A stretch of 64,000 bases of DNA, taken from positions 1,099 to 65,098 of IMG/VR virus record IMGVR_UViG_3300009091_000015; one strand, 5' to 3'. Below are positions 1-64,000 of this stretch, piece after piece (positions within the stretch are counted from its first letter, which is position 1; the number at the start of each line of letters is the position of its first letter). This DNA comes from a virus (lineage: Duplodnaviria > Caudoviricetes). The notes under the pieces were generated by a model. It made no database searches, was not told where the DNA came from, and saw nothing but the letters and a program-made list of their open reading frames with translations. The position numbers and the translations under genes are program-made.

Positions 1-333
1 GATGATGATGACCGGGAAGTGCTTGACGACCAGCTGGTGGCCCGCTAGAGCCTCGTCCCAGGTGGAGTAGCGGCGCTGGTAGATGTCGGCGTAGTGGCGC
101 TTGCCGCCATGGAAGAAGATCATCGTCTCGAACAGGTGCGGCGGTCCGTCGCCCCAGTTGTGATCCAGCCCCAGAAACACCGTCGATACCCACCACCAGT
201 GCCAGCGGTACTCCTGCTTGACGATCTTCGCCTCCCGGTTCCCGCACATCTTGGCCCAGGTTTCGAGGTCGGTCGGGACGGCCTTGTGGTTCTCGTCCAG
301 CACCCAGTACATCCCCATTGGGAAGTCGCTCAT
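1..333 (-). CDS. Conserved phage hypothetical protein, 3' end outside window
   Basis: Translated by hand: MSDFPMGMYWVLDENHKAV...VSTVFLGLDHNWGDGPPHLFETMIF...RRYSTWDEALAGH; ATGA overlap with upstream stop. Confidence 0.75.
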   Translation of the reverse strand, partial: MSDFPMGMYWVLDENHKAVPTDLETWAKMCGNREAKIVKQEYRWHWWWVSTVFLGLDHNWGDGPPHLFETMIFFHGGKRHYADIYQRRYSTWDEALAGHQLVVKHFPVIII

Positions 334-779
334 GTTGCCTCCTCTCCGATGATGTCGATGTCCAGGTCGAACGAGGCGGTGTCGTTCTGCGCGATGTAGG
401 CGGGATTCTCCCAGTTGTTGAACCTGCCAGCCGCCACCACATGGCCAGTGTTCTCGTCGTAGACCTCGTACCTGTCCACCAGCCCCCAGTTGCCCTCGGC
501 CCGAGGGAACTCGGCCCGCAGCCTGGTGGTGCCGAGCGGCTGGATCTTGCCGTTCCAGGACTCGGCCAGGACACGGCGGTAGCCCCGGCCCGAGACCTCC
601 TCCTCCCCGTGCAGCAGCGCCACCCGCAGGCGGGTGTTCTCCCAACCCTCCCCAACCCCGGTCCCGGTGTAGTTCTTGGCCGAGACCTCCGGAGCCATCT
701 CCGTTGCGAACCCGAGCTTCGCCGCCAGCGGCAGCGCCGCCAGCAACCCGAACAGCCCTCTACGTGTCGTCCCGCTCAT
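330..779 (-). CDS. Tat-like signal peptide protein with a domain similar to the small virion protein at 20570-20959
   Basis: N-term TRRGLFGLLAALPLAA; EVSGRGYRR...EFPRAEGNWGLV...YDENTG...NDTASF aligns by eye with ECSNAGYAR...TFGPASEAWTQV...YTLVTGG...GDSAQF. Confidence 0.7.
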   Translation of the reverse strand: MSGTTRRGLFGLLAALPLAAKLGFATEMAPEVSAKNYTGTGVGEGWENTRLRVALLHGEEEVSGRGYRRVLAESWNGKIQPLGTTRLRAEFPRAEGNWGLVDRYEVYDENTGHVVAAGRFNNWENPAYIAQNDTASFDLDIDIIGEEAT

Positions 780-780
780 C

Positions 781-1245
781 TCAGACCTCCAACCTTTCGG
801 TGAGGCCAGCCAGCCGCCCGTGAATCTGATCGAGAACCCGGTTGTGCTGGTGCAGCATCTGCGCGAGTCCAGAGAGCCCAGGAGTCTCTATGCCGGGGTC
901 TTTGGCCTCGTTCCTGGGGCTCGGTGGGCTGCAGACTGGCTGCAACCTCGCCTCCAGGTTCTCGATACAGCGCATGATCGCTCCGCTGATGGACTGCTGC
1001 GCTGCCAGGAGCTGCTCGATGGGAGTTGCGGGGGTTGGGATAGCCTGTCCGAGCCCTCCCGCCACCCCTGATCGCAACGTGCAGCCAGTCATCGGCGGCT
1101 CAGGCCCGTAGTTTCCTCTCGGCATCGTCGGCTCCAGGTACTTCCTGATGGCAGCTTCGGCAATCTCTCGTGGAACTTCCCTGGCGTCGTTGTCCGGGCC
1201 TCGGTAGTTGTTCATGTTGAAATTTGGGCTCAAGGTGTCAGTCAT
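781..1245 (-). CDS. Hypothetical protein
   Basis: 154-aa ORF packed in leftward operon. Confidence 0.7.
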   Translation of the reverse strand: MTDTLSPNFNMNNYRGPDNDAREVPREIAEAAIRKYLEPTMPRGNYGPEPPMTGCTLRSGVAGGLGQAIPTPATPIEQLLAAQQSISGAIMRCIENLEARLQPVCSPPSPRNEAKDPGIETPGLSGLAQMLHQHNRVLDQIHGRLAGLTERLEV

Positions 1246-1474
1246 GGTTCTCCTCCACCAGCTTCAGGTCGCCCTGCAGCTGCATCCTCAGTCGCTTGGC
1301 CAGGATCTCCCCCGTCACCTTGCTCAGGATCTCCCGCATCGTCTCGTAGTCCCTCCAGGGCAGCAGCGCCCAGGCCCCGTCCTCGGCTGGCGTCACGTAC
1401 TCCGTAACCTGCAGCGGGAAAGGGTGCCCGTACAGCGGCCTCGCTTGCAAATTCACTCTCCTCACCTCACTCAT
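1238..1474 (-). CDS. Hypothetical protein
   Basis: Start moved to ATG 1474 (MSEVRR), overlapping neighbours by 8 nt. Confidence 0.65.
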   Translation of the reverse strand: MSEVRRVNLQARPLYGHPFPLQVTEYVTPAEDGAWALLPWRDYETMREILSKVTGEILAKRLRMQLQGDLKLVEENHD

Positions 1475-1760
1475 CGCCCACCACCTTCCTGCCTTCTTCG
1501 GCCAGCAGGCCAAACAGCGCCATGACTTGGGCGGCTGGCAGACGCACCTTGATGTACTCGCGCAGCCTCTCGATCTCCTGCTTGGCGTCCTCGAACAGTT
1601 CGCTCGTGACTTCCGTGCTGGGATCTTCGAGCCTCTCCACGATGTCCCTCTTCCCGTCAACTCTCATCTTGCCCTCCAGCCACTTCACGATTGGTTCCAG
1701 GTCCGGGTACAGCCGGTGCAGGTATTTGCGATTCGTCTCGCCGGGTTCCCTCTCACTCAT
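1467..1760 (-). CDS. Hypothetical protein
   Basis: 97-aa ORF, GGAGG SD upstream. Confidence 0.7.
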   Translation of the reverse strand: MSEREPGETNRKYLHRLYPDLEPIVKWLEGKMRVDGKRDIVERLEDPSTEVTSELFEDAKQEIERLREYIKVRLPAAQVMALFGLLAEEGRKVVGDE

Positions 1761-1763
1761 CCC

Positions 1764-1886
1764 CTACCTCCCTCCGATCAGCGCCAGGGACAGCGCCTTC
1801 ACCGCCCACCATGAGATCATCACAAAGACCACCACCCAGGCGAGGCCGACGAGAACCCAGAGCGCTGAGAAGAACCGCTTACTCAT
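1764..1886 (-). CDS. Small single-pass membrane protein (40 aa)
   Basis: Hand translation MSKRFFSALWVLVGLAWVVVFVMISWWAVKALSLALIGGR fills the gap exactly. Confidence 0.65.
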   Translation of the reverse strand: MSKRFFSALWVLVGLAWVVVFVMISWWAVKALSLALIGGR

Positions 1887-2241
1887 CCTTCTCCTCCAGC
1901 AGCGGGTGGGGGATGTAGCGGAAGGTTCCCCATTCCGTCTTCGCCTCCCGCATCCCCATCGCCTTGAGCATCCGCTCGTGGTCCTGCGGCGTCATCTCCG
2001 CGAGCTTGTCCACCATCCGCTTGAACGTCGCCTCCCACTCCCAGTCCTCGGAGGCTGGGATCAGGCCGTCGTCGATGATCCTGTGGATGCAGTTGCAGAT
2101 GTCCCGCTTTGCGTTGTCGCTTTCGTTCTCCCAGGCGATGCAGCTCGTGACCGTGATGAGCCCTATCTCGGCGTTGATCTCCTGGATGTGCTTGTGCCAG
2201 GCGCGGGCGATCTTCTCGACGTACTGCTCGGTGTCACTCAT
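1879..2241 (-). CDS. Hypothetical protein
   Basis: 120-aa ORF, GGAGG SD. Confidence 0.7.
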   Translation of the reverse strand: MSDTEQYVEKIARAWHKHIQEINAEIGLITVTSCIAWENESDNAKRDICNCIHRIIDDGLIPASEDWEWEATFKRMVDKLAEMTPQDHERMLKAMGMREAKTEWGTFRYIPHPLLEEKDE

Positions 2242-2437
2242 GGCGCGGCCTCCCCGTCAGCCCGCAGTAGCCGGTAGGCTCCCCCACGTCGGCGTCACCG
2301 ACCTTGCGCTCCCGCCCCGTCCACCTCCAGCCCATGCAGTCCGAGCCGAGGCAAGTGCGGAAAGGACCGCTAATGAGGCTCATCGGGCACCACTTCGTGT
2401 GGATCGCTTCCTTCTCCGTCACTTCGTTCTCAGTCAT
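2234..2437 (-). CDS. Small Cys-containing phage protein
   Basis: KWCP...CLGSDCMGWRW...GYCGLTGRP pattern. Confidence 0.7.
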   Translation of the reverse strand: MTENEVTEKEAIHTKWCPMSLISGPFRTCLGSDCMGWRWTGRERKVGDADVGEPTGYCGLTGRPRHE

Positions 2438-2519
2438 CTCGCCTCCCCCGCCAGTAGTAGCCCCCGCCGCCGAGGAACAGGACGAGGAGGACGATGATGA
2501 GAAGTGTCGTCGTGCTCAT
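2430..2519 (-). CDS. Small membrane peptide (29 aa), DUF3309-like
   Basis: Hand translation MSTTTLLIIVLLVLFLGGGGYYWRGRRDD; ATGA coupling to upstream gene. Confidence 0.6.
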   Translation of the reverse strand: MSTTTLLIIVLLVLFLGGGGYYWRGRRDD

Positions 2520-2812
2520 GGTTCACTCCCTTTCGTGTTGATCTCCGTTGGTAATGGCTTCACCTCACCGTCCAAGGCGCGGAGGGCGTCGTCCAACGCT
2601 CCACCGCCAAAGCAATGGCGATGCGGTCGCGCCGCGTCCACAACCGCTTGCATATCCCTCACCCGATCCTCAAGCCGCAACTCGTACACGCCGCGTCCAT
2701 CTCTGTCGTCACGTAGGTCAGCAATCACCGCTTGCAGGCGGGCGATTTCGGCATCCTTCTCCTCAATGATCCGCTCATACCGGACAGCGACGTGGTCTGC
2801 AATATCCATCAT
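2516..2812 (-). CDS. Hypothetical coiled-coil protein
   Basis: 98 aa; shares QAVVDAAR...LDGEVKP with neighbour. Confidence 0.7.
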   Translation of the reverse strand: MMDIADHVAVRYERIIEEKDAEIARLQAVIADLRDDRDGRGVYELRLEDRVRDMQAVVDAARPHRHCFGGGALDDALRALDGEVKPLPTEINTKGSEP

Positions 2813-3018
2813 GGCTTCACCTCGCCGTCCAGAACTTGGAAAGCGTGGAAGAGTTCAATCGAAACATCGTTCTCTTCCAGCATCTCCCGCGCCGCGTCCA
2901 CTACCGCTTGCACCTTCTCCCACTCCTCCCACGGGACGATGGCGAACGGCCCGCCGCTGTCGTAGAGCAGCACCTCCTCATCGTGGCCGGTCAGGTAGGC
3001 ACGTCGAACGTCACTCAT
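2809..3018 (-). CDS. Hypothetical protein
   Basis: 69 aa; QAVVDAAR...LDGEVKP C-terminus. Confidence 0.7.
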   Translation of the reverse strand: MSDVRRAYLTGHDEEVLLYDSGGPFAIVPWEEWEKVQAVVDAAREMLEENDVSIELFHAFQVLDGEVKP

Positions 3019-3271
3019 GCTTCACCTCACCGCACCGGATGTCTTCGGCAAAGCTATTCGGCAAGACATCTCCTCTCGCCTCGACCGTGGCGCGATTCCG
3101 TTCGGCCGCTCGATCAACGCGCCGCGCCAAGCACTCGCAGCACGTGCGTACCCATGTCATGCCTCGGCTATTGCGGTTGCCATACAGCATGAAAGTCTCA
3201 CCCGTCTCAATCACGCCGCCACACTCGTTGCACTTGGTTGGCGACTGCGAGGCGCAAGTCTTCGCTTTCAT
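3011..3271 (-). CDS. Zinc-finger-like hypothetical protein
   Basis: Start at MKAKTC with GGAGGTG SD; CNEC and CCEC pairs. Confidence 0.7.
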   Translation of the reverse strand: MKAKTCASQSPTKCNECGGVIETGETFMLYGNRNSRGMTWVRTCCECLARRVDRAAERNRATVEARGDVLPNSFAEDIRCGEVKHE

Positions 3272-3275
3272 GGCT

Positions 3276-3845
3276 TCACCTCCCCCTGTAGCCGCAGCGG
3301 TCCAGCCAAAGGAGGAAGCGGCTCCAGCAGCGGGAGACCCAGCACTTCGGATAGAGGCACTCGATCTGCTCGTGAGAGAGCTTGATGTGTCCGCCCGTGG
3401 TGATGGCGGCAACTTCCTCGCGGAATTCCGCGACGGCCTCGCTCACGCTCTGCTGCTTGGGCGGCATTCCGAGCGCCCCGAACAGAAAAGCGGTCTCCAT
3501 GTCGAAGGGCTGCTGCCTCTGCGCCGCCCCCCTCCCCGGCTGATCGAAGCGGAGGATGGCGTTCGAGCCGCAGTTCTTGCAGTGCTCGGGCTTCTCCTCG
3601 AAGCGAGAGCCGCAGTGGTCACACTTCCACATCTCGATCTGGCGCATACCCTCACCGGAGGGGCCAGCCCACCTTGGGTGGAATGGGTAGCCTCCGAGGT
3701 AGGGCTGCTGACCCCAGAGGTTCATCTGCTGCTGGGTGCTGCCTGGATAGAACCCGCCGAAGCCCCCGTAGGGATACTCGCCCCAGTAGGTGCCTGGGAT
3801 GGGCCAGCGGCTGTAGGCGTCCATGCTACCCATTGCCGTTGACAT
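3276..3845 (-). CDS. Hypothetical protein with zinc ribbon
   Basis: CDHC...CKNC; G/Y/P-rich N-terminus. Confidence 0.6.
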   Translation of the reverse strand: MSTAMGSMDAYSRWPIPGTYWGEYPYGGFGGFYPGSTQQQMNLWGQQPYLGGYPFHPRWAGPSGEGMRQIEMWKCDHCGSRFEEKPEHCKNCGSNAILRFDQPGRGAAQRQQPFDMETAFLFGALGMPPKQQSVSEAVAEFREEVAAITTGGHIKLSHEQIECLYPKCWVSRCWSRFLLWLDRCGYRGR

Positions 3846-4062
3846 CCACGACAGGCGGGGTGCGGAGCGGGAGGATCTTGTTCCACAGCTCGTTTGGAAC
3901 CTTCACGCTGTGGTGGCCAGCACTGAAGTCCCATTCGTCGTAGCACTGCGCTACCTCCCGCAGGAGGCTGCGTAGCGCATCGACCTCGCAGCCAATGCAG
4001 TGCTCGCTGTGACCGTTCTTGTGCTCCTTGCACGCAGCGTAGGTATTGATGTACTCGCTCAT
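3826..4062 (-). CDS. Hypothetical protein
   Basis: AGGAG SD before MSEYINT; CKEH...CIGC. Confidence 0.65.
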   Translation of the reverse strand: MSEYINTYAACKEHKNGHSEHCIGCEVDALRSLLREVAQCYDEWDFSAGHHSVKVPNELWNKILPLRTPPVVDVNGNG

Positions 4063-4081
4063 GCCTTCTCTCCTTTCAGCT

Positions 4082-4378
4082 TTACTCGTCATCCTCCCAC
4101 GAGGAGTCGTAGGGGGCTTCCCAGTCGGAGTCGTTGTTGTCCGGTTTCGGGTTGGCGAAGTCTTGGATGCCGAGCGCGGCCACGGTGTCCTCGTAGATGT
4201 GCTCGCTCGCCTTGGATGGAGGCGCTGCTACTCGCACTCGCGGCGGGGAGAACAGAAGAACGCCAATGTCGCCGCACCTCGGGCAGTCAAGTTCTCCCTT
4301 CGGCTTCTTCTTGGTCGAGAACGACAGCGCATCCCAGCGGTGCTTACAGCTCTGACAGCGGTACTCATAGATCGGCAT
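4082..4378 (-). CDS. FmdB-family zinc ribbon protein
   Basis: MPIYEYRCQSC...CPRCG signature; start reset to 4378. Confidence 0.85.
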   Translation of the reverse strand: MPIYEYRCQSCKHRWDALSFSTKKKPKGELDCPRCGDIGVLLFSPPRVRVAAPPSKASEHIYEDTVAALGIQDFANPKPDNNDSDWEAPYDSSWEDDE

Positions 4379-4652
4379 CGTCAGCCTCCGGTTGCCAGTC
4401 GGTCTTCGGAATCTCTCTCCCCTCTCTTTCCATCTCCATCCACCTGTCTGCGGCTTCCATCCATAGCGATCTGGCAAACGGGACCATCGGGCAGCTTGGC
4501 TCGTGGAGAACCCCGTCGAGCGTCTCCTCCGGCTCCTTGCAAGTGCAGGGCGGAACCATGTGGTTTTCCTTCGCAACTGCAAGAAGTTTTGTGGCCTCCT
4601 CTCTGACGATGGGGTTCTGCCAGAGGTAGCGGCCAATCATGCCCCGGCTCAT
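4365..4652 (-). CDS. Hypothetical protein
   Basis: ATGA overlap with sulfotransferase stop; CTC...HEPSCP motif. Confidence 0.65.
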   Translation of the reverse strand: MSRGMIGRYLWQNPIVREEATKLLAVAKENHMVPPCTCKEPEETLDGVLHEPSCPMVPFARSLWMEAADRWMEMEREGREIPKTDWQPEADDADL

Positions 4653-5224
4653 CGGTAGTCCCACCGCTTGCAGAAGGCAGACTCAGCCGCAAGGAGTCGC
4701 TCGCGCTGGTGCTGCCCGAATCGAGTCCGCTCGCGCAGCGCGTGGTCCGTGACGTTCTCGCGGTGCCAGTTCTCGATAGTGTGTGCCTTGTAGGGTTGCC
4801 CGGCAGCGTCGAGGATCTGGCACAGCGCCTCTGGTAGATCCTCCACCCTCGCAACCATCCAGCAGGGTCTCTCATACTCCTCGAACATCAGGCTGATCGG
4901 CGGCGTCTTCTCCTCTAGGACGCGCTCCACGAAGTCGCAGAAGCACTCGTCTTTGCGATACCACTCCTCGAAGATGCCAGCCGGAGAATTCTCAATCCCG
5001 GTGCCAACGGCGTCCATCTCCATCCACATCGACTTGAGCCAATTCGCCGGGTGGCGCACGAACATGAAGGCTCGCCGCCCTGGCGGCGGAGTCACCACCT
5101 GGTGGTCCTTCCCGAGCTTCCCGGCCAGCTTCACCCCGGCCTTGGGTAAGACGGTCTTCACCCACACCCCGGCAGTCTTCGGGACATGAAGAAACACGAG
5201 CTTGTCGGCAACCAAAAACGCCAT
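4649..5224 (-). CDS. Sulfotransferase-family protein
   Basis: FLHVPKTAG (5'-PSB-like) and FMFVRHPANWLKS (3'-PB-like) motifs; AAGGAGG SD. Confidence 0.8.
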   Translation of the reverse strand: MAFLVADKLVFLHVPKTAGVWVKTVLPKAGVKLAGKLGKDHQVVTPPPGRRAFMFVRHPANWLKSMWMEMDAVGTGIENSPAGIFEEWYRKDECFCDFVERVLEEKTPPISLMFEEYERPCWMVARVEDLPEALCQILDAAGQPYKAHTIENWHRENVTDHALRERTRFGQHQRERLLAAESAFCKRWDYR

Positions 5225-5351
5225 TCGCAGACCTCCTTACTTGACCTCGCACGATTTTCCACGATGTTGCACGGCACGTCAAGGACCAGCCACCGCTCTC
5301 CCTCGCAAAGCTCGGGGAGAGCGGGGCTGACAAAACTGACAGAACGACCGC

Positions 5352-5379
5352 TTGACACTTGACACCTGCGCGGTAGAGT
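5352..5379 (+). promoter_or_regulatory. Putative sigma70-type promoter
   Basis: TTGACA-16 nt-TAGAGT upstream of HTH gene. Confidence 0.5.
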
Positions 5380-5414
5380 TCTGAGTGGCGACTGCCAACA
5401 ACGGAGGAAGGCAC

Positions 5415-5657
5415 ATGAGAGGCTTGGAGAAGATCACAGACCGGCAGATCCTGATGACGATCAAAGACCTTGGGCCAGTCAGGATGTCCACCATTGCGGC
5501 CAAGCTCGGGGTCACGAGGCAGGCCGTCTCCTACCGCCTGCAGCGGCTCGAAGTTCTCAAGCGCGTGAGCAGGATGAAGGGGGACAGAGCCAACCGCGAG
5601 CCTGACTTGTGGAGGCTCCACAAGAACGAGGAGGCGCGGCAGCAAGGCGAGGTGTGA
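5415..5657 (+). CDS. Winged helix-turn-helix DNA-binding protein
   Basis: DRQILMTIK...MSTIAAKLGVTRQAVSYRLQRLE; GGAGG SD. Confidence 0.85.
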   Translation: MRGLEKITDRQILMTIKDLGPVRMSTIAAKLGVTRQAVSYRLQRLEVLKRVSRMKGDRANREPDLWRLHKNEEARQQGEV

Positions 5658-5658
5658 G

Positions 5659-6090
5659 ATGGCGGACCTATGGGCGACTGACGCTGGCCGGGCGATGATG
5701 ACGGACTACCTGGAGCGGCTCGCCTCAGCCCCCAGCGAAGTCCTCAGCGCCCTGCTGTTCCTGCATGAAAACCCGCAGGACTTCATTGAGCACTGGAGGT
5801 ACACCGGGCGCTGGCGTCAGTATTACACCGCCCCGTGGCGGCGGCTCGTGGAGGATGGATTCATCCAGTTTCACCACGAGAAGAAGCGTCAGAAGTCCCG
5901 AGCCGTCTACACCCTGGCCGACGAAAACGTGACGTGGCTGCTGATCGGGGTGCTGGAGCTGATCCTCCGCAAGATCGAGCGCCAGCGCTGCGATGTGCGT
6001 AGTTTCCTCCGCTACGCCTCGGCTGGGCCGGATCGCGGAGACTTTGAACAGGTGCTCAGATACAAGGCGGACCGCCGACCCAATGCTTGA
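5659..6090 (+). CDS. Hypothetical protein
   Basis: 143-aa ORF, GAGGTG SD. Confidence 0.7.
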   Translation: MADLWATDAGRAMMTDYLERLASAPSEVLSALLFLHENPQDFIEHWRYTGRWRQYYTAPWRRLVEDGFIQFHHEKKRQKSRAVYTLADENVTWLLIGVLELILRKIERQRCDVRSFLRYASAGPDRGDFEQVLRYKADRRPNA

Positions 6091-6115
6091 CAATGCCTAT
6101 CTATCACCCTAACTT
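6087..6115 (+). promoter_or_regulatory. Putative sigma70-type promoter for packaging/late operon
   Basis: TTGACA-17 nt-TAACTT, about 150 nt upstream of TerS. Confidence 0.55.
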
Positions 6116-6269
6116 AGATTTGACTTGAGGCTTCGAGCGAGGCTGGACCCCCTCGCGACCGCCGCTTGGTACGCTGATTGGCAGCGATGGGCATGAAGCC
6201 GAGTAACTGGGCAGTCAGCACTCTCCTCTGCGGGACAGCCAGCGGCATCGCACACCGGAAGGGGCCAGC

Positions 6270-6995
6270 ATGATGAACGGCGACGCCAAGAAGCTCGCGC
6301 TTGCGCTGGGCTTCATGGATGACGAGACGCTCGACGCTGTCATCGAAACCCACCCAACAGTCCAGGCATACTTGAACGGCGCGATCACCTTCACTGAGGC
6401 GATGTTCATCGAGGAATACCTCAGCAACGGCTTCAGCCACAAGGCGGCGATGCAGGCCGTGGAGTCTCGGGCGCTCGCGCTCCAAGCCTACGACCGGCTC
6501 GGGCGCACCCTCATGCGCAAGCCGGTCGTGCGCAAGCTCCTGGCCCGCCGCCTGGCCGAGCAGTCCCTGACCTCGGATGAGGTGCTGGCCCAGCTGGCGA
6601 GTGTTGCGACCGCCTCGATGGAAGACTTCGTGGACATCAGGCCGGTGACGGACCCCGTCACAGAACAGGTCATGTGGATCGCCGTGCCAGACATCAGGAA
6701 GGCGAAGGAGTCAGGGAAGCTCCACCTGGCCAAAGAGCTGACCTACGACAAGGAAGGCTCGGTCAGGATCAAGCTGCGCGATGCCGACAAGGCGCTCGAC
6801 ATGCTCGCCAAACACCTCGGCCTGTTCGAGCTGGACAACATGCAGAAGATCCCGCCAGAGGTTGCGGAGCTTCTGAAGCTCTCAGCTTCCGAGAAGAAGG
6901 AACGGTTGGGCCACTACCGCGACATGATGGAATGGAGTCAGCCAAGTGGGGGAGACACTCCCGCCAGCACAGATGAGCCAGCTCCTGAAGACTGA
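6270..6995 (+). CDS. terS: Terminase small subunit
   Basis: FIEEYL...AA...LMRKPVV...DEVLAQLASVA...IKLRDADKALDMLAKHLGLF; first gene of packaging module. Confidence 0.85.
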   Translation: MMNGDAKKLALALGFMDDETLDAVIETHPTVQAYLNGAITFTEAMFIEEYLSNGFSHKAAMQAVESRALALQAYDRLGRTLMRKPVVRKLLARRLAEQSLTSDEVLAQLASVATASMEDFVDIRPVTDPVTEQVMWIAVPDIRKAKESGKLHLAKELTYDKEGSVRIKLRDADKALDMLAKHLGLFELDNMQKIPPEVAELLKLSASEKKERLGHYRDMMEWSQPSGGDTPASTDEPAPED

Positions 6996-7698
6996 AGGCG
7001 ACGACACCCTCACCCTCGTTGCCCTCCAGCAGGAGCTGGATGACGCTTTCTCAAAAGACTGCTGGCGCTGGATGTGCTCATGTGTTTTCACGGTCGATGA
7101 AGCCCAGTACGGGATGCGCGGCGCGCCCAAGATCCGGCCCTGGCCGCAGCACCTCACCTACCTCAAGGGGGTGCTCGACGTTCTCTTGAACGAGCCCCTC
7201 GTCATGATCCCCAAGTCCCGCCGCGTCATGGTGTCTTGGTTGGTCGCCGCGTATTTCGTCTGGGTAGCTCGCTATCAGGACCATGCCGCGCTGTTCTGGC
7301 AGTCGGAGACGGAGAAGAAAGCGGCGTACATCGTGGACCAGCGCTGCCACTTCATCGAGACGAACCTCAAGCCGCCAGAGTTCCGCAAGAGGATCACCAC
7401 CATCAAGACGAAGGACTCGCTGGTCGGGCAGATCAACTACCCGAACGGCAGCTACATCTGGGCGGTCCCGCAGGGTGGTGACGTGCTGCGGACCTACACG
7501 GCGACCAAGGTGATGATGGACGAGTGCGAGTTCCAGCCGCAAGCGCCGGGGGCAGTCCGGGCGCTCATGCCCATGGTTGAGAAGGGCGCACAGGCGATTC
7601 TCGTGTCATCCTCGAACGGGCCTATCGGTGTCCTTGCCGAAGTCTGCAACGGGGTTGGCTTCTCAAGTTGGTCTGACATCAGTAGGATAGCGAACTAG
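6973..7698 (+). CDS. terL: Terminase large subunit, ATPase half
   Basis: IPKSRRVMVSW Walker A variant, KVMMDECEF Walker B, LVSSSNG motif III; ends before any nuclease domain. Confidence 0.85.
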   Translation: MSQLLKTEGDDTLTLVALQQELDDAFSKDCWRWMCSCVFTVDEAQYGMRGAPKIRPWPQHLTYLKGVLDVLLNEPLVMIPKSRRVMVSWLVAAYFVWVARYQDHAALFWQSETEKKAAYIVDQRCHFIETNLKPPEFRKRITTIKTKDSLVGQINYPNGSYIWAVPQGGDVLRTYTATKVMMDECEFQPQAPGAVRALMPMVEKGAQAILVSSSNGPIGVLAEVCNGVGFSSWSDISRIAN

Positions 7699-7707
7699 GA
7701 GGCGGAC

Positions 7708-8304
7708 ATGCCGATTCCCAGCAGAGGTCAGCTCGGCCAGATGGCCAACCCACAGTTCTCAGACCCAAGACAGAACCAGAACCTCGGCGGGTTCCCGGCA
7801 GGGGCGAAGCCGAAGCCGGGCCTCATGCCCGGACAGCCCTTCCCGATGCAGCCTGGACAGCTGGATGCGCTGCGCCGGAACCTGCCTCCGCCACAGCCTG
7901 GCATGCCAGGCATGTTCCGGCCGCTTGAGCAGCTTACCCAGAGAACGCCCGGCATGGGCGGCATCGCGCAGATCCCTCCCGGCATGCCGCGCCCGCAGCC
8001 CGGCATGGGTGGGCAGTATGGCGGGGCTCAGGATGCGATCTTTGGTCGCCCACAGCCCATGCCCATGGGACCGCCGATAACGCAGTTCCCAGGGCAGCCA
8101 GGGCAGAAGCCCATGCAGCCCATGCCTGGCACGCTGACAGCCGCTGGACAGCCGCAGCCCTGGCAGCCATACGCTGGCCAGCCCCCGCAGGCAGGACCGT
8201 CAAGGGTGCCGCCTGGGATGCCGCAGGGACCGCCCCAGAAGCCCCAGCCAGGCATGCCCAATCTCGGGGCGGCGGCTCCGGGTAGACTTGGTGGCGGCAA
8301 GTAG
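7708..8304 (+). CDS. Pro/Gln/Gly/Met-rich low-complexity protein
   Basis: 198 aa, GGAGG SD, fills the gap between terminase halves exactly. Confidence 0.7.
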   Translation: MPIPSRGQLGQMANPQFSDPRQNQNLGGFPAGAKPKPGLMPGQPFPMQPGQLDALRRNLPPPQPGMPGMFRPLEQLTQRTPGMGGIAQIPPGMPRPQPGMGGQYGGAQDAIFGRPQPMPMGPPITQFPGQPGQKPMQPMPGTLTAAGQPQPWQPYAGQPPQAGPSRVPPGMPQGPPQKPQPGMPNLGAAAPGRLGGGK

Positions 8305-9204
8305 ATGCCGTCTCTCCCGCCAGTCCGCGTCCTTGAAAGCCCGAAGGGCTGGAAAATCGTCCCGGTCCACTACTCCATGGACCCGGAGAAGAACGCGGAA
8401 TGGGTCGCCAGCATGAAGCGCAGGGGGGACATCGACGACTGGGAGAAGGAGATGGAGATCAACTTCTCGTCAGTGGCCGGGGTGCGGTGCTTCGAGAGCT
8501 ACTCCATCCTGGCGAACTCGATAGACGGGGTCGAGTACGAAGAGATCCTCCCGCTGCGGCTCGCCTGCGACTTCAATGTGGACCCGATGGCCTGGCTCGT
8601 CTGTCAGATCAACAACAACAAGCTCTATGTCCTGCGTGAAATCTGGTCCTCGCCCGGCAGCGTTGTTGAGAACTGCGAGAAGTTCCTCAACGACTACGGC
8701 GGTCACTACGGCGAGGTCTTCATCTACGGCGACGCGAGCGGCAACGCGAGATCACAACGCGACCAGAGATCGAACTACGACGAGATCGCGCTGCGCCTGA
8801 TGAACCGCCCGTTCAAGCTGCGCATGCGCGTGCCGTCTCGCAACCCGACGAACGTGAACGCTGTTCGGGCCGTCAACCGGAGGTTGGTGGATCAGTGGGG
8901 CAACCCACTGATCTTCATCGACCGAGACAAGTGCAAGAACCTCCTCCTCGATCTCTCCCAGGTTGTCTGGCAGGAGGGGGCTTCTAGCGCAACTCAGTCC
9001 ATCAAGAAGACGAGGAATCGGCTTGACCCGTACTTCTTCCGTGGCCATGCCTCAGACGCGCTCTGCGCTCTCGTCCACCGCGAGTGGCCGACGCGGGCAG
9101 AGGTCGCGAAGGAAGAGGACAAGCGCGAGGAAGAAGAGAAGAAGGGGAAGGGCCGCGTGAAGAAGAAAACGCGGCCCAGGATGCGGGCCGCTTTCCCAGA
9201 TTAG
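8305..9204 (+). CDS. terL: Terminase large subunit, nuclease half
   Basis: VHYSMDP...WEKEMEINF linker; RNase H-like acidic motifs LACDFN, YGDASG, HASDAL. Confidence 0.85.
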   Translation: MPSLPPVRVLESPKGWKIVPVHYSMDPEKNAEWVASMKRRGDIDDWEKEMEINFSSVAGVRCFESYSILANSIDGVEYEEILPLRLACDFNVDPMAWLVCQINNNKLYVLREIWSSPGSVVENCEKFLNDYGGHYGEVFIYGDASGNARSQRDQRSNYDEIALRLMNRPFKLRMRVPSRNPTNVNAVRAVNRRLVDQWGNPLIFIDRDKCKNLLLDLSQVVWQEGASSATQSIKKTRNRLDPYFFRGHASDALCALVHREWPTRAEVAKEEDKREEEEKKGKGRVKKKTRPRMRAAFPD

Positions 9205-9212
9205 GAGGGGAG

Positions 9213-9632
9213 ATGCCGACATACGCACTGGCTGGAACGGTTGGGGCTCGAACGGCCCTCCAGGCCCTGCTTTCCTGGTTGCGGCTGGGAGACACAAGGG
9301 CCTATCCGTACATTGTGGCAGCTGGAGGAACAACGAGCAACGAGATCATCTGTGGGAATGACGGGCTGATGGCCCTCGACATCCCATCGAACTTCACTGG
9401 GAGCACCGTGACGATCTACGGCAAGGCGAGGTCCGACCAGGCTGCCGCGAAGCCAGTGTCTCGATGGGTCGGAGGCACGAAGACAGCGCTGGCGATAACC
9501 GGCGTCACTGTCAACGATACCCTCTGGTTCGAGACCCCCATCGCCGGGCTCTACAGCATCAAGCTGGTCGTCCCGACACAGAGCAACACGGTGTCCATCA
9601 TTCCCAGATGGGGGAGAGTGCTCTATGGCTGA
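9213..9632 (+). CDS. Small beta-rich protein, paralogue of 9625-9960
   Basis: AGGAGG SD; GTTSNEI...LWFETPI.G.YSI.LV...PRWGRV shared. Confidence 0.75.
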   Translation: MPTYALAGTVGARTALQALLSWLRLGDTRAYPYIVAAGGTTSNEIICGNDGLMALDIPSNFTGSTVTIYGKARSDQAAAKPVSRWVGGTKTALAITGVTVNDTLWFETPIAGLYSIKLVVPTQSNTVSIIPRWGRVLYG

Positions 9633-9960
9633 CCGAAGCTCAGTGTTCACGCTCCCCGGCGCAGGCACAACCAGCAACGAGATCCTGGCTGGGGACAGCG
9701 GGCTCTATGCTCTGCAGATTCCTGCCAGCGGCATGGAAGGAACGAATCTCGCCATCTACACGAGAGCGACCGTCAACTCGCCCCTGAAGGCAACCTACAT
9801 TTGGGACGGCACAACTCGCACCCAGATCAAGCTCACCAACGTGGCGGCTGATGACCTCCTCTGGTTTGAGACTCCGATTTCAGGGGTCTACAGTATCGCC
9901 CTCGTGGCTGATTCCCAGACTGGCGACTCAGTCATCACGCCGCGTTGGGGAAGGGTGTAG
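9625..9960 (+). CDS. Small beta-rich protein, paralogue of 9213-9632
   Basis: Same shared motifs. Confidence 0.75.
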   Translation: MADRSSVFTLPGAGTTSNEILAGDSGLYALQIPASGMEGTNLAIYTRATVNSPLKATYIWDGTTRTQIKLTNVAADDLLWFETPISGVYSIALVADSQTGDSVITPRWGRV

Positions 9961-9963
9961 ACC

Positions 9964-11997
9964 ATGGCAGTCGAGACAGATCCGCTGCGTGAAGAGGATC
10001 AGACCCTAGAAGTGGAGATCGAGTCGATCTCCGTTGTCGAGAAGCCACTTGAGGAGCGGCTCGACTACGAGACCGGGAAGGAACTCCACACCAAGATCCT
10101 CGACAAGTTGAAGGCGCGGCGGGACTACTCTGTCGAGCACTGTGAGGAGCGGTACGGGGAGTGGAACAGGGTCAGGAAACATCTCAAGCTCTACATCGAC
10201 CTCACCGACAAGGCCCGCCTTGGCGACAAGAGCAGCGATGAGTCAGCTCTGGAGATGCCATTCAAGCGCTCGGTCTCCATCCCGGTGTCCTACGCCAACC
10301 TCCACGTCTTGCTGACGCAGATGATGTCCATCTTCTCAGCCAGGAACCCGATGATTCAGCTGAGAGGCCGAGGCCCCGAGGATGTGTTCAAGGCGAAGAT
10401 GATGGAGACGATTCTGGCCTACGACGTGCAGCAGACCAAAGGCTTCTCCTCGCTGTACTCGATGTTCCAGGACTCCATCTCTTTCGGCACTGGAATCAAC
10501 TACGACTCGTGGGAGATCGAAGAGGGCGTCAAGTTCGACTATCAGCCGCTGATGGTCCCAGGCGTCCCGCCCGAGCTGCTCGTCGCCTACCTTGGGCCGC
10601 TCGCCTACACCCCAATCCGTACCATCGGGACACGCCGCGAGTACAACCGCTGGCGTCCGGTCGATCCGTTCAAGTTTAGGCCCGACCCCCGAGTTGCGTT
10701 CTGGAACCTCCAGGATGGTGAGTTCTGCGGCCACTCCTACGAGATCGGCTACAACACACTGAAGAAGAAGGAAGCCCCGCATGGGCCGTACTTCAACCTG
10801 AAGCATGTGCCGAAGTTCGCGAGGGGGCTCAGTAAGCGGTACGAGAAGCTCGAAGACGTGGGGATGAATCAGACGGACACCGATCTGACGACCCGCGATC
10901 AGAAGGACCGGGGCTTCTTCGAGGCCGAGACCATGGTCGTCGAGCTGATCCCGAAGGAATGGGAGATTGGGGACAGCGACTTCCCCGAGAAGTACATCTT
11001 CACCTGGATCAGCGACGAAGTCATCGTGCGTGCGCACGAGATGCCGAACGTCCACCAGCAGTTCCCCTACTCGGTGGCCGAGGTGGACCCTGACTTCCAC
11101 ACCACTTGGAGCCCAGGCATCATCGAGCTGATCGAGCCGATGCAGCGCTACATCAACTGGCTCTTCAACTCGCACATCGAGAACATCACCTCGGTCCTGA
11201 ACAACCAGTGGGTCTACTCGCCGCGCTTCATCGAACGCAACGATCTGGAGTACGGCGGACCTGGGGAGCACATCCGGCTGAAGAACGAAGCCGTCGAGAT
11301 GATGCTTTCCGGCGAGGTCCAGGACGTGCGTCAGTTCTTCTTCCAGGTGCCGATCCAGGACGTGACCGGCCCGAGCTACATGGGCGCTGTCCAGTACCTC
11401 TACCAGATGGTGCAGCTGCTCACCGGGGCAAACGACCCGATGTCAGGCATCCAGCTGCCGACCGAGCGCAGCGCCACTGAGATCCAGACCATCACCGCGA
11501 AGGCGTCCGACAGGCTGGCGATCACTGCCAAGCTCATAGATGAGAACGCGATCCAGCCCCTGATTCAGCGTAGCATCCTGAATCGCCAGCAGTTCACCCA
11601 GATGCAACAGTATTACCGCATCCTCGGGGAGTTCGCCCAGGAGTATGGGAAAGACTCCATCTTCATAGACATGGAGGACTTGCAGGGCGAGTTCGACTAC
11701 CTGGCGATCAGTGGCATCATGCCTGAAGATCCAGCGAGATCGGCCCAGGCATGGTCGCAGATCATGGCGTCAGCCGCCCAGAACCCGGCGCTCCAACAGC
11801 CAGGCCCTGATGGTAGGCAGCTAGACTTTCGCAAAGTCTTCGATACCATTGCGGAGAAGATGGGCATCACGAACATCGGTCGCTACTACATGAACGTCAA
11901 TGTTGTGCCGGATGAGGAGGCTATGGCGCAGGAGCAGGCCGGGAACTTCCTGCCGGTGCAAGCTCCTCAGAGTGCTATGCTTGGGCCGGGAGCATAG
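9964..11997 (+). CDS. Portal protein (P22/podovirus-like)
   Basis: 677 aa after terminase; VDPFKFRPDP, PGIIELIEPMQRYIN, ERSATEI motifs. Confidence 0.9.
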   Translation: MAVETDPLREEDQTLEVEIESISVVEKPLEERLDYETGKELHTKILDKLKARRDYSVEHCEERYGEWNRVRKHLKLYIDLTDKARLGDKSSDESALEMPFKRSVSIPVSYANLHVLLTQMMSIFSARNPMIQLRGRGPEDVFKAKMMETILAYDVQQTKGFSSLYSMFQDSISFGTGINYDSWEIEEGVKFDYQPLMVPGVPPELLVAYLGPLAYTPIRTIGTRREYNRWRPVDPFKFRPDPRVAFWNLQDGEFCGHSYEIGYNTLKKKEAPHGPYFNLKHVPKFARGLSKRYEKLEDVGMNQTDTDLTTRDQKDRGFFEAETMVVELIPKEWEIGDSDFPEKYIFTWISDEVIVRAHEMPNVHQQFPYSVAEVDPDFHTTWSPGIIELIEPMQRYINWLFNSHIENITSVLNNQWVYSPRFIERNDLEYGGPGEHIRLKNEAVEMMLSGEVQDVRQFFFQVPIQDVTGPSYMGAVQYLYQMVQLLTGANDPMSGIQLPTERSATEIQTITAKASDRLAITAKLIDENAIQPLIQRSILNRQQFTQMQQYYRILGEFAQEYGKDSIFIDMEDLQGEFDYLAISGIMPEDPARSAQAWSQIMASAAQNPALQQPGPDGRQLDFRKVFDTIAEKMGITNIGRYYMNVNVVPDEEAMAQEQAGNFLPVQAPQSAMLGPGA

Positions 11998-11999
11998 AC

Positions 12000-12398
12000 A
12001 TGGCGCAATTTGCGAACCGCCTAGAAGCCAGGGTCGAAGAGAAGGAACGGGAATTTGAACTCATCGACCAGGTCTACCCGGCGGCGCTGGCGAGGCTCGA
12101 AGGTCGAGACGCAGCCTGGGAACTCCAGAAGAGGGCAATCATCGACCGCATCGCCAAGACGGTGTTGCTCTACAAGTTTGAAGATCCAGCCCACAAGGCA
12201 GTCGCCCTGATCGCGCAGATGCAGGCAGACTGCAGAGAGCTACTCGCTCCTCAGCGGATCGTTGAGGACTGGAAGGAGCGCAAGGCAGAGCTGCTGTTCC
12301 TCCGCCAGGAGGAAGAGAAGCAGCGTACCGCAGTGCGCAGGGCCGGAGACGCCTATGAGGCTGAGCGGCAGAAATGGACATCTCGTGCAACAGGTTGA
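12000..12398 (+). CDS. Hypothetical helical protein after portal
   Basis: 132 aa, coupled to portal. Confidence 0.75.
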   Translation: MAQFANRLEARVEEKEREFELIDQVYPAALARLEGRDAAWELQKRAIIDRIAKTVLLYKFEDPAHKAVALIAQMQADCRELLAPQRIVEDWKERKAELLFLRQEEEKQRTAVRRAGDAYEAERQKWTSRATG

Positions 12399-12502
12399 TT
12401 CGCCCCACTCGGTGTATTGGAGCACGGGCCACATGGCTGCCGAGTGCCATGACCCATCAGCATCTCTAGCCGACCTGACCGCAGGAGCTAGCAGGGGGAA
12501 CG

Positions 12503-13699
12503 ATGCCAGATAATGAGCGGTACGTTGACGAAGAAGACGGCGACAGACTGAAAGAGGACCGGCAGTCCTTCGATGCAGCTCTCGACATCTCAAGGTCGGG
12601 CGGAGACCCGCGCCCAGAGGCACCCGGTGACAGCGTAACTGCAGACCGGAAGCCCGGCAGGGTGACAGCTCAGGCCGACGACGATGAAGGGGTGGAGGTC
12701 GCCACCGAAACGCAGGAACCTGCGGCAGACACAACGGAGGAAGCGGCTGAGACAGCTGAGGCTCCAGTAGCGGAGGGTGAGGGAACGGCAGCTCCTGCAG
12801 AGGAGGAGATCACCTACACCCTGCCCGGTGGGATCAAAGTCACGGCGAGCGAACTGTTCAAGGACCGCGAGCGCATGAAGAATCTGGTGACGCAAGCCAA
12901 CCAGATGACTCACTACCAGAAGCTCGCGGACGACAGGAAGCGAGCGATTGACGAATCGGCCCAGCGGGAGAAGTCCGTCTACGAGCAATGGGTCGAGATG
13001 CAGATTCACAACCAGATGATGGCGGCGCAGCAGGCACAGCAGGTTCAGGCCCCTGTGCGCATGCGCCCGCCAGCCCCGCAGATCAAGTCGGCCTTCGAGC
13101 CCTATCTGCAGGACCTGGTGAAGCAGGGCCGGATCAGCGAAGACCACATGGCGGAGGACTCGGGCTTGATTGCCGAGTACCTCTACGACCAGATGAGCCT
13201 GCGCGAGGCCCTGGAGAACCAGCTCTCCACCTATGAGCAGAGAATCAACATGCTCGAAACCCAGCTAGCCCCAGTCCAGTCCACTGTCCGTGCCGCACAG
13301 GTGCTCAGCGATGAGCGGACAATCCAGCAAGAGGTGGCGAGCACTCCAGGCTACGAGGACTTCGCTGATCCACGCAAATGGGAGCAGCTGAAGGCTTTCG
13401 TCGGACAGCAGATTGCCGAGCAAGGCACTGACGAGTACGGCGCACCGAATTTGAAAGTGCGGTTCACCCCGGATCACATGCGAGCCTGGGCGGATGCGAT
13501 GATGGCCCCCGCCATGAGGGCGGTCCTGGCCAATCGGAAGCAGGACGCGAAGACCAGGCAGCAGCGTGAGACGAAGCAAGCGGCAGGCGAGGCATCAGGG
13601 ACCGGAAGGCAACCCAAGGCCAAGCCGAAGTCGGCCCAGACACCGGAAGAACTGGCGATGGATTTCTCTGGCCAAAGCGTCAGAAAGGCCACCGGCTGA
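12503..13699 (+). CDS. Putative capsid scaffolding protein
   Basis: Acidic disordered N-term, coiled-coil, directly upstream of capsid gene. Confidence 0.75.
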   Translation: MPDNERYVDEEDGDRLKEDRQSFDAALDISRSGGDPRPEAPGDSVTADRKPGRVTAQADDDEGVEVATETQEPAADTTEEAAETAEAPVAEGEGTAAPAEEEITYTLPGGIKVTASELFKDRERMKNLVTQANQMTHYQKLADDRKRAIDESAQREKSVYEQWVEMQIHNQMMAAQQAQQVQAPVRMRPPAPQIKSAFEPYLQDLVKQGRISEDHMAEDSGLIAEYLYDQMSLREALENQLSTYEQRINMLETQLAPVQSTVRAAQVLSDERTIQQEVASTPGYEDFADPRKWEQLKAFVGQQIAEQGTDEYGAPNLKVRFTPDHMRAWADAMMAPAMRAVLANRKQDAKTRQQRETKQAAGEASGTGRQPKAKPKSAQTPEELAMDFSGQSVRKATG

Positions 13700-13747
13700 T
13701 AAGACCTAAGCCCATTGCTGCTCCCCCCGAACTGGAGGGAACTGACA

Positions 13748-14980
13748 ATGGCAGCGACACTTGGAATGCTGGGGATCGGGAGCTTTTCGGCAACCGTAGC
13801 CCCCGGCAACTTTCGTGAGGCGATCCTCCGCGAGTACCCGCAAGGGGGCGCGGTTTTCACAATGATCCTCGGCATGCTTCCCTCGGAGAGCGTGAACTCC
13901 CGGAAGTTCACCTGGTTCGAGCAGGGGCTGCCCCAGCAGCGATTCGCCGTGGCCGGTTCGCATGCGGCGGACGCAACCACCATCATCCTCGACACGGCTG
14001 TCCCGATCACCAACACTACCCCTGGCTACAGCTTCAAGACCGGCCATCTGGTCCGCGTCGAGTCCACGGGCGAGATCATGCTCGTCGTGGGCAAGGACGG
14101 CACCAACCCGGAGTACAAGCTAACTGTGGTCCGAGGCGTCGGCAACAGCGCGACCGGCTACATCATCGCCGATCACGGCATCATCACCATCGTCGGCCAC
14201 GCCGACCAGGAAGGTGCCGACACTCCGAACTCCATCAACTACGCTCCGACCGAGGAGTGGAACTACATCCAGACCATCAGGACCGCTCTCGACCTGACCG
14301 ATGACGCAGCCCAGGAGTATTACCGGACTGGCGACATCATGAAGAACGAGAAGTTCGACAAGGCCATGGACCACGCCCTGGACCAGGAGCGTGCGTTCCT
14401 GTGGGGCAAGAGGGAGTCCATCGCGGTCACGACCGGAGACTTCACCTCTGGCGGAACCGGCCTGAACCACCGCATGATGGGCGGGCTCTGGAGCTTCCTC
14501 GGGGCCGACTACTCGACGAGCTTCGCTTCGACCGGCCTGACCAAGACCGGATGGCACAACTTCCTGAAGCCGATCTACACCGTGCAGAACGGCTCCATGA
14601 ACAAGGCCGCGTTCTGTGGCGCGACCTTCCTGCAGGCGATCAACGACTACGCCGAGCAGAACTCGGCCATCCAGACCGAGCCCGGAGACAAGACCTACGG
14701 TCTGACCATCCGCACGCTCTACCACCCGTGGGGCGAGTTGAAGCTCATCCCGCACCCGCTCTTCTCCGAGCACGAGGACTGGTCGAAGATGGCCGTCATC
14801 GTTGACCTGAAGAACGTGAAGTACCGCTTCCTGCGGAACCGGGACACCCGCTTCCTGCTGGAGCGGCAGGGCAACGGTGAAGACCGCGTGACCCACGAGT
14901 TCATGACCAAGTGCAGCCTGGAGCTGCGCTTCAAGCGGACCCACGGTATCGCCTACGGCGTCAGCGAGTACGTCGCGTAG
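13748..14980 (+). CDS. Major capsid protein (DUF5309/SU10-like)
   Basis: KFTWFEQ, WNYIQTIR, DQERAFLWG, RMMGGL, WGELKLIPHP motifs; GGAGG SD; strongly biased codons. Confidence 0.9.
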   Translation: MAATLGMLGIGSFSATVAPGNFREAILREYPQGGAVFTMILGMLPSESVNSRKFTWFEQGLPQQRFAVAGSHAADATTIILDTAVPITNTTPGYSFKTGHLVRVESTGEIMLVVGKDGTNPEYKLTVVRGVGNSATGYIIADHGIITIVGHADQEGADTPNSINYAPTEEWNYIQTIRTALDLTDDAAQEYYRTGDIMKNEKFDKAMDHALDQERAFLWGKRESIAVTTGDFTSGGTGLNHRMMGGLWSFLGADYSTSFASTGLTKTGWHNFLKPIYTVQNGSMNKAAFCGATFLQAINDYAEQNSAIQTEPGDKTYGLTIRTLYHPWGELKLIPHPLFSEHEDWSKMAVIVDLKNVKYRFLRNRDTRFLLERQGNGEDRVTHEFMTKCSLELRFKRTHGIAYGVSEYVA

Positions 14981-15001
14981 CGAAGACCGGCGAACAATCC
15001 A

Positions 15002-15026
15002 CTGGGGGAGCTAACCACTCCCCCAG
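15002..15026 (+). terminator. Hairpin after capsid gene (attenuator or mRNA stabiliser)
   Basis: CTGGGGGAG-7 nt-CTCCCCCAG; no clear U-tract. Confidence 0.5.
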
Positions 15027-15049
15027 GGGGATTCTGAAAGGACTGACCA

Positions 15050-15385
15050 ATGGCTCTCACGGCTCACACCTTCGTAGCCAAGCGGCGCTTCCCGGCCATC
15101 AAGGGCGGATACCGCTCCGGCATCATGATCTTCACTCCTGGCGCGGTGTACACCACGAATGGCTTCGATATCACCGCCGCCAACCTCGGCCTCAACAGGA
15201 TCTTCGGCTTCATCCCGCCAGCCCATGTGGCCGGGGCGACTGCGCTCTGTGTCACCGAGGTGACCTACACCAGCGACACCGCAATCAAGCTCAAGATGCG
15301 AACCATCGCGGCTGGGGTCGAGCTGACCAACAACTCCGACGACTACGACAGCATCCCGATCCGCTGCTTCTACTGGGGATCGTAA
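15050..15385 (+). CDS. Putative capsid decoration protein A
   Basis: 111 aa after MCP; paralogue of next gene. Confidence 0.7.
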   Translation: MALTAHTFVAKRRFPAIKGGYRSGIMIFTPGAVYTTNGFDITAANLGLNRIFGFIPPAHVAGATALCVTEVTYTSDTAIKLKMRTIAAGVELTNNSDDYDSIPIRCFYWGS

Positions 15386-15708
15386 TGGCACACACCCTCA
15401 CGTCCAAGCGTAGGTTCCCGAAGATCAAGGGCGGCTTCCGCCACGGAATCGTGGACATCACGTTCGTGGACAACTACCCGGCCGGAGGTTTCACCTTTGG
15501 GGCGACGGATCTCAAACTCGACCGCGTCTACTTCTTCATTCCTCCGGCCTGCGTGAGAGGGGCGACAGAAACGTACGTGACCCAAGTCACCTACACGAGT
15601 GATACAGCCTTCAGGGTGAAGATGCTGGTAATCGCAGACGGTGGTGAGAGCCAGGAGGGCGGTGACCTCAGTGGCGTCACAATCCGCTGCAGGTACTGGG
15701 GGGAGTGA
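15385..15708 (+). CDS. Putative capsid decoration protein B
   Basis: Start reset to TAATG overlap; KRRFP.IKGG, FIPPA, VTYTSDTA, IRC.YWG shared. Confidence 0.7.
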   Translation: MAHTLTSKRRFPKIKGGFRHGIVDITFVDNYPAGGFTFGATDLKLDRVYFFIPPACVRGATETYVTQVTYTSDTAFRVKMLVIADGGESQEGGDLSGVTIRCRYWGE

Positions 15709-16178
15709 TGGAAGGCAAGCGTTACCTGAGCACGCTCTTCCCGTCGTACAGCATCGGCGGGATCATCCAATTCGTCGATGGCTACTGGCCCCCAATCGGG
15801 CAGCCACCCTGCGCAGACCCAGGGCTCTGCGCTTACGTCGAGAACACGGAACTCTACGGGCTCTACATCACCGACTGCGCCGAGAAGCATCTCCTGACGC
15901 AGGAGGAAGTCGTCCGCGACAACGCGACCCTGATCGCGAAGGCCGAAGAAGCCATGGCGAGGATGAGAGCCAGCGGCACGCTGCCGCCAGCCGAGCCTCA
16001 GCCGCCTCCGGCCCCGGTGATCCCAACCGAATGGGAGCCGTCAGTGGCCGAGATCAAGGCGATGAACAAGAAGCAGCTGCTTCAGTTTGGCGAGAACCTC
16101 GATATCGCAGACCACGAGTTCAGAGAGGGGACCAGGGCCGACCGGATCAAGTCCATTCTGGACAAGATGCAGGAGTAG
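15708..16178 (+). CDS. Hypothetical protein
   Basis: TGATG overlap; short helical C-terminal domain. Confidence 0.7.
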   Translation: MEGKRYLSTLFPSYSIGGIIQFVDGYWPPIGQPPCADPGLCAYVENTELYGLYITDCAEKHLLTQEEVVRDNATLIAKAEEAMARMRASGTLPPAEPQPPPAPVIPTEWEPSVAEIKAMNKKQLLQFGENLDIADHEFREGTRADRIKSILDKMQE

Positions 16179-16181
16179 ACG

Positions 16182-16874
16182 ATGTCAACCGCTGCCGAGA
16201 TCATCGCCAGAGTCCGCAGCTGGTCCACCTCGCAAGACACCACGGTTCTCTCGAATACCGAGATCCTCAAGATCATGAATGACGTGGCGAGGGAGGCCGT
16301 GGACGAGAACGACATCTGGTTCTGTTTCGGCAGCGGGACGACTCCTCTGGTTTACGGCGGATGGACGGCGGACCTCCCAGACAGACTCGCCCGTCCGGTG
16401 ACTGTCTTCGCGGGCAGTGGGCTCAGCCGCTCCTACTACACCCATCTGACCTATGAGGAGTTCAAAATTCTGTACCTTGGCGAGTCCGATGTTACGACAG
16501 AGGACTACTACGACACCGGCCCACACTACACGTTATTCGGGACGGAGATGTGGTTCGGCCCGCCGTCAAGCGCCGCACTGAGCCTGCCGGGGGACCCCCC
16601 GCAGCCAGCGCCATCAATAACGATCACCGTCGAGGGGCTCTATTACGAGCCGGATCTCAACCTGACCTCCAGCACGACCAACGAGTTCACGGATCGCGCA
16701 GAGAGCTTCCTGCTCTTCGCCACCCTGGAGCGGCTGACCAAGTTCAAGTTCGAGGAAGAGACCAGGCTGGGCCTCTTCGAGCAGGAGAAAAAGAAGGCGC
16801 TGAATCGGATCAGGGCGGTCGGTGATCTGCAGGAAAACCTGGCTCGCAGAGCCAAATCAAGGAGGAAAGGCTAA
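16182..16874 (+). CDS. Head-tail adaptor protein
   Basis: MSTAAEIIARVR...GPHYTL...WFGPP...FLLFATL pattern; position. Confidence 0.7.
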   Translation: MSTAAEIIARVRSWSTSQDTTVLSNTEILKIMNDVAREAVDENDIWFCFGSGTTPLVYGGWTADLPDRLARPVTVFAGSGLSRSYYTHLTYEEFKILYLGESDVTTEDYYDTGPHYTLFGTEMWFGPPSSAALSLPGDPPQPAPSITITVEGLYYEPDLNLTSSTTNEFTDRAESFLLFATLERLTKFKFEEETRLGLFEQEKKKALNRIRAVGDLQENLARRAKSRRKG

Positions 16875-17968
16875 TGCCAGGCACCCCCATTGACAGATTC
16901 GTCACCAACCGGATGAGCGATTCGACGGATGTGAGCGCTGTCGATGACGGCATCAACGAACTCGAAGCTGCGATCCGTACCGTCTTTGGCGTTCCGGCAG
17001 ATACAGCCGTCACGCCGTTCAGCGTTTCCGCCGATGGGACAATGACCGTTTCGAGCGGTCTCGCCATCGGTTCTGGAGCAACCCCAGCCAGTGCCATTGT
17101 CCAAGGATTCGGCACGACCGGAAATGAAGACGACTTGGCTACAGTAAAGGCGATCAGAGACTACGGAAATCTGAACTGGGGCGGTGGGACCGGGCTTTCG
17201 TTTACAGAAGCCCAGCGCTATGGCTCGCTGTGGGTTGGAAGCAACCAATCGCTGGCCGTTGGCGGGCCAGCCTACTGGCAGGTCATTGGCCGCGCCCCGC
17301 TCGGTGAAGGTCCGGGAGATTTCGCTGTAGCGAATGCCGGATCGCAGCCCCCGAATGATGTATGGTCAGCTGTGCCTTGGACTCACACCCTGTACGAGCA
17401 TCCGCTGCTAGAAGAGCACGACGAGTGGAGACCATGCAAGACCCAGTGGTCATCGCCTTCCATCATATTCACTCGCCCGGAGATGCAGGGGCTTTGGGCT
17501 ATCAGTGTCATCATCGAGGCTCCGAACTGGGACGGGGCAAACTGGAAACCATGCCAGTGGGATGACCCCACGAAACCACGGTATAGGGAATCGCCCTGTT
17601 GGACGCTGAGGCTGAGAAATACAACCATGGATCGGCTTGAGGACGAATGCCGCGTTCCGCAAATTGCGACGATGCGGAAGATGTACCATGCGACTCCTCC
17701 GAGCACTTCGGAGGTTGATGACACTGTAATCTTCGAGCATCATCTAACGGCAGAGAACGGAGACCCGACCCCCGTCACGTTTGCGCCTCCGGCCAAATTT
17801 CTCCAGACCCTAAAGCTCAACGCGACATTCTATGTTGACGAGGCTGCTATCACCTATCCGTACCACACCTTCAACATCGAGCTTCAGCAGATGTCTGGGG
17901 CAGTCATCACAGTTGGGGAGAATGCCTTTCGGGCAATGCTTCGCTACATCCCGACCAATGGGGGTTAG
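16874..17968 (+). CDS. Putative tail fibre/needle protein
   Basis: N-term DDGINELEAAIR anchor-like helix; lower-GC C-terminal part. Confidence 0.55.
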   Translation: MPGTPIDRFVTNRMSDSTDVSAVDDGINELEAAIRTVFGVPADTAVTPFSVSADGTMTVSSGLAIGSGATPASAIVQGFGTTGNEDDLATVKAIRDYGNLNWGGGTGLSFTEAQRYGSLWVGSNQSLAVGGPAYWQVIGRAPLGEGPGDFAVANAGSQPPNDVWSAVPWTHTLYEHPLLEEHDEWRPCKTQWSSPSIIFTRPEMQGLWAISVIIEAPNWDGANWKPCQWDDPTKPRYRESPCWTLRLRNTTMDRLEDECRVPQIATMRKMYHATPPSTSEVDDTVIFEHHLTAENGDPTPVTFAPPAKFLQTLKLNATFYVDEAAITYPYHTFNIELQQMSGAVITVGENAFRAMLRYIPTNGG

Positions 17969-17970
17969 CC

Positions 17971-20175
17971 ATGTCGAGCAGCGCCAGGAAGTTCATCTAC
18001 CCTATCCCAACCAACGGGGTCATCCAGCATGAGCATCCTCGCCACGTTGGGCTCCAGGGGCTGGTGGACGGAGCAAACTGGCTCTACTCAGAGGGTGAGT
18101 TCCGCACTCGTAGCGGCGTTGGCATCATCGGCATGGAGGGGGTGGCTGGGATCAACCGTCTCACGGAAGGCTTGTCAGACGCAGAGCTGGCGGACTCAGA
18201 AGATGCCTGGCAGATATTGAGTGGAGTAGGAGGAGATCCGACAGTAAAATGCACTTCGAGCTATCACCGCTTCCATGACGCTGCCTTTCGGATTGATTGG
18301 CCGGATGTGCCAGATGGCGAGCCCCCATCTCTCGGGGGAGTCAGGACTTTCCTGTCTGAGATGCCGGTAGAAAGTAACACGACCTACAACTTCTCGTTCT
18401 ACTACTTGCCGACTGCACGCTTCATCTACGATACGTTTTGGCTTTACGAGTACGACGACACCCAGGCTTTTGTGAGGTCTACACAGATCAATGTCAATGT
18501 CGGCGCGTATGAGCCAGAAGAGATATTGCAGTTGTGGTTCAGGCAAGCCACCGTTATTACGACTGACTCCGATACGAGATACCTCAGCTTTTACATCATG
18601 CACGATTTTGACCAGCACGTCCTGTCTGAAGTCATAGATGGGCTTCAACTCAGTGAAGGCGCGGATCTCCTTGATTGGGAAATTGGGATTGGAGACATTG
18701 CTGGCTTAACGCTTGGCCATCGCCCGCTCGGATTCTACCAGCTCGACAAGTACAGTGAAAGCGGCGTTGATTCGAATGCGCTCTACCTGGCAACTGACAA
18801 GAGCTTCTTCGAGTTCAGCCAAGGGCAAGGGAATTTCTCTCACGTTGGGGATTGGCCTGAAACTTTAGATGCTGAGCCAGAGAATCTCGTGGTTTTCCGT
18901 GGCTATGACCTCGATGGTGTAACCCAAATTCTGGCTGTCAACGGACAGGATGGCTGTGGGCTCATGTACAAGGGGCCTGGCGGTAACTTCCAAAAGATGG
19001 AGACTGCCGACACTGGCTTTTGCTACCCAATGCGTGCGAAGGCGATGGCCGTCGCCGGGGATCGGGTGCTCCTCGGGAATGCCAGGATGTTCACTGTTGG
19101 GACTGGCGCTGGTCTCCGCTACTGGGACGGAGTCTACTACTCCGAATCGGTCCTGATGGGCGGGTTCAGTGGTGCAACGTCCTGGAGTGACGGCAGACTC
19201 ATCCGCCTAGCTGACACCCCTGGCGAGATCGTGGCGATGCAGGAGATGGGGGCGCTAATGGTCGCCGTCTACAAGACGGACGCCATCTACGTGCTCTCAA
19301 TCCAGTCCGGCCTCTTCCCGTTTCGCCCTGAGCTTCGCTCTGCTGGCGTCTCAGGCCCGGCTTCTCCGAAGGCAGTGACTGCGCTCAACGACAACCTGCA
19401 CGTCTACCTCGCCCGCAACTCTGGGCTCTACATCTTTGACGGCTCTGCTCCGCGCTCGCTCGGCAACCACATCCAGGACTTCCTCCGTAAGAAGATTGAC
19501 CTCAACAAGATTGAGCGCTCCTTCCTGTTCTTCGACAACCGGCGTGAGGAGCTGTGGGTTTTCTATCCAGACGTTGGGTCATCGGGGTCGATCTACAAAG
19601 CCATCATGATTTCCATGAGCCGAGAAGGCTTCCCAATGTGGCCGATGGACTGGGATCGAAACTACTTTGATTTCACGGCTGGCATCTCCGGGCTGGTTGA
19701 GCGAGACGTGACGTTGGGGCAGCTGGCGGGGAACACGCTCGGTGATATGGCCGGGTTTGAACTTGGGCAATTCGTGACAGCCGGGCCGTACATCATCCTG
19801 GGTGACAGCAGCGGCATGATCTACACCTTGCAGGCGCACGCCAATGACATGGGGCGCGGATTCCGCGCCTTCTTTCAGACAGGGACGACCGATCTCGACG
19901 AACCGGCCAAGTTAAAAACGATCATCGAGGAGCAGCATCTCGTTACCTCGCTCTCCTCTGATGTTTGTACGGTGACAATCGAGTCCGCAAGCCATGGCTC
20001 CAGGTTCGAGATGGGAACAGGCAAGAACTTCCAAGCGGCAAGCAGCGAGGGGCCGTACACCACTGAGCACCGCGTCACAGGCCGTGAGTTTTCCCACATC
20101 TTTGAGGTCCGGGCAAATGACAGAACGACCTACGCGGGATCTATTGCTGCATACCGGGTTCGTGGAGCGAGATAG
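17971..20175 (+). CDS. Tail nozzle/stabilisation protein with inserted carbohydrate-binding-like domain
   Basis: 734 aa; beta-propeller-like VAVYKTDAIY, GLYIFDG, ELWVFYP motifs; position after adaptor. Confidence 0.7.
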   Translation: MSSSARKFIYPIPTNGVIQHEHPRHVGLQGLVDGANWLYSEGEFRTRSGVGIIGMEGVAGINRLTEGLSDAELADSEDAWQILSGVGGDPTVKCTSSYHRFHDAAFRIDWPDVPDGEPPSLGGVRTFLSEMPVESNTTYNFSFYYLPTARFIYDTFWLYEYDDTQAFVRSTQINVNVGAYEPEEILQLWFRQATVITTDSDTRYLSFYIMHDFDQHVLSEVIDGLQLSEGADLLDWEIGIGDIAGLTLGHRPLGFYQLDKYSESGVDSNALYLATDKSFFEFSQGQGNFSHVGDWPETLDAEPENLVVFRGYDLDGVTQILAVNGQDGCGLMYKGPGGNFQKMETADTGFCYPMRAKAMAVAGDRVLLGNARMFTVGTGAGLRYWDGVYYSESVLMGGFSGATSWSDGRLIRLADTPGEIVAMQEMGALMVAVYKTDAIYVLSIQSGLFPFRPELRSAGVSGPASPKAVTALNDNLHVYLARNSGLYIFDGSAPRSLGNHIQDFLRKKIDLNKIERSFLFFDNRREELWVFYPDVGSSGSIYKAIMISMSREGFPMWPMDWDRNYFDFTAGISGLVERDVTLGQLAGNTLGDMAGFELGQFVTAGPYIILGDSSGMIYTLQAHANDMGRGFRAFFQTGTTDLDEPAKLKTIIEEQHLVTSLSSDVCTVTIESASHGSRFEMGTGKNFQAASSEGPYTTEHRVTGREFSHIFEVRANDRTTYAGSIAAYRVRGAR

Positions 20176-20183
20176 GAGGACAG

Positions 20184-20552
20184 ATGGCGAAATCTGTAAA
20201 CAACGACGTGCTGGACGGAGCGCTCAACATCGTGAAGAACAACTGCAACCTGATGACTGTCTGCAACGCGCAGCCAACCACCAGGACGGAGGCGGTCAGC
20301 ACCTATGCGCTGGCGGATGTCGCCATGGACAGTGCTGACTTCACCCTCGCGGACGGCGACTCCAGCGGGCGGAAGGTGACGGTCGCGGCGCAGACCGGGG
20401 TGACGGTTGACGTGAGTGGGACTGCCACGCACGTCGCGCTGGTGGACGGCACGCGCCTGCTTTACGTGACGACCTGCACATCACAGGCTTTGACGAGCGG
20501 CAACACTGTCGATTTTCCGGCTTGGAAGATCGAAATCGCTGACCCGAGCTAA
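20184..20552 (+). CDS. Small virion structural protein
   Basis: MAKSVNNDVLDGAL...SGRKVTVAAQ...GTATHVALVD...FPAWKIEIADP; AGGAGG SD. Confidence 0.75.
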   Translation: MAKSVNNDVLDGALNIVKNNCNLMTVCNAQPTTRTEAVSTYALADVAMDSADFTLADGDSSGRKVTVAAQTGVTVDVSGTATHVALVDGTRLLYVTTCTSQALTSGNTVDFPAWKIEIADPS

Positions 20553-20569
20553 CCGAGGAGGATACAGAG

Positions 20570-20959
20570 ATGGCTGATTTCACGAACGAATTGGAAGAGC
20601 GGGTACTCGACTGGGCGTTCACGACCGGCTCCCCCACGCGCCCGACCGCGTGGTGGGTGGCGCTGTTCACGACCACGCCGACTGCCGACGACGGCACGGG
20701 CGGCACGGAGTGCAGCAACGCTGGCTACGCTCGACAGAGCGTGACCTGGACCCGCACGAGCCAGACCATGAACCCGACCGCGACCGTGACCTTCGGGCCC
20801 GCCAGCGAGGCGTGGACGCAGGTCGTCGGCTTCGGCATCTACACCCTGGTCACTGGTGGTGTGCTGCTCGCCTTCGAGGCGCTGACCACCCCCAGGACGC
20901 TCGGCAACGGCGACTCGGCCCAGTTCGCGACGACTGATCTGTCGATCACCATCGACTAG
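20570..20959 (+). CDS. Small virion structural protein (gp80-like fibre-associated)
   Basis: WVALFT..P...GTEC..GYARQ...TFGPA...W...GG.LL...L...GD...F pattern. Confidence 0.75.
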   Translation: MADFTNELEERVLDWAFTTGSPTRPTAWWVALFTTTPTADDGTGGTECSNAGYARQSVTWTRTSQTMNPTATVTFGPASEAWTQVVGFGIYTLVTGGVLLAFEALTTPRTLGNGDSAQFATTDLSITID

Positions 20960-20967
20960 GCGGGGCC

Positions 20968-21204
20968 ATGGTCCCGCACCGTTGCCCGGTCTGTGACGGG
21001 TCTGGGCGCATTGCTGAGCCAGAGAGCACGGTTGGCTCCAGGCCATGCCATGCCTGCGGTGGGGGCGGCATCGTCTGGGAGCCTGACCGCTACCAGGCAT
21101 GCCGCTGCCCTCAGTGCCAGCCTCAGATCCCGTTCTGGAACGTACCGATCACACATGAACTGTGGGGGTGGTATACGACGACCTGGTCGCCGGATACCAC
21201 GTAG
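20968..21204 (+). CDS. Small CxxCxGxG zinc-finger protein
   Basis: CPVCDGSG and CHACGGGG; fills gap. Confidence 0.6.
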   Translation: MVPHRCPVCDGSGRIAEPESTVGSRPCHACGGGGIVWEPDRYQACRCPQCQPQIPFWNVPITHELWGWYTTTWSPDTT

Positions 21205-21212
21205 GGGCGTAG

Positions 21213-24200
21213 ATGGGCAGCTACAAGACAGTCGCCTACGGAGCGAACGGCGGGATCGGATACGCCAGCACCGGGACGACTGTCTCTGTACCCTACCCGA
21301 GCGGCATCGCCGCAGGGCAGATGCTCATCCTCCAGGTACTCCAGGCCACAGCGACTGACGACATCGCGACGCCTAGCGGCTGGACAAAGCTCGGATCGGA
21401 TTCAGAGGGCAGCGGGACGACCGGGGCGAATTCCGCGTGGTTCGCGAAGGTTGCGACCGGCTCCGAGAGCGGCAACCTGACGGTCAGCCGAGCGGCTGAT
21501 GTCGCCATCTACTTCTACGGCCTGATGTGGCGCACCGGCACGGGTCCGAAGCGCGACGCCACCTCGATTCAGACGACGACGCCGGTCAGCGGAACCTCGA
21601 CGAGCGCATCATCAGCTTCCATCACGCCCTCCACTGACTACTCCTACGTCGCAGTCCTCCTGAACCTCGAAGACAACACGTCCATCGCTCAGTTCACAGG
21701 CGGCAAGTACGTCGAGCAATTCGATGTCACCTCGAACCAGGGTGACGACGCCGGGTTTGCGATGGACGGGTATCAGCAAGCAGCGGCGGCGAACGAGCCA
21801 GCCCGCACGGCCACCATCGGCGGCACTGACTGCTGGATGACCATCACGATCTCCATCCCGGCAGCCTACACATGGGATCTGGCTGGGTCCATCGGAGCGA
21901 CCGCTTCCGTCACTGGGGACTTGAAGGTCAAGCGCAAGCTCGCAGGCACCATCGGGGCAACCTCCGCGCTCAGCGGCAACCTCAAGGGTTACTGGCCGCG
22001 CCTCGGGGACTGGCGATGGTACGCGGATGCGAGCCCCCCTTCCACGCCGCTTGCCGCTGAGAACACCCTCTACACGACGACCTCTCTCTCCACAATTCTG
22101 CGCCTGCGGCAGGAACTCGTCATCGAAGGCGGGAAGGGGACATCCACATCTGGGACCATCGACCTTGAATACTCCATCAACCAAACGGACTGGACCGCGC
22201 TCGGCGCGTCGGGTCACTGGAATTGGGCCAATGGCGCAGATACCGATCATTCCGGGCTCGAAGAGGCTCTTGTCGCGGATAGCCTCACAAGGTACGGCTC
22301 ATTTCATGAATCTAAGCTGGAGTACACAGACTACCCAAGTGACGGGGATGTAACCGAAGAAGACTTCTCTATCGTCCCAACCGCGAACGTCACCGCCAAC
22401 ACGACCTACTACTTCCGCATCGCCGGGTACTACGGGGCGACGCCAGTCCCCAAGGCGGCTTACGGGGCCGGAACATACCCGCAGGCGAAGTACAGCTCCG
22501 GGACGACGCACAGCCTGGCTGGGAGTGTTGCGGCACAGGCGGCGGTGACGGGGAACCTCAAGGTCATTCGAAAGCTCGCCGGTTCCATCGCGGCGCAGTC
22601 CGCTTTCGTAGCTGCCGAGGGTGGGAAGAACCTCTGGTCGAACGCGGACCTTGAGAGCGGGATCGACGACTGGAACGCAGTCCAGTCGGTCACGATCTCT
22701 CAGGATGGGACGGAGAAGTGGCAGGGCAGCTACGCCCTGCTCTGTACTCCGACGGGCAGTCGCGAGTGGCAGACGGCCAAGAGCGACAACAAGGCCGTCT
22801 CTCCATCGACCCAGTACACGCTAAGTGCCTACCTGTGGTCGCAAAACGCCGAAACCGGCTGGGTGCTGTCCGTCTACGACCAGGATGCTGGATGGCTTGG
22901 TCAGGCGCAGCCGGATACCAGCGCCGGGGCGTGGCTACGATTCCACATTCACTTCACGACCGCCAGCGACACGACGGCGATCTACTTGCACCTGTCGCGT
23001 GGGAGCACGGCCGATACCGGGCTGTGGCGAGTTGATGCGGTCCAGCTTGAACTCGGCGGGACCGAGACTGAGTGGGAGAACTACGGTTCCGGTGGTGGGC
23101 TGCAGATCATCCATGCCGTCTGGAGTCTGGCTGGCTCGGTAGCTGCGCAGGGAGCGGTAAGCGGGAATCTGAGGAAGGTCCACGCCCTCGCAGGGAGCAT
23201 CGCTGCTCAGTCTGCCGTCACTGGGAACCTGAGCGTCCATCAGCTTCGCCAGCAGTCGTTCCGGTGGCGCTACAACGATGGGACCGAAACGACTGCGACG
23301 TGGCGAGCAGCCGCCAACGCCAACATCTCCGCTCTCTACCCAACCGTACTGTACCGGCTCCGTTTCCTGATCCAGGAGTATGGTGGCGTAACAGGTCCAT
23401 CAGGAACTCAGAACTTCCGGGTTGCTTATCGCATCAACGCAGGGACGTGGACTGGGGTCACGTCCACATCCGGCGGCCCAGTCTTTTCGGTACGCCTCAG
23501 CGGTCTTGCCAGCGGCGGCAACACGACGCAGCAACTCGGTACCGGGACGTTCATCTCCAGCAACGACGGTCAACTCAGTGATTATGAGACCACGATGCAC
23601 TTCCCCGGCTCGTGGCCTGCTGGGCAAGAGACCGAGCTGGAGATCGCGTTTCTGCCGTACTACACAAATCTGACCGATGGGGACACCATCGAGTTCCGGG
23701 TCGAGCACGGGGACGGGACAGCGCTCGACAACTATGCCAACACTCCAAGCGTCACGGTTGAGAAGCCAGCTTACTCCAGGTTTACAATCCAGCATTTCCG
23801 CTTCCGCAACGATGACGGAGACGAGGATGCCGCCACCTGGAGATCTCCGCTGGACACTGGCGCGTCCTGCACGCTGAACACAAAGTACCGACTGCGGTTC
23901 GAGATCAAGGAGAACTACGGCCAGGCAGTTGGGGTTGATGAATATCCATACTTCGCCCTGCAGGGGAATGCGTTCCCTGGGGATTATTGGTTTGCAGTCG
24001 GTTCGGCCAACAACTATGTGAACTACGCCGACTCGGCATCGCTCACGAACGAGGAGGACACCACTCAGCAGCTTACCAGCGCGACGCCGTTTCTGACCGA
24101 CAACAACGGGATCAGCGAGGACGGCTGGGCTGGAATCCCCCCGACTGGCTGCGCCGCATCTTCGTTTACAGAAGTTGAGTTCGTGATCCAGCCGTCGTCC

Positions 24201-27200
24201 GTCGGCATGGTGGACGGCGGGTATGCTCGGTTATATCTGGGAACTGAAGGACAACCGGGGGATTCGTTTGGCGGGATTGTCAGACTCTACATCGGCAGCA
24301 TCGAGACCCTCCAGGGGACAATAGCGGCCCAAGTCTCCCTCGCTGGCGACCTCACCGTCGTCGAGGGCGGGACAACCTGGGATCTCGCCGGGAGCGTAGC
24401 AGCACAGGCGACGGTTGCTGGGGATGCCAAGGCTATTCGAGGACTCGCTGGTTCGATAGCGGCTCAGTCTGCCGTCACTGGCAATCTTGATCTCCTCCAC
24501 GCGACCTGGGATCTGGCCGGTAGTATCGCAGCGCAGGCAGCAGTCAGCGGCGACCTGAAGGTCACTCGCCGTCTATGGTCAACCGACTTGATTTTCCACG
24601 GTGGCCCTCCGAATCCAAGCGGATTCAAGGCGGGGGCTAACGGAAGAATCCGGTTTACATACACCCCGGAAGTGACGGCTGGGAAGCACGTCGATACGAG
24701 GTTCCGGCACGATGGGCTGTACTTCGTCCAGGTAGACACCGGCTGGGGAACCGCTGGGGTTTGGCTCAAGACCTACGACTCCGGCGGCTGGCACAACATC
24801 GACAGCGCGACCGGCGTGCTGACCGATGGTGTCCCCTGCACGATTGATGTCGTATTCTCTGGCAGCAGCGTAACAGGATACGTCGATGGCGTGGAGCAGG
24901 TCAGCGGTGTCATCACGCTCAACCTGGATCGGGACACCGCCGTTCTCTACGACGACCTCGTCACGGATGATATCGAGGCGTGGACCTACGGGGCCGGTGG
25001 TATCAAGGCTCAGGCGGCTATCAGCGGGAACCTTGAACTCGTTGAGGGGCTCTGGAGCCTGCAGGGCGCAGTCGCCGCGCAGTCCACGGTCAGTGGGGAT
25101 GCCAAGGTCACGAGGAAGCTCGCGGGGGCCGTCGCTGCTCAGTCTGCTCTCGCCGGAGACCTCGAAGTCCTCACTGGCGGGACCACCTGGGATCTCGCTG
25201 GCAGCATCTCCGCGCAGTCCGCTCTCACCGGCCAGTGCTACGTGCCTCACACCTACTACGTGGCGATGGGCGGCACGGCCGCGAACAAGGATGCAGCGAC
25301 CGGGCCTGAGACCGACCTGTCGAAGTGCATGTCGAACTACTACAACAACAACACGGCGACCTACGATCCGTTCGACACCGTGTTCGTCACTGGCTACGGC
25401 GGGACCATTGACTACCTCTCTTTCAAGGGAGGTACCTCCAGTGCGGCCCGCGTCACCTATCAAGGCAGCACGAACTACCCAGCCATCGTGGACGGGGCGC
25501 GGGTCACAACTGGGTGGACTCTCTACTCTGGGAACATCTGGCAGAAGACAGGGATCAACTGGCACCCGCAGCAGATCTGGATTGACGGTAACTACGGCGA
25601 CCGGAAAACCAGCATCGGCAACTGCGTGGATGAGTACGACTGGTACTACGACGCTGCCGCCGACACGATCTACCTCTACGCCCCAGCCGATCCCGACACC
25701 CAATACACAGACCCCGGCGTGGAAGTCCCTGAGATCTACCCACCGTCCGGCCCGGCGAGCTACGTCAACGTCAACAACATCACGGTGCGGCGTGGGACGC
25801 AGACCGGGTGCTTCGGTTGGAACGTCTCCCACATCAAATTCACAGGCTGCACCTTTGAGTGGTCCTGGGTGAACGGTGTCGGCATCCAAGGCGACGCCAG
25901 CACGCCGACAGAAGACATCGTTTTCGAGGACTGCATCGGCAGGTACAACGGATGTCAGGGGTTCGCCATCCCGTCCCTGCTGGTGCAGAGAGGAATTGTC
26001 TTCCGCCGATGCAAGGCTTACGAGAACGGTCGTTACCAGTACGCCGATCCGCGCTGGGACGACAACATGCTCTACAGCGGCGGCATCAAAATCTGGAACT
26101 ACGCAGAAGACTGCCTCATTGAGGATTGCGATGTCTACAGCAACGGTCCTTCCACGCTCGGGTCGAATTCTCTCTGGTTCGGACAGGGCATCTGGCTGGA
26201 TGGGGCAATCTCGTCCGCAGGCCACGAGAACATCGTGCGCCACAACAGGGTCTATGACAACCACGGTGTCGCGCTGTACTGCGAGCTGACGACCTACTCG
26301 ATCTGGCACAACAACCTCGCCTACGATAACGCCAAGGAGCCGGACACCGGCAACTGGTGCAACGCATCAATCCGATGCGATGCGAGAGAGAACCTGCAGT
26401 CAAGCCACAACAAGTTCTACAACAACACCCTCGTCGGCGGGCAGCACGGCATCGCGACGATGGTGACGGATACGACAGGCGAGGTGAGCTACAACGAATT
26501 CAAGAACAACATCATCATCGGGACCAACAGTGCAAAGATCAAGGCGACCAACGGTGGCGACAACATCACCTACGGCCACGACAATGTCTACAGCCACAAC
26601 TGCCTCGGAGCAGAGGCCACCGGGTTCGTCATCTGGACGACGGCCAAAGACACCTACGACGCCTGGGAAACCGCTTACGGCGGCAGCACCAACAGCATCG
26701 AAGCAGACCCGGAGTTGGAGGACGAAGAGAACGACAAGTATTGGCTCTCCGACACCTCCCCTTGCAAGAACGCTGGCACGAACCTTGGCGCTACCTATGA
26801 CGATGGCCTCCACTATCCATCTACCTGGCCAGATTCAGTCCTGACGCTCGACCAGGACGACTACGGCAGCGGATGGGAAGTCGGCGCATACGTCTATGTC
26901 GGGCAATTGGCCGGGACGGTTGCCGCCACCGCCGCCCTCGCTGGCAACCTGAAGATTGCCAGGAGTCTTGCGGGGTCCATCGCAGCGCAATCCGCCCTCT
27001 CCGGCCAGTGCTACGTCCCCAAGACGTACTACATGCGGGCGGACGGGACGGCGACAACCAAGGCTACCTCGACCGGGCCTGTGACCAGCGCCTCTGCCTG
27101 CATGGACCTCACCCATCACAACTCATACTCATTCGACCCGTTCGACACCATCGTTGTCTCTGACCGGGGCGGCGACTACCGCTGGGACGGCACCGGCTAC

Positions 27201-30200
27201 CTCTCGTCCATCATGGATATTTCATCGAGCGGTCATGCCGGAGGCGGCGAAATCCACTACGAAGCCGACGGGACACCGACGTTCCTTGGCTCCTACGACC
27301 TCACAACCGCAACCTACAAGTGGACAGCTTCCGGCAGCGGTACGAACGAATACTACTGCGAAGCGGCGGCTGGCGGAGATCCTGGTCTAGTTGAGGGCGA
27401 CTGCGTCTGGATGGACACCGTCCGCTTGACGGAGGGGACGCTCGGTTCTCTTGCCGACCACGAATGGGCCTGGGGTGACAACGATTCACTCGGGTACAGC
27501 ACGTTCTACATCCGTGACAACAGCGGCGACCCGGACACGAGCGGGGTCGCCATCGAGGCCACACAGCGAGGATGCGTCCACGCTTGGGGAATCAGCTATG
27601 TGGTAGTCGATGGTCTGACGGTCAAGTATGGGAACGGGCTGTCGTACGACGGTGGCATTCGATTCGACGAGACAAGCTACTGCACAATCCAGAACTGCGA
27701 GGCGCACCACAATCGCGGTCACGGAATCTCGCTCAAGGGCGATCACGGCGTTATTGACAACTGCCACGCTTCGTACAACGGGGCGCATAACATCGTCTCC
27801 GGTGGCAACGCGAACAACAATAACACCAACATGGAGATCAAGAATTGCATCGCGCACCACTCGTACACGATGCTATTCGTGCCACAGCCGTTCGACGGCT
27901 ACGGAATCAAGTTCCTGTACGTGGATGACAGTTCAATCCACAACAACACCATCTACGCCAACGCGGTCAATGGTATTGACCTCGATGGGGATGGTACGAA
28001 CCCTGGGTGCGGCAACAACGAAATCTATGAGAACGAAATCTACGAGAACGACATCATCGGCGTGATGATCGAGTTGAAGTCGAGCGGGAACAAGATTCAT
28101 CACAACCGAATCTACAATAACGGGAGCCTTAGCGAGTGGGGGCACTTCCAGACGTTGATTTGGGCAGCATCCATCAACAACGAGTTCTACGACAATGTCA
28201 TCTACAGGACGAGTGATTTCGCAGGAACAAATGCACTGCTTCAGATTGGCGACTACCAGGAGTCAGGGTGCACCGGGACGAAGATTTACAACAACACGAT
28301 GGACGGCGGCGGCTACTGCGCCAACGTCATCAAGGTAGATGGCGCGGCTGGTAACGCGACCGGCCTGAAGATCAAGAACAACATCCTAGTCGGATCGACC
28401 AGCACACCGATTGAAATCTACAGCACTGACTACACAGGATTCGAGTGTGACTACAACTGTTACGATCCACCAGCATCGTATGTCGTTGGCAGGAACTACA
28501 CGGGCTACACGAAGGCGACGCACTGCTCAGGGTTCAGCCAGGACTGCAACTCAATCGTTGACGATCCACTGTTCGAGGACGAAGCCAACCACGACTACTC
28601 GCTGACTGGCTCCTCTCCCTGCAAGAACGCTGGCACGAACCTTGGGTCCGATTACGACGATGGCCTCCACTACCCTTCGACCTGGCCGAGCAGCATTACA
28701 ACGCTCGACCAGGACAGCTATGGCTCCGCCTGGGAGGTCGGAGCGTATGTCTACGTTGGGCAACTCGCCGGAGCCATCGCCGCTCAATCCGCCCTGACGG
28801 GCAACCTGGAGATCAGCGAAGACCTCGTCCTCCAGGGTCAGATCGCTGCGCAGTCGAGCTTGACTGGTGCCATCAAGCTCACTCAGAAGCTCGCTGGCAC
28901 CATCGGGGCGCAGAGCAGCTTGGCTGGTGAGGCGAAGATTACGCGGCAACTGGCGGGTTCAGTTGCGGCGCAATCGGCGCTGACCGGGACGCTCAAGCTG
29001 CGGCAGAAACTGGCCGGTGCGGTTGCTGCCCAGTCGGCTCTGGCTGGCGAACTTGGTATCACGGAAGGAGTTTGGAATCTTGCCGGGACGGTCTCTCCCC
29101 TCTCCTCACTTAGTGGCGCACTGAAACTCCAGCAGCGACTCCAAGGGACCGTCTCGGCATTTTCTTCTTTCGTCGGCGACCTCCAGGTCCAGCACAAGAC
29201 ATGGGATCTGGGCGGAGAAATCTACGCCAGGACGCAACCCACTGGCGAACTCCGCGTCATCAAGCGGCTCTCCTGTGACAGGCTCGGGGCGTCCAGCTCA
29301 GTTGTCGGCAATCTGCAGCTGGTTCATGCGGTCTGGGGCCTTGCCGGAGAGGTTGGATCGAAGACCGTCGTCCAGGGTGGTATCTACGTCACGAGGAAGC
29401 TCGCCGGAGCACTCTCCGCGCAGAGTGCGCTGACTGGCAACCTCCAGTCCACAGAGGCAGCCTGGAGCCTGGCCGGGTCCGTCGCTGCGCAGTCCTCGCT
29501 TGTCGGCACCCTGGTCAACCTGAGCGACATCCCACAGCTCCTCCACCCGTACAACAGCTGGATCAACGTCTACAGCGAAAATGTCACACTGACCCAGATT
29601 CCGGCCTTGGTCGTCGCGAGCGGCTCCCACTACCACAGCGCAAGCAACGTCTATGTCCACCAGCAGCTTGTCGTTAGCAATGTCGCTCACACGCACACTG
29701 TCCAGAACGTCACATTCGTCCTGGCGAATCCGCTCTCAATTTGGGATGCTCTCCACGCCATCTCAAGCGAGGAGGTTGATCTCCTCAACTCGCTGATGAT
29801 CGCGAGCACGAGTCACTACCACTCCGCCCCTAACGTCAATATCCCATACGGCGCAGAGGCGAAGGGAAAGATGGGGCTTGGGGATGCGGTCTTCGCTCTC
29901 CAGGCCACGATGAAGCTCCCGCCATATCCAATGCGGGAGCAGGAGCTGCTCAAGTTCTGCCAGCAGCTCTACTGGCAGCTGCAGACCCACTACATCCCCC
30001 AAACCGACCGCATCGAGAACATGACGATGGTTGGTGTGGATGCGCAGCGCCCAGCCCCGGTTGGTCGGAGGCAGATGTTCTTCGCCACCGACACTTCCAC
30101 GCTCTACATCGACGTGAAGACGAGCGAGGATAGCGCTGAATGGTTTGCCATCGCAGCTGGCTCTGGCAGCAACGAAGTGCATAACGATACTGTCGATGCG

Positions 30201-30587
30201 AGCGGAAACAGGATCGTCCAGTTGACATGGCAATCCCACTGGGGTGGATTGCTCGTCAACTACACCATCAATATGTACGATCAAGTCCCCTCCCCCAATT
30301 ATCTGATCCGTGAAACCGGAGTCGTCGCGATCAGTTCCGATTCAGTCGCGGTTTGGAATGGAACTCCCGTGTGCTCAAAGCTCGGGACTCCCGCTGTCTA
30401 TAGCTATGGAGGAGCAACCGCCACTTTCACGTTCAGCGCCACGATGTCTAACTACCCAGATCAAGGAACGCTGAGTCTGTATGTGGCCTGGAGTGGAGCC
30501 AATTTCACTCCAGATCAGGACATAGGATGGATCAGATTTTCTCCAGTGTTTTTCAGTAACGACCTTGACTTCATCCAGTACGGCTGA
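21213..30587 (+). CDS. Giant modular fibre/receptor-binding protein with CBM-like and two right-handed beta-helix domains
   Basis: 3124 aa; about 28 LAGSIAAQSAVTGNL-type repeats; parallel beta-helix repeats (IYNNT, IKNNI); CBM4/9-like block near 22627-23085. Confidence 0.85.
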   Translation: MGSYKTVAYGANGGIGYASTGTTVSVPYPSGIAAGQMLILQVLQATATDDIATPSGWTKLGSDSEGSGTTGANSAWFAKVATGSESGNLTVSRAADVAIYFYGLMWRTGTGPKRDATSIQTTTPVSGTSTSASSASITPSTDYSYVAVLLNLEDNTSIAQFTGGKYVEQFDVTSNQGDDAGFAMDGYQQAAAANEPARTATIGGTDCWMTITISIPAAYTWDLAGSIGATASVTGDLKVKRKLAGTIGATSALSGNLKGYWPRLGDWRWYADASPPSTPLAAENTLYTTTSLSTILRLRQELVIEGGKGTSTSGTIDLEYSINQTDWTALGASGHWNWANGADTDHSGLEEALVADSLTRYGSFHESKLEYTDYPSDGDVTEEDFSIVPTANVTANTTYYFRIAGYYGATPVPKAAYGAGTYPQAKYSSGTTHSLAGSVAAQAAVTGNLKVIRKLAGSIAAQSAFVAAEGGKNLWSNADLESGIDDWNAVQSVTISQDGTEKWQGSYALLCTPTGSREWQTAKSDNKAVSPSTQYTLSAYLWSQNAETGWVLSVYDQDAGWLGQAQPDTSAGAWLRFHIHFTTASDTTAIYLHLSRGSTADTGLWRVDAVQLELGGTETEWENYGSGGGLQIIHAVWSLAGSVAAQGAVSGNLRKVHALAGSIAAQSAVTGNLSVHQLRQQSFRWRYNDGTETTATWRAAANANISALYPTVLYRLRFLIQEYGGVTGPSGTQNFRVAYRINAGTWTGVTSTSGGPVFSVRLSGLASGGNTTQQLGTGTFISSNDGQLSDYETTMHFPGSWPAGQETELEIAFLPYYTNLTDGDTIEFRVEHGDGTALDNYANTPSVTVEKPAYSRFTIQHFRFRNDDGDEDAATWRSPLDTGASCTLNTKYRLRFEIKENYGQAVGVDEYPYFALQGNAFPGDYWFAVGSANNYVNYADSASLTNEEDTTQQLTSATPFLTDNNGISEDGWAGIPPTGCAASSFTEVEFVIQPSSVGMVDGGYARLYLGTEGQPGDSFGGIVRLYIGSIETLQGTIAAQVSLAGDLTVVEGGTTWDLAGSVAAQATVAGDAKAIRGLAGSIAAQSAVTGNLDLLHATWDLAGSIAAQAAVSGDLKVTRRLWSTDLIFHGGPPNPSGFKAGANGRIRFTYTPEVTAGKHVDTRFRHDGLYFVQVDTGWGTAGVWLKTYDSGGWHNIDSATGVLTDGVPCTIDVVFSGSSVTGYVDGVEQVSGVITLNLDRDTAVLYDDLVTDDIEAWTYGAGGIKAQAAISGNLELVEGLWSLQGAVAAQSTVSGDAKVTRKLAGAVAAQSALAGDLEVLTGGTTWDLAGSISAQSALTGQCYVPHTYYVAMGGTAANKDAATGPETDLSKCMSNYYNNNTATYDPFDTVFVTGYGGTIDYLSFKGGTSSAARVTYQGSTNYPAIVDGARVTTGWTLYSGNIWQKTGINWHPQQIWIDGNYGDRKTSIGNCVDEYDWYYDAAADTIYLYAPADPDTQYTDPGVEVPEIYPPSGPASYVNVNNITVRRGTQTGCFGWNVSHIKFTGCTFEWSWVNGVGIQGDASTPTEDIVFEDCIGRYNGCQGFAIPSLLVQRGIVFRRCKAYENGRYQYADPRWDDNMLYSGGIKIWNYAEDCLIEDCDVYSNGPSTLGSNSLWFGQGIWLDGAISSAGHENIVRHNRVYDNHGVALYCELTTYSIWHNNLAYDNAKEPDTGNWCNASIRCDARENLQSSHNKFYNNTLVGGQHGIATMVTDTTGEVSYNEFKNNIIIGTNSAKIKATNGGDNITYGHDNVYSHNCLGAEATGFVIWTTAKDTYDAWETAYGGSTNSIEADPELEDEENDKYWLSDTSPCKNAGTNLGATYDDGLHYPSTWPDSVLTLDQDDYGSGWEVGAYVYVGQLAGTVAATAALAGNLKIARSLAGSIAAQSALSGQCYVPKTYYMRADGTATTKATSTGPVTSASACMDLTHHNSYSFDPFDTIVVSDRGGDYRWDGTGYLSSIMDISSSGHAGGGEIHYEADGTPTFLGSYDLTTATYKWTASGSGTNEYYCEAAAGGDPGLVEGDCVWMDTVRLTEGTLGSLADHEWAWGDNDSLGYSTFYIRDNSGDPDTSGVAIEATQRGCVHAWGISYVVVDGLTVKYGNGLSYDGGIRFDETSYCTIQNCEAHHNRGHGISLKGDHGVIDNCHASYNGAHNIVSGGNANNNNTNMEIKNCIAHHSYTMLFVPQPFDGYGIKFLYVDDSSIHNNTIYANAVNGIDLDGDGTNPGCGNNEIYENEIYENDIIGVMIELKSSGNKIHHNRIYNNGSLSEWGHFQTLIWAASINNEFYDNVIYRTSDFAGTNALLQIGDYQESGCTGTKIYNNTMDGGGYCANVIKVDGAAGNATGLKIKNNILVGSTSTPIEIYSTDYTGFECDYNCYDPPASYVVGRNYTGYTKATHCSGFSQDCNSIVDDPLFEDEANHDYSLTGSSPCKNAGTNLGSDYDDGLHYPSTWPSSITTLDQDSYGSAWEVGAYVYVGQLAGAIAAQSALTGNLEISEDLVLQGQIAAQSSLTGAIKLTQKLAGTIGAQSSLAGEAKITRQLAGSVAAQSALTGTLKLRQKLAGAVAAQSALAGELGITEGVWNLAGTVSPLSSLSGALKLQQRLQGTVSAFSSFVGDLQVQHKTWDLGGEIYARTQPTGELRVIKRLSCDRLGASSSVVGNLQLVHAVWGLAGEVGSKTVVQGGIYVTRKLAGALSAQSALTGNLQSTEAAWSLAGSVAAQSSLVGTLVNLSDIPQLLHPYNSWINVYSENVTLTQIPALVVASGSHYHSASNVYVHQQLVVSNVAHTHTVQNVTFVLANPLSIWDALHAISSEEVDLLNSLMIASTSHYHSAPNVNIPYGAEAKGKMGLGDAVFALQATMKLPPYPMREQELLKFCQQLYWQLQTHYIPQTDRIENMTMVGVDAQRPAPVGRRQMFFATDTSTLYIDVKTSEDSAEWFAIAAGSGSNEVHNDTVDASGNRIVQLTWQSHWGGLLVNYTINMYDQVPSPNYLIRETGVVAISSDSVAVWNGTPVCSKLGTPAVYSYGGATATFTFSATMSNYPDQGTLSLYVAWSGANFTPDQDIGWIRFSPVFFSNDLDFIQYG

Positions 30588-30596
30588 GGTGACGCC

Positions 30597-31007
30597 ATGT
30601 GCGATGAACGGAGGGCGACGGTGACGCAATCACGACTCAGCGGGAAGATCCCGAGACAGACCTTCAGTGTGACCCTGTCCAAAATCCAGGTTGTAATGGC
30701 GCTGGTAGTACAGGCAGTCACGATCCTGACCGCCGCCCTCGGACTCGCATGGTGGCTCGGGCGCATCATGGTTCACCAGGAGTTCGACAAGGCGATTGGG
30801 GAATTTCACACCGTCGCCAGACCTGGCATCGAACGCATCATCGACGAGAAGATCCTCGCGCATGACGTGAAAGTTGCTGAAACCTACGAGGCTGTCCGGG
30901 TGGACATGATTGAGCGCCTGCGAGCCCTGGAGGTCCAGGCCGAGACGACCGACAGGCGGCTCATACGAATCGAGGACAAACTCGATAGACTGCTGGAGCG
31001 GAGGTAG
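30597..31007 (+). CDS. Single-TM coiled-coil protein, possible holin/lysis accessory
   Basis: One TM, C-term RIEDKLDRLLE; directly before peptidase. Confidence 0.6.
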   Translation: MCDERRATVTQSRLSGKIPRQTFSVTLSKIQVVMALVVQAVTILTAALGLAWWLGRIMVHQEFDKAIGEFHTVARPGIERIIDEKILAHDVKVAETYEAVRVDMIERLRALEVQAETTDRRLIRIEDKLDRLLERR

Positions 31008-31009
31008 TT

Positions 31010-31372
31010 ATGGGCGATCTGACCAAGAACTTCGACCGTGTCGAGTTCGCCTGCAAGTGCGGCTGCGGATTCGACGAGATCAAGCAACACCACGTCGAGA
31101 TGCTCCAGCAGGTCCGCGATGAGGTCGGCTTCCCGATGCCGATTGCCTCCGGTTGCCGCTGCCTCTCGCACAACACGGCGATTGGGGGCGTGCCGGACTC
31201 CTCCCACATGAGAGGGGAGGCGAGCGACGTGACATGCCTCGACAGCGAGCGCCGGTTCAAGCTGGCCAGGGCAGCGCTCAAGGTAGGCTTCACCCGCATT
31301 GGTATCGGCAAGACGTTTGTCCACATGGACAGAGATCCATTCCTGCCGCAGCCGAGATTGTGGCTCTACTGA
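31010..31372 (+). CDS. Peptidase M15A-type endolysin
   Basis: NF..EFACKCGCG, SGCRC..HN..IGG..SSHMRGEASD, FVHMD. Confidence 0.9.
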   Translation: MGDLTKNFDRVEFACKCGCGFDEIKQHHVEMLQQVRDEVGFPMPIASGCRCLSHNTAIGGVPDSSHMRGEASDVTCLDSERRFKLARAALKVGFTRIGIGKTFVHMDRDPFLPQPRLWLY

Positions 31373-31857
31373 TGCTTCACGCAGAAGTCGTCCACGCCAG
31401 CAAGGGGAACTGCCACCTCTACGGGACGCAGTTCCTCGACCGAGCCGTCAACTTCATCATCAGCTACGACTGCGGCGGAGACCCCGAGTTCCTCTGGCAC
31501 GAGCTGAGCAACGACATGCGGTCCAACCCGCCATGGAAGCTCTGCATCGCAGGCATCGACGATGACACGGGCGAGGTCTGCGGCCATCTCCTCGCAGAGC
31601 TGCAGGTCCAGTACGGCATCAGGCAAGTCATGATTACTCAGCTTGAGATCACGCACCCCTCGGCGGACATGCGCCGCCAGATGCTGGAGGCGGACTGGCA
31701 CCTCGTGGAGGACTGGGCGCGAGCCAACCAGGCCAAGTTCATCAAGTGTTGGGCGATGAACGAGAAGGTTGCCAAGGCGTTCGAGAAGTACGGATTCAAG
31801 CCGAAAGGCGTCACCGTGATGGAGCTGCCCCTGCGGCTCCCAGACAAGGAGGAATGA
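31372..31857 (+). CDS. GNAT-fold-like protein
   Basis: TGATG overlap; EDWARAN...KAFEKYGF; position before ejection proteins. Confidence 0.6.
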   Translation: MLHAEVVHASKGNCHLYGTQFLDRAVNFIISYDCGGDPEFLWHELSNDMRSNPPWKLCIAGIDDDTGEVCGHLLAELQVQYGIRQVMITQLEITHPSADMRRQMLEADWHLVEDWARANQAKFIKCWAMNEKVAKAFEKYGFKPKGVTVMELPLRLPDKEE

Positions 31858-31858
31858 C

Positions 31859-32410
31859 ATGGGCGGCGGAAGTTCACACAGCACCACTAACCCGACGATC
31901 CCGCCGCAGCTGAGCGGGCTCTACTCGCTGATCGGCAGGGAGATGTCCGGTTCCATCGGGGACATGCCGTTGTCGAATTACTACGAGATGGACCCGAGGC
32001 AGTACGCCGGGATGACCGAGGCCGAGCAGGCGGCTCTCGGGCTGGCCCCTGGGATGCTGGGGCCAAGCCGGGCCGGAAGCGCCGCCTATAACATGGCGTC
32101 GAACCTCGGCAACATGAACGACTGGTACGGGGCTGATCTCAATGGCGTTGGGGCGCTCTCGCCCTTCCAGATGGGGAGCCCAATCCAGATCGGCATGGGG
32201 GCAGGGATGCCGGGGCAGGGGGGAGGGGGAGCCCCTCCGCAGCAGCCAGGAGGTGGCGGGATGCCGCCGGTCAACCAGGGGTTCGGCTTCGCTGGGTCGA
32301 GCTATCAGGGTGGGCAGGCACCCCCTCCGCAAGCCTCCACGCTGGTCCAGCAACGCCGCCTGCCAATGCCGTTCCAGAGGGCGGTCCCGGCAGCCGCAGC
32401 CTCTAGCTAG
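31859..32410 (+). CDS. Putative internal virion/ejection protein
   Basis: MGGGSS start, G/Q/M-rich. Confidence 0.65.
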   Translation: MGGGSSHSTTNPTIPPQLSGLYSLIGREMSGSIGDMPLSNYYEMDPRQYAGMTEAEQAALGLAPGMLGPSRAGSAAYNMASNLGNMNDWYGADLNGVGALSPFQMGSPIQIGMGAGMPGQGGGGAPPQQPGGGGMPPVNQGFGFAGSSYQGGQAPPPQASTLVQQRRLPMPFQRAVPAAAASS

Positions 32411-32419
32411 GAGGCAGCC

Positions 32420-33481
32420 ATGGCAGTCAAGCGGATGCGAGTAGATGACAGCGGGGGAGGCGGGGGAGGCGGAGGAGGCGGGAACCCAGCCCCGCCAGCT
32501 CCTCCTGGGACCACCCCACGACGGGCAGATCCAAACAGACAGGGGGCTACCGTGCCAGTAGATCAGAACGGCCAACCAATTCCCACGGTTCCTCCGGGGA
32601 TGGGATTCCAGTACACGGGCAGGGATACCGGCTCCTACATGGCAAATGCCTACGGTTCCAATTCCCAGCCCAACACGACCATGCAGACGAACCCCTACGC
32701 AGGACCTGGGACGCAGCAGATCGGCTCGGCGGCTGACTACGCCCAGCAGTTCGGTCAGGGGATGATGGGCAACCTCCCAGGCAGGGAGGAGAATCCGCTG
32801 CAGACGATTGACTTTGCCAACCACCCGGCGCTGCAGTCTGCGATGGAAGCCTTCAAGCAGACGACGCTACCAACCATCGCCAACGCAATGTCCGCTGCCG
32901 GGCTCGGGCGCTCCGGGGCTGCCGGGGCCGCGATCTCGCAGGGCCAGGCGCAGATGGCGCTGCCTGTGATGCAGCAGCTCATGGACCTTGAGATGCAGGG
33001 CATGGGCTACGGCGTGCAGCAGCGCGGCCAGGACATCGGAGCCCTGGAGAACCAGCTTGGGCTGAGCCTCCAGGGGAGGGGCCAGGACATCAACGCTCTC
33101 CTCCAGGGGCGCGGGCAGGATCTCGGCGCTCTGCTCGAAGGTCGTGGCCAGGATCTTACTGCCCGTGGACAGAACCTGAACGCCCTGCTGGAGCAGTCCG
33201 GCCAGGGTCTCCAGGCCAGGGGCCAGAACATCGGGGCGATGCAGGCCGGGATGGAAGGCATGACCGGGCTCTCCGCCCAGGACATGGCCCGCTACCAGGC
33301 CGCTATCGACAACATGGCCAACCTCGGCGGAACGCAGCGCTCCATCGAGGATGCCAGGTACGGGGCGCAGTACGGCGAGCAGGAGCGACAGTACGGGCTG
33401 GCCCGTGACCTCCTGTTCGGGCCGCTCGGGCAGCTCACCCAGCAGGTTGGCAGTCGCACGACTCAGAGCGGAGGGAAGTAG
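32420..33481 (+). CDS. Putative ejection protein with RGQD repeats
   Basis: G/Q/A-rich, GLGRSG motif, repeated RGQD/N. Confidence 0.7.
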   Translation: MAVKRMRVDDSGGGGGGGGGGNPAPPAPPGTTPRRADPNRQGATVPVDQNGQPIPTVPPGMGFQYTGRDTGSYMANAYGSNSQPNTTMQTNPYAGPGTQQIGSAADYAQQFGQGMMGNLPGREENPLQTIDFANHPALQSAMEAFKQTTLPTIANAMSAAGLGRSGAAGAAISQGQAQMALPVMQQLMDLEMQGMGYGVQQRGQDIGALENQLGLSLQGRGQDINALLQGRGQDLGALLEGRGQDLTARGQNLNALLEQSGQGLQARGQNIGAMQAGMEGMTGLSAQDMARYQAAIDNMANLGGTQRSIEDARYGAQYGEQERQYGLARDLLFGPLGQLTQQVGSRTTQSGGK

Positions 33482-33483
33482 CC

Positions 33484-34104
33484 ATGGCCTTGTGGTGGGA
33501 GATTGCAAAGGTAGCGGTCCCCATCGCAGCCGGTGTGGTGGGGACTCCAGCTGCCGGTGTGGCAGCCGCAGCTGCGATGCAGGGAGCGGATGCGAGGGCA
33601 AAGGGTGGCTCCTGGGGTGACGCTGGCAAGGCGGCGCTGATCGGCGGAGGGCTGAGTGCTGCCACTGCAGGCATGGGCGGCGGGGCTGCCGGAGCTGGCC
33701 AGGCGATGGGTCAAGCCGCAGGCGGGGCGATGAGCGAGGCTGCGCAAGAAGCTCTCGCCCGAGAGCTGGCCTCACAGACCGGGGAGCAGTTCGCAACCAA
33801 CCTCGGGACGCAGCTCGGGGCCGAGGGCATGAACGTCGGCGCTCAGCAGATGATCGTGCAGAGCGCAGCCGAAGTCGCCAAGAAGCAGGGCATCCAGTCC
33901 GCCGCCCAGGCCCAAGCCGACAAGCTCCAGAAGTACGGCAACTACGCCGCAGAGGCCAACGATCTGCTGAAGGAGTTCCGGGGCGGGACGGGCCAGATGC
34001 TCGGGCCTCAGCGCCAGCAGGGTCAGACGCAGTGGGTGCCGACGACCAGCCAGATGTTCCCCTATCCCTACGACCAGTATTTCCGCAGCGAACCTAGGTA
34101 CTAG
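33484..34104 (+). CDS. Putative ejection/DNA-transfer protein
   Basis: Ala/Gly-rich hydrophobic N-terminal half. Confidence 0.65.
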   Translation: MALWWEIAKVAVPIAAGVVGTPAAGVAAAAAMQGADARAKGGSWGDAGKAALIGGGLSAATAGMGGGAAGAGQAMGQAAGGAMSEAAQEALARELASQTGEQFATNLGTQLGAEGMNVGAQQMIVQSAAEVAKKQGIQSAAQAQADKLQKYGNYAAEANDLLKEFRGGTGQMLGPQRQQGQTQWVPTTSQMFPYPYDQYFRSEPRY

Positions 34105-34113
34105 GAGACGACC

Positions 34114-35385
34114 ATGGCCGAGGAACAGAAGAAGAAGCGCAGCAGATTCGGGGAGGAGTTCCACGAGCTGTTCCCGCAGTTGATCCTCCCGGCGGGGCTC
34201 GGCCTGCTCTCGTCGTACAACCCGATGGCGACTGCTGGAGTCAGGACCGGGCTTGAGGCGACCCAGCTGTTCAACGCCATGAGGGAGCAGCGGAAGGACA
34301 GGGCGTGGGAGGACAAGGCAAGAGAGGCCATCATCAAAGCCTCCGCTGAGCAGAGGGGGGCGCTTGAGAAGGACAGGGCAGAGTACCTCGACGAGCAGAC
34401 ACAGGAAAACATGCGGGCCACCTACCTCAACACTGGGAGAGTGCGTGAGGGCGGGGCCGTCGTCCCGACATCGAAGCCGGATGCGGCCACCGAGGCCGAG
34501 CAGATGCCCTACTTCCATGAGATGTTCGGTCCTGCCTCTGGTGATTACGGGGCCTTCGGTGCGACGCCGTCTGATCGCATGGCTTCTGAGTTCGCCTTGA
34601 ATGTTGGGCGCGGGCTTTCGCCTGAAGGACAGGCCACTCCGGGGACGCTCCCGTTCGCAACGCAGACCTCTGAGATTGGCCCCCTCATGGCTAAGCAGAT
34701 GCAGGAGGCCAGGTCTGACGTTGACACCAGCGACTACGATCAGAAGTTGTACTTCCATGACCTGCTGGCGGCGACTGCCCTGACCAGCCCAGCTCAGGCT
34801 GCGAACGTCGGCCTGTGGAGCCAGTACCAGGAACGCGGTGCAGACCTGGAGCTTGAGCGGCTCAGGACCATGTACGACCTCCAGAGCCTGAGCGACGAGG
34901 ATGCCCACCACTTGAAGGAAGCGGAGATCCTCCTGCGCAAGGGCCTGCGTGTCGCGGCGGAGCGGGAGATCGCGCTCATCAAGGCCAAGCCTATCCCTTC
35001 GTATGGTGGGGCCTGGGCTCCAACTGGTGTAATTGGGCAGGCTGGCATCCCAGAGTATCAGTACCACGCTGGGACGCCGACTCCGACTGGCGGTGGGGCG
35101 AAGAGCTATCTCAATCTCCCACTTGAGGAGATGAACCAGACCCAGCTTGGTGAGCGCATTCGCGCTCTCACGGCGCAGGCTGTTGCAACAGAGGACAAGC
35201 TCGCCGGGTCCAATGAACAAGCTGTCCAGAATGCGTGGCAGCTCGTCTGGGATGCCGAGGCAATCTACCGTCAGAAGTTTGGCAAGAAGGCTGTGGGCAG
35301 TCCACAAAATCCAAACCCCACTGGCACCACCACGACGACCACTGCTCCGCCATCGGACATCCCGCTCGCTGAACTGCTTGGGTGA
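34114..35385 (+). CDS. Putative ejection protein
   Basis: 423 aa, AGGAG SD, position. Confidence 0.6.
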   Translation: MAEEQKKKRSRFGEEFHELFPQLILPAGLGLLSSYNPMATAGVRTGLEATQLFNAMREQRKDRAWEDKAREAIIKASAEQRGALEKDRAEYLDEQTQENMRATYLNTGRVREGGAVVPTSKPDAATEAEQMPYFHEMFGPASGDYGAFGATPSDRMASEFALNVGRGLSPEGQATPGTLPFATQTSEIGPLMAKQMQEARSDVDTSDYDQKLYFHDLLAATALTSPAQAANVGLWSQYQERGADLELERLRTMYDLQSLSDEDAHHLKEAEILLRKGLRVAAEREIALIKAKPIPSYGGAWAPTGVIGQAGIPEYQYHAGTPTPTGGGAKSYLNLPLEEMNQTQLGERIRALTAQAVATEDKLAGSNEQAVQNAWQLVWDAEAIYRQKFGKKAVGSPQNPNPTGTTTTTTAPPSDIPLAELLG

Positions 35386-38300
35386 AGACAATGCCAGCCC
35401 CGATCCCACCGGCACCTGGGCTCACTGATCCGCAGCAGACTGGGACCAGCAGGGAAGACTGGCTGTACTTCAAGTCACCGGAGTACACGGAGCTGCCGCT
35501 GCCGGAGAAGCTCTCCAAGTTCAACAGCGTGGCGAGGAGGAGCAACACCTACGCCACGATGCCATGGGCGGAAAGGGAGAAGCTGCGCACCAAGATCCTC
35601 GGGGTCAACAGCACTCTCGATGTCTTCAAGCACGAAGCCTTCCCGGCCCTGGAGACGGTAGATCAGAACGATCTTTTCAACAGCTACGTCCAGGGGTCTA
35701 CAACATGGGAGGGCCTCGACACTGAGAAGAAGAAGAAGGCCCGTGCCAAGTGGGTGCCTGCCTTCGCTGCAGGCCAGAAGCAGCAGAAGGTTCAGGAGAC
35801 GCTGCGGGCTGGCATCGAGCGCCAGAACACGCTTCCCGGCATAGACATCGAGATGCCTGAGAGCCTGCAGCCGCAAGTCCAGGCAGAGCCCTCGGAGGAT
35901 GAGTTCCAGCGCCGGGTGTACTACGCCTCCATCGGGCGCAGCATCGACGAGGAGGGGAACCTCAACATCCCACGCCGTGGGAAAGAACCGTACAAGGCAC
36001 CAGCCTACGTCTTCGCCATGCCTGGTATGTCCGTGGCTGAGCAGCAGGGGATCGGGGATGCTTTCGTTGAGCAGCTGAAAGACCCGGAGGTGTCCCGCTG
36101 GTGGGAGTTCACCAAGCGGCAGCAGAAGGCTCTCGCCTCGAACCCGGAGTTCACGCCCGAGGATCTAGGGGCCTTGGAGAGAGCCGGGAAGGGCCTCACT
36201 GCAGGGCTGGCACGGATGGCTTCGACGCCTGTGACTGCCTGGTCGATGATGCAGGCCGGTCATGGCATGACGAAGGCGGCAGAGGAGACCGCGAAGAAGG
36301 CCCAGAAGATCAGCGGGGTGATGGCAGAGGGCGGCTATCGTCCACTCAGGATGTCCGACTATTCCGGTGGCGACGTGGCGGGTTGGACGACGGCTCTCTT
36401 GGAAGGGGTGGCCACCACTCTACCAACGACCGCTGCTGCGGCCACCGTTGGGGCCGTGACTGGCGGCATGGGGGCTCCCCCGCTCCTTGGCAGCATCGCC
36501 GCTGGAGCCGCGCTCGAAATCCCGATGGTGTACCAGGACGTGTACGAGGCCACCGGCAAGCTGGAGCCCGGCCTTGCCACTGCTCTCGGCGGGCTCGCTG
36601 GCGTGCTTGAAGGATACGGGGCTGGCGGGATGTCGAAGCGCCTGATAGATGCTGGCGTCCCGCGCAGCGTCATCAGCAGGGCGCTCGTGAAGATGGCGAG
36701 TGGCAAAGAGCTACTCAAGGACATGAGTCAAGAGGCTCTGACTGAAGTTGCGCAGACATTCCCAGAGGCGCTGGCCATAGCCATTGCAGAAGACCCCACC
36801 ATGAAGATGGACTTCGAGACTGCTCTGGAGTTTGTCAAGAAGACAGCGCCAGAGGCAGCCGAGTCCGGGGTCACTGGGTTCTTCACCCCGCTCGCTGTCT
36901 CCGGCCCGGCGATGATAAGGCAGGACATCCGGGCGCGTCAGCCTCTGCCAATTGACCCAGCCGAGGTGGATGCTGTTGCCAGGGCCAGCATGAGGCCGAC
37001 CGGGCAGGGCCAGCTCATCATCGACACGGAGGAGGCTCAGGGTGTCCGCGCCCCCTCAATCCCAGGGGCAGCGCTCGGGCCGGAGGCGATGGAAGCGGGC
37101 CGGGCCAGGGCCGCTGCAGAGCAGGCGGCGTACCGCGAGCAGGTGACTGCCGAGGATGCGACGCAGGCCCAGGCTGAGATCGACGCCTACCGGGAGCGGG
37201 CCAGGGCCAGGGGGGCCGAGGAGCCCGAAGTCCAGCTCAACGAGCGGATGAATGCGCTCGGGCCGGAGGACCAGGCCCAGGTTCGGGATCGCACCACCGA
37301 ACTGATGGCGCAGATGCGGGCGCGGTTTGTCGAGCAGTTCGGGGAGGAGCGCGTCACCCCAGCCATCGAGCAGAACATCACCCGCCGAGCCTGGGACCAG
37401 GCGCTCACGGAGATGAACGCGCAGCCCGCCCCAAGGCCGGAGGTGCTGGGGCCGACCGGCGAGTCACTGACAGCGCCAGAGCCGCTGCCTGCTGGCCCAG
37501 TGGTTGTGCCGGGGCGGGTGCAGGACGAGCGCCTGGCGGCAGAGGCGGAGCAGCGCCGAGCTGCAGCTCGCGCAAGCATGCAAGCCCAAGGGCTGGTTGA
37601 GGGTGCCAGAGCACGGCTCGCCCTCCCACCCAGGCTCGTGATTGCCGGGGAGCGCAAGCGGGAGTCGGAGCAGGCTGCCGCTGACATCCTCGCCAAGCTC
37701 CACAGCGACGACACGCTAGGGCAGGGCCTGGCTGACATGCAGGCACTGGCCGACCAATACGGCGAGGCGCTCCAGGCCCACCTGAATCTGCAGGCTGAGC
37801 GTGAGGCGCGGGCTCGTGCAGCACGGGCGAAGCTGGACGAGCTCATCCAGGAGATCGGGAGGACGAAGCCCGGCTCGAAGCGCAACACGGCCTTGCAGGA
37901 AGAGATCGACGCCCTGCAGGAGACAGAGATCATCGACTCCCTCGAAGAGACGGAAGACGAAGCGGCTGCTCGCGAGCGGGTGCGGTTCATCGAGGATGCG
38001 CACGCCTACATCATGGATCGTGTCACTCCAGACATGACGCCGCAGCTGTCCGCCAACCTGGACCGGATCACGCAGGGCTCGCTGCGCTGGGCGGCTCGGG
38101 TCTTTGAGCAGAACGGGATGCCGGAGCAGGCGGCGTGGGCGCAGAGGGCGGCTGACGATCCGCAGCTCGCCAGGGTTGTGCCGGAGAACATCGTCAACAG
38201 CCTGATCGAAGACGCCCGCCAGACTGCGGCCAGGGTAAACGAGAGAGAGCAGCGCCTGGCCAACCCGCGCAAGCTGAAGAACTCGCAATGGAGGCAGCTC

Positions 38301-41300
38301 GCTGCTGAAGCGCAGACGCTGCAGGAAGTGGAGCTACTGCGAGAGGAGTACATGCTCGCCCCGAAGCGTGGGCAGCAGGGGCGCTATGACCCCAAGCTGC
38401 TCGACTACTTCCACGACCGATGGATGACGCTTCACGGTGAGATGACAGGCATGGTCGAGGAGGCGCTCGGCCCTGCCCCTGAAGAAGTAACAGAACAGAG
38501 GGCGGAGACACCTTCCGAAGAGGCGGCGGCGGCGGTCTCAGAGGTGGTCCAACCAGAGCAAGAAACAGAACCCGCTGAGGAGGGTGCTCCGCCCGCTCCT
38601 ACTGTGACGGAGACGGTCGCGCCGACCGACTTCACGACCACAACCACGGCGCAGCCGCGTCTTGGCAAGCGAGCACGCCGCAAGATCAACAGGGCGAAGT
38701 CGTTCTGGGAGAGGAAGCTGAACGCCGCGAAGACGCCGGAGGCAGTCGAGGCTGTCCGCGAGCAGATGCCAGACAACCTCCCCGACGACATGGCGCAGCG
38801 GATGTTCGACCAGCGCATGGCTGACGTGACGAAGTCGCAGCCGCCTGCTCCCAAGCGGAAGGGTCGCGGCAAGCGTGCGGCAGCGCCAGCTGTCGAGCCA
38901 GCCCCTGCCCCGGAGCCTGCCGTCGAGGCAGCCCCCGAGCCGGAGGTTGCTGAAGAGGCCCCCAAGAAGCCAGCCAAGAAGAAGGGCAAGAAGCACAACA
39001 CTCGCAAGCCGTCCGCTCCTCAGCAGGCAGCGCCGACGATGAAGGCCCCGCCGAAGCCGAAGGGCAAGACCTCCCGTCGCTTCGTTCGCGCCATCGAGAA
39101 CGCAGAGCGGGAGTCCGATCTCTCAAACGTCATGGTCGTCTACTTGCGGAAGGTTGCGGAAGGGCAGAGGGACGAGGCCGTCATCCACGCCTACGAGGTC
39201 AGGGCTCGCAAGCTGCGGTTCGATGCGCAGTATGGGAAGACCGGGCCTGTTCAGGAGGCGCAGCCTTTCACTGAGCCGCTCAATCCGGCGCAGGTCAGGG
39301 GGTTGGAGATTGGCAGGCCAGGACAGGAAGTTCCGCCAGTACCGCCCGTGCGTCTGACGCCGACTCCTGCTGATCGACGGCGCGGTCCACGAGCCCCGGT
39401 CCCGCTGGAGCGCCCGAGCCCAGAGTTCCTTCGCACCAGGTTTGCGCAACTCCAGAAGGAGATGGCTGACGTTCTGGCCAGGATCGAGGACCGGCTGGAT
39501 GCGATCAACGAGTCCGAGATGCTCGGCCCGACCGCTAAGGTGGCAGCGCATGAAGCCATGATGGACATGACCGGCCCGCACTGGGCGCTCTACCGGAAGC
39601 TGAACGCCCGGCGCATCAGGGCTGCGAAGCTGATCTCTGACGCTCTCGTCGAGGATGGGGGCGTCTCACTGATCGGGCAGGAGCTGGAGAAGGACGGCGC
39701 GGCCCGTTACCTGAAGCTGGCCGAGCTGGCCCAGGTGCTGCGTGACAACAGGTGGGAGACGCTGCGCATCGTCTACGTTGACGCCAACGGCGTCATCATG
39801 GACCATGAATTGCAGACCATACGAGCCCCAGGAGGAGCGCCCCTGATCCCATACCCGAGCGATGCCAAGCGGGCGCGGCAGGGTGACAAGGCCGCTGATC
39901 TGTATAGGGGCATCGGGAAGAAGTGGGCGGATGACATCCGCAAGAAAGCCAAGCGACTCGGCGCTTCAGGGGTTTACTTCGTCCACAACCACCCGCACTC
40001 GGAGACGAATAACCTGATGTCTTCTCCAGACATCTCAGCAACGATCCACGTTCACGACAATCTGCTCGGCGATCTCCTCATCGGCCATGTGCTCATCAAC
40101 GACCGCGTCGGGCAGTACATCCCTGGTGACATTTCTCAGATGGCTGGCCTGCAGGACACCATGTCCACCACGGAGAAGCTCAATCGCCTCCGACCGCTTG
40201 TCGTCTCTTACGACTTGCGGGCTTCAGTCGAGCGAGTTCCTCCAAAGCAGGGCAAGGGGCCTGGCTTCGGAGTTGCGGTCGAAGGTTACACGCTAGCTCC
40301 GACTGTCAAAGAAGACGGGTCGCCGCTGACCTTCGCTGATGAAGACGAAGCCAATGACTTCTATGAGGACAGAGGGCTCACGCTCGGGGAGATCGTGAAG
40401 GATCTGGAAGAGGCCGGGATGAATGACGAGCAGCTCTGGGTCGTCTTCACCGCCTTCGTAATCAAGGATGGTCAGAACGTCGAGGAGACTCTGTACGCCA
40501 CGCCATTCAGGAGAGAGGCGTTCAGCTTTGAGCCGCTCGCTGCGGACTGGTCAGGCGACACCATGGCGGCGGAGTCGCAGGCTGACGCATTGGCCGGAAC
40601 GATCCGTGGGATAGCTCGCCCCCTCGGTGCGCACGGCGCTATCGTTGTCGGCATGAGCAACATGGACGAGGAACTTCTGGATGTCCTCGGAACCTACTAC
40701 AGAACCGGACTCATCACCGATGTCTACTTCCTGGACGCTCCTACTGCCACGGCATCATCGCTGGGCGGTGGATTTGCCACGGAGGGACAGATGGGTAGGG
40801 CGGGACACATCCCGGCCTTGATGGTTGGCGCGTCTGGCAGAGGGATACCAACCCCCCCGGTCGGCCCCGGCTGGGCGACCCGAGGCGCGGCCACTCCACC
40901 GGCTGCGCCAGCAGCCCCCGCTGCACCAGCTGCGCCAGCAGCCCAGCCAGCACCAGCCGCTCCCGGCACGGCCCCCACTGTCACGCGGGGGCAGGGTCTC
41001 CGTGATCTGGCCGGGCTGCCCAGGCTCGGGGCTGACCGCACGCTGGCCGACCGCTTCCTCCACCGCATCTTCCGCAAGGGGCCTGAGGGTTGGGAGAGCC
41101 CGCTCCGGGCGAAGGCCATGCGGTTCTTACGTGACCAGTTCAACATCCATGGCGGGGACATCCCGAAGGGGGTAGCGCGGCTGCTCGAAGCTCGGGAGTA
41201 CGCCCGTGAGCATGCCCGGCTCGATAGCCGAACGATGCAGGCCAGGCTCACGAACGTCATCAACAACCTCAAGCGGGACGGACATGATGAGGGTCAGGTC

Positions 41301-44300
41301 CGCGAAGCCATCAAGATGGTGACGGAAGGCGCGATGACGCCGAGTGACCTGGCGCTTCGGCTCGACGTGCCGATGGACAACCCGCTCATCCGTGCCTTGG
41401 AGGGGATTCACCAGGAGCACCTCGACTGGCAGCAGGCGATAGCAAGCTGGCGAGGCATGAGCCCTCAATTGAAGGAGATCATCGAGGAGCAGGTCTACTA
41501 CCAGACCCGCTTCTACCAGCGGTGGTTGCTCGGTGACTACTTCATCCCGAACGACGCCGACTTCCAGAATGCTCGCCAGATCATGGAGGACGACCTGGTG
41601 GAGGAGATCAACCAGGTCATGCGCAGGGCCGGTGATCTGCGGGGCATCCGCCAGCCGGTGGATATCGCAGCCTACCTGGAGACTGGTGACGACACCCTGC
41701 TCGCCAACCTGTCGGCCAGCAGGCAAGGCTCGATCCGAAGCCTGCGCAATCACTACATGCAGCTGGCGGACCTCGTGCGCAGCATCCAGCGTGGGCCGAA
41801 CAACACCTACCAGGCGATCATCGACCTGGGCGAGATCCACGACGTGGCGCTCAAGGCGGTCAACTCCTACCTCCAGCAAGACCCGGTCGGGCCGGAGACC
41901 ACGAGCGGAGTCGGGACTGCGAACTTCATCCACCGCAAGCTGAACGAGGCGTTCCGCAAGCTGTACGGCGAGGTGACGGACCCGACCTATCGCGAGCCAA
42001 CCACGGTCGAAGTGCAGCAGAACATCCTCGCCAACATGGTGATGATGGAAAAGCTGTTCCAGGAGGGCGGGAACGCCGGGTGGTGGACGAGCCGTCGCAG
42101 TGGGACACATTCGGTCCAGCTTGGGAGCGAGACCAACCGCCGTGACAAGCTGCGCTACGGCCCCATGGCTGGCAAGTGGGTGACGCCAGGCATAGCGAAG
42201 GCGCTTGAGTCCAAGATCCCGAGCAGCAGTCTGGCATCGAAGATCGCCTCCATCCTCTGGCTCGGGCCGCAGGCTGGGATGCGGGCAACGAAGCTGCTGT
42301 GGGCCAAGACGATTGGCAGGAACGGGGCAACCTCAGTCTTCGGCCAGGCGCTGAGTTGCGGCGATGTGTACTACGGGAGTTTCTGGGGCCACCTCACAGA
42401 GGGCATCGCCATCGCATGGAAGGCCAATCCGCTCGCCAACATCGGGCCGGACATCACGCTTTACGGGGTCAGGCCGGGGCAGAAGAACGTCTGGGCCATG
42501 GAGAAAGTGGCGGAGGCAGCGAAGGAGGGGTACTACTCGCACAAAGCGCAGTCCCTGTCGCAGGGCGTGAAGGCCATCATCGAGAGCCCGCTGTTCTCTC
42601 CCTTCGGGCTCACCGGCAAGATCAGAAACTTCCTCCAGCATGCGATGGAGGCATACGCACTGATCGACTTCCCGGTGAAGTACGCCGCCTACAAGACCCA
42701 CCTCGAAGAGTACGAGAAGGCCGGGGTGCCAACCGAGAAGGCGAAGGCTGGGGCCAGGGAGTGGGTGGCCCTGCACTACCAGAACCGGCACCGTGGGCCG
42801 AAGGCGTTGGACACCGTAGCCCTGGTGCCTGGTGCCGACTACGTCGGCTACACCTACGACAGCGGCAGGATGCTGGCGAACGGAGCGCACACAGCCATCA
42901 CGCACGCCTTCAAGGGCGACCCAGTGATGCCAAACAAGGAGATCAACCTCCGGCCCCTGGTCGGCTTCATCAGCGCCAGGCTCCTCCCGCTCTCCGCTCT
43001 CGGTGGCGGCAACTGGCTCTACAACACGGCGTTCCGACCACTGCTCACCGATGCCTGGGCCAAGTTTGCATCCCAGACCGAGGGCGCTGGCAAGATGGCG
43101 GACGAGATCCTCGGCTACTTCTTCCCGCACGACGACGAGGACAAGGAGAAGAAGGTCGTCAAGCGCACCCCGCTGACGAACGAGGAGATGGTCAACTTCC
43201 GAAAGTTCTGGCCCGACTACGACAAGAACATGAACGCGCTGGCCTGGAAGACGGAGTACGAGGACGGCTCGGTAGAACTCAGCTACACCGCCATGAATGG
43301 CAACACCGCCTTCCCGGTGGAGGAGTGGATCTCCGGTGCGCTGCAGACTTCCATGGAGGGCGGCACCCCGTTCTGGAAGGCGCTGCTCGCCAACATGGCG
43401 CAGAACCTCGGGCCAGGCATGTACCTGGAGGAGCAGCTGGAGCTGTGGACTGGGCTGGACACAGCGTTCGACGTAGACCGTGAGGGCATTGGAGAGCTGA
43501 TCGGTTCCCGTATAGCTCACCACCCGAACAAAGACGAGGGCAAGATTGCGAAGGAGCGCATCTCCCACTTTCTCATCAACGTGATGACCGGCCAGCTCGG
43601 CCCGACCATCCAGTACACCCACGACTACGTGAAGCGGCAGAAGCTCGGGCAGAAGGCACAGCCTGGCAGCATGATCGCGCCCAAGTCGCTGCATGATGTG
43701 CGGCAGAAGTTCACCAGGTTCGTCCGCACCTACCACTACGACAAGGACGACCTTGGCAGACTGCTCGCCTATCAGATAGCCCCCATCTCAGAGGACATCC
43801 ACACTGACAAGTACAACGCCGGGGCGCAGCGCCGGGCTGAGGTGGACAAGGGTGTCGCCACGCAGGAGGACATCGCTCGCTCCATCTCCGGGCGCAAGGA
43901 ACTGGCGCGTGATCTAATGAAGGCCCACGAGCTAGTCCGCGCCTTCAGGTCGCTACCAGCTACCAGCGAGATTGATGATGTTCAGCTATCTCTGAAACTG
44001 CAGGCGGCTGGCTCGAAGAAGCGAGCGCCCATCGGCGACGACGAGGCGATGGCAATCATCACCGGGAAGTTTGACAGGCTGAAGCCCTGGGAGTCGAAGG
44101 CGAAGCCAACCTACGAGGGGACCGGCGAACACATAGCGGTCAAGTACATGAAGGAGAACTGGGGTCATATCAGCTACTCAGAGTTGCAGAAGCTGATGAT
44201 CGAGCAGGGCTACAAGGTGGAGCCGGACATCAAGAAGTTCAAAACCTGGGCAAAGTCCAGGTGGGCGAAGTGGAAGGAGCTTGGGGAGACGTTCGAGGAA

Positions 44301-44309
44301 GAGGAGTGA
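35382..44309 (+). CDS. Large internal virion (polyvalent-like) protein with JAB/RadC-like domain
   Basis: 2975 aa; ETLRIVYVD...AKRLGASGVYFVHNHP...SSPD near 39756-40030. Confidence 0.8.
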   Translation: MKTMPAPIPPAPGLTDPQQTGTSREDWLYFKSPEYTELPLPEKLSKFNSVARRSNTYATMPWAEREKLRTKILGVNSTLDVFKHEAFPALETVDQNDLFNSYVQGSTTWEGLDTEKKKKARAKWVPAFAAGQKQQKVQETLRAGIERQNTLPGIDIEMPESLQPQVQAEPSEDEFQRRVYYASIGRSIDEEGNLNIPRRGKEPYKAPAYVFAMPGMSVAEQQGIGDAFVEQLKDPEVSRWWEFTKRQQKALASNPEFTPEDLGALERAGKGLTAGLARMASTPVTAWSMMQAGHGMTKAAEETAKKAQKISGVMAEGGYRPLRMSDYSGGDVAGWTTALLEGVATTLPTTAAAATVGAVTGGMGAPPLLGSIAAGAALEIPMVYQDVYEATGKLEPGLATALGGLAGVLEGYGAGGMSKRLIDAGVPRSVISRALVKMASGKELLKDMSQEALTEVAQTFPEALAIAIAEDPTMKMDFETALEFVKKTAPEAAESGVTGFFTPLAVSGPAMIRQDIRARQPLPIDPAEVDAVARASMRPTGQGQLIIDTEEAQGVRAPSIPGAALGPEAMEAGRARAAAEQAAYREQVTAEDATQAQAEIDAYRERARARGAEEPEVQLNERMNALGPEDQAQVRDRTTELMAQMRARFVEQFGEERVTPAIEQNITRRAWDQALTEMNAQPAPRPEVLGPTGESLTAPEPLPAGPVVVPGRVQDERLAAEAEQRRAAARASMQAQGLVEGARARLALPPRLVIAGERKRESEQAAADILAKLHSDDTLGQGLADMQALADQYGEALQAHLNLQAEREARARAARAKLDELIQEIGRTKPGSKRNTALQEEIDALQETEIIDSLEETEDEAAARERVRFIEDAHAYIMDRVTPDMTPQLSANLDRITQGSLRWAARVFEQNGMPEQAAWAQRAADDPQLARVVPENIVNSLIEDARQTAARVNEREQRLANPRKLKNSQWRQLAAEAQTLQEVELLREEYMLAPKRGQQGRYDPKLLDYFHDRWMTLHGEMTGMVEEALGPAPEEVTEQRAETPSEEAAAAVSEVVQPEQETEPAEEGAPPAPTVTETVAPTDFTTTTTAQPRLGKRARRKINRAKSFWERKLNAAKTPEAVEAVREQMPDNLPDDMAQRMFDQRMADVTKSQPPAPKRKGRGKRAAAPAVEPAPAPEPAVEAAPEPEVAEEAPKKPAKKKGKKHNTRKPSAPQQAAPTMKAPPKPKGKTSRRFVRAIENAERESDLSNVMVVYLRKVAEGQRDEAVIHAYEVRARKLRFDAQYGKTGPVQEAQPFTEPLNPAQVRGLEIGRPGQEVPPVPPVRLTPTPADRRRGPRAPVPLERPSPEFLRTRFAQLQKEMADVLARIEDRLDAINESEMLGPTAKVAAHEAMMDMTGPHWALYRKLNARRIRAAKLISDALVEDGGVSLIGQELEKDGAARYLKLAELAQVLRDNRWETLRIVYVDANGVIMDHELQTIRAPGGAPLIPYPSDAKRARQGDKAADLYRGIGKKWADDIRKKAKRLGASGVYFVHNHPHSETNNLMSSPDISATIHVHDNLLGDLLIGHVLINDRVGQYIPGDISQMAGLQDTMSTTEKLNRLRPLVVSYDLRASVERVPPKQGKGPGFGVAVEGYTLAPTVKEDGSPLTFADEDEANDFYEDRGLTLGEIVKDLEEAGMNDEQLWVVFTAFVIKDGQNVEETLYATPFRREAFSFEPLAADWSGDTMAAESQADALAGTIRGIARPLGAHGAIVVGMSNMDEELLDVLGTYYRTGLITDVYFLDAPTATASSLGGGFATEGQMGRAGHIPALMVGASGRGIPTPPVGPGWATRGAATPPAAPAAPAAPAAPAAQPAPAAPGTAPTVTRGQGLRDLAGLPRLGADRTLADRFLHRIFRKGPEGWESPLRAKAMRFLRDQFNIHGGDIPKGVARLLEAREYAREHARLDSRTMQARLTNVINNLKRDGHDEGQVREAIKMVTEGAMTPSDLALRLDVPMDNPLIRALEGIHQEHLDWQQAIASWRGMSPQLKEIIEEQVYYQTRFYQRWLLGDYFIPNDADFQNARQIMEDDLVEEINQVMRRAGDLRGIRQPVDIAAYLETGDDTLLANLSASRQGSIRSLRNHYMQLADLVRSIQRGPNNTYQAIIDLGEIHDVALKAVNSYLQQDPVGPETTSGVGTANFIHRKLNEAFRKLYGEVTDPTYREPTTVEVQQNILANMVMMEKLFQEGGNAGWWTSRRSGTHSVQLGSETNRRDKLRYGPMAGKWVTPGIAKALESKIPSSSLASKIASILWLGPQAGMRATKLLWAKTIGRNGATSVFGQALSCGDVYYGSFWGHLTEGIAIAWKANPLANIGPDITLYGVRPGQKNVWAMEKVAEAAKEGYYSHKAQSLSQGVKAIIESPLFSPFGLTGKIRNFLQHAMEAYALIDFPVKYAAYKTHLEEYEKAGVPTEKAKAGAREWVALHYQNRHRGPKALDTVALVPGADYVGYTYDSGRMLANGAHTAITHAFKGDPVMPNKEINLRPLVGFISARLLPLSALGGGNWLYNTAFRPLLTDAWAKFASQTEGAGKMADEILGYFFPHDDEDKEKKVVKRTPLTNEEMVNFRKFWPDYDKNMNALAWKTEYEDGSVELSYTAMNGNTAFPVEEWISGALQTSMEGGTPFWKALLANMAQNLGPGMYLEEQLELWTGLDTAFDVDREGIGELIGSRIAHHPNKDEGKIAKERISHFLINVMTGQLGPTIQYTHDYVKRQKLGQKAQPGSMIAPKSLHDVRQKFTRFVRTYHYDKDDLGRLLAYQIAPISEDIHTDKYNAGAQRRAEVDKGVATQEDIARSISGRKELARDLMKAHELVRAFRSLPATSEIDDVQLSLKLQAAGSKKRAPIGDDEAMAIITGKFDRLKPWESKAKPTYEGTGEHIAVKYMKENWGHISYSELQKLMIEQGYKVEPDIKKFKTWAKSRWAKWKELGETFEEEE

Positions 44310-44322
44310 TAGGATCGCACCG

Positions 44323-44826
44323 ATGCGGCTCAAGCTAATGCTGGCGGCGTTTCCACTCCTGCTGCCATGGGTGGCTGAGGCGATCACGCCAACCCCAACC
44401 TCAATCTGGTCAACCTCCACACCCACACCAACCCGCACTCCGACCCGGACGCGGACGCCAACGCGCACCCCGACGCGCACTCCCACCATAACCCGCACCC
44501 CAACCCGCACTCCAACACCTACCAGGACACCGACGCCGACGGTTACCCCAACGCTAACTCCAACCCCAACGTGGCCCATCGTCTGCGAGACGCCCGTGTT
44601 CAAGGGCAACGATCTGGTCGAGGTGCGGGTGAATTACGCGCACGAGGCTACGCCGGGCGTCCCCTACGTGGTGAGGCTCGGCCCGATCCACTTTGAGGGG
44701 GACTCCACTGCAACCATCCGGGCTGAGGGCCATCCGACGGGATGCGACTGGGACTTCGCCAACACCATTTTCGATGATGGGTTCGAGGATGGTGGTACTT
44801 CACAATGGTCTTCGACCGCCCCATAG
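44323..44826 (+). CDS. Secreted protein with Pro/Thr linker and C-terminal IFDDGFE motif
   Basis: Signal peptide ending AEA, TPTR repeats, NTIFDDGFEDGGTSQWS. Confidence 0.75.
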   Translation: MRLKLMLAAFPLLLPWVAEAITPTPTSIWSTSTPTPTRTPTRTRTPTRTPTRTPTITRTPTRTPTPTRTPTPTVTPTLTPTPTWPIVCETPVFKGNDLVEVRVNYAHEATPGVPYVVRLGPIHFEGDSTATIRAEGHPTGCDWDFANTIFDDGFEDGGTSQWSSTAP

Positions 44827-44837
44827 GAGGAGGCACC

Positions 44838-45491
44838 ATGGCAACTGATCCGCCCGAGTATCTGCCCTACTTCTACGCCTACAACGACCTGCTCAGCAAG
44901 CTCAGCGAGACTTACCGCAAGGTGGGGATGAACATTGCTGAGCGCAAGTACGTCTACCATAGGGGCGCGTTCTACATCGACGCTGCCTTGACCATCGACA
45001 CGCTGCTCTCGCTGGAGTTCCAGCCGCTGATGGAGTGCAACTACAACTGGCAGTGGTGGGCTGAGGAGATGCGCAAGCAGGGTGAGGCTCTCGGTGACGA
45101 TGCCGCCTATGCGATGATCTTGCCCGGCCCGTTCATGGGTGAGTGGCACGACTACCCATCGCTCACGAACAGCACCGACAAGATGATCTCCCTGATGACC
45201 GGGGTCTACCGCACCGAGGATGAAGACTCCGATGTCGGCGGTCTCGGCACCATCACCCCGGCTGAGTGCGTGAAGCTGACGCACCGCTTCTGCCGCTTCT
45301 GGCTGTGGAGGAGCTGCGGAGAGATGGTGCATGGCTACATGAAGCCGTGGCCATGGCTGAAGGCCGTGACTGACGAACTTCAGCAGCTCTATCGCAAGCT
45401 GGGTGAGCCGGACAAGGCTGGGAGCGCATGGGCAACGAAGCCGCTACCGCCCGGCTATGTGCCGCCTTTCTCGTGGGGTGGCCAGCCGTGA
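44838..45491 (+). CDS. Hypothetical protein
   Basis: AGGAGG SD before MATDPP. Confidence 0.75.
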   Translation: MATDPPEYLPYFYAYNDLLSKLSETYRKVGMNIAERKYVYHRGAFYIDAALTIDTLLSLEFQPLMECNYNWQWWAEEMRKQGEALGDDAAYAMILPGPFMGEWHDYPSLTNSTDKMISLMTGVYRTEDEDSDVGGLGTITPAECVKLTHRFCRFWLWRSCGEMVHGYMKPWPWLKAVTDELQQLYRKLGEPDKAGSAWATKPLPPGYVPPFSWGGQP

Positions 45492-45572
45492 CCTCCCGCC
45501 GCGAGCTGGACCGCCGCCGCGTGATGCGGGCGATGATCCAGCTCTTGGACGAAGTCGAGGAGAGGAGACGCC

Positions 45573-45707
45573 ATGATCCGCAAGAAGAAGGATGGCTACC
45601 ATGTGGTGAGCGAGAAGGGCAAGAACCTCGGTGGCCCCTACAAGACCAGGGAGGCTGCGAAGAAGCGGCTCCAGCAGGTCGAGCACTTCAAGCATAAGGG
45701 GAAGTGA
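45573..45707 (+). CDS. Small basic protein (44 aa)
   Basis: Hand translation MIRKKKDGYHVVSEKGKNLGGPYKTREAAKKRLQQVEHFKHKGK; GAGGAG SD. Confidence 0.75.
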   Translation: MIRKKKDGYHVVSEKGKNLGGPYKTREAAKKRLQQVEHFKHKGK

Positions 45708-45710
45708 CCC

Positions 45711-46244
45711 ATGAGTGAGCGGCAAAAAGCAGCCGCCAGAGAAACCATGAAGAGGGTCAACGCACGCAACAAGGCCAATGGTTATGCGGCACAGCGAGAG
45801 GCGCTGAAGAAGACCCTGGCAAGACAGGAGGCTCTTGGGTGGCCTATCCTCAAGGCAAATCTCAAGGCGGCAGCGGAAGCAACTACCACCCATGGGCTGA
45901 GCAGCCATCCGCTTTACAGAATATGGCGCGGCATGCTTGCCCGCTGCTCCGACCGGGCCAGAGAGCGCGAACGCAAGCACTACTTCGACCGTGGCATCTG
46001 CGTCTGCGAGCGTTGGCAAGGGGACGATGGTTTGAAGAACTTCATTGCTGACATGGGGGAGCGGCCACTTGGCTATTCAATTGACCGCATCGACCCTGAC
46101 GGAGACTACTCACCAGAGAACTGCCGATGGGCTACGTACAGGAAGCAAGCTCGCAACAAGGGGAAGGTCTACGAGGTTCCCCGTGTAGTTCTGCGCTGGT
46201 ATTGTGGACGGCCATCCTTCAAACGCTCTCAAGCGGCAGCCTAG
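45711..46244 (+). CDS. HNH-type endonuclease-like protein
   Basis: [38 protein letters not shown]. Confidence 0.85.
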
Positions 46245-46256
46245 TAGGAGGATTGA

Positions 46257-46856
46257 ATGTCGAAGCTCACCGAGTTTTTCAAGAAGGTCAACAAGACCCC
46301 GTGGTTCGGGACGGTCAAGAAGATTGCTCCCACACTGGCGGCTGGGTTAGCCGGGGGAGGGCCGATTGGTGCGGCGGCGGTCCAAATCTTGATGGGCGTG
46401 CTGAAGATCGACGGCGACCCCAACGACCCCGGCACTCTGGATCAGATCTCCGAGGTCATGGCGAGCGGCGACCTGGAGAAGTTGCACCTGCTCAAGATCG
46501 CAGAGCAGCAGTTTGTGGTCGAGATGAAGAAGCTCGATCTGCAAGAGCAAGACCTCTATCTCGAAGATGTGCAGAGCGCACGGGGGATGCACATCGCGCA
46601 GAGGGAGGCGACCCCCTCGGTGCTGACCTACCTGAGCCTCATCGTCTTCTTCGGGATGATGGCGCTGATCCTCTGGCAGCACGACTGGTTTGGCGACAAC
46701 GAGTTTGCCCAGAACTTGTGCTTCATGGTGATCGGCGGGGCGCTCGGCTGGGTGAACCAAGCGTTCAACTTCTGGCTCGGGTCGAGCCGGGGCAGCCAAG
46801 CCAAGAGCGAGGCGATGCTCTCGCAGCTGAACCAGCAGAGCAACGGCGACAGCTGA
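46257..46856 (+). CDS. Holin-like membrane protein
   Basis: APTLAAGL.GGP, DVQSAR, two C-terminal TMs, FWLGSSRGS. Confidence 0.7.
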   Translation: MSKLTEFFKKVNKTPWFGTVKKIAPTLAAGLAGGGPIGAAAVQILMGVLKIDGDPNDPGTLDQISEVMASGDLEKLHLLKIAEQQFVVEMKKLDLQEQDLYLEDVQSARGMHIAQREATPSVLTYLSLIVFFGMMALILWQHDWFGDNEFAQNLCFMVIGGALGWVNQAFNFWLGSSRGSQAKSEAMLSQLNQQSNGDS

Positions 46857-46876
46857 CCTCTACCGGACAGACAACG

Positions 46877-46903
46877 AAAGGCCCCCGGAATCCGGGGGCC
46901 TTT
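46877..46903. terminator. Bidirectional intrinsic terminator
   Basis: AAAGGCCCCCGG-AAT-CCGGGGGCCTTT between convergent operons. Confidence 0.8.
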
Positions 46904-46945
46904 GTCTCGCTGGCTGCACAGCAAGACGTTGGAAAGAAGGCGAGA

Positions 46946-48157
46946 TCAGTCTACCACGGCCTTCTTGCTGGCAGCTTCCCACTGCTTCACCATGTCTGCC
47001 CAGTCCTTCAGGAACTTGGCCCTGTCGCTCTCGCTCTTGATGGAGCCGGGGCCGTCCATTCCGCCATGCCCGGAGGCCAGGCGCTCCATCACCCTGACCG
47101 CGAAGTCCTCCTCCTTCCCACACCGGATGGCCTGCTGGAGCAGGGCCTGCCAGAAGGCTGTGTACTGGTCTCCCTCCATCAGCGACGACGAGGCGATGCC
47201 TCCGGACTGCTCTCCGAATAGGGGGGAGTCTTCAGGCGTGCGCTTCCCGTTTGCTTTGCCGCCTGTCTCCTCGCCTGGGGCCGAGGCAGTGGTAGAGGGC
47301 GGCTGCTTGGCCGACGGTTCTGAGGGCTTCCTGGTGCGCTTTTTGAGGGTCTCTTTCGCAGACTGATTCTCATCTGAGAAGTAGTCTTCGATGCTGGACA
47401 TGCCATCCCGCAAGGAGTTGAAGATGCGGGTCAGGTCGATGAGCTGGATCTCGTCGATGGCCTCGGCCTTCTTGCGGTAGCGGGCCTCGATCATTTCCTG
47501 GCTCACCTCCAGCTCCTTGAACTTGGCGAGCATGGTCTTGATGCGATCCTTCAAGGGCTTGCCCCCGCCACCCTTGAGGGTCTCCTCGCACTGGGCGAGG
47601 GCTCCCTCCTGCACGTCGCCGGGAATCAGGGACAGGATGCACGCCCGGATGCGCCTGGCTGCCAGGTTGGCGATCATCTCGTAGATGTCACGGGGATCGG
47701 TCAGGCGCTGCATGCCGCCGCTCTTGGAGTAGCGGATGTGCTTGACGTGGAAGACCCGCTCCTGCAGGGTGTTGGTCTCCATGTCGATGGCGTATGCCTG
47801 GACCTCGGAGACCCCAGCGCCCTGCGACAACTCCCTGAATCCAAAGCGGATGTTGCCCCAGTGCCTGGCCATGGTCTCGGCCAGCCTGATGGATGCGCCA
47901 CGCACGGACGCCCCGCCCCTGCTGTAGCTGTACTCAGCCACCTGAGCCAGTGACTGCCGCTTGCAGGCTTCGACGATCTTCTGCTCTGCCCGGATCTCGT
48001 CCCTCGGGAAGCGCTTGGCCACGATGAACTGGGCCTGCGCTTCCTGCACGGCCCGGCTCTCCTCGATCCTGGTGATGGCCGCAGCCTGGCTGTCCTGCTG
48101 CACCTCCCCATCCTCGAAGATGGTGATGGGACTCGCTGTTCTGATCTCGTCGTTCAT
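46946..48157 (-). CDS. Putative single-strand annealing/recombination protein
   Basis: AKRFPRD, YSYSRGG..V.GASIRLAE, WGNI, DPRDIYE motifs; downstream of YqaJ exonuclease. Confidence 0.65.
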   Translation of the reverse strand: MNDEIRTASPITIFEDGEVQQDSQAAAITRIEESRAVQEAQAQFIVAKRFPRDEIRAEQKIVEACKRQSLAQVAEYSYSRGGASVRGASIRLAETMARHWGNIRFGFRELSQGAGVSEVQAYAIDMETNTLQERVFHVKHIRYSKSGGMQRLTDPRDIYEMIANLAARRIRACILSLIPGDVQEGALAQCEETLKGGGGKPLKDRIKTMLAKFKELEVSQEMIEARYRKKAEAIDEIQLIDLTRIFNSLRDGMSSIEDYFSDENQSAKETLKKRTRKPSEPSAKQPPSTTASAPGEETGGKANGKRTPEDSPLFGEQSGGIASSSLMEGDQYTAFWQALLQQAIRCGKEEDFAVRVMERLASGHGGMDGPGSIKSESDRAKFLKDWADMVKQWEAASKKAVVD

Positions 48158-48375
48158 TTGCCCAGCTCCTTCTCAAAGAGGTTGGCCAGGGCCGTCTTCA
48201 GCACTGCGGACTGACTGATGGGTGGGACGACGATGTTGGCGTCCCGCAGCTTGGACTGCATGTGCGCCTGCAGGTCATGCAACATCGCCATCTCGATCTC
48301 GTTGAGGTACAGGGCCACGATGGTTCGGTCCTTCTTCCACTTCGCCACCGCTGTCTCTTTCTTCGCTCTCGGCAT
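48154..48375 (-). CDS. Small putative DNA-binding protein
   Basis: 73 aa; strand-helix-helix-like pattern; AGGAGG SD. Confidence 0.6.
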   Translation of the reverse strand: MPRAKKETAVAKWKKDRTIVALYLNEIEMAMLHDLQAHMQSKLRDANIVVPPISQSAVLKTALANLFEKELGK

Positions 48376-48390
48376 GGTGTGCCTCCTTTC

Positions 48391-49359
48391 CTAGAAAACC
48401 CTGAAGTATTCGTAGCTCGTCTCGTTCACGTACTGCTCATAGATGTCTGGCTTCTCTGCCTCCAACTTCTTGCTGTCGAATGACTTGCGTGTCGATAGCT
48501 TCCAAACGATAGGCCGGTCCCCAACCCTCACCTTCCGGTGCTCCCCGAGGTGCTCCTTGATCTTGCGGGTGTTGTCATCGAGGGATTCCTCGCCTTCCTT
48601 GTTGGCCTCCTGGATCTCGTCCCGCTCCTCGATCAGCTTGGCAAGGTACGGATCTTCGATCTCCTCCGTCTCCGAGGCGATGGTCGCATCCACGAGAGCC
48701 TCGCCGTGGCATGTCCAGCGAAACTCGCAGGTCTGGCACCGCCTGTCCGAGGACATCAGTTTGAATGGGGCAGGCCCCTCCTCCACCTCACGCATGAACT
48801 GCTCGCCAACCTTGAGCATGAGGGCCAGCGCCTCGTTGTCTTGGTCCACGAACTGGACGAACAGCCGCCAGCTGACCGGCTCCAGGCAGGCGTACAGGCC
48901 CCAGCTGAAGCCGGTGAGCCCGATGTAGTGCTGGACCTGGAGCTTCTCGACATCAGGGATGCCGGTCTTCAGCAGCTTCTGGAATGGGAACGGCCCCTTG
49001 GTCTTGAACTCGGCCACGCCGGGGCCTTCCTTACCAGGCACGGCTCCCTTCTGCACAACCCGGTCGAGGTTGCCGATCCACCACGCAGGCATGGCGTACT
49101 GGCTCTTGATCTTCAGCTTGCGCCTGAACTTGAAGCCGTAACGCTCGGTAACTTCCTCAGCCACAAGAGCTTCCAGCTTGTGGCCTCGCTTCATAGCCCC
49201 GGTGTAGCGGCGGGGAAAGTCCAGCTCTGTCCCTCGCTTCTCATACCAGAGCCTGCGGGCGCAGCCGTAGGGGTCGAGCCCGAGCACGTCCCCCCACTCC
49301 GACCCGCCAATCCCGGCCCGCCTTCTTTCGTGCCAGTCTTCGCTGTGCGGTTGGGTCAC
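48391..49359 (-). CDS. YqaJ-like viral exonuclease
   Basis: WHERRRAGIGGSE, GHKLE, NLDR, EFKT, QVQHY. Confidence 0.9.
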   Translation of the reverse strand: MTQPHSEDWHERRRAGIGGSEWGDVLGLDPYGCARRLWYEKRGTELDFPRRYTGAMKRGHKLEALVAEEVTERYGFKFRRKLKIKSQYAMPAWWIGNLDRVVQKGAVPGKEGPGVAEFKTKGPFPFQKLLKTGIPDVEKLQVQHYIGLTGFSWGLYACLEPVSWRLFVQFVDQDNEALALMLKVGEQFMREVEEGPAPFKLMSSDRRCQTCEFRWTCHGEALVDATIASETEEIEDPYLAKLIEERDEIQEANKEGEESLDDNTRKIKEHLGEHRKVRVGDRPIVWKLSTRKSFDSKKLEAEKPDIYEQYVNETSYEYFRVF

Positions 49360-49616
49360 GCATCGTCTCCCTTCAGGATGGAGTCATGGATGTTGAGCTT
49401 GCCGACCTCGTTTCCGCCGTCACCAGCCATGTCGGAGCCCTTCACCATCGGGATGTCCCCGAGGATTCCCGGCCTGCCATCCTCCTGGGCGGGCTTCCCG
49501 CCCGTCCCCTCGATGAGTGCCTTCGCCCACATGGTGAGCTTGGCGGCACGCTGGATCAGCTGGGTGGCCTCTGCCAGATAGACGCACGCCCTCTCGTAGT
49601 CTCGCTCCTCTACCAT
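49356..49616 (-). CDS. Hypothetical protein
   Basis: AAGGAG SD; GTGA overlap with yqaJ. Confidence 0.65.
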   Translation of the reverse strand: MVEERDYERACVYLAEATQLIQRAAKLTMWAKALIEGTGGKPAQEDGRPGILGDIPMVKGSDMAGDGGNEVGKLNIHDSILKGDDA

Positions 49617-49617
49617 G

Positions 49618-49872
49618 TCACAGCTCCTTTCTGTCAGTCGTGGTTGGAAGATCAGGGACGTTGATCGGGAGCCAATAGCCGGTGCATCCAGTCTCCCCCT
49701 TGAGCGTGGTGCGCAGCGTCCTGGCTCTGATGCCGAGCGACCCTATGTACTCGACGTTGACGAGGAGAAGGCGGGGGAACCCGTCCACCTCCTTGTTGAT
49801 GGGGTAGCCGTAGAACCAGTACAGCCCGGCTCTCTTCGGCCACATCCGAGTCCATTCACTCTGGTCTGCCAT
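49618..49872 (-). CDS. Hypothetical protein
   Basis: WT..WPKRAGLYWFYG pattern. Confidence 0.7.
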   Translation of the reverse strand: MADQSEWTRMWPKRAGLYWFYGYPINKEVDGFPRLLLVNVEYIGSLGIRARTLRTTLKGETGCTGYWLPINVPDLPTTTDRKEL

Positions 49873-50098
49873 CGAACTGCCCAGGAGGCCAGATGGCCTC
49901 GACGTTGGTCCGCAATGCCCAGGCTATCCTGAAGGCGGTGCTGATCCTCGGCTCTGAGAAGCCGGAGCGCAGGTTCAAGAGCCCTTGAACAGTAAGCCCG
50001 GTTGCATCCTGTAAGTGCTTGATTAGATAGGGCCTACGCCCAATCACCTTGTTTCGAGCCAGGATCTTGTCGATGTTGCAGGTGATGAGTTGATCCAT
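49856..50098 (-). CDS. XRE/Cro-like HTH regulator
   Basis: LQDATGLTVQGL.NL..G.SEPRISTAFRIA.AL...VEAIW. Confidence 0.85.
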   Translation of the reverse strand: MDQLITCNIDKILARNKVIGRRPYLIKHLQDATGLTVQGLLNLRSGFSEPRISTAFRIAWALRTNVEAIWPPGQFDGRPE

Positions 50099-50104
50099 GC
50101 GGAG

Positions 50105-50134
50105 AGTCTAGCACACTGGAGTACAGAATGTCCA
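50105..50134 (-). promoter_or_regulatory. Putative promoter giving leaderless mRNA for the XRE gene
   Basis: TGGACA-18 nt-TAGACT with TGn extension, -10 ends 6 nt before ATG; no SD. Confidence 0.5.
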
Positions 50135-50181
50135 GCGAAAGGAGGTGAAAAGTGCTGGCCTCCCATCGGCGTTGCCCGTTG

Positions 50182-50700
50182 TTAGCCTTGGTCCAAGCGG
50201 CCAGCACGGAGTTGTTTCAGCCAGGCAAGCAGCTGTCCTGATTCGACATCGCACCACTCACACTCAATCACATCAAAGCCTGCGATCCTGGCGAGGTTGT
50301 TCTTTTCCATGTCCCTACGTCTGCCCTCGATGGAGTGGTGCGCTCCGCCGTAGCTGAGCTTCCCATCCGGGCCTGTTCGCATGCAGCCTTTGCCGCCTTG
50401 GATGTCGATCAGGATGTGGAGTTGCGGGATGGCCAGGTCGAACCTGAATTTCCGCCCTGGGATTGCGGGGTACTCCAGGTACATCACCCGGCTGTCGATG
50501 TCCGACCCTTCCTTCCACGTCCCGCCGAAGGCAACGCCGAACTCTCGCCGCGCCTCCTCGATGAAGACGAGGAGGGCCAGCTTCTTCTTGCGGTCTGATC
50601 CGTCCGTTCGCCTTGGCTTGTCTGGCATGGAGGTAGGGGCCAGACCGACGGCCATCCGGTAGTCCTCGACGCTGATTCGCTGGTCCCATGCCTTGGTCAT
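50182..50700 (-). CDS. PD-(D/E)xK endonuclease (Vsr/DUF559-like)
   Basis: RKFRFDLA...IDIQGG...RDMEKNNLA..GF.V. Confidence 0.8.
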   Translation of the reverse strand: MTKAWDQRISVEDYRMAVGLAPTSMPDKPRRTDGSDRKKKLALLVFIEEARREFGVAFGGTWKEGSDIDSRVMYLEYPAIPGRKFRFDLAIPQLHILIDIQGGKGCMRTGPDGKLSYGGAHHSIEGRRRDMEKNNLARIAGFDVIECEWCDVESGQLLAWLKQLRAGRLDQG

Positions 50701-50833
50701 GGTGCCATCTTAGCGCAAAGAAGGGGAGGCTAGGACTCCCCTGTAGCTGCGCACGTACCCGTCCACGTCGGAGGCGCGAGCTTCAGCCCTGCGCCATGTA
50801 CGCGGGTTGATGATAGGGTGCCTAGCACCTGGG

Positions 50834-51115
50834 TTACACGATGCCCTTGTCGTGCATGGTGATCGTCTCTTCGATGAGAGGGTCGATGTCCAGGTCTCCG
50901 ACCGGCCCACGGTACGGGAGACCGAGCAGCTTGCGGGCCTTGCGCAAGGCTGGCGGGTAGTCGTCCCACTTGTAGGTGTAGAGGCCAGCCGCCAGCGCCA
51001 GATCCTGGCACTCGCCAACGAGGGCGAACAGCGTAGCCTGCAGCTCCCTGTTTCTCTGGTGGAGGCTCGCCACCCGAGGGTGGCAGACGCTCTTGATCTT
51101 GCGCTGTCTTTTCAT
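50834..51115 (-). CDS. Hypothetical protein
   Basis: Start reset to MKRQRK. Confidence 0.6.
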   Translation of the reverse strand: MKRQRKIKSVCHPRVASLHQRNRELQATLFALVGECQDLALAAGLYTYKWDDYPPALRKARKLLGLPYRGPVGDLDIDPLIEETITMHDKGIV

Positions 51116-51195
51116 ATCATCGAGAGGAAGAGGAACAGTGCGGCTGCCCCGAGGATGCCGATGAGTGAGAGCAGGTTGTGCATGCGCCTGCTCAT
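51112..51195 (-). CDS. Small membrane peptide (27 aa)
   Basis: MSRRMHNLLSLIGILGAAALFLFLSMI; ATGA overlaps at both ends. Confidence 0.55.
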   Translation of the reverse strand: MSRRMHNLLSLIGILGAAALFLFLSMI

Positions 51196-51524
51196 GACGG
51201 CATCCGGTCGAGCTTGTCGAACGCATTGTCACAGACGATGCAGCTGTCTGCCATGGCGAACGCCCTGCTTACGCAGTCCATCACCGTCTTCTTGTCCGTC
51301 ATCTTGGCCAGGGTCAGGGCCATCGCCGCCATGCACTGGCAGTGCCGGGCCTTCATGTCCTCCTCTCCCATGTCCTCGTTGGTGACGATCAGGAAGAAGC
51401 AATCCTCCGGCTCATCCGGGTCAGGTAGCAGCATCACACAGCTGAGATCCACTCCAGCCGCAGTCTGCGTACTCCTCAGCCAGTCCACCACGCTCATGCC
51501 GTAGACTGCGAGCTTCGTCGTCAT
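51192..51524 (-). CDS. Hypothetical protein
   Basis: GGAGG SD before MTTKLA. Confidence 0.65.
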   Translation of the reverse strand: MTTKLAVYGMSVVDWLRSTQTAAGVDLSCVMLLPDPDEPEDCFFLIVTNEDMGEEDMKARHCQCMAAMALTLAKMTDKKTVMDCVSRAFAMADSCIVCDNAFDKLDRMPS

Positions 51525-51973
51525 GCGTCCTCCTCTTTCTTCGCCAGCTCCCATGCCTCCCAGGTGGACTCCGGCACCACCTCGTCCTCGGGCTGGGGCC
51601 TCACCATGATGACGCAAAACGGGTATTTCTTCAGCTGGTAGACGGTTTCGGTCGGGCTGTGGCATGCCATTTTGAACAGGTTGTGCTCTCCCATGTCGAA
51701 GCTGTCTCCGGTGTGCCAGAGCTTGCCGTTGACCAGGTACCTCGGGCTCCGGTTGAGCAGCTCGCTCTTGAGCGTGATGTTCTTGTCCCCGTAGTGTGCG
51801 ACGCCTCGAAGCTCCAACCCAAACTCGATGCCGAACGTCCCCTTCGGGCTCTTCCTCCATGCCCAGTGCAGGTCACGAGGGTTCTGCTCGTTGTCGTTGA
51901 TGGTCAGCGTCGGCTGCGCCTTGTTGAGTGCGCTCCAGTACATGATGCGTGGAAGCTCGATGTAGTCCGTCAT
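51521..51973 (-). CDS. Hypothetical protein
   Basis: 150 aa, ATGA coupling. Confidence 0.7.
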   Translation of the reverse strand: MTDYIELPRIMYWSALNKAQPTLTINDNEQNPRDLHWAWRKSPKGTFGIEFGLELRGVAHYGDKNITLKSELLNRSPRYLVNGKLWHTGDSFDMGEHNLFKMACHSPTETVYQLKKYPFCVIMVRPQPEDEVVPESTWEAWELAKKEEDA

Positions 51974-52257
51974 TGGTACTCCGTTCTGGCCCCGTGCTTG
52001 CGCTGCCTCGGCGTCCCTGTCGAAGGGATGGGGCCTCCCTTCCTCGCATCCTCAGCACCCACCATCGCCTGTCGCTCGGCCTCCTTCCAATCCCTGCGGT
52101 ACTCCACGGAGTAGGCCCGCATGTACTGCTGGAAGAGGTCCGGGTTGTCGAGAAACATGGTGGCGAGGAGTCCGATCATCATGTCGATGACCTTCTCTAT
52201 GGGCAGCTCCCATGCCACCGTCTGCGCCAGCTGCCGTGCGGTCGTGGCGTTGGTCAT
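51970..52257 (-). CDS. Hypothetical protein
   Basis: GGAGG SD before MTNATT. Confidence 0.65.
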   Translation of the reverse strand: MTNATTARQLAQTVAWELPIEKVIDMMIGLLATMFLDNPDLFQQYMRAYSVEYRRDWKEAERQAMVGAEDARKGGPIPSTGTPRQRKHGARTEYQ

Positions 52258-52610
52258 GGTTCCTCCCTCTTCATCTGCTCCCGCATCCAGCCGACCAGCC
52301 CGCCCCGGCTCTGCCAGTCGAGCACCTTCTCCTCGCTGCCCCAGCAGTCGGAAGGTGCAGAGTTGAACAACCATGCTGCCCACTCCCGCATGTGCTTGGT
52401 GTTCGAGTCGTCGGCCTGGCCGTAGGCACGGACGAGATCGTTCTCAAACAGGTAGGTCAGGAAGTGGCCCATCGGTGTGCCGAACAGGACGTGCTCCAGC
52501 GCCCCGTTCATGCAGTGGTTGCGGACGATGTGCTCACTCAGTTTCTCCAGCATGAGAGGGTCCACCTTCTTGAAGTCCTCGATGGTCTTCACCTTGTCCC
52601 ACTCGATCAT
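52254..52610 (-). CDS. Conserved phage hypothetical protein
   Basis: G.FL....NDL..A...AD..N...AP..CWGS..KV..W pattern. Confidence 0.75.
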   Translation of the reverse strand: MIEWDKVKTIEDFKKVDPLMLEKLSEHIVRNHCMNGALEHVLFGTPMGHFLTYLFENDLVRAYGQADDSNTKHMREWAAWLFNSAPSDCWGSEEKVLDWQSRGGLVGWMREQMKREEP

Positions 52611-52846
52611 GGCTTGCCTCCTTCTCCCGACACCTCGACCAACGGAGCCCCCATGCTCGCCGGGTCGGTGCTCCCGCCAGTGCGATAGATGCGTATCCTG
52701 TCCCTCCCTTCGTCATCCACGTCGAGGTAGACGCGCACTCCGACTTTCCAGCCACGGAGATGCGCCTCCAGCCCAGACTTCTCCGTCCCTTCCCTGGTCG
52801 CCGTCGTCCTGGCCTTGCCCCACAGCTCACCGTAGAATCTCGACAT
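52607..52846 (-). CDS. Conserved phage hypothetical protein
   Basis: MSRFYG..G.A.T.ATR.G...GW..GV.V pattern. Confidence 0.75.
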   Translation of the reverse strand: MSRFYGELWGKARTTATREGTEKSGLEAHLRGWKVGVRVYLDVDDEGRDRIRIYRTGGSTDPASMGAPLVEVSGEGGKP

Positions 52847-52850
52847 CTTG

Positions 52851-53069
52851 TCACCCTCTTTCCTTCACGTCCTTGCGCCATGTGTTGAGCGATGAGCAGC
52901 AGCCTTCGCCCATCGCCATGCCCTCGTACACCAGCGGGATGTCAGCAAGCAGGCAGCGGTACTGCTGCCCGTCCCAATGCAGGGCCAGGCATCTACCGGA
53001 CTCGTCCGCTGCCCCGAAGCAGCACGGTGCCTGCATGCAACAGAACCCGCATCCGACGCAGTCAGGCAT
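52851..53069 (-). CDS. Cys-rich metal-binding protein (CxxCGxCC)
   Basis: CVGCGFCC...PC...RC. Confidence 0.7.
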   Translation of the reverse strand: MPDCVGCGFCCMQAPCCFGAADESGRCLALHWDGQQYRCLLADIPLVYEGMAMGEGCCSSLNTWRKDVKERG

Positions 53070-53431
53070 CAGTATTCTCCCTCTCCGTAGCCACCCCTGC
53101 CCTCGGCAGCGTCAGCGCAGATGTCGCAGCAATACGCATGCGCCCTGTCCAACGGCGTGAGCATGTTCTCCCTGCCGCACGTCGGACATGGCAGGTTGCG
53201 AGGATTGTCCTTGGTCGCTGCTCGCAGAGCGGAGCGCCCGCCAGGATCAGCGAACCCGACGCCGTCGATCATGTAGTCGTCCTCGCTCTCTGGATAGAAC
53301 TCTTCCCTGTCCATGTCTGCCTGCTCGTCATCCCAGCAGCCATCGCACAGGTACTCGCCGTCGTCGTTCTGGTGGATGTCATGGCCGGGCTCTCCCAGGT
53401 CTGCGCCGCAGCCTTCACAGAAAACGCTCAT
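53069..53431 (-). CDS. Zinc-finger phage protein
   Basis: Four CxxC pairs; FADPGGRSALRA...PRNLPCPTC. Confidence 0.75.
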   Translation of the reverse strand: MSVFCEGCGADLGEPGHDIHQNDDGEYLCDGCWDDEQADMDREEFYPESEDDYMIDGVGFADPGGRSALRAATKDNPRNLPCPTCGRENMLTPLDRAHAYCCDICADAAEGRGGYGEGEY

Positions 53432-53433
53432 GG

Positions 53434-53628
53434 CTACTCCTCCTCGTCCTCGTCAGGTGTGAAGTCGTTCACTACCTCAGAGTCGGCCCAATCGTAGCGA
53501 TTGGCTATGACCCTGTACCGATTCTCCATGGCATATCCCTTCGCCTCCTCGTAGTCAGACGTTGACCACGACCCGAACGAGTTGCCGTCCCCATCCTCGA
53601 ACGTGTAGACGTAGAGCGAAGCAGCCAT
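53434..53628 (-). CDS. Small acidic hypothetical protein
   Basis: Start reset to MAASLY. Confidence 0.65.
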   Translation of the reverse strand: MAASLYVYTFEDGDGNSFGSWSTSDYEEAKGYAMENRYRVIANRYDWADSEVVNDFTPDEDEEE

Positions 53629-53629
53629 G

Positions 53630-53872
53630 TCACACCCCCCTCGACGTGATCCATGCGACCGCATCCCCGATGGGATCTTTCCCTTCGGGGTAGAGGGTGC
53701 AGTAGGTGTTGTCGAAGAAGGCGTCAGGCATGTCGCTGATCGCCAGGTACACGCCCAGTTCCTTCTCCATCCGACCGGCGACTCGACCGAGGTAGAAGTA
53801 GGCTTCCTGAATCGACTCGGCCCTCGTCCCACTCTTCCCACTGTTGGCCTTCGTTATCACCCAGAGCGTCAT
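53630..53872 (-). CDS. Hypothetical protein
   Basis: AGGAGGTG SD before MTLWVI. Confidence 0.65.
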   Translation of the reverse strand: MTLWVITKANSGKSGTRAESIQEAYFYLGRVAGRMEKELGVYLAISDMPDAFFDNTYCTLYPEGKDPIGDAVAWITSRGV

Positions 53873-53873
53873 G

Positions 53874-54119
53874 TCACACCTCCTTGCCTTCGGCCTTCGC
53901 CTTCTTGAACTGCTCGTCCCACAGATCACACAGATCGATGGTTGCCATCTGTCCGAACGCCTGGCCCATCAGAATCCAGAGGATGCGCTTCGCCGTGTCG
54001 TCCTTGATTGCATCCCCTCGCTTCTGCTCCCTCACATAGTCGGCCAGCCCCTGAGCGAAAGGGATCGGGTTGCACGGGAAGCACTCGCTGAACATCGCCA
54101 GCTCCAGGTCTGCTCTCAT
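53874..54119 (-). CDS. Hypothetical protein
   Basis: GGAGGTG SD. Confidence 0.7.
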   Translation of the reverse strand: MRADLELAMFSECFPCNPIPFAQGLADYVREQKRGDAIKDDTAKRILWILMGQAFGQMATIDLCDLWDEQFKKAKAEGKEV

Positions 54120-54203
54120 GCCTCACCTCCATGGGATTCAGTCTGCCTCGCAGTGGGAGAGAGCGGAGGTGCAGTGACCCTCTCCCATGCGAGGCAGAAC
54201 GAA

Positions 54204-54527
54204 TCACACTGAGTTCTCTCGATCCATCCAGAGGTACGGGATGCGGTTCACCTCCGGCGAGAAGCAGCTGTTGCCAGTCTTGCATGTGAACAGGGCGACG
54301 ACATCCGAGAAGGTGCGGAGCACACACTTCATGTTGCTCCAGTCGTTGAAGATGTGAGTGCCGCACTCCCTCACAACCCAGAAGAATGTCTCGTCGTCAT
54401 CCATCCCATGTACGGATGCCTTGTCATGCCGAGTGAAGTCTTCCTTGTAGTGCGTTGGCTGGCCGAGCTTCATCACCTCGATGGTCATCAGTGCGTAGAG
54501 GTGATCGCGAACCTGCGGATGGCTCAT
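54204..54527 (-). CDS. Hypothetical protein
   Basis: TGATG overlap; DF..HD...F.W.VRECGTH pattern. Confidence 0.7.
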   Translation of the reverse strand: MSHPQVRDHLYALMTIEVMKLGQPTHYKEDFTRHDKASVHGMDDDETFFWVVRECGTHIFNDWSNMKCVLRTFSDVVALFTCKTGNSCFSPEVNRIPYLWMDRENSV

Positions 54528-54724
54528 CACTCTACCTCCAGCCCTTCGTTCAGCAGAACCTGAGCGACGCCAGCTGCCATGCGATGATCGACGCAGAGCC
54601 GGTAGCGCCCCATCCACTGCCATCCCTCCGTCGCCAGCGTCTCGTCCATCACTCGCAGTGCGTCCTCGTTCTGCGCCTCGAACACGATGATCGACCCCTC
54701 GTTCTCGACCCGAACGTCACACAT
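54527..54724 (-). CDS. Hypothetical protein
   Basis: VENEGSI...QW.G...VDHR pattern. Confidence 0.7.
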   Translation of the reverse strand: MCDVRVENEGSIIVFEAQNEDALRVMDETLATEGWQWMGRYRLCVDHRMAAGVAQVLLNEGLEVE

Positions 54725-54959
54725 CCTGCTCCTCCTTCTTCATGCCTGGGCCAGGCGTCATCTTCAGGAAGCTGAGGTTGCCCTTCTTGTCCCAGTCTGC
54801 CCAGACTGTGGCAACGATCACTCCCTGCCGGTACAGAATCCATCGGTGCTTGCCCTGCATGGGGCGGTACTCACGCTGGTAGTATTGCGGCTGGCCACTG
54901 GTCAGCGAGTCGAACAGCTTCCGCAACTGTCGCCGCACTCTCTCCGGCATGTTCAGCAT
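54717..54959 (-). CDS. Hypothetical protein
   Basis: Start just downstream of intergenic hairpin. Confidence 0.65.
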   Translation of the reverse strand: MLNMPERVRRQLRKLFDSLTSGQPQYYQREYRPMQGKHRWILYRQGVIVATVWADWDKKGNLSFLKMTPGPGMKKEEQDV

Positions 54960-54964
54960 GGTCT

Positions 54965-55031
54965 CTCCCCTCTCCTCTGCCCTCACAAAGTGAGGGGCAG
55001 AGGAGAGGGGAGGAGTCGGCCTCCTCCCCTC
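54965..55031. repeat. Intergenic hairpin element, copy A (TCAC-AAA-GTGA apex)
   Basis: About 22-bp stem, AAA loop 54987-54989, one bulged G, overlapping second hairpin. Confidence 0.85.
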
Positions 55032-55036
55032 GTCGC

Positions 55037-55285
55037 TCATCCCCAGTTCCGCAGCCTGCGGATGAAGCAGTCGCTGCCATGATCGACGTTCCTGATGTTG
55101 AACTCGATGCCTCGCTCCTTCAGTGCGTCGATGAACAGGGCAGCATCGCAGTCCTCTTCGAGGAACACGCTGTTGCCATCCACGTAGCTGAAGCACGACG
55201 GCCTCACGCCGTAGGTCTCCATCATGCGCCGGTCCACTTGGAGCCAGCCATGGCCGGGGTCGGAATGGAAAGTGAGGGTGAGCAT
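55037..55285 (-). CDS. Conserved phage early protein
   Basis: DPGHGWL...FSY...FLEEDCDA. Confidence 0.8.
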   Translation of the reverse strand: MLTLTFHSDPGHGWLQVDRRMMETYGVRPSCFSYVDGNSVFLEEDCDAALFIDALKERGIEFNIRNVDHGSDCFIRRLRNWG

Positions 55286-55515
55286 CAGTCACCTCCTTCC
55301 TTGGCGAGCATCCGCTCCTCCACCAGCTCCTGCTCCGCATCGGCGGCGACGTTGACAATCTTGATGGCGAGCTGCTCGATCTCCTCAGCTTCGATGATGA
55401 TGTCTGAGCAGTTGTCCTCAGTGAGCCCGAGCCCCTCGCTGAATGCCTCCTCGATGTTCAGGATCGCAACCTTGATCCGCCTCACGCAGTCCCGCATCTC
55501 CTGCTTCGGTGTCAC
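55285..55515 (-). CDS. Hypothetical acidic protein
   Basis: GTGA and TGATG couplings. Confidence 0.65.
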   Translation of the reverse strand: MTPKQEMRDCVRRIKVAILNIEEAFSEGLGLTEDNCSDIIIEAEEIEQLAIKIVNVAADAEQELVEERMLAKEGGD

Positions 55516-56174
55516 GTCACCCTCCCTTGGTATGCAGCCTTCACGACGGCGACCGTGTCATAGTCCTTGGGCGCAGCGTCCGCCACTCGCAGCGGCATGA
55601 GCAGCCCGACCAGCTCACCCTCGACCTGGAGCTGGATGGGTGCAGTCACGTCGTGTCGCTTGCACCAATACTCCACACCAGGGATGAGGTACTCGATCAG
55701 CTTCGCCTTGCTCGGGTCGATGGGAACGGGCGGGTCGATCATGCCAGGGGACATGAGCAGCACGGACACCGCCTTGCCAACGCAGACGTTGACCAACTCA
55801 TCCCTGGTGCCACGCCACAGTTCCGACTTGTCGTTCTTCGCGCTGTTGAAGATGCGTTCGATGCCTTCGAGCCTGACCTTGCCGTTCGCCGCTCCTTCAG
55901 TCATGCTCTTGTACGGAGGCTTGCGTTGCAGTGCCGATGCCTTGAGCAGGATGGTGCCGTCTGTGTACCACCCGCTGCCAGCCGGGGCAGCGTTCCCGTC
56001 CTGAGTCCACGCCTTCCACTTGTTGCGCTTGAAGTCTGCGAAGCGGACGCCTTGGCTCTGCTCCTCCTCCTCATGCTCCACCACCTGCGGTGCCGTCGGT
56101 TCGTTCGCCATGCCGAGCATCTGCTGCATCTCAGCGATGGCATCGTCGATCTTCGCCAGCAATGCCTCACTCAT
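55512..56174 (-). CDS. Hypothetical protein
   Basis: 220 aa; YTDG...GLLMPLR, reminiscent of clamp-like domain ends. Confidence 0.7.
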   Translation of the reverse strand: MSEALLAKIDDAIAEMQQMLGMANEPTAPQVVEHEEEEQSQGVRFADFKRNKWKAWTQDGNAAPAGSGWYTDGTILLKASALQRKPPYKSMTEGAANGKVRLEGIERIFNSAKNDKSELWRGTRDELVNVCVGKAVSVLLMSPGMIDPPVPIDPSKAKLIEYLIPGVEYWCKRHDVTAPIQLQVEGELVGLLMPLRVADAAPKDYDTVAVVKAAYQGRVT

Positions 56175-56601
56175 TCGATGCCTCCTTCTTGCGAGAGATC
56201 ACTTCGTCGAACAGCGTGTGGTAGGTGTGGCTGTCCATGAACGCCACCCTCTTGGCGAGCACCTGCTCCAGGAATTCGGGCGTGATGATGAGCCGCTTGA
56301 TCGCATCCTCAGTCAGCACACAGTAGGTGCCGGTCGGATAGACGCCCCTCTGCATGGCTGGCTGTCCCTTGTAGGTCGGCTCCTCGCTCGCCTCGATGAT
56401 GGTGATGCCCAGGTCCATGCCTGACTGGCACTTGGCACATGGCTCGTAGGTAACGCAGGCATGGCGTGGTGCCTCGATGTCATGGAGTCCGCCTCGATCC
56501 ATCCTACCCATGAGCAGGACCGTGCCATCGTCCTGCCCGCACCAGAAGCAGACACCGAGCGATGGATTGACGCCGTACTTCTCAGACAGTCGGATGCTCA
56601 T
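56167..56601 (-). CDS. Conserved phage hypothetical protein
   Basis: MSIRLS.KYGVNPS..CF.CG...EPC..C. Confidence 0.75.
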   Translation of the reverse strand: MSIRLSEKYGVNPSLGVCFWCGQDDGTVLLMGRMDRGGLHDIEAPRHACVTYEPCAKCQSGMDLGITIIEASEEPTYKGQPAMQRGVYPTGTYCVLTEDAIKRLIITPEFLEQVLAKRVAFMDSHTYHTLFDEVISRKKEASNE

Positions 56602-56813
56602 GGCTCCTCCTCTCCTGGCAGCCTCGGTATCGAGAGATGCCCACAGTCGTTGCCTTCCTCGTCGCTGTCCACCCACACAACCACAGCCTTGATCCCTCCC
56701 TTCTCGATGACCAGTCCGAAGGACTCCGTGCCAGGAGTCAGCGTCGTGCCGATGATGGTGTAACCGATCAGCCGCTTCGCCTGCTCCGCTTCCCACTTGG
56801 CGTTGTGACTCAT
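56598..56813 (-). CDS. Hypothetical protein
   Basis: FGL...D.EGN..GHL; AGGAGG SD. Confidence 0.7.
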   Translation of the reverse strand: MSHNAKWEAEQAKRLIGYTIIGTTLTPGTESFGLVIEKGGIKAVVVWVDSDEEGNDCGHLSIPRLPGEEEP

Positions 56814-56823
56814 CGCTCCTCCT

Positions 56824-56893
56824 TTCCCTTCTCCTCTTCGCTCTCACAAAGTGATGAGCGAAGAGGAGAAGGGAAGGCCGTCGCCTCCCCTCC
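56824..56893. repeat. Intergenic hairpin element, copy B
   Basis: About 24-bp stem, AAA loop 56848-56850, one bulged T. Confidence 0.85.
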
Positions 56894-56898
56894 ATGCC

Positions 56899-57195
56899 TC
56901 ACTCCGATTGCTCGCCGTACTTCCAGTCGCTCAGGCATTCATGGCAGTAGCCATGATCTGCGATGTGCGTCTTGGCATAGGCCCCCGTGTCGATGCGATG
57001 GCAGCGAGGACACTCAACCTCCTCCCGCTCGCCCTCTGCCACGTCGAGCATGGCATCGAGCAGATGGATCACGCCGGTCACGGCCAGCCATTCGTCGCTC
57101 TCCCTGGTCAGGCGCATCTCAAGCAGCGCATCCCTCTGCTCCCTGAGCAGGTCAACGTCCACGTTCGGCACGGTGATGGTGATGCCTTCACTCAT
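56899..57195 (-). CDS. Hypothetical zinc-binding protein
   Basis: CPRC...CHEC; GGAGG SD. Confidence 0.7.
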   Translation of the reverse strand: MSEGITITVPNVDVDLLREQRDALLEMRLTRESDEWLAVTGVIHLLDAMLDVAEGEREEVECPRCHRIDTGAYAKTHIADHGYCHECLSDWKYGEQSE

Positions 57196-57955
57196 AGTGG
57201 GGCCTCCTCGACGGGTATCCCTGCCCAGGCTGGAGCTGGATGCGTACCCTGTACTCGCCGTCGCTGTTCGTGTGGTACATGGATGGCCGACCCTCGTTGC
57301 TAAACTCGCCGTCCTCCAGGAATCGCGCCAGCATGTACGCATCCTTCAGGCATGACACGGGGTACACTCGCTCGATGCTGCCCACCGTGTACCACCAGCC
57401 GCCCTCCTCCGGGCCACCGTATGCCTGGTCCTCCAGGTAGACGTTGACGAACAGCTGAGTCACGCCGTCAGCCATTCGCTCGGCGCACTCGGGACACAGC
57501 GTCACTCGCAATGGCTCGGCATCCATCGGCAGCGCCTTGCTGTACACCTCCCAGGCATGGAAGGTGGGAGTGCCATCGTCAAGGAAGTAGTCCAGCCAGT
57601 CGAACTCTCCGTCGCCCGGCTCCTCCTTGTCATCGGGCCTGTCCTTCAGGCATGCCTCGCAGATGTCGTGCCTCATCATGTGAGGCATCGAGTACATCAG
57701 GTGCCGCTCCCCGATCTTCTCGATCCAATGCGCTGGCTCGTTGTCAATGTCCGGGACCACCACATCCTCAGCGAATGCCTTGACATTCAGCGCCCCAGTC
57801 TGCTCATCCCTGTACTCGACCGACACCTCGCCGTCGTACCTGATCTCGTGCCATGTCTGGCATGCCTCGCACCACCACTCGACCACCGTGTCCATGGTGC
57901 CGTCATCGCACAGCCGCACGTCCTGGACACCAACCTTAACCTGGTCAATCCTCAT
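57188..57955 (-). CDS. Multi-domain phage early protein
   Basis: C-term VY..DQAYGGPEEGGWWY...RPHYE; CxxC pairs. Confidence 0.75.
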   Translation of the reverse strand: MRIDQVKVGVQDVRLCDDGTMDTVVEWWCEACQTWHEIRYDGEVSVEYRDEQTGALNVKAFAEDVVVPDIDNEPAHWIEKIGERHLMYSMPHMMRHDICEACLKDRPDDKEEPGDGEFDWLDYFLDDGTPTFHAWEVYSKALPMDAEPLRVTLCPECAERMADGVTQLFVNVYLEDQAYGGPEEGGWWYTVGSIERVYPVSCLKDAYMLARFLEDGEFSNEGRPSMYHTNSDGEYRVRIQLQPGQGYPSRRPHYE

Positions 57956-58253
57956 CGAACACCTCCTCCAATTCCTCGAAGTCAGGGTCGCCATACTCGC
58001 TCGGCATCTCGACGCCACAGTGATGGCACCACTCGGGCGGACCCTCCCAGTAGACATCGCATGCCACGATGTTCCACTGCGGGTCGCTCCTCTCATGCCT
58101 GAACTCCCACACTTTGTTGACACACTCGGCGCAGATCGAGTCCCCATCCTCCGTGATGTAGCGGATGTTGTAGCCGCCAGGCCATGCGCAGGCCGGGAGC
58201 TGAGCCCCAGGTTGCACGCCAGCCATCTTCCATACCGCCAGCCCGATGCTCAT
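57945..58253 (-). CDS. Conserved phage zinc-binding protein
   Basis: AWPGGY...DG..IC..C...YWEGP...C..CG. Confidence 0.8.
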   Translation of the reverse strand: MSIGLAVWKMAGVQPGAQLPACAWPGGYNIRYITEDGDSICAECVNKVWEFRHERSDPQWNIVACDVYWEGPPEWCHHCGVEMPSEYGDPDFEELEEVFDED

Positions 58254-58268
58254 GCCGCACCTCCTTCG

Positions 58269-58315
58269 ATCCGTCCCTTCGGGTCATCCGTCCCTTCGGT
58301 TCATCCGTCCCTTCG
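58269..58315. repeat. 17-bp-period tandem repeat, 3 copies
   Basis: ATCCGTCCCTTCG at 58269, 58286, 58303. Confidence 0.9.
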
Positions 58316-58507
58316 AGATTCCCGCTCGCTCAGCACGTTCTGGTACTCCTGCACAATGGCCGGGTCGTAGCGCATGAAGATCATGTCTGCGACCTTGCGC
58401 CGCAACAGCGGGAGCGGAAGCCCCTCTGCCATGGCGCGGGCCTCGGCCCGCAACAGCCGCTCGTTCCTGCCATTGCGAGCCGCCGCAGTCCCTCGCTTGC
58501 CTGCCAT
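58301..58507 (-). CDS. Hypothetical protein
   Basis: AGGAGGTG SD. Confidence 0.65.
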   Translation of the reverse strand: MAGKRGTAAARNGRNERLLRAEARAMAEGLPLPLLRRKVADMIFMRYDPAIVQEYQNVLSERESRRDG

Positions 58508-58516
58508 GCCGCACCT

Positions 58517-58582
58517 CCTCTCTCCTCTCCTCTCTCCTCACAAAGTGAGGGAGAGAGGAGAGGAGAGGGGCCGAAGCCCCTC
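58517..58582. repeat. Intergenic hairpin element, copy C
   Basis: About 24-bp stem, AAA loop 58542-58544, one bulged G, overlapping GAGGGGC-CGAA-GCCCCTC hairpin. Confidence 0.85.
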
Positions 58583-58597
58583 CCCCGCTGTGCTAGC

Positions 58598-58669
58598 TTA
58601 TAGGCTGGCGACAATGAACAGCACGGCGATGCCGAGCCAGAGCATGACGATCCGCCATGCCTTCGGCAT
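58598..58669 (-). CDS. Small membrane peptide (23 aa)
   Basis: MPKAWRIVMLWLGIAVLFIVASL; TGATG coupling. Confidence 0.45.
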   Translation of the reverse strand: MPKAWRIVMLWLGIAVLFIVASL

Positions 58670-58785
58670 CAGAACGCCGCGAATAGCACGGCCAGCATCA
58701 GCCATGCCGAGGACAGGAGCAGCGTTCCTGCTAGCAGGTAGGCTGCTCCCTTCACGGTCGAGTGAGCGGCTCTGCCGCTCAGCAT
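58669..58785 (-). CDS. Small membrane peptide (38 aa)
   Basis: MLSGRAAHSTVKGAAYLLAGTLLLSSAWLMLAVLFAAF. Confidence 0.5.
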   Translation of the reverse strand: MLSGRAAHSTVKGAAYLLAGTLLLSSAWLMLAVLFAAF

Positions 58786-59021
58786 CGGGCCGCTCCCTTG
58801 TCAGGCATGGCGAAGGCGATGATCGCCGCACAGCGGCGAACGTCCTGGCCGTCATGGCTGTAGCCATAGAGCAGCCATGTCCGCTGCGGCATCCGGTAGT
58901 GGAGCTTCGCTCCACCGGGCATCAATGTCTGGACGTTGCGGATCGCGTCCCCTACGGGGACGCCGACATGGTCGAGAAGAATCTGTGCCGACTCGGCCTT
59001 GAGCGTGATGGGAGCGGACAT
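58779..59021 (-). CDS. Hypothetical protein
   Basis: GGAGGTG SD before MSAPIT. Confidence 0.65.
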   Translation of the reverse strand: MSAPITLKAESAQILLDHVGVPVGDAIRNVQTLMPGGAKLHYRMPQRTWLLYGYSHDGQDVRRCAAIIAFAMPDKGAARC

Positions 59022-59046
59022 GCGCACCTCCGTGTGCGGAGACATG

Positions 59047-59079
59047 AAAAAAGCCCGGCGGGGCGAAGCCCCACCGGGC
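59047..59079 (-). terminator. Intrinsic terminator
   Basis: GCCCGGTGGGGC-TTC-GCCCCGCCGGGC-TTTTTT on minus strand. Confidence 0.85.
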
Positions 59080-59102
59080 AGGGAGGAGGAGCGGTAGCAG
59101 AG

Positions 59103-59855
59103 CTACCGCGAGACGGGGCGGATGGTGATCTCGAAGAGATCCGGGCCGTCCAGCTTCTTGCCGTTGCCCTTGGCAACCCCGAAGGCGTCGAGCAGCTCGC
59201 GGCGGACGTGCATGTCTCCCACGAAGCCACCGGCATAGCCGGTCGCCTCGACGTTCAACGGCACGCCGTTGACAGTCTCCCGGATGACCAGGGAGTTTTG
59301 GGTCGCCTTGACTTTCGTCAAGAGGATCGTGATGACGCCGTCCTTGACGGCGACGGCCTGCTTCACGGACGGCGCGGGAGGCGAAGCCTTGCGCGTGGTC
59401 CGCTTGGGCTTCGACGCCGTGGCCGGCGCCGGGATCGTGACCGGAGCGGCGACCGGCGCGGCAGCCTTCGGCTGCTCCTGCGGGGTCGGGGTCGGCGCGG
59501 AGAACTGCGCCTTGACCATGTTGCCGACGATGGTGGTGAGAGCAGCAAGCTGCTCCGCGATCTGGTCGATGTCCGCCTTGGCCATGTTGACCCTCCTAGG
59601 GCCTGAAGCTGCTACGCAGCTTCGGTAGTGATTCGCTATGCGAATCGGGTCGAAGATCCGCTCGATTCTCTCCTCCGGAGAGAACTGCGGCGGGCCGTCA
59701 TACTCCATCCTCCGCAGCCAGGCTTCGCCTGGCAGCGGATCGTCCTCGAAATCGGGGTCGAGCAACCCAGCCTGCAGGAGCAGAAGCTCCGCTTCTGCCG
59801 TGAGCACTGGGTTGAACGGCTCCCGAATTCGCCGGACCCTACCCTCGTCTCTCAT
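59103..59855 (-). CDS. Hypothetical early protein with an in-frame second start at 59585
   Basis: AGGAGG SD before both ATG 59855 and ATG 59585; Ala/Pro/Lys linker. Confidence 0.65.
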   Translation of the reverse strand: MRDEGRVRRIREPFNPVLTAEAELLLLQAGLLDPDFEDDPLPGEAWLRRMEYDGPPQFSPEERIERIFDPIRIANHYRSCVAASGPRRVNMAKADIDQIAEQLAALTTIVGNMVKAQFSAPTPTPQEQPKAAAPVAAPVTIPAPATASKPKRTTRKASPPAPSVKQAVAVKDGVITILLTKVKATQNSLVIRETVNGVPLNVEATGYAGGFVGDMHVRRELLDAFGVAKGNGKKLDGPDLFEITIRPVSR

Positions 59856-59973
59856 CCTGCACCTCCTCGACGAAGTCTCGGAGGTGCAGGTGAGAGACGG
59901 GGTGGCCAGCCCCAACTGCACCTCCCAGCCATGGACACCACGCAGGAGCCACCAAAGGTGGCCGCGTGCGGTG

Positions 59974-60252
59974 TCAAACCCAGTCAAGCCGTCCCCTCGC
60001 AATGACGCCGTCGATCTCCAACTCCACGCGCAGATCCCCGCGCCGAGTTTCCATGACCCTGATCCGGTACGCTTCGCCGTCTCCCACGCGCAGTTCCACG
60101 CATTCCACCGCCCGCGGAACGCCATGGAGCATTTTGGCGAATACCCTACCCCTCGCCAGAGCCCCGCGCAGAACTGCGCACAGCTCCTCGCACGGGGTCA
60201 TGAACTCGGGATCGGACGCCACGACGCCAGCCACTTCCGCCAAACTCGACAT
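59974..60252 (-). CDS. Hypothetical protein, first gene of leftward early block
   Basis: AGGAGGTG SD before MSSLAE. Confidence 0.65.
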   Translation of the reverse strand: MSSLAEVAGVVASDPEFMTPCEELCAVLRGALARGRVFAKMLHGVPRAVECVELRVGDGEAYRIRVMETRRGDLRVELEIDGVIARGRLDWV

Positions 60253-60557
60253 GCTGCACCTCCTGACCCCTCTCTTTCGGAGGAGTCGTAAGACTCCTCC
60301 TCCGAGAGAGGGGTCAGAGCTGCCGCCTCCCGCATGCCAACCACGCGCAGATCCGCACAGGGTTGGGGTGTCAAACACTAGTGCCAAAATGGCACTCCCG
60401 TAGGGAGTGAAGTGCCAAAATGGCATGTCACGACTAGTAACCCCATAGGGTTACTAGGGATAGCGTTCGGCCTTTCGCCGTGTGCGCTCACTGGCCGTCA
60501 CGGGCGTTGCATCGCACGACGGCCTGCACATACACACGCGATGGCCCCTTCGGGGCA

Positions 60558-60585
60558 GGTTGACATAATGAGGATTATCGGACAC
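60558..60585 (-). other. dif-like XerC/XerD recombination site
   Basis: Minus strand GTGTCCGATAA-TCCTCA-TTATGTCAACC, 11-6-11 layout with ATAA/TTAT inner ends. Confidence 0.75.
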
Positions 60586-60806
60586 TGGCCCCGTAACTCC
60601 TTGTGTTACAAGGAGTTAAAAACGCGCTGAGCAGCGGCAACGGCCCATGCGAGCCGCCCAGCGGGCCTCCAGGGGCGGGGCGGCGCGGGTGCGCAGAGGC
60701 ACGGGGGCGGGGGCGCTTCCGCGAGACGCCCCACCGTTTGCCCTTAATCGTGGTGGAAAAACCTGGCGAAACGAATTCTGGGGTGGGGGGCCTTTGCAGG
60801 TGGGCT

Positions 60807-61062
60807 GTAACCAGGTGTAACGCACGAGTAACGCAGGAGTAACCGGTGTAACCCACCGGAGTGGTATGTCGGCATGCCGACGTCAAGCTGGATGGATGCC
60901 GATATAGGATGTTAGCCCGACTCGTTAGCGTCCGTTAGCATCCGTTAGCAGCGGTGAGCAGTGGTGAGTAAGATGTAATCATCTGTAATCATGTAATCAG
61001 ATTACACGATTACTGTAATCCGCCGTAAGCCCAAGAAGACGGAAGACGGAAGACGGGAGACG
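60807..61062. repeat. Array of about 10-bp-phased short repeats, origin-like
   Basis: GTAAC x5, GTTAGC x4, GTGAG x2, TGTAATC x4, G(A/G)AGACG x4. Confidence 0.75.
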
Positions 61063-61112
61063 TATTCTTCCATCGCAATCTTGGCCGTCGCCTTCGGCTC
61101 CTGACCTAGCGC

Positions 61113-61141
61113 TTGACAAGCCGGAGCTTATCTACTATCGT
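61113..61141 (+). promoter_or_regulatory. Putative sigma70-type promoter for replication operon
   Basis: TTGACA-17 nt-TATCGT. Confidence 0.6.
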
Positions 61142-61168
61142 TCTGAACGAACAGATGGAGGTGTGCAG

Positions 61169-61432
61169 ATGATTGATGTGAAGGAACTCTCGAAAACCAA
61201 GGTTGGCGGATTCTGCCGTGGGTCTTCTCACCCGAAGTCAAAGCTCGTGGAAGATGACGTGCTGAAGATTCTTCACCTCTATGACGAGGGGTACACCGTC
61301 GCCTCATTGGCAAGAGCGGCTGGGGTCACGCCGGGGGCTGTCTGGATGATTCTACGCGGTGAGACGTGGGGGTGGTTGACGGGGATTGGGAGAGAGGATC
61401 TTCAGCCCGAGCCATCCGGTGATGTGAGGTGA
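61169..61432 (+). CDS. HTH DNA-binding protein
   Basis: SKL.EDDV..I...G.T...LA...GVT..AV..I..G.TW. Confidence 0.8.
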   Translation: MIDVKELSKTKVGGFCRGSSHPKSKLVEDDVLKILHLYDEGYTVASLARAAGVTPGAVWMILRGETWGWLTGIGREDLQPEPSGDVR

Positions 61433-61437
61433 TCCTC

Positions 61438-62199
61438 ATGTCCAGCGACACCTATCTGAAGTTCAAGCGGAGCACATTCACGGGGTCACTTTGTGGGACC
61501 GGGCCGGTCGTGCAATGCGTCTGGGTTCACGTTCTCATTCAGGCGGACTGGGCGACTGGCGTAGTAGAGATCAATCCAATCCTCACTGCGGCTGCGATTG
61601 GTGGGGGTGTCACGGCGGAGGAGGTCGAGTCTGCCATCGCCATGTTCTGTGAGCCAGATCCGAAATCCAGGACCAAGGACTTTGAGGGCAGGCGGCTTGA
61701 GCGCATTAAGGAGTTCTCCTACAAGATTCTGAATTGGCACACGCACCAACGGGGTCCAGATCCTGACCTGCGGAGACAGCAGATCCGGGAAGCCGTGGCT
61801 CGCTACAGGGGACGCCAGAAGCAGAGGGATGTCCAAGACAAGTCCAGCCCGGTCTTGGACAGTCCACAGGGGTCCAAGAAGAAGCCGAGGAAGCCCCCGG
61901 AGGAAGACCCAGACTTCGAGGTCTTCTACCTGGCGTATCCGAAGAAGGTGAAGAAGGCGGACGCGCAGAAGGCGTGGGGGCAGAAGAACGGGGAGCGGCC
62001 TCCGTTGTCGGCGCTCTTGGCGAAGCTGGAGGAGCACAAGCGCAGCTGGACGGACAGGCAGACGGACAGGCAGTACATTCCGAACCCGGCGACCTGGTTA
62101 CGGAACGAGCAGTGGAACGACGATCTGAAGGCCGTTGATCCGCTGGCTTCTTTCAACGAGACGTTCGACAGGCTGGCTGGAGGGCAAGATGGCGACTGA
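61438..62199 (+). CDS. Phage replication initiator (replisome organiser)
   Basis: C-term F..FY..YPKK..K..A.KAW...YIP.PATWL...W.D; internal phased GTCCA repeats; precedes helicase; alternative GTG at 61429. Confidence 0.85.
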   Translation: MSSDTYLKFKRSTFTGSLCGTGPVVQCVWVHVLIQADWATGVVEINPILTAAAIGGGVTAEEVESAIAMFCEPDPKSRTKDFEGRRLERIKEFSYKILNWHTHQRGPDPDLRRQQIREAVARYRGRQKQRDVQDKSSPVLDSPQGSKKKPRKPPEEDPDFEVFYLAYPKKVKKADAQKAWGQKNGERPPLSALLAKLEEHKRSWTDRQTDRQYIPNPATWLRNEQWNDDLKAVDPLASFNETFDRLAGGQDGD

Positions 62200-63520
62200 G
62201 TGGGAGGATCACGACCTGGAGATGGAGAAGGCGGTGTTGGGTGCGGCGTTGCGGGACAAGGTGGCGCTCCTGGAGGCGGTTGACCTCCTGAAGCCCACGG
62301 ACTTCTACGTCGAGGCGCACCGGGCGATCTTCGAGTACATGGAGTGGTTCGTGGAGGAGGGCAGGCCGGTTGACACTCTCCTGCTCGGCAGGGCCATGAG
62401 GGAAGCTGGGGAGCTTGCTGGTGGGATCACGGCTCTTCTGAGTGAGGCTGAGGAGGCGGTGCCGGATGTCGCGAACGTCCGCTACTACGCGGAGAAGGTG
62501 CGCGACCTGGCGATCCGCCGGGGGCTGGCGCTACTGGTCCGTGATGCCGATCCCCGCCACTCGTCCACCAGCACCGACGATCTGATCGACGGGCTCTCGT
62601 CTGGGCTGATCGAACTCTCGGGGGCCAGGGCGTCCGACATGGTGCGGATCGGGGACGTGGCGAGCGGGGTTGTTTCCGACGCCATTGCCGTTGCGGCTGG
62701 CGAGGCGAAGAGCGTCGTGGTCAGGACCGGGATCGAGGCGCTCGACAACCTGGTCTTCATGCGCCACGGGCAGCTCATCGTCCTGGCCGGTGCCACCTCC
62801 AGCGGGAAGTCGTCGCTGGCCCTGCAGATTGCCGACAACGTGGCGCGGGCAGGCGGGACCGTCGTCTACTTCTCCCCGGAGATGAGCCGTGAGGAGCTGG
62901 CAACGCGGGAGCTGTCCGAGCGCACCGGCTTCTACATGACCGCAATCGAGCGCGGCACCACCCTCGACAGCTCCGCTCAGGACAGGCTGAGCTGGGCCAG
63001 CCGTGACCTCGCCGGGCTCCCCCTGTGGGTGGATGACTCGCCCGGCCTCACGCCCATGGAGATCAGGGCGAGGTCGAGACTCGTCCAGCTGCGGCACGGG
63101 CTAGACCTCGTGGTCGTGGACTACCTGCAGATCGTCAAACCGACAACCAGGAACCGCAGCCGCGAGCAGGAGGTCGCAGAAATCTCCCGCGACCTCAAGC
63201 TCACCGCCCGTTACCTGAGAGTCCCCATGCTCGTCTGCGCCCAGCTGTCCCGCAAGCACGTCGATGAGCACCGCGAGCCCCACCTCCAAGACCTCAGAGA
63301 GAGCGGGGCCATCGAAAACGACGCCGATACCGTGCTCATGCTCTACCGGCCTGACCGAGAGAGCCCGCGCACCCTGATCTATGACCGGAAACAGCGCCAA
63401 GGCCCGCTCGGAACCCTCACCGCCATGTTCGACCCCGTCAGAATGCGCTTCAACAACACCACCAGAGGAGAAGTCGGCAACGAGGGCGCTCGCCAACCAA
63501 GCAATCGCCGCCAAACCTAG
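62189..63520 (+). CDS. dnaB: Replicative DnaB-like helicase
   Basis: EKAVLGA, GATSSGKS, VVVDYLQ, AQLSR, DLRESGAIENDAD, KQRQG. Confidence 0.95.
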   Translation: MATEWEDHDLEMEKAVLGAALRDKVALLEAVDLLKPTDFYVEAHRAIFEYMEWFVEEGRPVDTLLLGRAMREAGELAGGITALLSEAEEAVPDVANVRYYAEKVRDLAIRRGLALLVRDADPRHSSTSTDDLIDGLSSGLIELSGARASDMVRIGDVASGVVSDAIAVAAGEAKSVVVRTGIEALDNLVFMRHGQLIVLAGATSSGKSSLALQIADNVARAGGTVVYFSPEMSREELATRELSERTGFYMTAIERGTTLDSSAQDRLSWASRDLAGLPLWVDDSPGLTPMEIRARSRLVQLRHGLDLVVVDYLQIVKPTTRNRSREQEVAEISRDLKLTARYLRVPMLVCAQLSRKHVDEHREPHLQDLRESGAIENDADTVLMLYRPDRESPRTLIYDRKQRQGPLGTLTAMFDPVRMRFNNTTRGEVGNEGARQPSNRRQT

Positions 63521-63669
63521 CCCTTCCCCGCGTCCTCGACCTTCGGTGGCGGCTTGGGAGGGCTGGTTTTCGTCTGTGGGTGCTGCGATCTAAGGAATTC
63601 ACGCTCTGCGTTGAGCTTTTCCAGCGACTGCTTGATTCTCTGGCCAGAGAGGCGTCTTTTCTTTCGCAT
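63517..63669 (-). CDS. Small basic hypothetical protein
   Basis: MRKKRRLSG..., 50 aa, convergent with dnaB. Confidence 0.45.
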   Translation of the reverse strand: MRKKRRLSGQRIKQSLEKLNAEREFLRSQHPQTKTSPPKPPPKVEDAGKG

Positions 63670-63686
63670 TCCGAGGCACCGGCTCC

Positions 63687-63999
63687 CTAAGTGCCTGGTC
63701 CTGCTGGCTCGGAGCCCGGCAGGGGGAGGCGGTGGAGGAGCCGGTAAAAGATGTTTCGGCTCAGGTAGATGCGCACATCCAGCCACTGCTGCTGCAGGAA
63801 GGTCAGTTCCTTCACGAGTCTGGTGATTTCGGCGTCCTGGGCGGCGTTCTTCTTCCCCTGGTCGAGGATCTTGGTCTCGGCGTTGGCGAAGAAGGAGTCG
63901 GCCTTGTCGATGGTGGTCTTCAGGGCTGCTTCCAGGTTGGAAAGGCGGTCAGGAATCTTGGCCTTGGCCTCCGTGATCTCGCGGGTGAGGTGGCGGGTC
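63687..63999 (-). CDS. Coiled-coil hypothetical protein, 5' end outside window
   Basis: Open frame DRHLTREITEAKAK...GPGT-stop with coding-like codon bias. Confidence 0.65.
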   Translation of the reverse strand, partial: TRHLTREITEAKAKIPDRLSNLEAALKTTIDKADSFFANAETKILDQGKKNAAQDAEITRLVKELTFLQQQWLDVRIYLSRNIFYRLLHRLPLPGSEPAGPGT

Positions 64000-64000
64000 A

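Follow-up and report, generated by a model that had tools for sequence, protein, structure and literature searches.

Organization of the terL locus

We analysed a window of 64,000 nt from an uncultured tailed phage (Caudoviricetes; positions 1,099 to 65,098 of IMG/VR record IMGVR_UViG_3300009091_000015), in which two ORFs assigned to the large terminase subunit (TerL), here called piece 1 and piece 2, sit between the genes of the small terminase subunit (PF03592) and the portal protein (PF23899) and flank a third ORF. The small terminase gene is directly upstream of piece 1 and overlaps the start of its ORF. The features of the locus are the following:

6270..6995, + strand, small terminase subunit gene (PF03592 Terminase_2, E 4e-14; phrog_51, E 1.6e-16)
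6946..7698, + strand, TerL piece 1, RecA-like ATPase core (250 aa from GTG 6946; alternative start ATG 6973)
7698..7702, + strand, GGAGG ribosome-binding site of the middle ORF (read from the sequence; overlaps the TAG stop of piece 1)
7708..8304, + strand, middle ORF, P/G/Q/M-rich, 198 aa (no Pfam or PHROG family)
8305..8475, + strand, TerL piece 2 residues 1-57, end of the ATPase domain (alignment to single-chain TerLs)
8476..9093, + strand, TerL piece 2 residues 58-263, RNase H-like nuclease domain (AF2 model compared with solved structures)
9094..9204, + strand, TerL piece 2 residues 264-299, C-terminal tail (low confidence, basic/acidic)
9964..11997, + strand, portal protein gene (PF23899 SU10_portal, E 2.2e-27)

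The three ORFs share frame 1, and 606 nt separate pieces 1 and 2. The ORF of piece 1 stops at TAG 7696-7698, and the GGAGG at 7698-7702 lies five bases upstream of the middle-ORF ATG (7708), a TAGGAGG...ATG junction that was also found in the related loci L003 and L004. The middle ORF stops at TAG 8302-8304 and the ATG of piece 2, at 8305, is the very next base, which suggests that piece 2 may be translated by termination-reinitiation coupling; its ORF stops at TAG 9202-9204. The ORF coordinates, the first TAG, the GGAGG and the start of the nuclease ORF right after the preceding stop were all found in the sequence as the first-pass annotation had described them. Mis-assembly does not explain the arrangement, since the junctions recur in independent assemblies and in relatives: contigs from two possible source runs were identical over 6901-8294 and over the entire stretch, contigs from two other studies were identical over 8083-8445 and 8026-8543, spanning the second junction, and the layout was identical in three relatives with 76-89% identity. 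The samples in which the phage occurs are of freshwater or wetland origin.

Piece 1 resembles the core of the TerL ATPase

Pfam searches with the three ORFs returned no family at E values up to 0.1, and the PHROG matches of the outer ORFs were weak (piece 1, phrog_2, E 3.8e-4; piece 2, phrog_10250, E 9.2e-6). When compared with phage records by tblastn, piece 1 matched 6 records and piece 2 matched 47. A profile built from piece 1 and 19 relatives matched the PDB chains of T4 and RB49 gp17 with E values of 4.5e-10 to 6.4e-8. Piece 1 carries a P-loop-like PKSRR (7210-7224), a Walker B DE (7519-7524) and a motif III SSSNGP (7606-7623), with invariant columns at K90, R92, D192, E193 and G225; the DE aligns with the DE of gp17, and SSSNG with its TTTPNG.

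The canonical Walker A sequence GxxxxGK[ST] is not present in piece 1, whose P-loop is KSRRxxxS-like and presumably resembles that of lambda gpA. PKSRRVMVSW aligns with gp17 NLSRQLGKTT, M and V occupying the G and K positions; V96 thus stands at the position of the gp17 P-loop lysine, and the invariant lysine, K90, is found instead at the start of the loop. The deviant P-loop is common to fused relatives, in which K69, R71 and W77 are invariant, and is therefore a family trait rather than a sign of decay. A putative ATPase activity of piece 1 would rest on the invariant K90.

Piece 2 resembles the last part of the ATPase domain plus the nuclease domain

A profile of piece 2 and its relatives gave 0 matches among PDB sequences at E up to 1. 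The AF2 model of piece 2 matched D6E TerL with Z 19.6 (model residues 59-263), and the model of its residues 58-263 also matched the P22 nuclease domain (Z 16.1), SPP1 (Z 15.6) and P74-26 (Z 14.4). Three acidic residues, D89 (8569-8571), D143 (8731-8733) and D251 (9055-9057), were compared in 26 sequences, where the first two are invariant and the third nearly so. Both halves therefore keep catalytic-type motifs, with invariant residues in each piece, in agreement with the first-pass annotation. In a search with piece 2 that admitted lengths of 164-524 aa, the 45 nearest homologues (36-87% identity, E 1e-183 to 1e-43) were all 190-318 aa long.

Residues 1-57 of piece 2 align after motif III of single-chain TerLs and comprise short strands and the lid / N-subdomain II helices; their pLDDT was 52-71 when folded without piece 1. 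The C-terminal tail ends in ...RAAFPD, and relatives keep ...AAFPD, ...GMFPD or ...AMFPD; this tail might conceivably bind the portal. Between the window and L003, the ratio of synonymous to non-synonymous changes was 71/30 and 85/49 in the two TerL pieces, and codon comparison indicates that both are under purifying selection.

Together the two pieces account for one TerL, divided within its ATPase domain

A profile of single-chain relatives (44 relatives, 508 positions) matched the record at profile positions 15-221 in piece 1 and 226-493 in piece 2, and the alignment indicates that the outer ORFs together are exactly one TerL, with nothing absent or duplicated. An intact terL elsewhere, a concern of the first-pass annotation, was not found in the record: the single-chain profile gave no other terL match in its 65 kb (the record is about 71% complete), and PF03237 and PF03354, searched across it, gave no match.

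The position of the cut was located on the fused relative P0072, in which residue 245 of window piece 1 corresponds to residue 225 and residue 9 of piece 2 to residue 227. The P0072 model has a TerL fold (pLDDT 91.4) and matched the ATPase domains of T4 gp17 (Z 25.5, rmsd 3.2, 254 residues aligned) and P74-26 (Z 20.9). Because solved ATPase domains cover residues 1-279 of this model and nuclease domains begin at about 276-280, a cut at 225/226 places the break ~50 residues before the end of the ATPase domain. Motif III and the helix behind it remain in piece 1, and the break is at a loop that, among single-chain relatives, is short and variable. Since the cut precedes the domain boundary by ~50 residues, piece 2 also holds the last strand(s) of the ATPase domain and the lid; the segment equivalent to its residues 1-57 lies inside the ATPase range (1-279) of the P0072 model, and its residues 22-57 belong to the model stretch that aligned to T4 gp17 from residue 314. 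The description of the locus as a terminase split into an ATPase gene and a nuclease gene thus held as far as the two pieces are concerned, but not for the place of the break, which is within the ATPase domain and not at the ATPase/nuclease boundary. The Avs3-terminase complex was also among the structural matches.

The split point is conserved among relatives and the slot between the pieces is variable

A search of IMG/VR by P-loop pattern found 273 relatives, and the best 80 were examined. Both halves were present in 75 of these 80 loci, 72 being split and 3 fused, so that the split point, whose conservation had been left to homologues to decide, is the same in 72 of 75 related loci; many split loci are near-duplicates, and the number of independent lineages is therefore smaller than 72. 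In agreement with a common end point, 82 of the 150 best piece 1 representatives terminate within 25 residues of the same position, and dozens of lineages keep the same split at identities as low as about 30%. A large and stable group of phages would make TerL as two chains.

The distance between the half matches in the 72 split loci ranges from 21 to 3286 nt. In 17 of them it is below 150 nt, leaving no room for a gene, and in the remaining loci it is 173-3286 nt. L010 has no middle gene, its halves being in different frames with an 8-nt start/stop overlap; programmed frameshifting at this junction was considered and dropped, no slippery heptamer being seen by eye. L008 carries three genes, about 2 kb, between the halves, and in L216 no nuclease half was found within 4.5 kb downstream. 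The genes in the slot vary by lineage and are unrelated to each other (e.g. a methylase, endonuclease VII, zinc ribbons or an exonuclease), or there are none. Scanning 27 slot ORFs of relatives yielded one Endonuclease_7 (L232, E 1.1e-20) and one sub-threshold GIY-YIG (L265). In a quick FastTree of the family, built from 219 columns, the split and the fused state are interspersed; parsimony needs 26 changes, at least 11 of which are forced by well-supported branches (131 rows).

The middle ORF encodes a predicted disordered protein

The product of the middle ORF is 24% P, 18% G, 14% Q and 8% M and is predicted to be disordered. Its Atlas model had a pLDDT of 0.46 with structure TM up to 0.24, the best ESM Atlas feature score was 0.85, below the naming level, and a profile search with the ORF found only 5 proteins. 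An N-terminal motif of roughly 25 residues (G7, Q11, A13-N14-P15, D19, Q22, N25, G28, P30) and a C-terminal GK are conserved across 30-78% identity. Between the window and L003 the differences at codon positions 1/2/3 number 24/26/55, and the codon changes are 35 synonymous vs 36 non-synonymous, a weaker constraint than in the TerL pieces.

The ORF occurs in L003, L004, L006, L007, L008 and L219, but not in L010. L006 and L007 have it in another frame with a GGGAGGGG site of its own, and there its stop codon and the start codon of the nuclease gene overlap in the sequence GTGA. Conservation of the intervening gene, which the first-pass annotation had proposed to look for, was thus not observed across the family, where the gene is missing from L010 and replaced or joined by unrelated genes elsewhere.

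A two-chain terminase and its alternatives

We consider it probable that the locus encodes a true two-chain TerL, made by two genes of one operon and joined by fragment complementation, with the middle ORF as clade-specific cargo. Piece 1 would supply the RecA-like core with the deviant P-loop, Walker B and motif III, and piece 2 the last strand(s) of the ATPase domain and the lid, the RNase H-like nuclease and the C-terminal tail. Because the cut lies inside the ATPase domain, in a variable loop, the chains would have to dock, rebuilding one ATPase domain, and the docked complex would work like an ordinary TerL at the portal. Each gene would be translated separately, the middle ORF from its own GGAGG. 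The slot between the pieces would carry varied accessory genes, here a disordered protein outside the catalytic motor. We infer both the binding of the two chains and the packaging of DNA by their complex.

A single-chain TerL could instead arise if the 606 nt were removed from the RNA as a group I or group II intron or another splicing element. The gene is a known intron target (ICP1, Jug phages), and the interleaved split and fused forms on the tree fit a mobile insertion at one site. However, Rfam gave 0 matches at the gathering score over the whole 64 kb and only junk in 7400-8600 (E 2.3-7.6), with no ribozyme match, and the RNA fold of 7680-8320 was no more stable than shuffles (z -0.02). 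Moreover, the 606 nt contain a conserved coding ORF whose differences are biased to third codon positions, an intron would not fit in L010 or in 16 further loci, and what other lineages carry at this place are ordinary genes, each with a start of its own; we regard removal from the RNA as improbable. As to elements acting at the protein or DNA level, no Hint/intein blocks were found at the break among Pfam families (E up to 0.1), intein halves have no room because the profile matches of the two pieces meet at positions 221 and 226, and a homing endonuclease between the window pieces was not found, the middle ORF matching no nuclease family in Pfam or PHROG. The first-pass annotation had recognized no intron, intein or homing endonuclease, and Pfam, PHROG and Rfam, none of which gave such an element in the window, bear this out. 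It is very improbable that the TAGs at 7696 and 8302 are read through to yield, at least as a minor product, an ATPase/linker/nuclease fusion of ~750 aa. The three ORFs do share a frame with only TAG between them, as they also do in L003, L005 and L004, the frame would be open from 6946 to 9369 with TAG=Q, and L268 has a single in-frame TAG between the halves; against this, TAG terminates 13 of 24 likely window genes, the portal gene included, often as TAGGAGG, the window has 0 tRNA genes, the middle ORF is out of frame in L006 and L007, L010 has its two halves in different frames, and both halves share a frame in 21 of the 72 split loci, about one third being expected by chance.

Decay of a non-functional split terL, with another terminase in the unsequenced ~29% or in a helper phage, would agree with the incompleteness of the record and the deviant Walker A. 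We give it a nearly negligible probability, as the gene order TerS - TerL - portal is canonical, purifying selection is seen in both TerL pieces, dozens of lineages have kept the same split at identities as low as about 30% and the fused relatives share the deviant P-loop. Finally, the middle disordered protein could be a third terminase subunit, or a tether keeping the two pieces together or regulating them. Within its clade the ORF always comes immediately after piece 1, the N-terminal motif and the C-terminal GK are kept, and the clade that carries it also has an 8-residue extension ending piece 1 (SDISRIAN and variants). Nevertheless, the ORF is missing from L010 and from the majority of the family, whose slots are empty or contain unrelated genes, other genes intervene between it and piece 2 in L008 and L219, and its constraint is the weaker one described above. 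Three-chain complex predictions with the middle protein as partner, run without controls, scored 0.00 twice with no verdict and weigh neither for nor against this reading. The disordered third component suggested by the first-pass annotation found no support, and we consider such a role unlikely. There is likewise a small chance that the slot is a working part of packaging, the middle protein docking by its conserved N-terminal motif and C-terminal GK on the TerL chains or the portal and thereby tethering or regulating a motor in which no covalent bond joins the ATPase core to the lid-nuclease module.

A two-chain TerL would matter in several respects. In packaging models (P74-26, T4) the lid is central in force generation, and a motor whose lid and catalytic core are on separate polypeptides offers a natural test of the packaging mechanism. 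Pfam terminase models detect neither piece, and the public names are 'hypothetical'; such phages will therefore be scored as lacking TerL or having a truncated one, and TerL-based trees and completeness estimates will mishandle split-terL phages. The slot, with its varied accessory genes, is a useful place to seek new phage functions. As a speculation, the splitting of TerL could evade host sensors of the intact protein.

Comparison with known systems

In textbooks TerL is a motor of one chain with two domains, and its gene is the usual marker of tailed phages. The TerLs of T4 (gp17), Thermus phage P74-26, Geobacillus phage D6E and HK97 have the same folds in the same order as the pieces described here, but the solved single-chain TerLs are one polypeptide, whereas here there are two, cut inside the ATPase domain and with no GK[ST]. 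Literature searches returned no paper characterizing a natural two-gene TerL, only passing mentions. Among these, tandem 'large terminase homologs' are mentioned for two Xanthomonas jumbo phages, and in the cultured Parabacteroides phage PDS1 TerL is annotated as two CDS (PMC10773633; record MN929097), a peculiarity that the authors noticed and suspected to come from a different codon table or a faulty assembly. The PDS1 pieces are of 337 and 148 aa, lie 92 nt apart and are broken elsewhere than in the window phage.

Splicing of terL in Vibrio phage ICP1 is documented by RNA-seq and RT-PCR (PMC10448857), and terL of Jug phages is interrupted by group I introns (PMC12880540). There, too, terL is present as at least two ORFs in the genome; splicing is shown by RNA reads in those phages, whereas the window has no detectable ribozyme and some relatives lack a spacer. 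The 'fractured genes' of metagenomes, which combine split inteins and a separately encoded endonuclease (Dassa et al., 2009; PMC2677866), share with the window a two-piece gene and an intervening gene but reportedly require split-intein halves at the break.

There is also a likeness in kind to the 'genes in pieces' nrdA-a / mobE / nrdA-b of Aeromonas phage Aeh1 (Crona et al., 2011; PMC3045599), where, as here, an essential phage enzyme gene is cut by inserted DNA. In that study, the two Aeh1 products function as distinct chains with neither RNA nor protein splicing, and biochemical work showed that the holoenzyme assembles through terminal tails, whereas the assembly of the TerL chains is one that we infer. 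The Aeh1 insert is a homing endonuclease gene, whereas the window insert encodes a predicted disordered protein of no nuclease family; an endonuclease in the slot, as in Aeh1, is found in a few relatives only (Endonuclease_7, L232).

Results

Organization of the terminase locus

Inspection of the ORFs and their junctions showed that the first-pass annotation had correctly described three successive ORFs at the large terminase (TerL) locus. A GGAGG at 7698-7702 overlaps the TAG of the first ORF, with the ATG of the middle ORF (7708) five bases on, and the ATG of the third ORF (8305) stands directly after the TAG of the middle one.

Genes at the terminase locus
6270-6995, small terminase gene (PF03592, E 4e-14), upstream flank of the three ORFs
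6946 (GTG) or 6973 (ATG) to 7698, first ORF, frame 1, ends TAG
7708-8304, middle ORF, frame 1, ends TAG
8305-9204, third ORF, frame 1, ends TAG
9964-11997, portal gene (PF23899, E 2.2e-27), downstream flank of the three ORFs

Between the third ORF and the portal gene lie two small paralogous ORFs, 9213-9632 (139 aa) and 9625-9960 (111 aa), without a Pfam or PHROG family; both contain ...TTSNEI..G.D.L.AL.IP... and end ...LWFETPI.G.YSI.L......TPRWGRV, and the related phage loci L006 (4767-5132) and L007 (5868-6233) each carry one copy. Elsewhere in the window, two giant ORFs of the structural region, 21213-30587 (3124 aa) and 35382-44309 (2975 aa), had no PHROG match at E ≤1e-4. On the minus strand, a strong phrog_3657 protein of unknown function (46949-48157, E 9e-100) adjoins a RecE-like/Cas4-domain exonuclease (48394-49359, phrog_434, E 4.2e-50), the pair probably being a recombination module.

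Assignment of the outer ORFs to TerL

None of the three ORFs matched a Pfam family. Weak PHROGs terminase matches were obtained for the first ORF (phrog_2, E 3.8e-4) and the third (phrog_10250, E 9.2e-6), and in tblastn against 50,697 phage records they matched annotated large terminases in 6 and 47 records, respectively, at 24-31% identity. A profile of the first ORF and 19 relatives matched T4/RB49 gp17 in the PDB (E 4.5e-10 to 6.4e-8), aligning the gp17 Walker B with the DE of the family and TTTPNG with SSSNG. The P-loop is deviant, PKSRRVMVSW (7210-7239) falling on gp17 NLSRQLGKTT with M and V in place of the usual G and K; family members with the halves on two ORFs (split) or on one (fused) alike lack GK[ST] and keep an invariant lysine (K90) at the loop start. 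Modelled with AF2 (pLDDT 79.8), the third ORF aligned with D6E TerL over 174 residues (Z 19.6, rmsd 2.3) and with isolated nuclease domains from P22, SPP1 and P74-26 (Z 14-16), the aligned part being model residues ~58-263 throughout; of its acidic residues, 26 sequences keep D89 and D143 without exception and D251 almost without exception. A profile of 44 fused relatives matched the record at two places only, through profile positions 15-221 and 226-493. Together, the first and third ORFs make up one complete TerL. The parent IMG/VR virus record, most of which is covered by the window, has 65,098 bases and an estimated completeness of 71%, and searches of it, with the profile of fused relatives and otherwise, found no second, intact terL.

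Contigs of two possible source runs were identical to the window over the entire stretch and over 6901-8294, and identical contigs of two other studies spanned the second junction (8083-8445 and 8026-8543). The junctions also recur in L003, L005 and L004 (76-89% identity), which have the same three-ORF layout with middle ORFs of 186 and 279 aa. These independent contigs and matching relatives rule out mis-assembly.

Position of the break

Distant IMG/VR relatives (≤36% identity) are single ORFs of ~430-450 aa, and the start of the third ORF aligned to their segment just past motif III. Of the fused representatives, P0072 (509 aa, 45% identity; predicted fold, pLDDT 91.4) is the closest; its residue 225 corresponds to residue 245 of the window's ATPase and its residue 227 to residue 9 of the third ORF. 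Solved ATPase domains covered this model over 1-279 (T4 gp17, Z 25.5) and 22-277 (P74-26, Z 20.9), while solved nuclease domains began at 276-280. Since the ATPase domain thus extends to ~279 and the cut falls at ~225/227, the break lies within that domain, ~50 residues from its end, in a loop preceded by the helix that follows motif III. The earlier reading of an ATPase gene plus a nuclease gene therefore held as to a two-piece TerL but not as to the break, and a break within the ATPase domain is more interesting than one between domains. The third ORF begins with what completes the ATPase domain, its final short strands and the lid helices, and continues with the nuclease and a tail. Its first 60 residues folded alone gave pLDDT 52-71, compared with 89-98 for the equivalent P0072 segment, a contrast that is only suggestive because the two alignments differ in depth.

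Read-through, intron and intein

The shared frame of the three ORFs could reflect TAG read-through, which we rejected because TAG is a common stop, the window has no tRNA gene and the ORFs of relatives lie in differing frames. Of the 24 likely genes listed, 13 stop at TAG, the portal gene among them; with the three ORFs in question set aside the figure is 10 of 21. The middle ORFs of L006 and L007 occupy a different frame, have a GGGAGGGG site of their own and terminate in a TGA overlapping the next gene's GTG start; in L010, where the middle ORF is absent, piece 2 begins in a different frame, its ATG 8 nt upstream of the TAA of piece 1. By our own count the two halves are in frame with each other at 21 of the 72 split loci, close to the one in three that chance would give. 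An intron would have to lie in an insert that evolves as coding sequence (24/26/55 differences from L003 at codon positions 1/2/3). No Rfam model reached its gathering score anywhere in the window, 7400-8600 yielded only noise (E 2.3-7.6), and RNA of 7680-8320 was no more stable than shuffles (z -0.02); on these sequence grounds no intron is recognisable and splicing is unlikely. Intein halves would have no room, as the TerL pieces abut in the fused-relative profile (221/226), so the initial view that neither intron nor intein is recognisable was upheld.

More of the likely genes stop at TAG than at any other codon, and this TAG is often the start of a TAGGAGG (for example at 7696, 9202, 20173, 32408, 34102 and 44824), so that the stop codon is part of the ribosome-binding site of the following gene. 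In L268, a distant relative (1045-2904), the ATPase frame extends 179 aa beyond the match to a TAG at 1978-1980 and the nuclease opens at 1981 in the same frame, with one in-frame TAG between the halves.

The middle protein and the slot

The middle ORF (P 24%, G 18%, Q 14%, M 8%) has no Pfam or PHROG family, and a profile search found five homologues only. The protein (162-279 aa) is present in the window, L003/L005, L004, L006, L007, L008 and L219; its low-complexity body varies, and an N-terminal motif (G7, Q11, A13-N14-P15, D19, Q22, N25, G28, P30) and a GK at the C terminus are kept. Synonymous and non-synonymous codon changes between the window and L003 numbered 35/36, compared with 71/30 and 85/49 in the TerL pieces, so the middle protein is under weaker constraint. 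Its Atlas model is disordered (pLDDT 0.46); a role in the packaging motor is possible but unsupported and remains speculation, and we read the protein as clade-specific cargo of the slot between the halves.

The two TerL matches are 21 to 3286 nt apart, with less than 150 nt in 17 of 72 split loci. Larger slots hold varied ORFs, 27 of which were scanned against Pfam; those outside the table had no family above the curated cut-off.

Slot ORFs with Pfam matches
L215 = L008, CarboxypepD_reg domain protein
L219, RNase_H_2/exonuclease protein with zinc ribbon
L232, Endonuclease_7, E 1.1e-20
L237, DNA methylase, E 6.4e-16
L239, Peptidase_M15_4
L287, Zn_ribbon_8
L236, Metallophos match at cut-off
L265, GIY-YIG, sub-threshold

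In L008 ~2 kb of DNA with three genes separates the halves. Such varied genes and wide distances argue that each piece is a gene in its own right and that the slot is an accessory-gene hot spot, in which a few of the genes resemble those of homing endonucleases. A conserved Cys/His-rich slot ORF without a family (~300-357 aa; L230 4507-5580, L232 6602-7507), followed in L232 by the Endonuclease_7 gene (7419-7847), looks like a mobile cassette within the slot.

The split across the family

Among homologues of the third ORF, the best 45 (36-87% identity) measure 190-318 aa, and weaker matches are mostly 360-466 aa, many with Pfam terminase domains. An exhaustive first-ORF search gave 1036 representatives (E ≤1e-3); among the best 150, 82 end ≤25 residues from the same point as the window's first ORF, 27 have a nuclease part detectable on the same ORF (fused), and the other 41, fragments or long proteins, were unclassed. 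Scanning IMG/VR for the P-loop pattern yielded 273 relatives, and the best 80 were kept. Both halves were present at 75 loci, 72 split and 3 fused (L263, L270, L285), several split loci being near-identical pairs, with fewer than 72 independent lineages; four of the other five have almost no downstream DNA, and in L216 the nuclease half had no match in 4.5 kb downstream. The split point is thus conserved among these relatives; the intervening gene is not, the slot being varied or near-empty. A quick, rough, unrooted FastTree was made from 131 rows, 83 of them split and 48 fused, 20 of the 150 representatives having been left out because they were short or ambiguous. Parsimony gives 26 changes of state on it (shuffled mean 39), at least 11 of them forced by branches of support ≥95, which points to repeated fission or fusion at this loop, or to a mobile insertion recurring there.

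Discussion

Our results confirm the split-TerL observation, and a two-chain TerL is well supported by the comparative data. In full-text literature searches, no work on a naturally two-chain TerL came up. terL is known to be interrupted by spliced introns in ICP1 (PMC10448857) and Jug phages (PMC12880540), and tandem 'large terminase homologs' are mentioned in two Xanthomonas jumbo phages (PMC11273794). The TerL of phage PDS1 was annotated as two CDS, noted and doubted by its authors (PMC10773633); because its pieces are 337 and 148 aa, that break lies elsewhere than in the window's TerL. The nearest mechanism in print is the ribonucleotide reductase of Aeh1, where mobE cuts the gene into nrdA-a and nrdA-b, whose products work as separate chains (PMC3045599).

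Follow-up and report, generated by a model that had tools for sequence, protein, structure and literature searches.

Hairpins of the leftward gene arm

The window, a stretch of 64,000 nucleotides, was taken from the 65,098-bp genome of an uncultured phage, in which a run of leftward genes, overlapping or abutting one another and carrying strong GGAGG sites, was interrupted by only three sizeable gaps of 77-90 nt. Each gap was found to be occupied by a long hairpin (A, B and C; Table 1), and the order of elements was fixed at all three: stop codon, small G+C hairpin, long hairpin, Shine-Dalgarno sequence (SD) and ATG. The earlier note on this DNA, made from the sequence alone, had described three such elements, each between a stop codon and the next leftward ATG, and it was right in both coordinates and anatomy.

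In all three hairpins a CU-rich 5′ arm led into the UUU loop and a GA-rich 3′ arm adjoined the SD, and this polarity relative to gene direction was identical in the three strict and in two looser copies. The single extra base was in the right arm as read on the + strand and hence in the 5′ arm of the sense RNA. Three exact copies of the core TCACAAAGTGA were found (54983, 56844 and 58538); when at most one mismatch was allowed, four matches were obtained against 0.57 expected, a number that none of 100 shuffles reached. The loop centres were 1861 nt (A to B) and 1694 nt (B to C) apart. The sense RNAs of A, B and C, about 100 nt each, gave folding energies of -53.5, -54.2 and -60.5 kcal/mol with z-scores of -4.7, -5.4 and -5.0, and equal folding was seen in none of 200 shuffles of each. 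When the whole 65,098-bp genome was scanned for stems of at least 13 pairs with a loop of 3-8 nt and at most one irregularity, A, B and C alone were recovered; among 1,906,172 bases from 199 other phage loci, five hairpins scored at least 16. The centre of the three hairpins was A+T-rich with a 3-nt spacer, and the arms were microsatellite-like.

The SD lay inside the stem at A, partly inside at C and outside at B (the stems were followed by AGACC, GAGGUG and AAGGAGG, respectively), so simple masking of the SD is not common to all three. The promoter and terminator scan called no sigma-70-like promoter or U-tract terminator at A, B or C. The long hairpins were rejected as intrinsic terminators, the stems being followed by no U-run. 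Canonical terminators were called elsewhere at two positions (Table 1), and the one within the leftward arm is an example of an ordinary terminator in this phage, with genes directly after it and no room for a promoter.

The small hairpins shared 5-6 nt with the base of the adjacent long stem, and that before A began 7 nt past the upstream stop codon (55037-55039). It had been claimed that they compete for the stem base next to the downstream SD; instead, they were located towards the upstream stop codon and compete for the long-stem arm that pairs with the SD-side arm.

The 6-kb stretch that holds A, B and C contained four further long hairpins, each at or around a ribosome site. Over both strands of the 64 kb, seven 80-nt windows were the most stable, with folding energies of -48 kcal/mol or below; six of these fell at 54.1-60.3 kb, and all six were intergenic, directly before or around a start site. 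H5 immediately preceded the SD of a gene with its start at 54119, and H0 that of the first leftward gene (ATG at 60252). Both looser hairpins mentioned in the earlier note, there placed upstream of leftward genes, were found to exist. That at 59934-59975 had a z-score of -1.7, with 8 of 200 shuffles folding equally well. The one at 5293-5324, which is not in an obvious leader, was followed within a few nucleotides by a conserved TTGAC box that precedes the leftward gene starting at 5224. This copy speaks against a message role, being upstream of a promoter-like box and not clearly within a message.

Table 1. Positions and properties of the features described (WC, Watson-Crick)
Feature	Positions	Strand	Description	Score (bits)
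Hairpin A	54965..55012	-	22 WC pairs, UUU loop in sense RNA, bulged C on 5′ arm; downstream, SD-like GGAGAGGGGAG within 3′ arm and 80-aa gene (ATG at 54959)	81.6
Hairpin B	56824..56875	-	24 WC pairs, UUU loop, bulged A on 5′ arm; downstream, SD AAGGAGGAG immediately after stem and 71-aa gene (ATG at 56813)	77.7
Hairpin C	58520..58567	-	22 WC pairs, UUU loop, bulged C on 5′ arm; downstream, SD GGAGGTG at stem base and 68-aa Arg-rich gene (ATG at 58507)	78.9
Small hairpin before A	55007..55029	-	9 bp, 5-nt loop; 6-nt overlap with base of A	
Small hairpin before B	56871..56889	-	6 bp, one G.U	
Small hairpin before C	58562..58585	-	GGGGC-UUCG-GCCCC, extended to 10 pairs, one G.U	
68-aa gene	58301..58507	-	directly after C; basic, pI 10.7, Arg-rich N-terminus	
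Hairpin H0 (leader)	60263..60317	-	22 WC pairs, two helices; precedes SD of first leftward gene	
Looser hairpin	59934..59975	-	14 WC and 3 G.U pairs (sense strand), UUU loop; overlaps stop codon of first gene	
Hairpin H1	59838..59905	-	29 WC pairs; encloses SD and AUG (59855) of second leftward gene	
Hairpin H5	54135..54205	-	27 WC and 3 G.U pairs (sense strand); 12-nt loop with CACCUCC	
Looser hairpin	5293..5324	-	same polarity, UUU loop, z = -4.9	
Intrinsic terminator	59053..59079	-	12-pair stem, then TTTTTT; within leftward arm	
Canonical terminator	46877..46903			

Comparison with the second lineage

The sole other lineage found, about 90% identical, was seen to carry all three hairpins at orthologous sites. 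All changes in the lower stems were two-sided and full pairing was preserved, with five such changes at A, two and one pair insertion or deletion at B, and five to nine at C; as there are two lineages only, this covariation rests on three orthologous pairs. About 15-28% or more of the stem pairs had changed, against 12.3% of third codon positions. On the other hand, ACUUUGUG, that is eight apex bases, was unchanged in all six sites. The earlier note had taken both the apex and the single bulged base to be fixed, and this is true of the window genome (bulges in 3/3); the relative retained the eight apex bases, but in place of the bulge its three sites had a 1x1 mismatch, at the third or fourth pair. 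All six sites thus had a defect in the helix, 3-5 pairs away from the loop. Stems that differ between copies and lineages and yet remain fully paired, together with a constant apex, fit the structure-specific recognition element that had been proposed.

In the six core stems, 146 WC pairs were counted with one G.U, which was peripheral, in an optional outer extension of C; the remaining long hairpins had 8 G.U to 137 WC pairs. The scarcity of G.U in the core stems and their faster change than third codon positions are fitted by a DNA-level palindrome process equally well as, or better than, by pure RNA selection. Among the small hairpins, the G.U before B was A-U in the relative, a one-sided change by which pairing is preserved on the sense RNA only, and the G.U before C was G-C. 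The 5293-5324 hairpin was preserved with a compensatory C/G insertion, and the slot of H0 was found to hold a different, 28-pair hairpin.

The earlier note had proposed to test whether gene-content breakpoints map to the hairpins. Relative to this lineage, some were within about 15 nt of B, the small hairpin at C, the loose hairpin and H0, and three others were at plain gene junctions; breakpoints are not specific to the hairpins. Metagenome assemblies were also observed to break at hairpin sites.

Candidate functions and known systems

The search of the 64-kb window against Rfam gave no match at the gathering threshold, and the earlier note had not recognised the motif as a described one; below the threshold, only microRNA-precursor models appeared, with 21-36 bits where 48-100 were required. 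The ends of the genome join up through the relative, so little is missing from it. No gene for RNase III or for a sigma factor was found in the phage genome. Two giant proteins of 3124 and 2975 aa had no PHROG match; the former gave Pfam matches to beta-helix, CBM and NosD only. The latter had no Pfam match, and its C-terminal 1096 aa resembled LPD38/LPD39 clusters, so that it looks like a polyvalent protein of the LPD38/LPD39 type.

Of the four options raised in the earlier note, RNase III-type processing fits best, because the hairpins are intercistronic in a co-directional array, their stems exceed 20 bp and abut ribosome sites, and the companion hairpins have sense-specific G.U pairs. We therefore tentatively read A, B and C, with a probability of about 0.45, as punctuation hairpins in the sense RNA of an early polycistronic message that would be cut by host RNase III. 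When compared with the T7 type of site, they were found between the cistrons of packed leftward genes with no promoter or terminator calls, and with 22, 24 and 22 WC pairs they reach the two or so helical turns, at least about 20 bp, that such sites have; the lower stems are perfect, with neither an internal loop nor a bubble that would direct a single cut. Helices of 22-24 pairs, about two helical turns, belong to the size class that RNase III cuts irrespective of sequence.

The T7 early signals R0.3, R0.5, R1, R1.1 and R1.3 resemble the present hairpins in being intergenic hairpins of about 20 bp or more, 1-2 kb apart in a co-directional early operon, with a conserved core, variable stems and a position adjoining the ribosome site of the next gene. 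The T7 signals have an internal loop where the single cut is made (PMC1935012). Unlike these, the putative sites here are perfect save for a 1-nt defect near the tip, their apex is conserved and their arms are CU/GA-polarised. Likeness was also noted with Bacillus phage SP82, where several related sites are present in the early message and a purine-rich, ribosome-site-like stretch would form the 5′ end of the downstream fragment, as it would here. The presence of B. subtilis RNase III sites in SP82 early mRNA was reportedly described by Panganiban and Whiteley in 1983, and an SP82-derived polypurine ribosome-site-like sequence is said to have been identified as a 5′ stabiliser by Hue et al. 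in 1995. The SP82 targets differ from A, B and C in having internal loops and a single cut on the downstream side.

RNase III is not known to read the loop in bacteria, and the invariant 8-nt apex with the helix defect 3-5 pairs below it is not explained by RNase III alone. An extra determinant is thus indicated, either one that sets the register of cutting or a separate binder; the constancy of the apex suggests that something specific binds there in addition. The conserved tip, made up of two closing pairs, UUU and the nearby bulge or mismatch, could in itself be the site of a sequence-specific RNA-binding protein of phage or host, although we consider this unlikely. Through such binding the translation of the next gene would be controlled, the stem shielded against cleavage or RNA polymerase modified in the manner of nut/boxB. 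The long stem may then merely present the tip, which may be compatible with RNase III cutting. Such a protein would account for an apex unchanged in all six sites amid the stem changes, and for a defect that was always retained and was uniform within each genome. The basic Arg-rich 68-aa protein encoded right after C is a candidate binder only. Between the lineages it had seven amino acid changes in its hypervariable residues 10-28 against none in residues 29-68 (16 and 3 nucleotide differences, respectively). It gave no match in the family search and has relatives in two clusters only. Moreover, contig L218 combined B and C hairpins of the relative's type with an N-terminus only three residues from that of the window, so that protein and hairpin form do not change in lockstep.

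In the lambda N-leader, an RNase III hairpin accompanies nutL/boxB, and in boxB a stem of 5 bp carries a GNRA-like pentaloop to which the Arg-rich N protein binds. The present arm is similar in having a long hairpin before an early-gene SD, a small Arg-rich protein downstream and a terminator inside the operon; with no space for a promoter after that terminator, read-through control is plausible, which also favours a tip-binding protein. Unlike in boxB, the loop at the tip here is a triloop and the 3-4 bp below it are followed by a bulge or mismatch, and the three sites per operon are all downstream of the internal terminator and not before it. A lambda-type nut site was rejected, the triloop standing on a long stem, and no similarity of the 68-aa protein to lambda N was found in the family search.

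It is less probable again that the hairpins are terminators or attenuators without a U-tract, dividing the early arm into timed units with the small hairpin as an alternative fold. "I-shaped" long-hairpin terminators have been described for high-G+C Gram-positive bacteria, and the position at block boundaries, the very stable stems, the overlapping small hairpin with its 5-6 nt in common and the real terminator in the same arm with genes directly after it are all in favour. However, there was no U-run after A, B or C on either strand, this phage uses canonical U-tract terminators elsewhere, no promoter-like restart site followed the hairpins, and the invariant apex would be left without a role.

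A role in DNA, in which single-stranded or supercoiled DNA would extrude hairpins or cruciforms, we rate slightly lower; these would then serve as N4-like promoters, as attC- or IS200-like single-strand recombination sites, or as priming or replication signals. Core stems that are perfect palindromes but for the one peripheral G.U, rapid changes that are always two-sided, as if the arms templated each other, the A+T-rich centre with its 3-nt spacer, and the assembly breaks and nearby breakpoints agree with this, but the three breakpoints at plain gene junctions do not, and no reason is given for the fixed polarity or the abutment to ribosome sites. The hairpin promoters of the N4 virion RNA polymerase have a 5-7-bp stem and a 3-nt loop. 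In N4 as here, three hairpins with loops of 3 nt precede early genes, and the loop centre on the template strand is a purine. The present stems, however, are 22-24 bp long and no virion RNA polymerase was detectable, and the N4-like option was not supported: no match to phage-type RNA polymerase (PF00940) was obtained in the genome, in a search whose control was likewise silent everywhere, and the LPD38/LPD39-like protein showed no T7-type motifs in a simple pattern search. Integron attC sites, whose stem base carries the conserved inverse core sites RYYYAAC / GTTRRRY, share with A, B and C the imperfect palindrome with an extra-helical base between gene cassettes. Here, R′/R″ core boxes and an integrase are lacking, the stem bases are variable CU/GA tracts without a GTT-containing box at any of the three, and it is the tip that is conserved and not the base; as the genome had no match to tyrosine recombinase PF00589 either, with a positive control detected in 14/14 genomes, and the gene-content breakpoints are not hairpin-specific, the attC-like option also found no support.

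A last reading takes the hairpins for palindromes that are selfish or have no function, low-complexity CT/GA tracts in tolerant gaps that stay perfect because the replicating DNA switches templates. It would suit the microsatellite-like arms and their rapid, two-sided change, but is very improbable given the invariant apex, a defect that a purely templated process should erase, the same slots filled in both lineages, the like position, polarity and architecture at all three sites, and the rarity of such hairpins in other phages.

A possible punctuation of the early message

In the RNase III reading, A, B and C together with at least four other long hairpins of the same 6 kb would act within a long leftward early transcript as punctuation between gene blocks. 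The perfect 22-24-bp helix would be a substrate of the double-strand-specific RNase III of the host, and cutting would split the early message into blocks. It would leave the small upstream G+C hairpin at the new 3′ end as a barrier to 3′ exonucleases, and the next message would begin with the purine-rich 3′ arm and the SD, by which the ribosome site of the next gene would be freed or strengthened. We infer that the leftward genes are co-transcribed and that the message is cut, and likewise by which enzyme and with what consequences for stability and translation. Most likely, the hairpins represent a kind of phage signal that is already known, in a form that is unusual here.

Structure and genomic setting of the three long hairpins

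The three long hairpins, named A, B and C, are a real feature of this DNA and lie well above chance. The window held three exact copies of TCACAAAGTGA, and when up to one mismatch was allowed, four matches were obtained against 0.57 expected; four or more were seen in none of 100 shuffles. The stems surrounding TCACAAAGTGA comprised 22, 24 and 22 Watson-Crick (WC) pairs with a 3-nt loop and one additional base, always on the same arm, and in a whole-genome scan for stems of at least 13 pairs the hits were limited to hairpins A, B and C. The sense RNA, that is, the transcript of the leftward genes, gave folding energies of -53.5, -54.2 and -60.5 kcal/mol at the three sites (z about -5), and 0 of the 200 shuffles made per site folded as well at any of them.

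Each long hairpin occupies a gap of 77-90 nt, in which the elements follow the same order: upstream stop codon, small G+C hairpin, long hairpin, Shine-Dalgarno (SD) sequence and ATG. The small hairpin overlaps the long stem by 5-6 nt, and the SD falls within the stem of A, at the base of the stem of C and just beyond that of B. The sense RNA has a CU-rich, anti-SD-like 5' arm and a GA-rich 3' arm that forms a series of SD-like words.

The source record is a single virus contig of 65,098 bp, and the window contains everything except its first 1098 bases. Since a contig of a close relative spans the end-to-start junction of the record, the record covers virtually the whole genome, which is circularly permuted. 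DNA of this phage occurs at freshwater and wetland sites. It encodes head and packaging genes (small terminase, portal, major head protein and an SU10-type adaptor), replication and recombination genes (a RecE-like exonuclease, a DnaB-like helicase and a replication initiator) and a 3124-aa beta-helix/CBM protein. The head protein was 23-31% identical to those of podoviruses of several phyla, and DnaB relatives at 27-34% identity were found in genomes of Bacilli, Alicyclobacillus, Streptomyces and others. A further protein of 2975 aa (35382-44309) resembles the LPD38/LPD39 'polyvalent protein' clusters over its C-terminal 1096 aa and had no match in Pfam, PHROG or PDB; a RadC/JAB-like HNHP...SxxD motif was spotted by eye around its residue 1535.

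The leftward genes run from about 60,252 down to 46,946, closely packed and with strong GGAGG ribosome sites, and family searches left almost all of them as orphans. Among 10 proteins near the hairpins, Pfam matched none and PHROGs three, one of them labelled 'DNA ligase'; almost all of a further 20 proteins searched against families were likewise without a match.

Conservation in a relative and search for further copies

Protein-seeded scans of viral, metagenome and genome contigs revealed a sole other lineage, about 90% identical and represented by two contigs from IMG/VR and a 4-kb one from a metagenome; this relative carries hairpins at all three corresponding slots. Its type of A site recurred in contigs of the DNA run X8, and among the rows listed no additional hairpin variant was observed when contigs of four DNA runs were aligned to the region. 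In runs X4 and X5, short-read contigs of other metagenomes terminated at or near the long hairpins (window 54975; 58508-58544). Short-read assembly is expected to break at palindromes, and these contig ends thus indicate that the palindromes fragment the assemblies of this phage.

Stem changes between the window and the relative were counted pair by pair outward from the loop. Hairpin A showed five two-sided changes, hairpin B two together with the loss of one entire pair, and hairpin C five to nine depending on the register; one-sided changes were confined to the helix defect close to the tip. Across 9 flanking genes, third codon positions differed by 12.3% (122/994), so the rate of stem change equals or exceeds that of silent sites, and the stems nevertheless keep their pairing. 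The six core stems together contained 146 WC pairs and one peripheral G.U. A fixed apex with a single bulged base had been described in the earlier note. The fixed 8-nt tip stood, ACUUUGUG being unchanged in six of six sites, and a helix defect is kept, but its form varies: all three window sites have a 1-nt bulge following four pairs, whereas all three sites of the relative have a 1x1 mismatch (A.G, A.A, U.U) at pair 3 or 4 without a bulge, the form being uniform inside each genome.

The covariance-model search of phage contigs advised by that note recovered the known sites without extending the family. The model, R1, was built from the three window sites and scored 48-82 bits on the six sites of the window and the relative; in 95 other loci (1,058,475 bases) its best score was 34.6 bits, for a 16-bp hairpin with a 7-nt loop in one locus (L181), and nothing else exceeded 20 bits. 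Rfam returned no match at gathering score. A scan of viral contigs for the apex pattern gave at least 115 loci, and among those listed none had a long CU/GA stem; long hairpins were scarce in other phage DNA, with five scoring at least 16 among 199 loci (1,906,172 bases). Protein searches added one cluster at most, a 220-aa protein (P0003) with 80% identity on a 1758-nt contig, and also gave a 229-aa protein with one domain in common. Separately, nine phage contigs of 30-33% G+C (L013, L046, L052, L081, L088, L092, L101, L106 and L110) share one conserved non-coding hairpin, present once per locus. Its tip, CCCTCACAAAGTGAGGGG, which is also found with one more G, matches that of hairpin A exactly; the shared hairpin is probably unrelated to hairpins A-C.

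A wider set of hairpins in the early region

Hairpins A, B and C are a sub-family of a larger hairpin set in the same stretch. When the entire window was scanned on both strands in 80-nt windows, six of the seven folds at or below -48 kcal/mol fell within 54.1-60.3 kb; the seventh was antisense to the 2975-aa gene. G.U pairs possible on the sense strand alone were found in H5, the looser UUU-loop hairpin and both small hairpins that precede B and C, and in these small hairpins the G.U pairs of the window are replaced by A-U or G-C in the relative. The other elements observed in the control regions and between the leftward genes are listed together with the hairpins below.

Hairpins and neighbouring non-coding elements of the window
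Feature	Coordinates	Structure	Position and other observations
Hairpin A	54965-55012 (-)		
Hairpin B	56824-56875 (-)		
Hairpin C	58520-58567 (-)		
Leader hairpin H0	60263-60317		before first leftward gene; a different 28-pair hairpin in the same slot of the relative
Hairpin H1	59838-59905	29 pairs	encloses SD and AUG of second gene
Hairpin H5	54135-54205	27 WC and 3 G.U pairs	immediately before an SD
Looser hairpin	59934-59975	UUU loop	at stop codon of first gene
Loose hairpin	5293-5324	pairing kept in relative via C/G pair insertion	conserved TTGAC box directly after it
Divergent control region	5225-5414	repeated GTCAAG words	contains the 5293-5324 hairpin, with the GTCAAG words directly after it
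Hairpin in reading frame	59700-59740	12 bp, GAAG loop	conserved in relative; inside 250-aa frame 59103-59855, which may be two genes (alternative start 59585)
Tandem repeats	58254-58300	three copies of a ~15-nt unit resembling GAAGGGACGGATGA in sense orientation; does not fold stably (z = -0.06)	between 68-aa gene and next SD
Palindromes	60380-60430	15-bp GTGCCATTTTGGCAC, twice; look like operators	just upstream of TTGACA box, head of leftward arm
Direct-repeat cluster	60850-61050	short repeats: GATTACA-type ~5x, TGCTAACGGA-type 3x, GTTAC-type ~4x	between divergent early arms, adjoining replication-initiator gene; likely origin or control region

Candidate roles of hairpins A-C

A role in the sense RNA is indicated by four features: the position, a polarity that is constant with respect to gene direction, the direct contact with ribosome sites and the sense-specific wobble pairs of the companion hairpins. 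Judging from the sequence, we consider it the likeliest of the readings, with a probability of roughly 0.45, that hairpins A-C punctuate the early message and are cut by host RNase III. RNase III would cut the long perfect helix between gene blocks; the small hairpin would then shield the upstream block at its 3' end, and the purine-rich arm with its SD would become the start of the downstream block. Most similar among described systems are the early signals of T7 and the early-mRNA sites of SP82, where processing sites are reportedly associated with a polypurine 5' stabiliser. The hairpins probably belong to an established class, the hairpins that serve processing and stability of phage early messages, and are unusually extreme and regular in form. 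RNase III-type processing was among the options of the earlier note, and position, polarity and a perfect helix of two turns, which is an RNase III substrate, agree with it; however, the invariant tip and the retained helix defect go beyond what RNase III alone accounts for, and so do the scarcity of G.U and the fast two-sided change. The latter two fit quasi-palindrome correction, in which one arm templates the other in DNA, and such templating may operate regardless of what the hairpins do.

Alternatively, the tip could be bound by a specific binder, which we regard as a less probable but serious rival. The gene following hairpin C (58301-58507) encodes a basic 68-aa protein with Arg-rich residues 10-28, and its comparison with the relative gave seven differences in this segment and none in residues 29-68 (16 versus 3 nucleotide differences). 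Among three variants (window, the relative's contig L117 and contig L218), the Arg-rich segment was the sole hypervariable part, with several multi-base codon changes, and the other 40 residues were identical. However, in L218 a window-like peptide occurs together with hairpins of the relative type, so protein and hairpin form do not change in lockstep, and their co-evolution is not supported. More doubtful still, as far as sequence can suggest it, is a pair resembling lambda N/boxB or Tat/TAR, in which this arginine-rich peptide would recognise the tip (a triloop of UUU closed by two to four pairs, followed by a groove-widening bulge or mismatch). The pair would link three processes, namely cleavage by RNase III, translation of the following gene and read-through of the internal terminator, and both partners would be diversifying fast. 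The hypervariable segment and the uniform form of the helix defect inside each genome are compatible with such a pair.

Recombination sites of attC type had also been suggested, with gene-content breakpoints expected at the hairpins; no integrase was found in the genome, and core boxes are absent at the stem base. About seven breakpoints in gene content separate the window from the relative. Four of them did fall no more than about 15 nt from a hairpin (B, the small hairpin of C, the loose one and H0), as expected where hairpins fill the few gaps, but the other three were at plain gene junctions. Two extra stretches in the relative, probably additional small genes, were observed on L117: about 530 bases at ~3794-4323, precisely in the interval that separates hairpin B from the next gene, and about 440 bases at ~5468-5908, at a plain gene junction. 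N4-like hairpin promoters are disfavoured by stems that are too long; nor was a polymerase detected, in searches that included PF00940, the control of which was likewise silent. Ordinary terminators are rejected, since no U-run follows the stems and the real terminators of this phage are canonical.

If punctuation by RNase III is the true role, these hairpins would add an extreme form to the early-message signals of phages: perfect 22-24 bp helices with an invariant tip cap, one arm an anti-SD mimic and the other a run of SD-like purines. They would offer a natural test case for what sets the RNase III register along a perfect helix, for message stabilisation by a purine-rich 5' end beyond Bacillus, and for a palindrome that outpaces silent codon sites without losing pairs. 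Such fast pair-keeping change bears on the use of 'covariation' as proof of RNA function, as it may reflect either RNA selection or arm-to-arm templating at the DNA level. For annotation, the hairpins would delimit sub-units of the operon in this phage, nearly all early genes of which are orphans.
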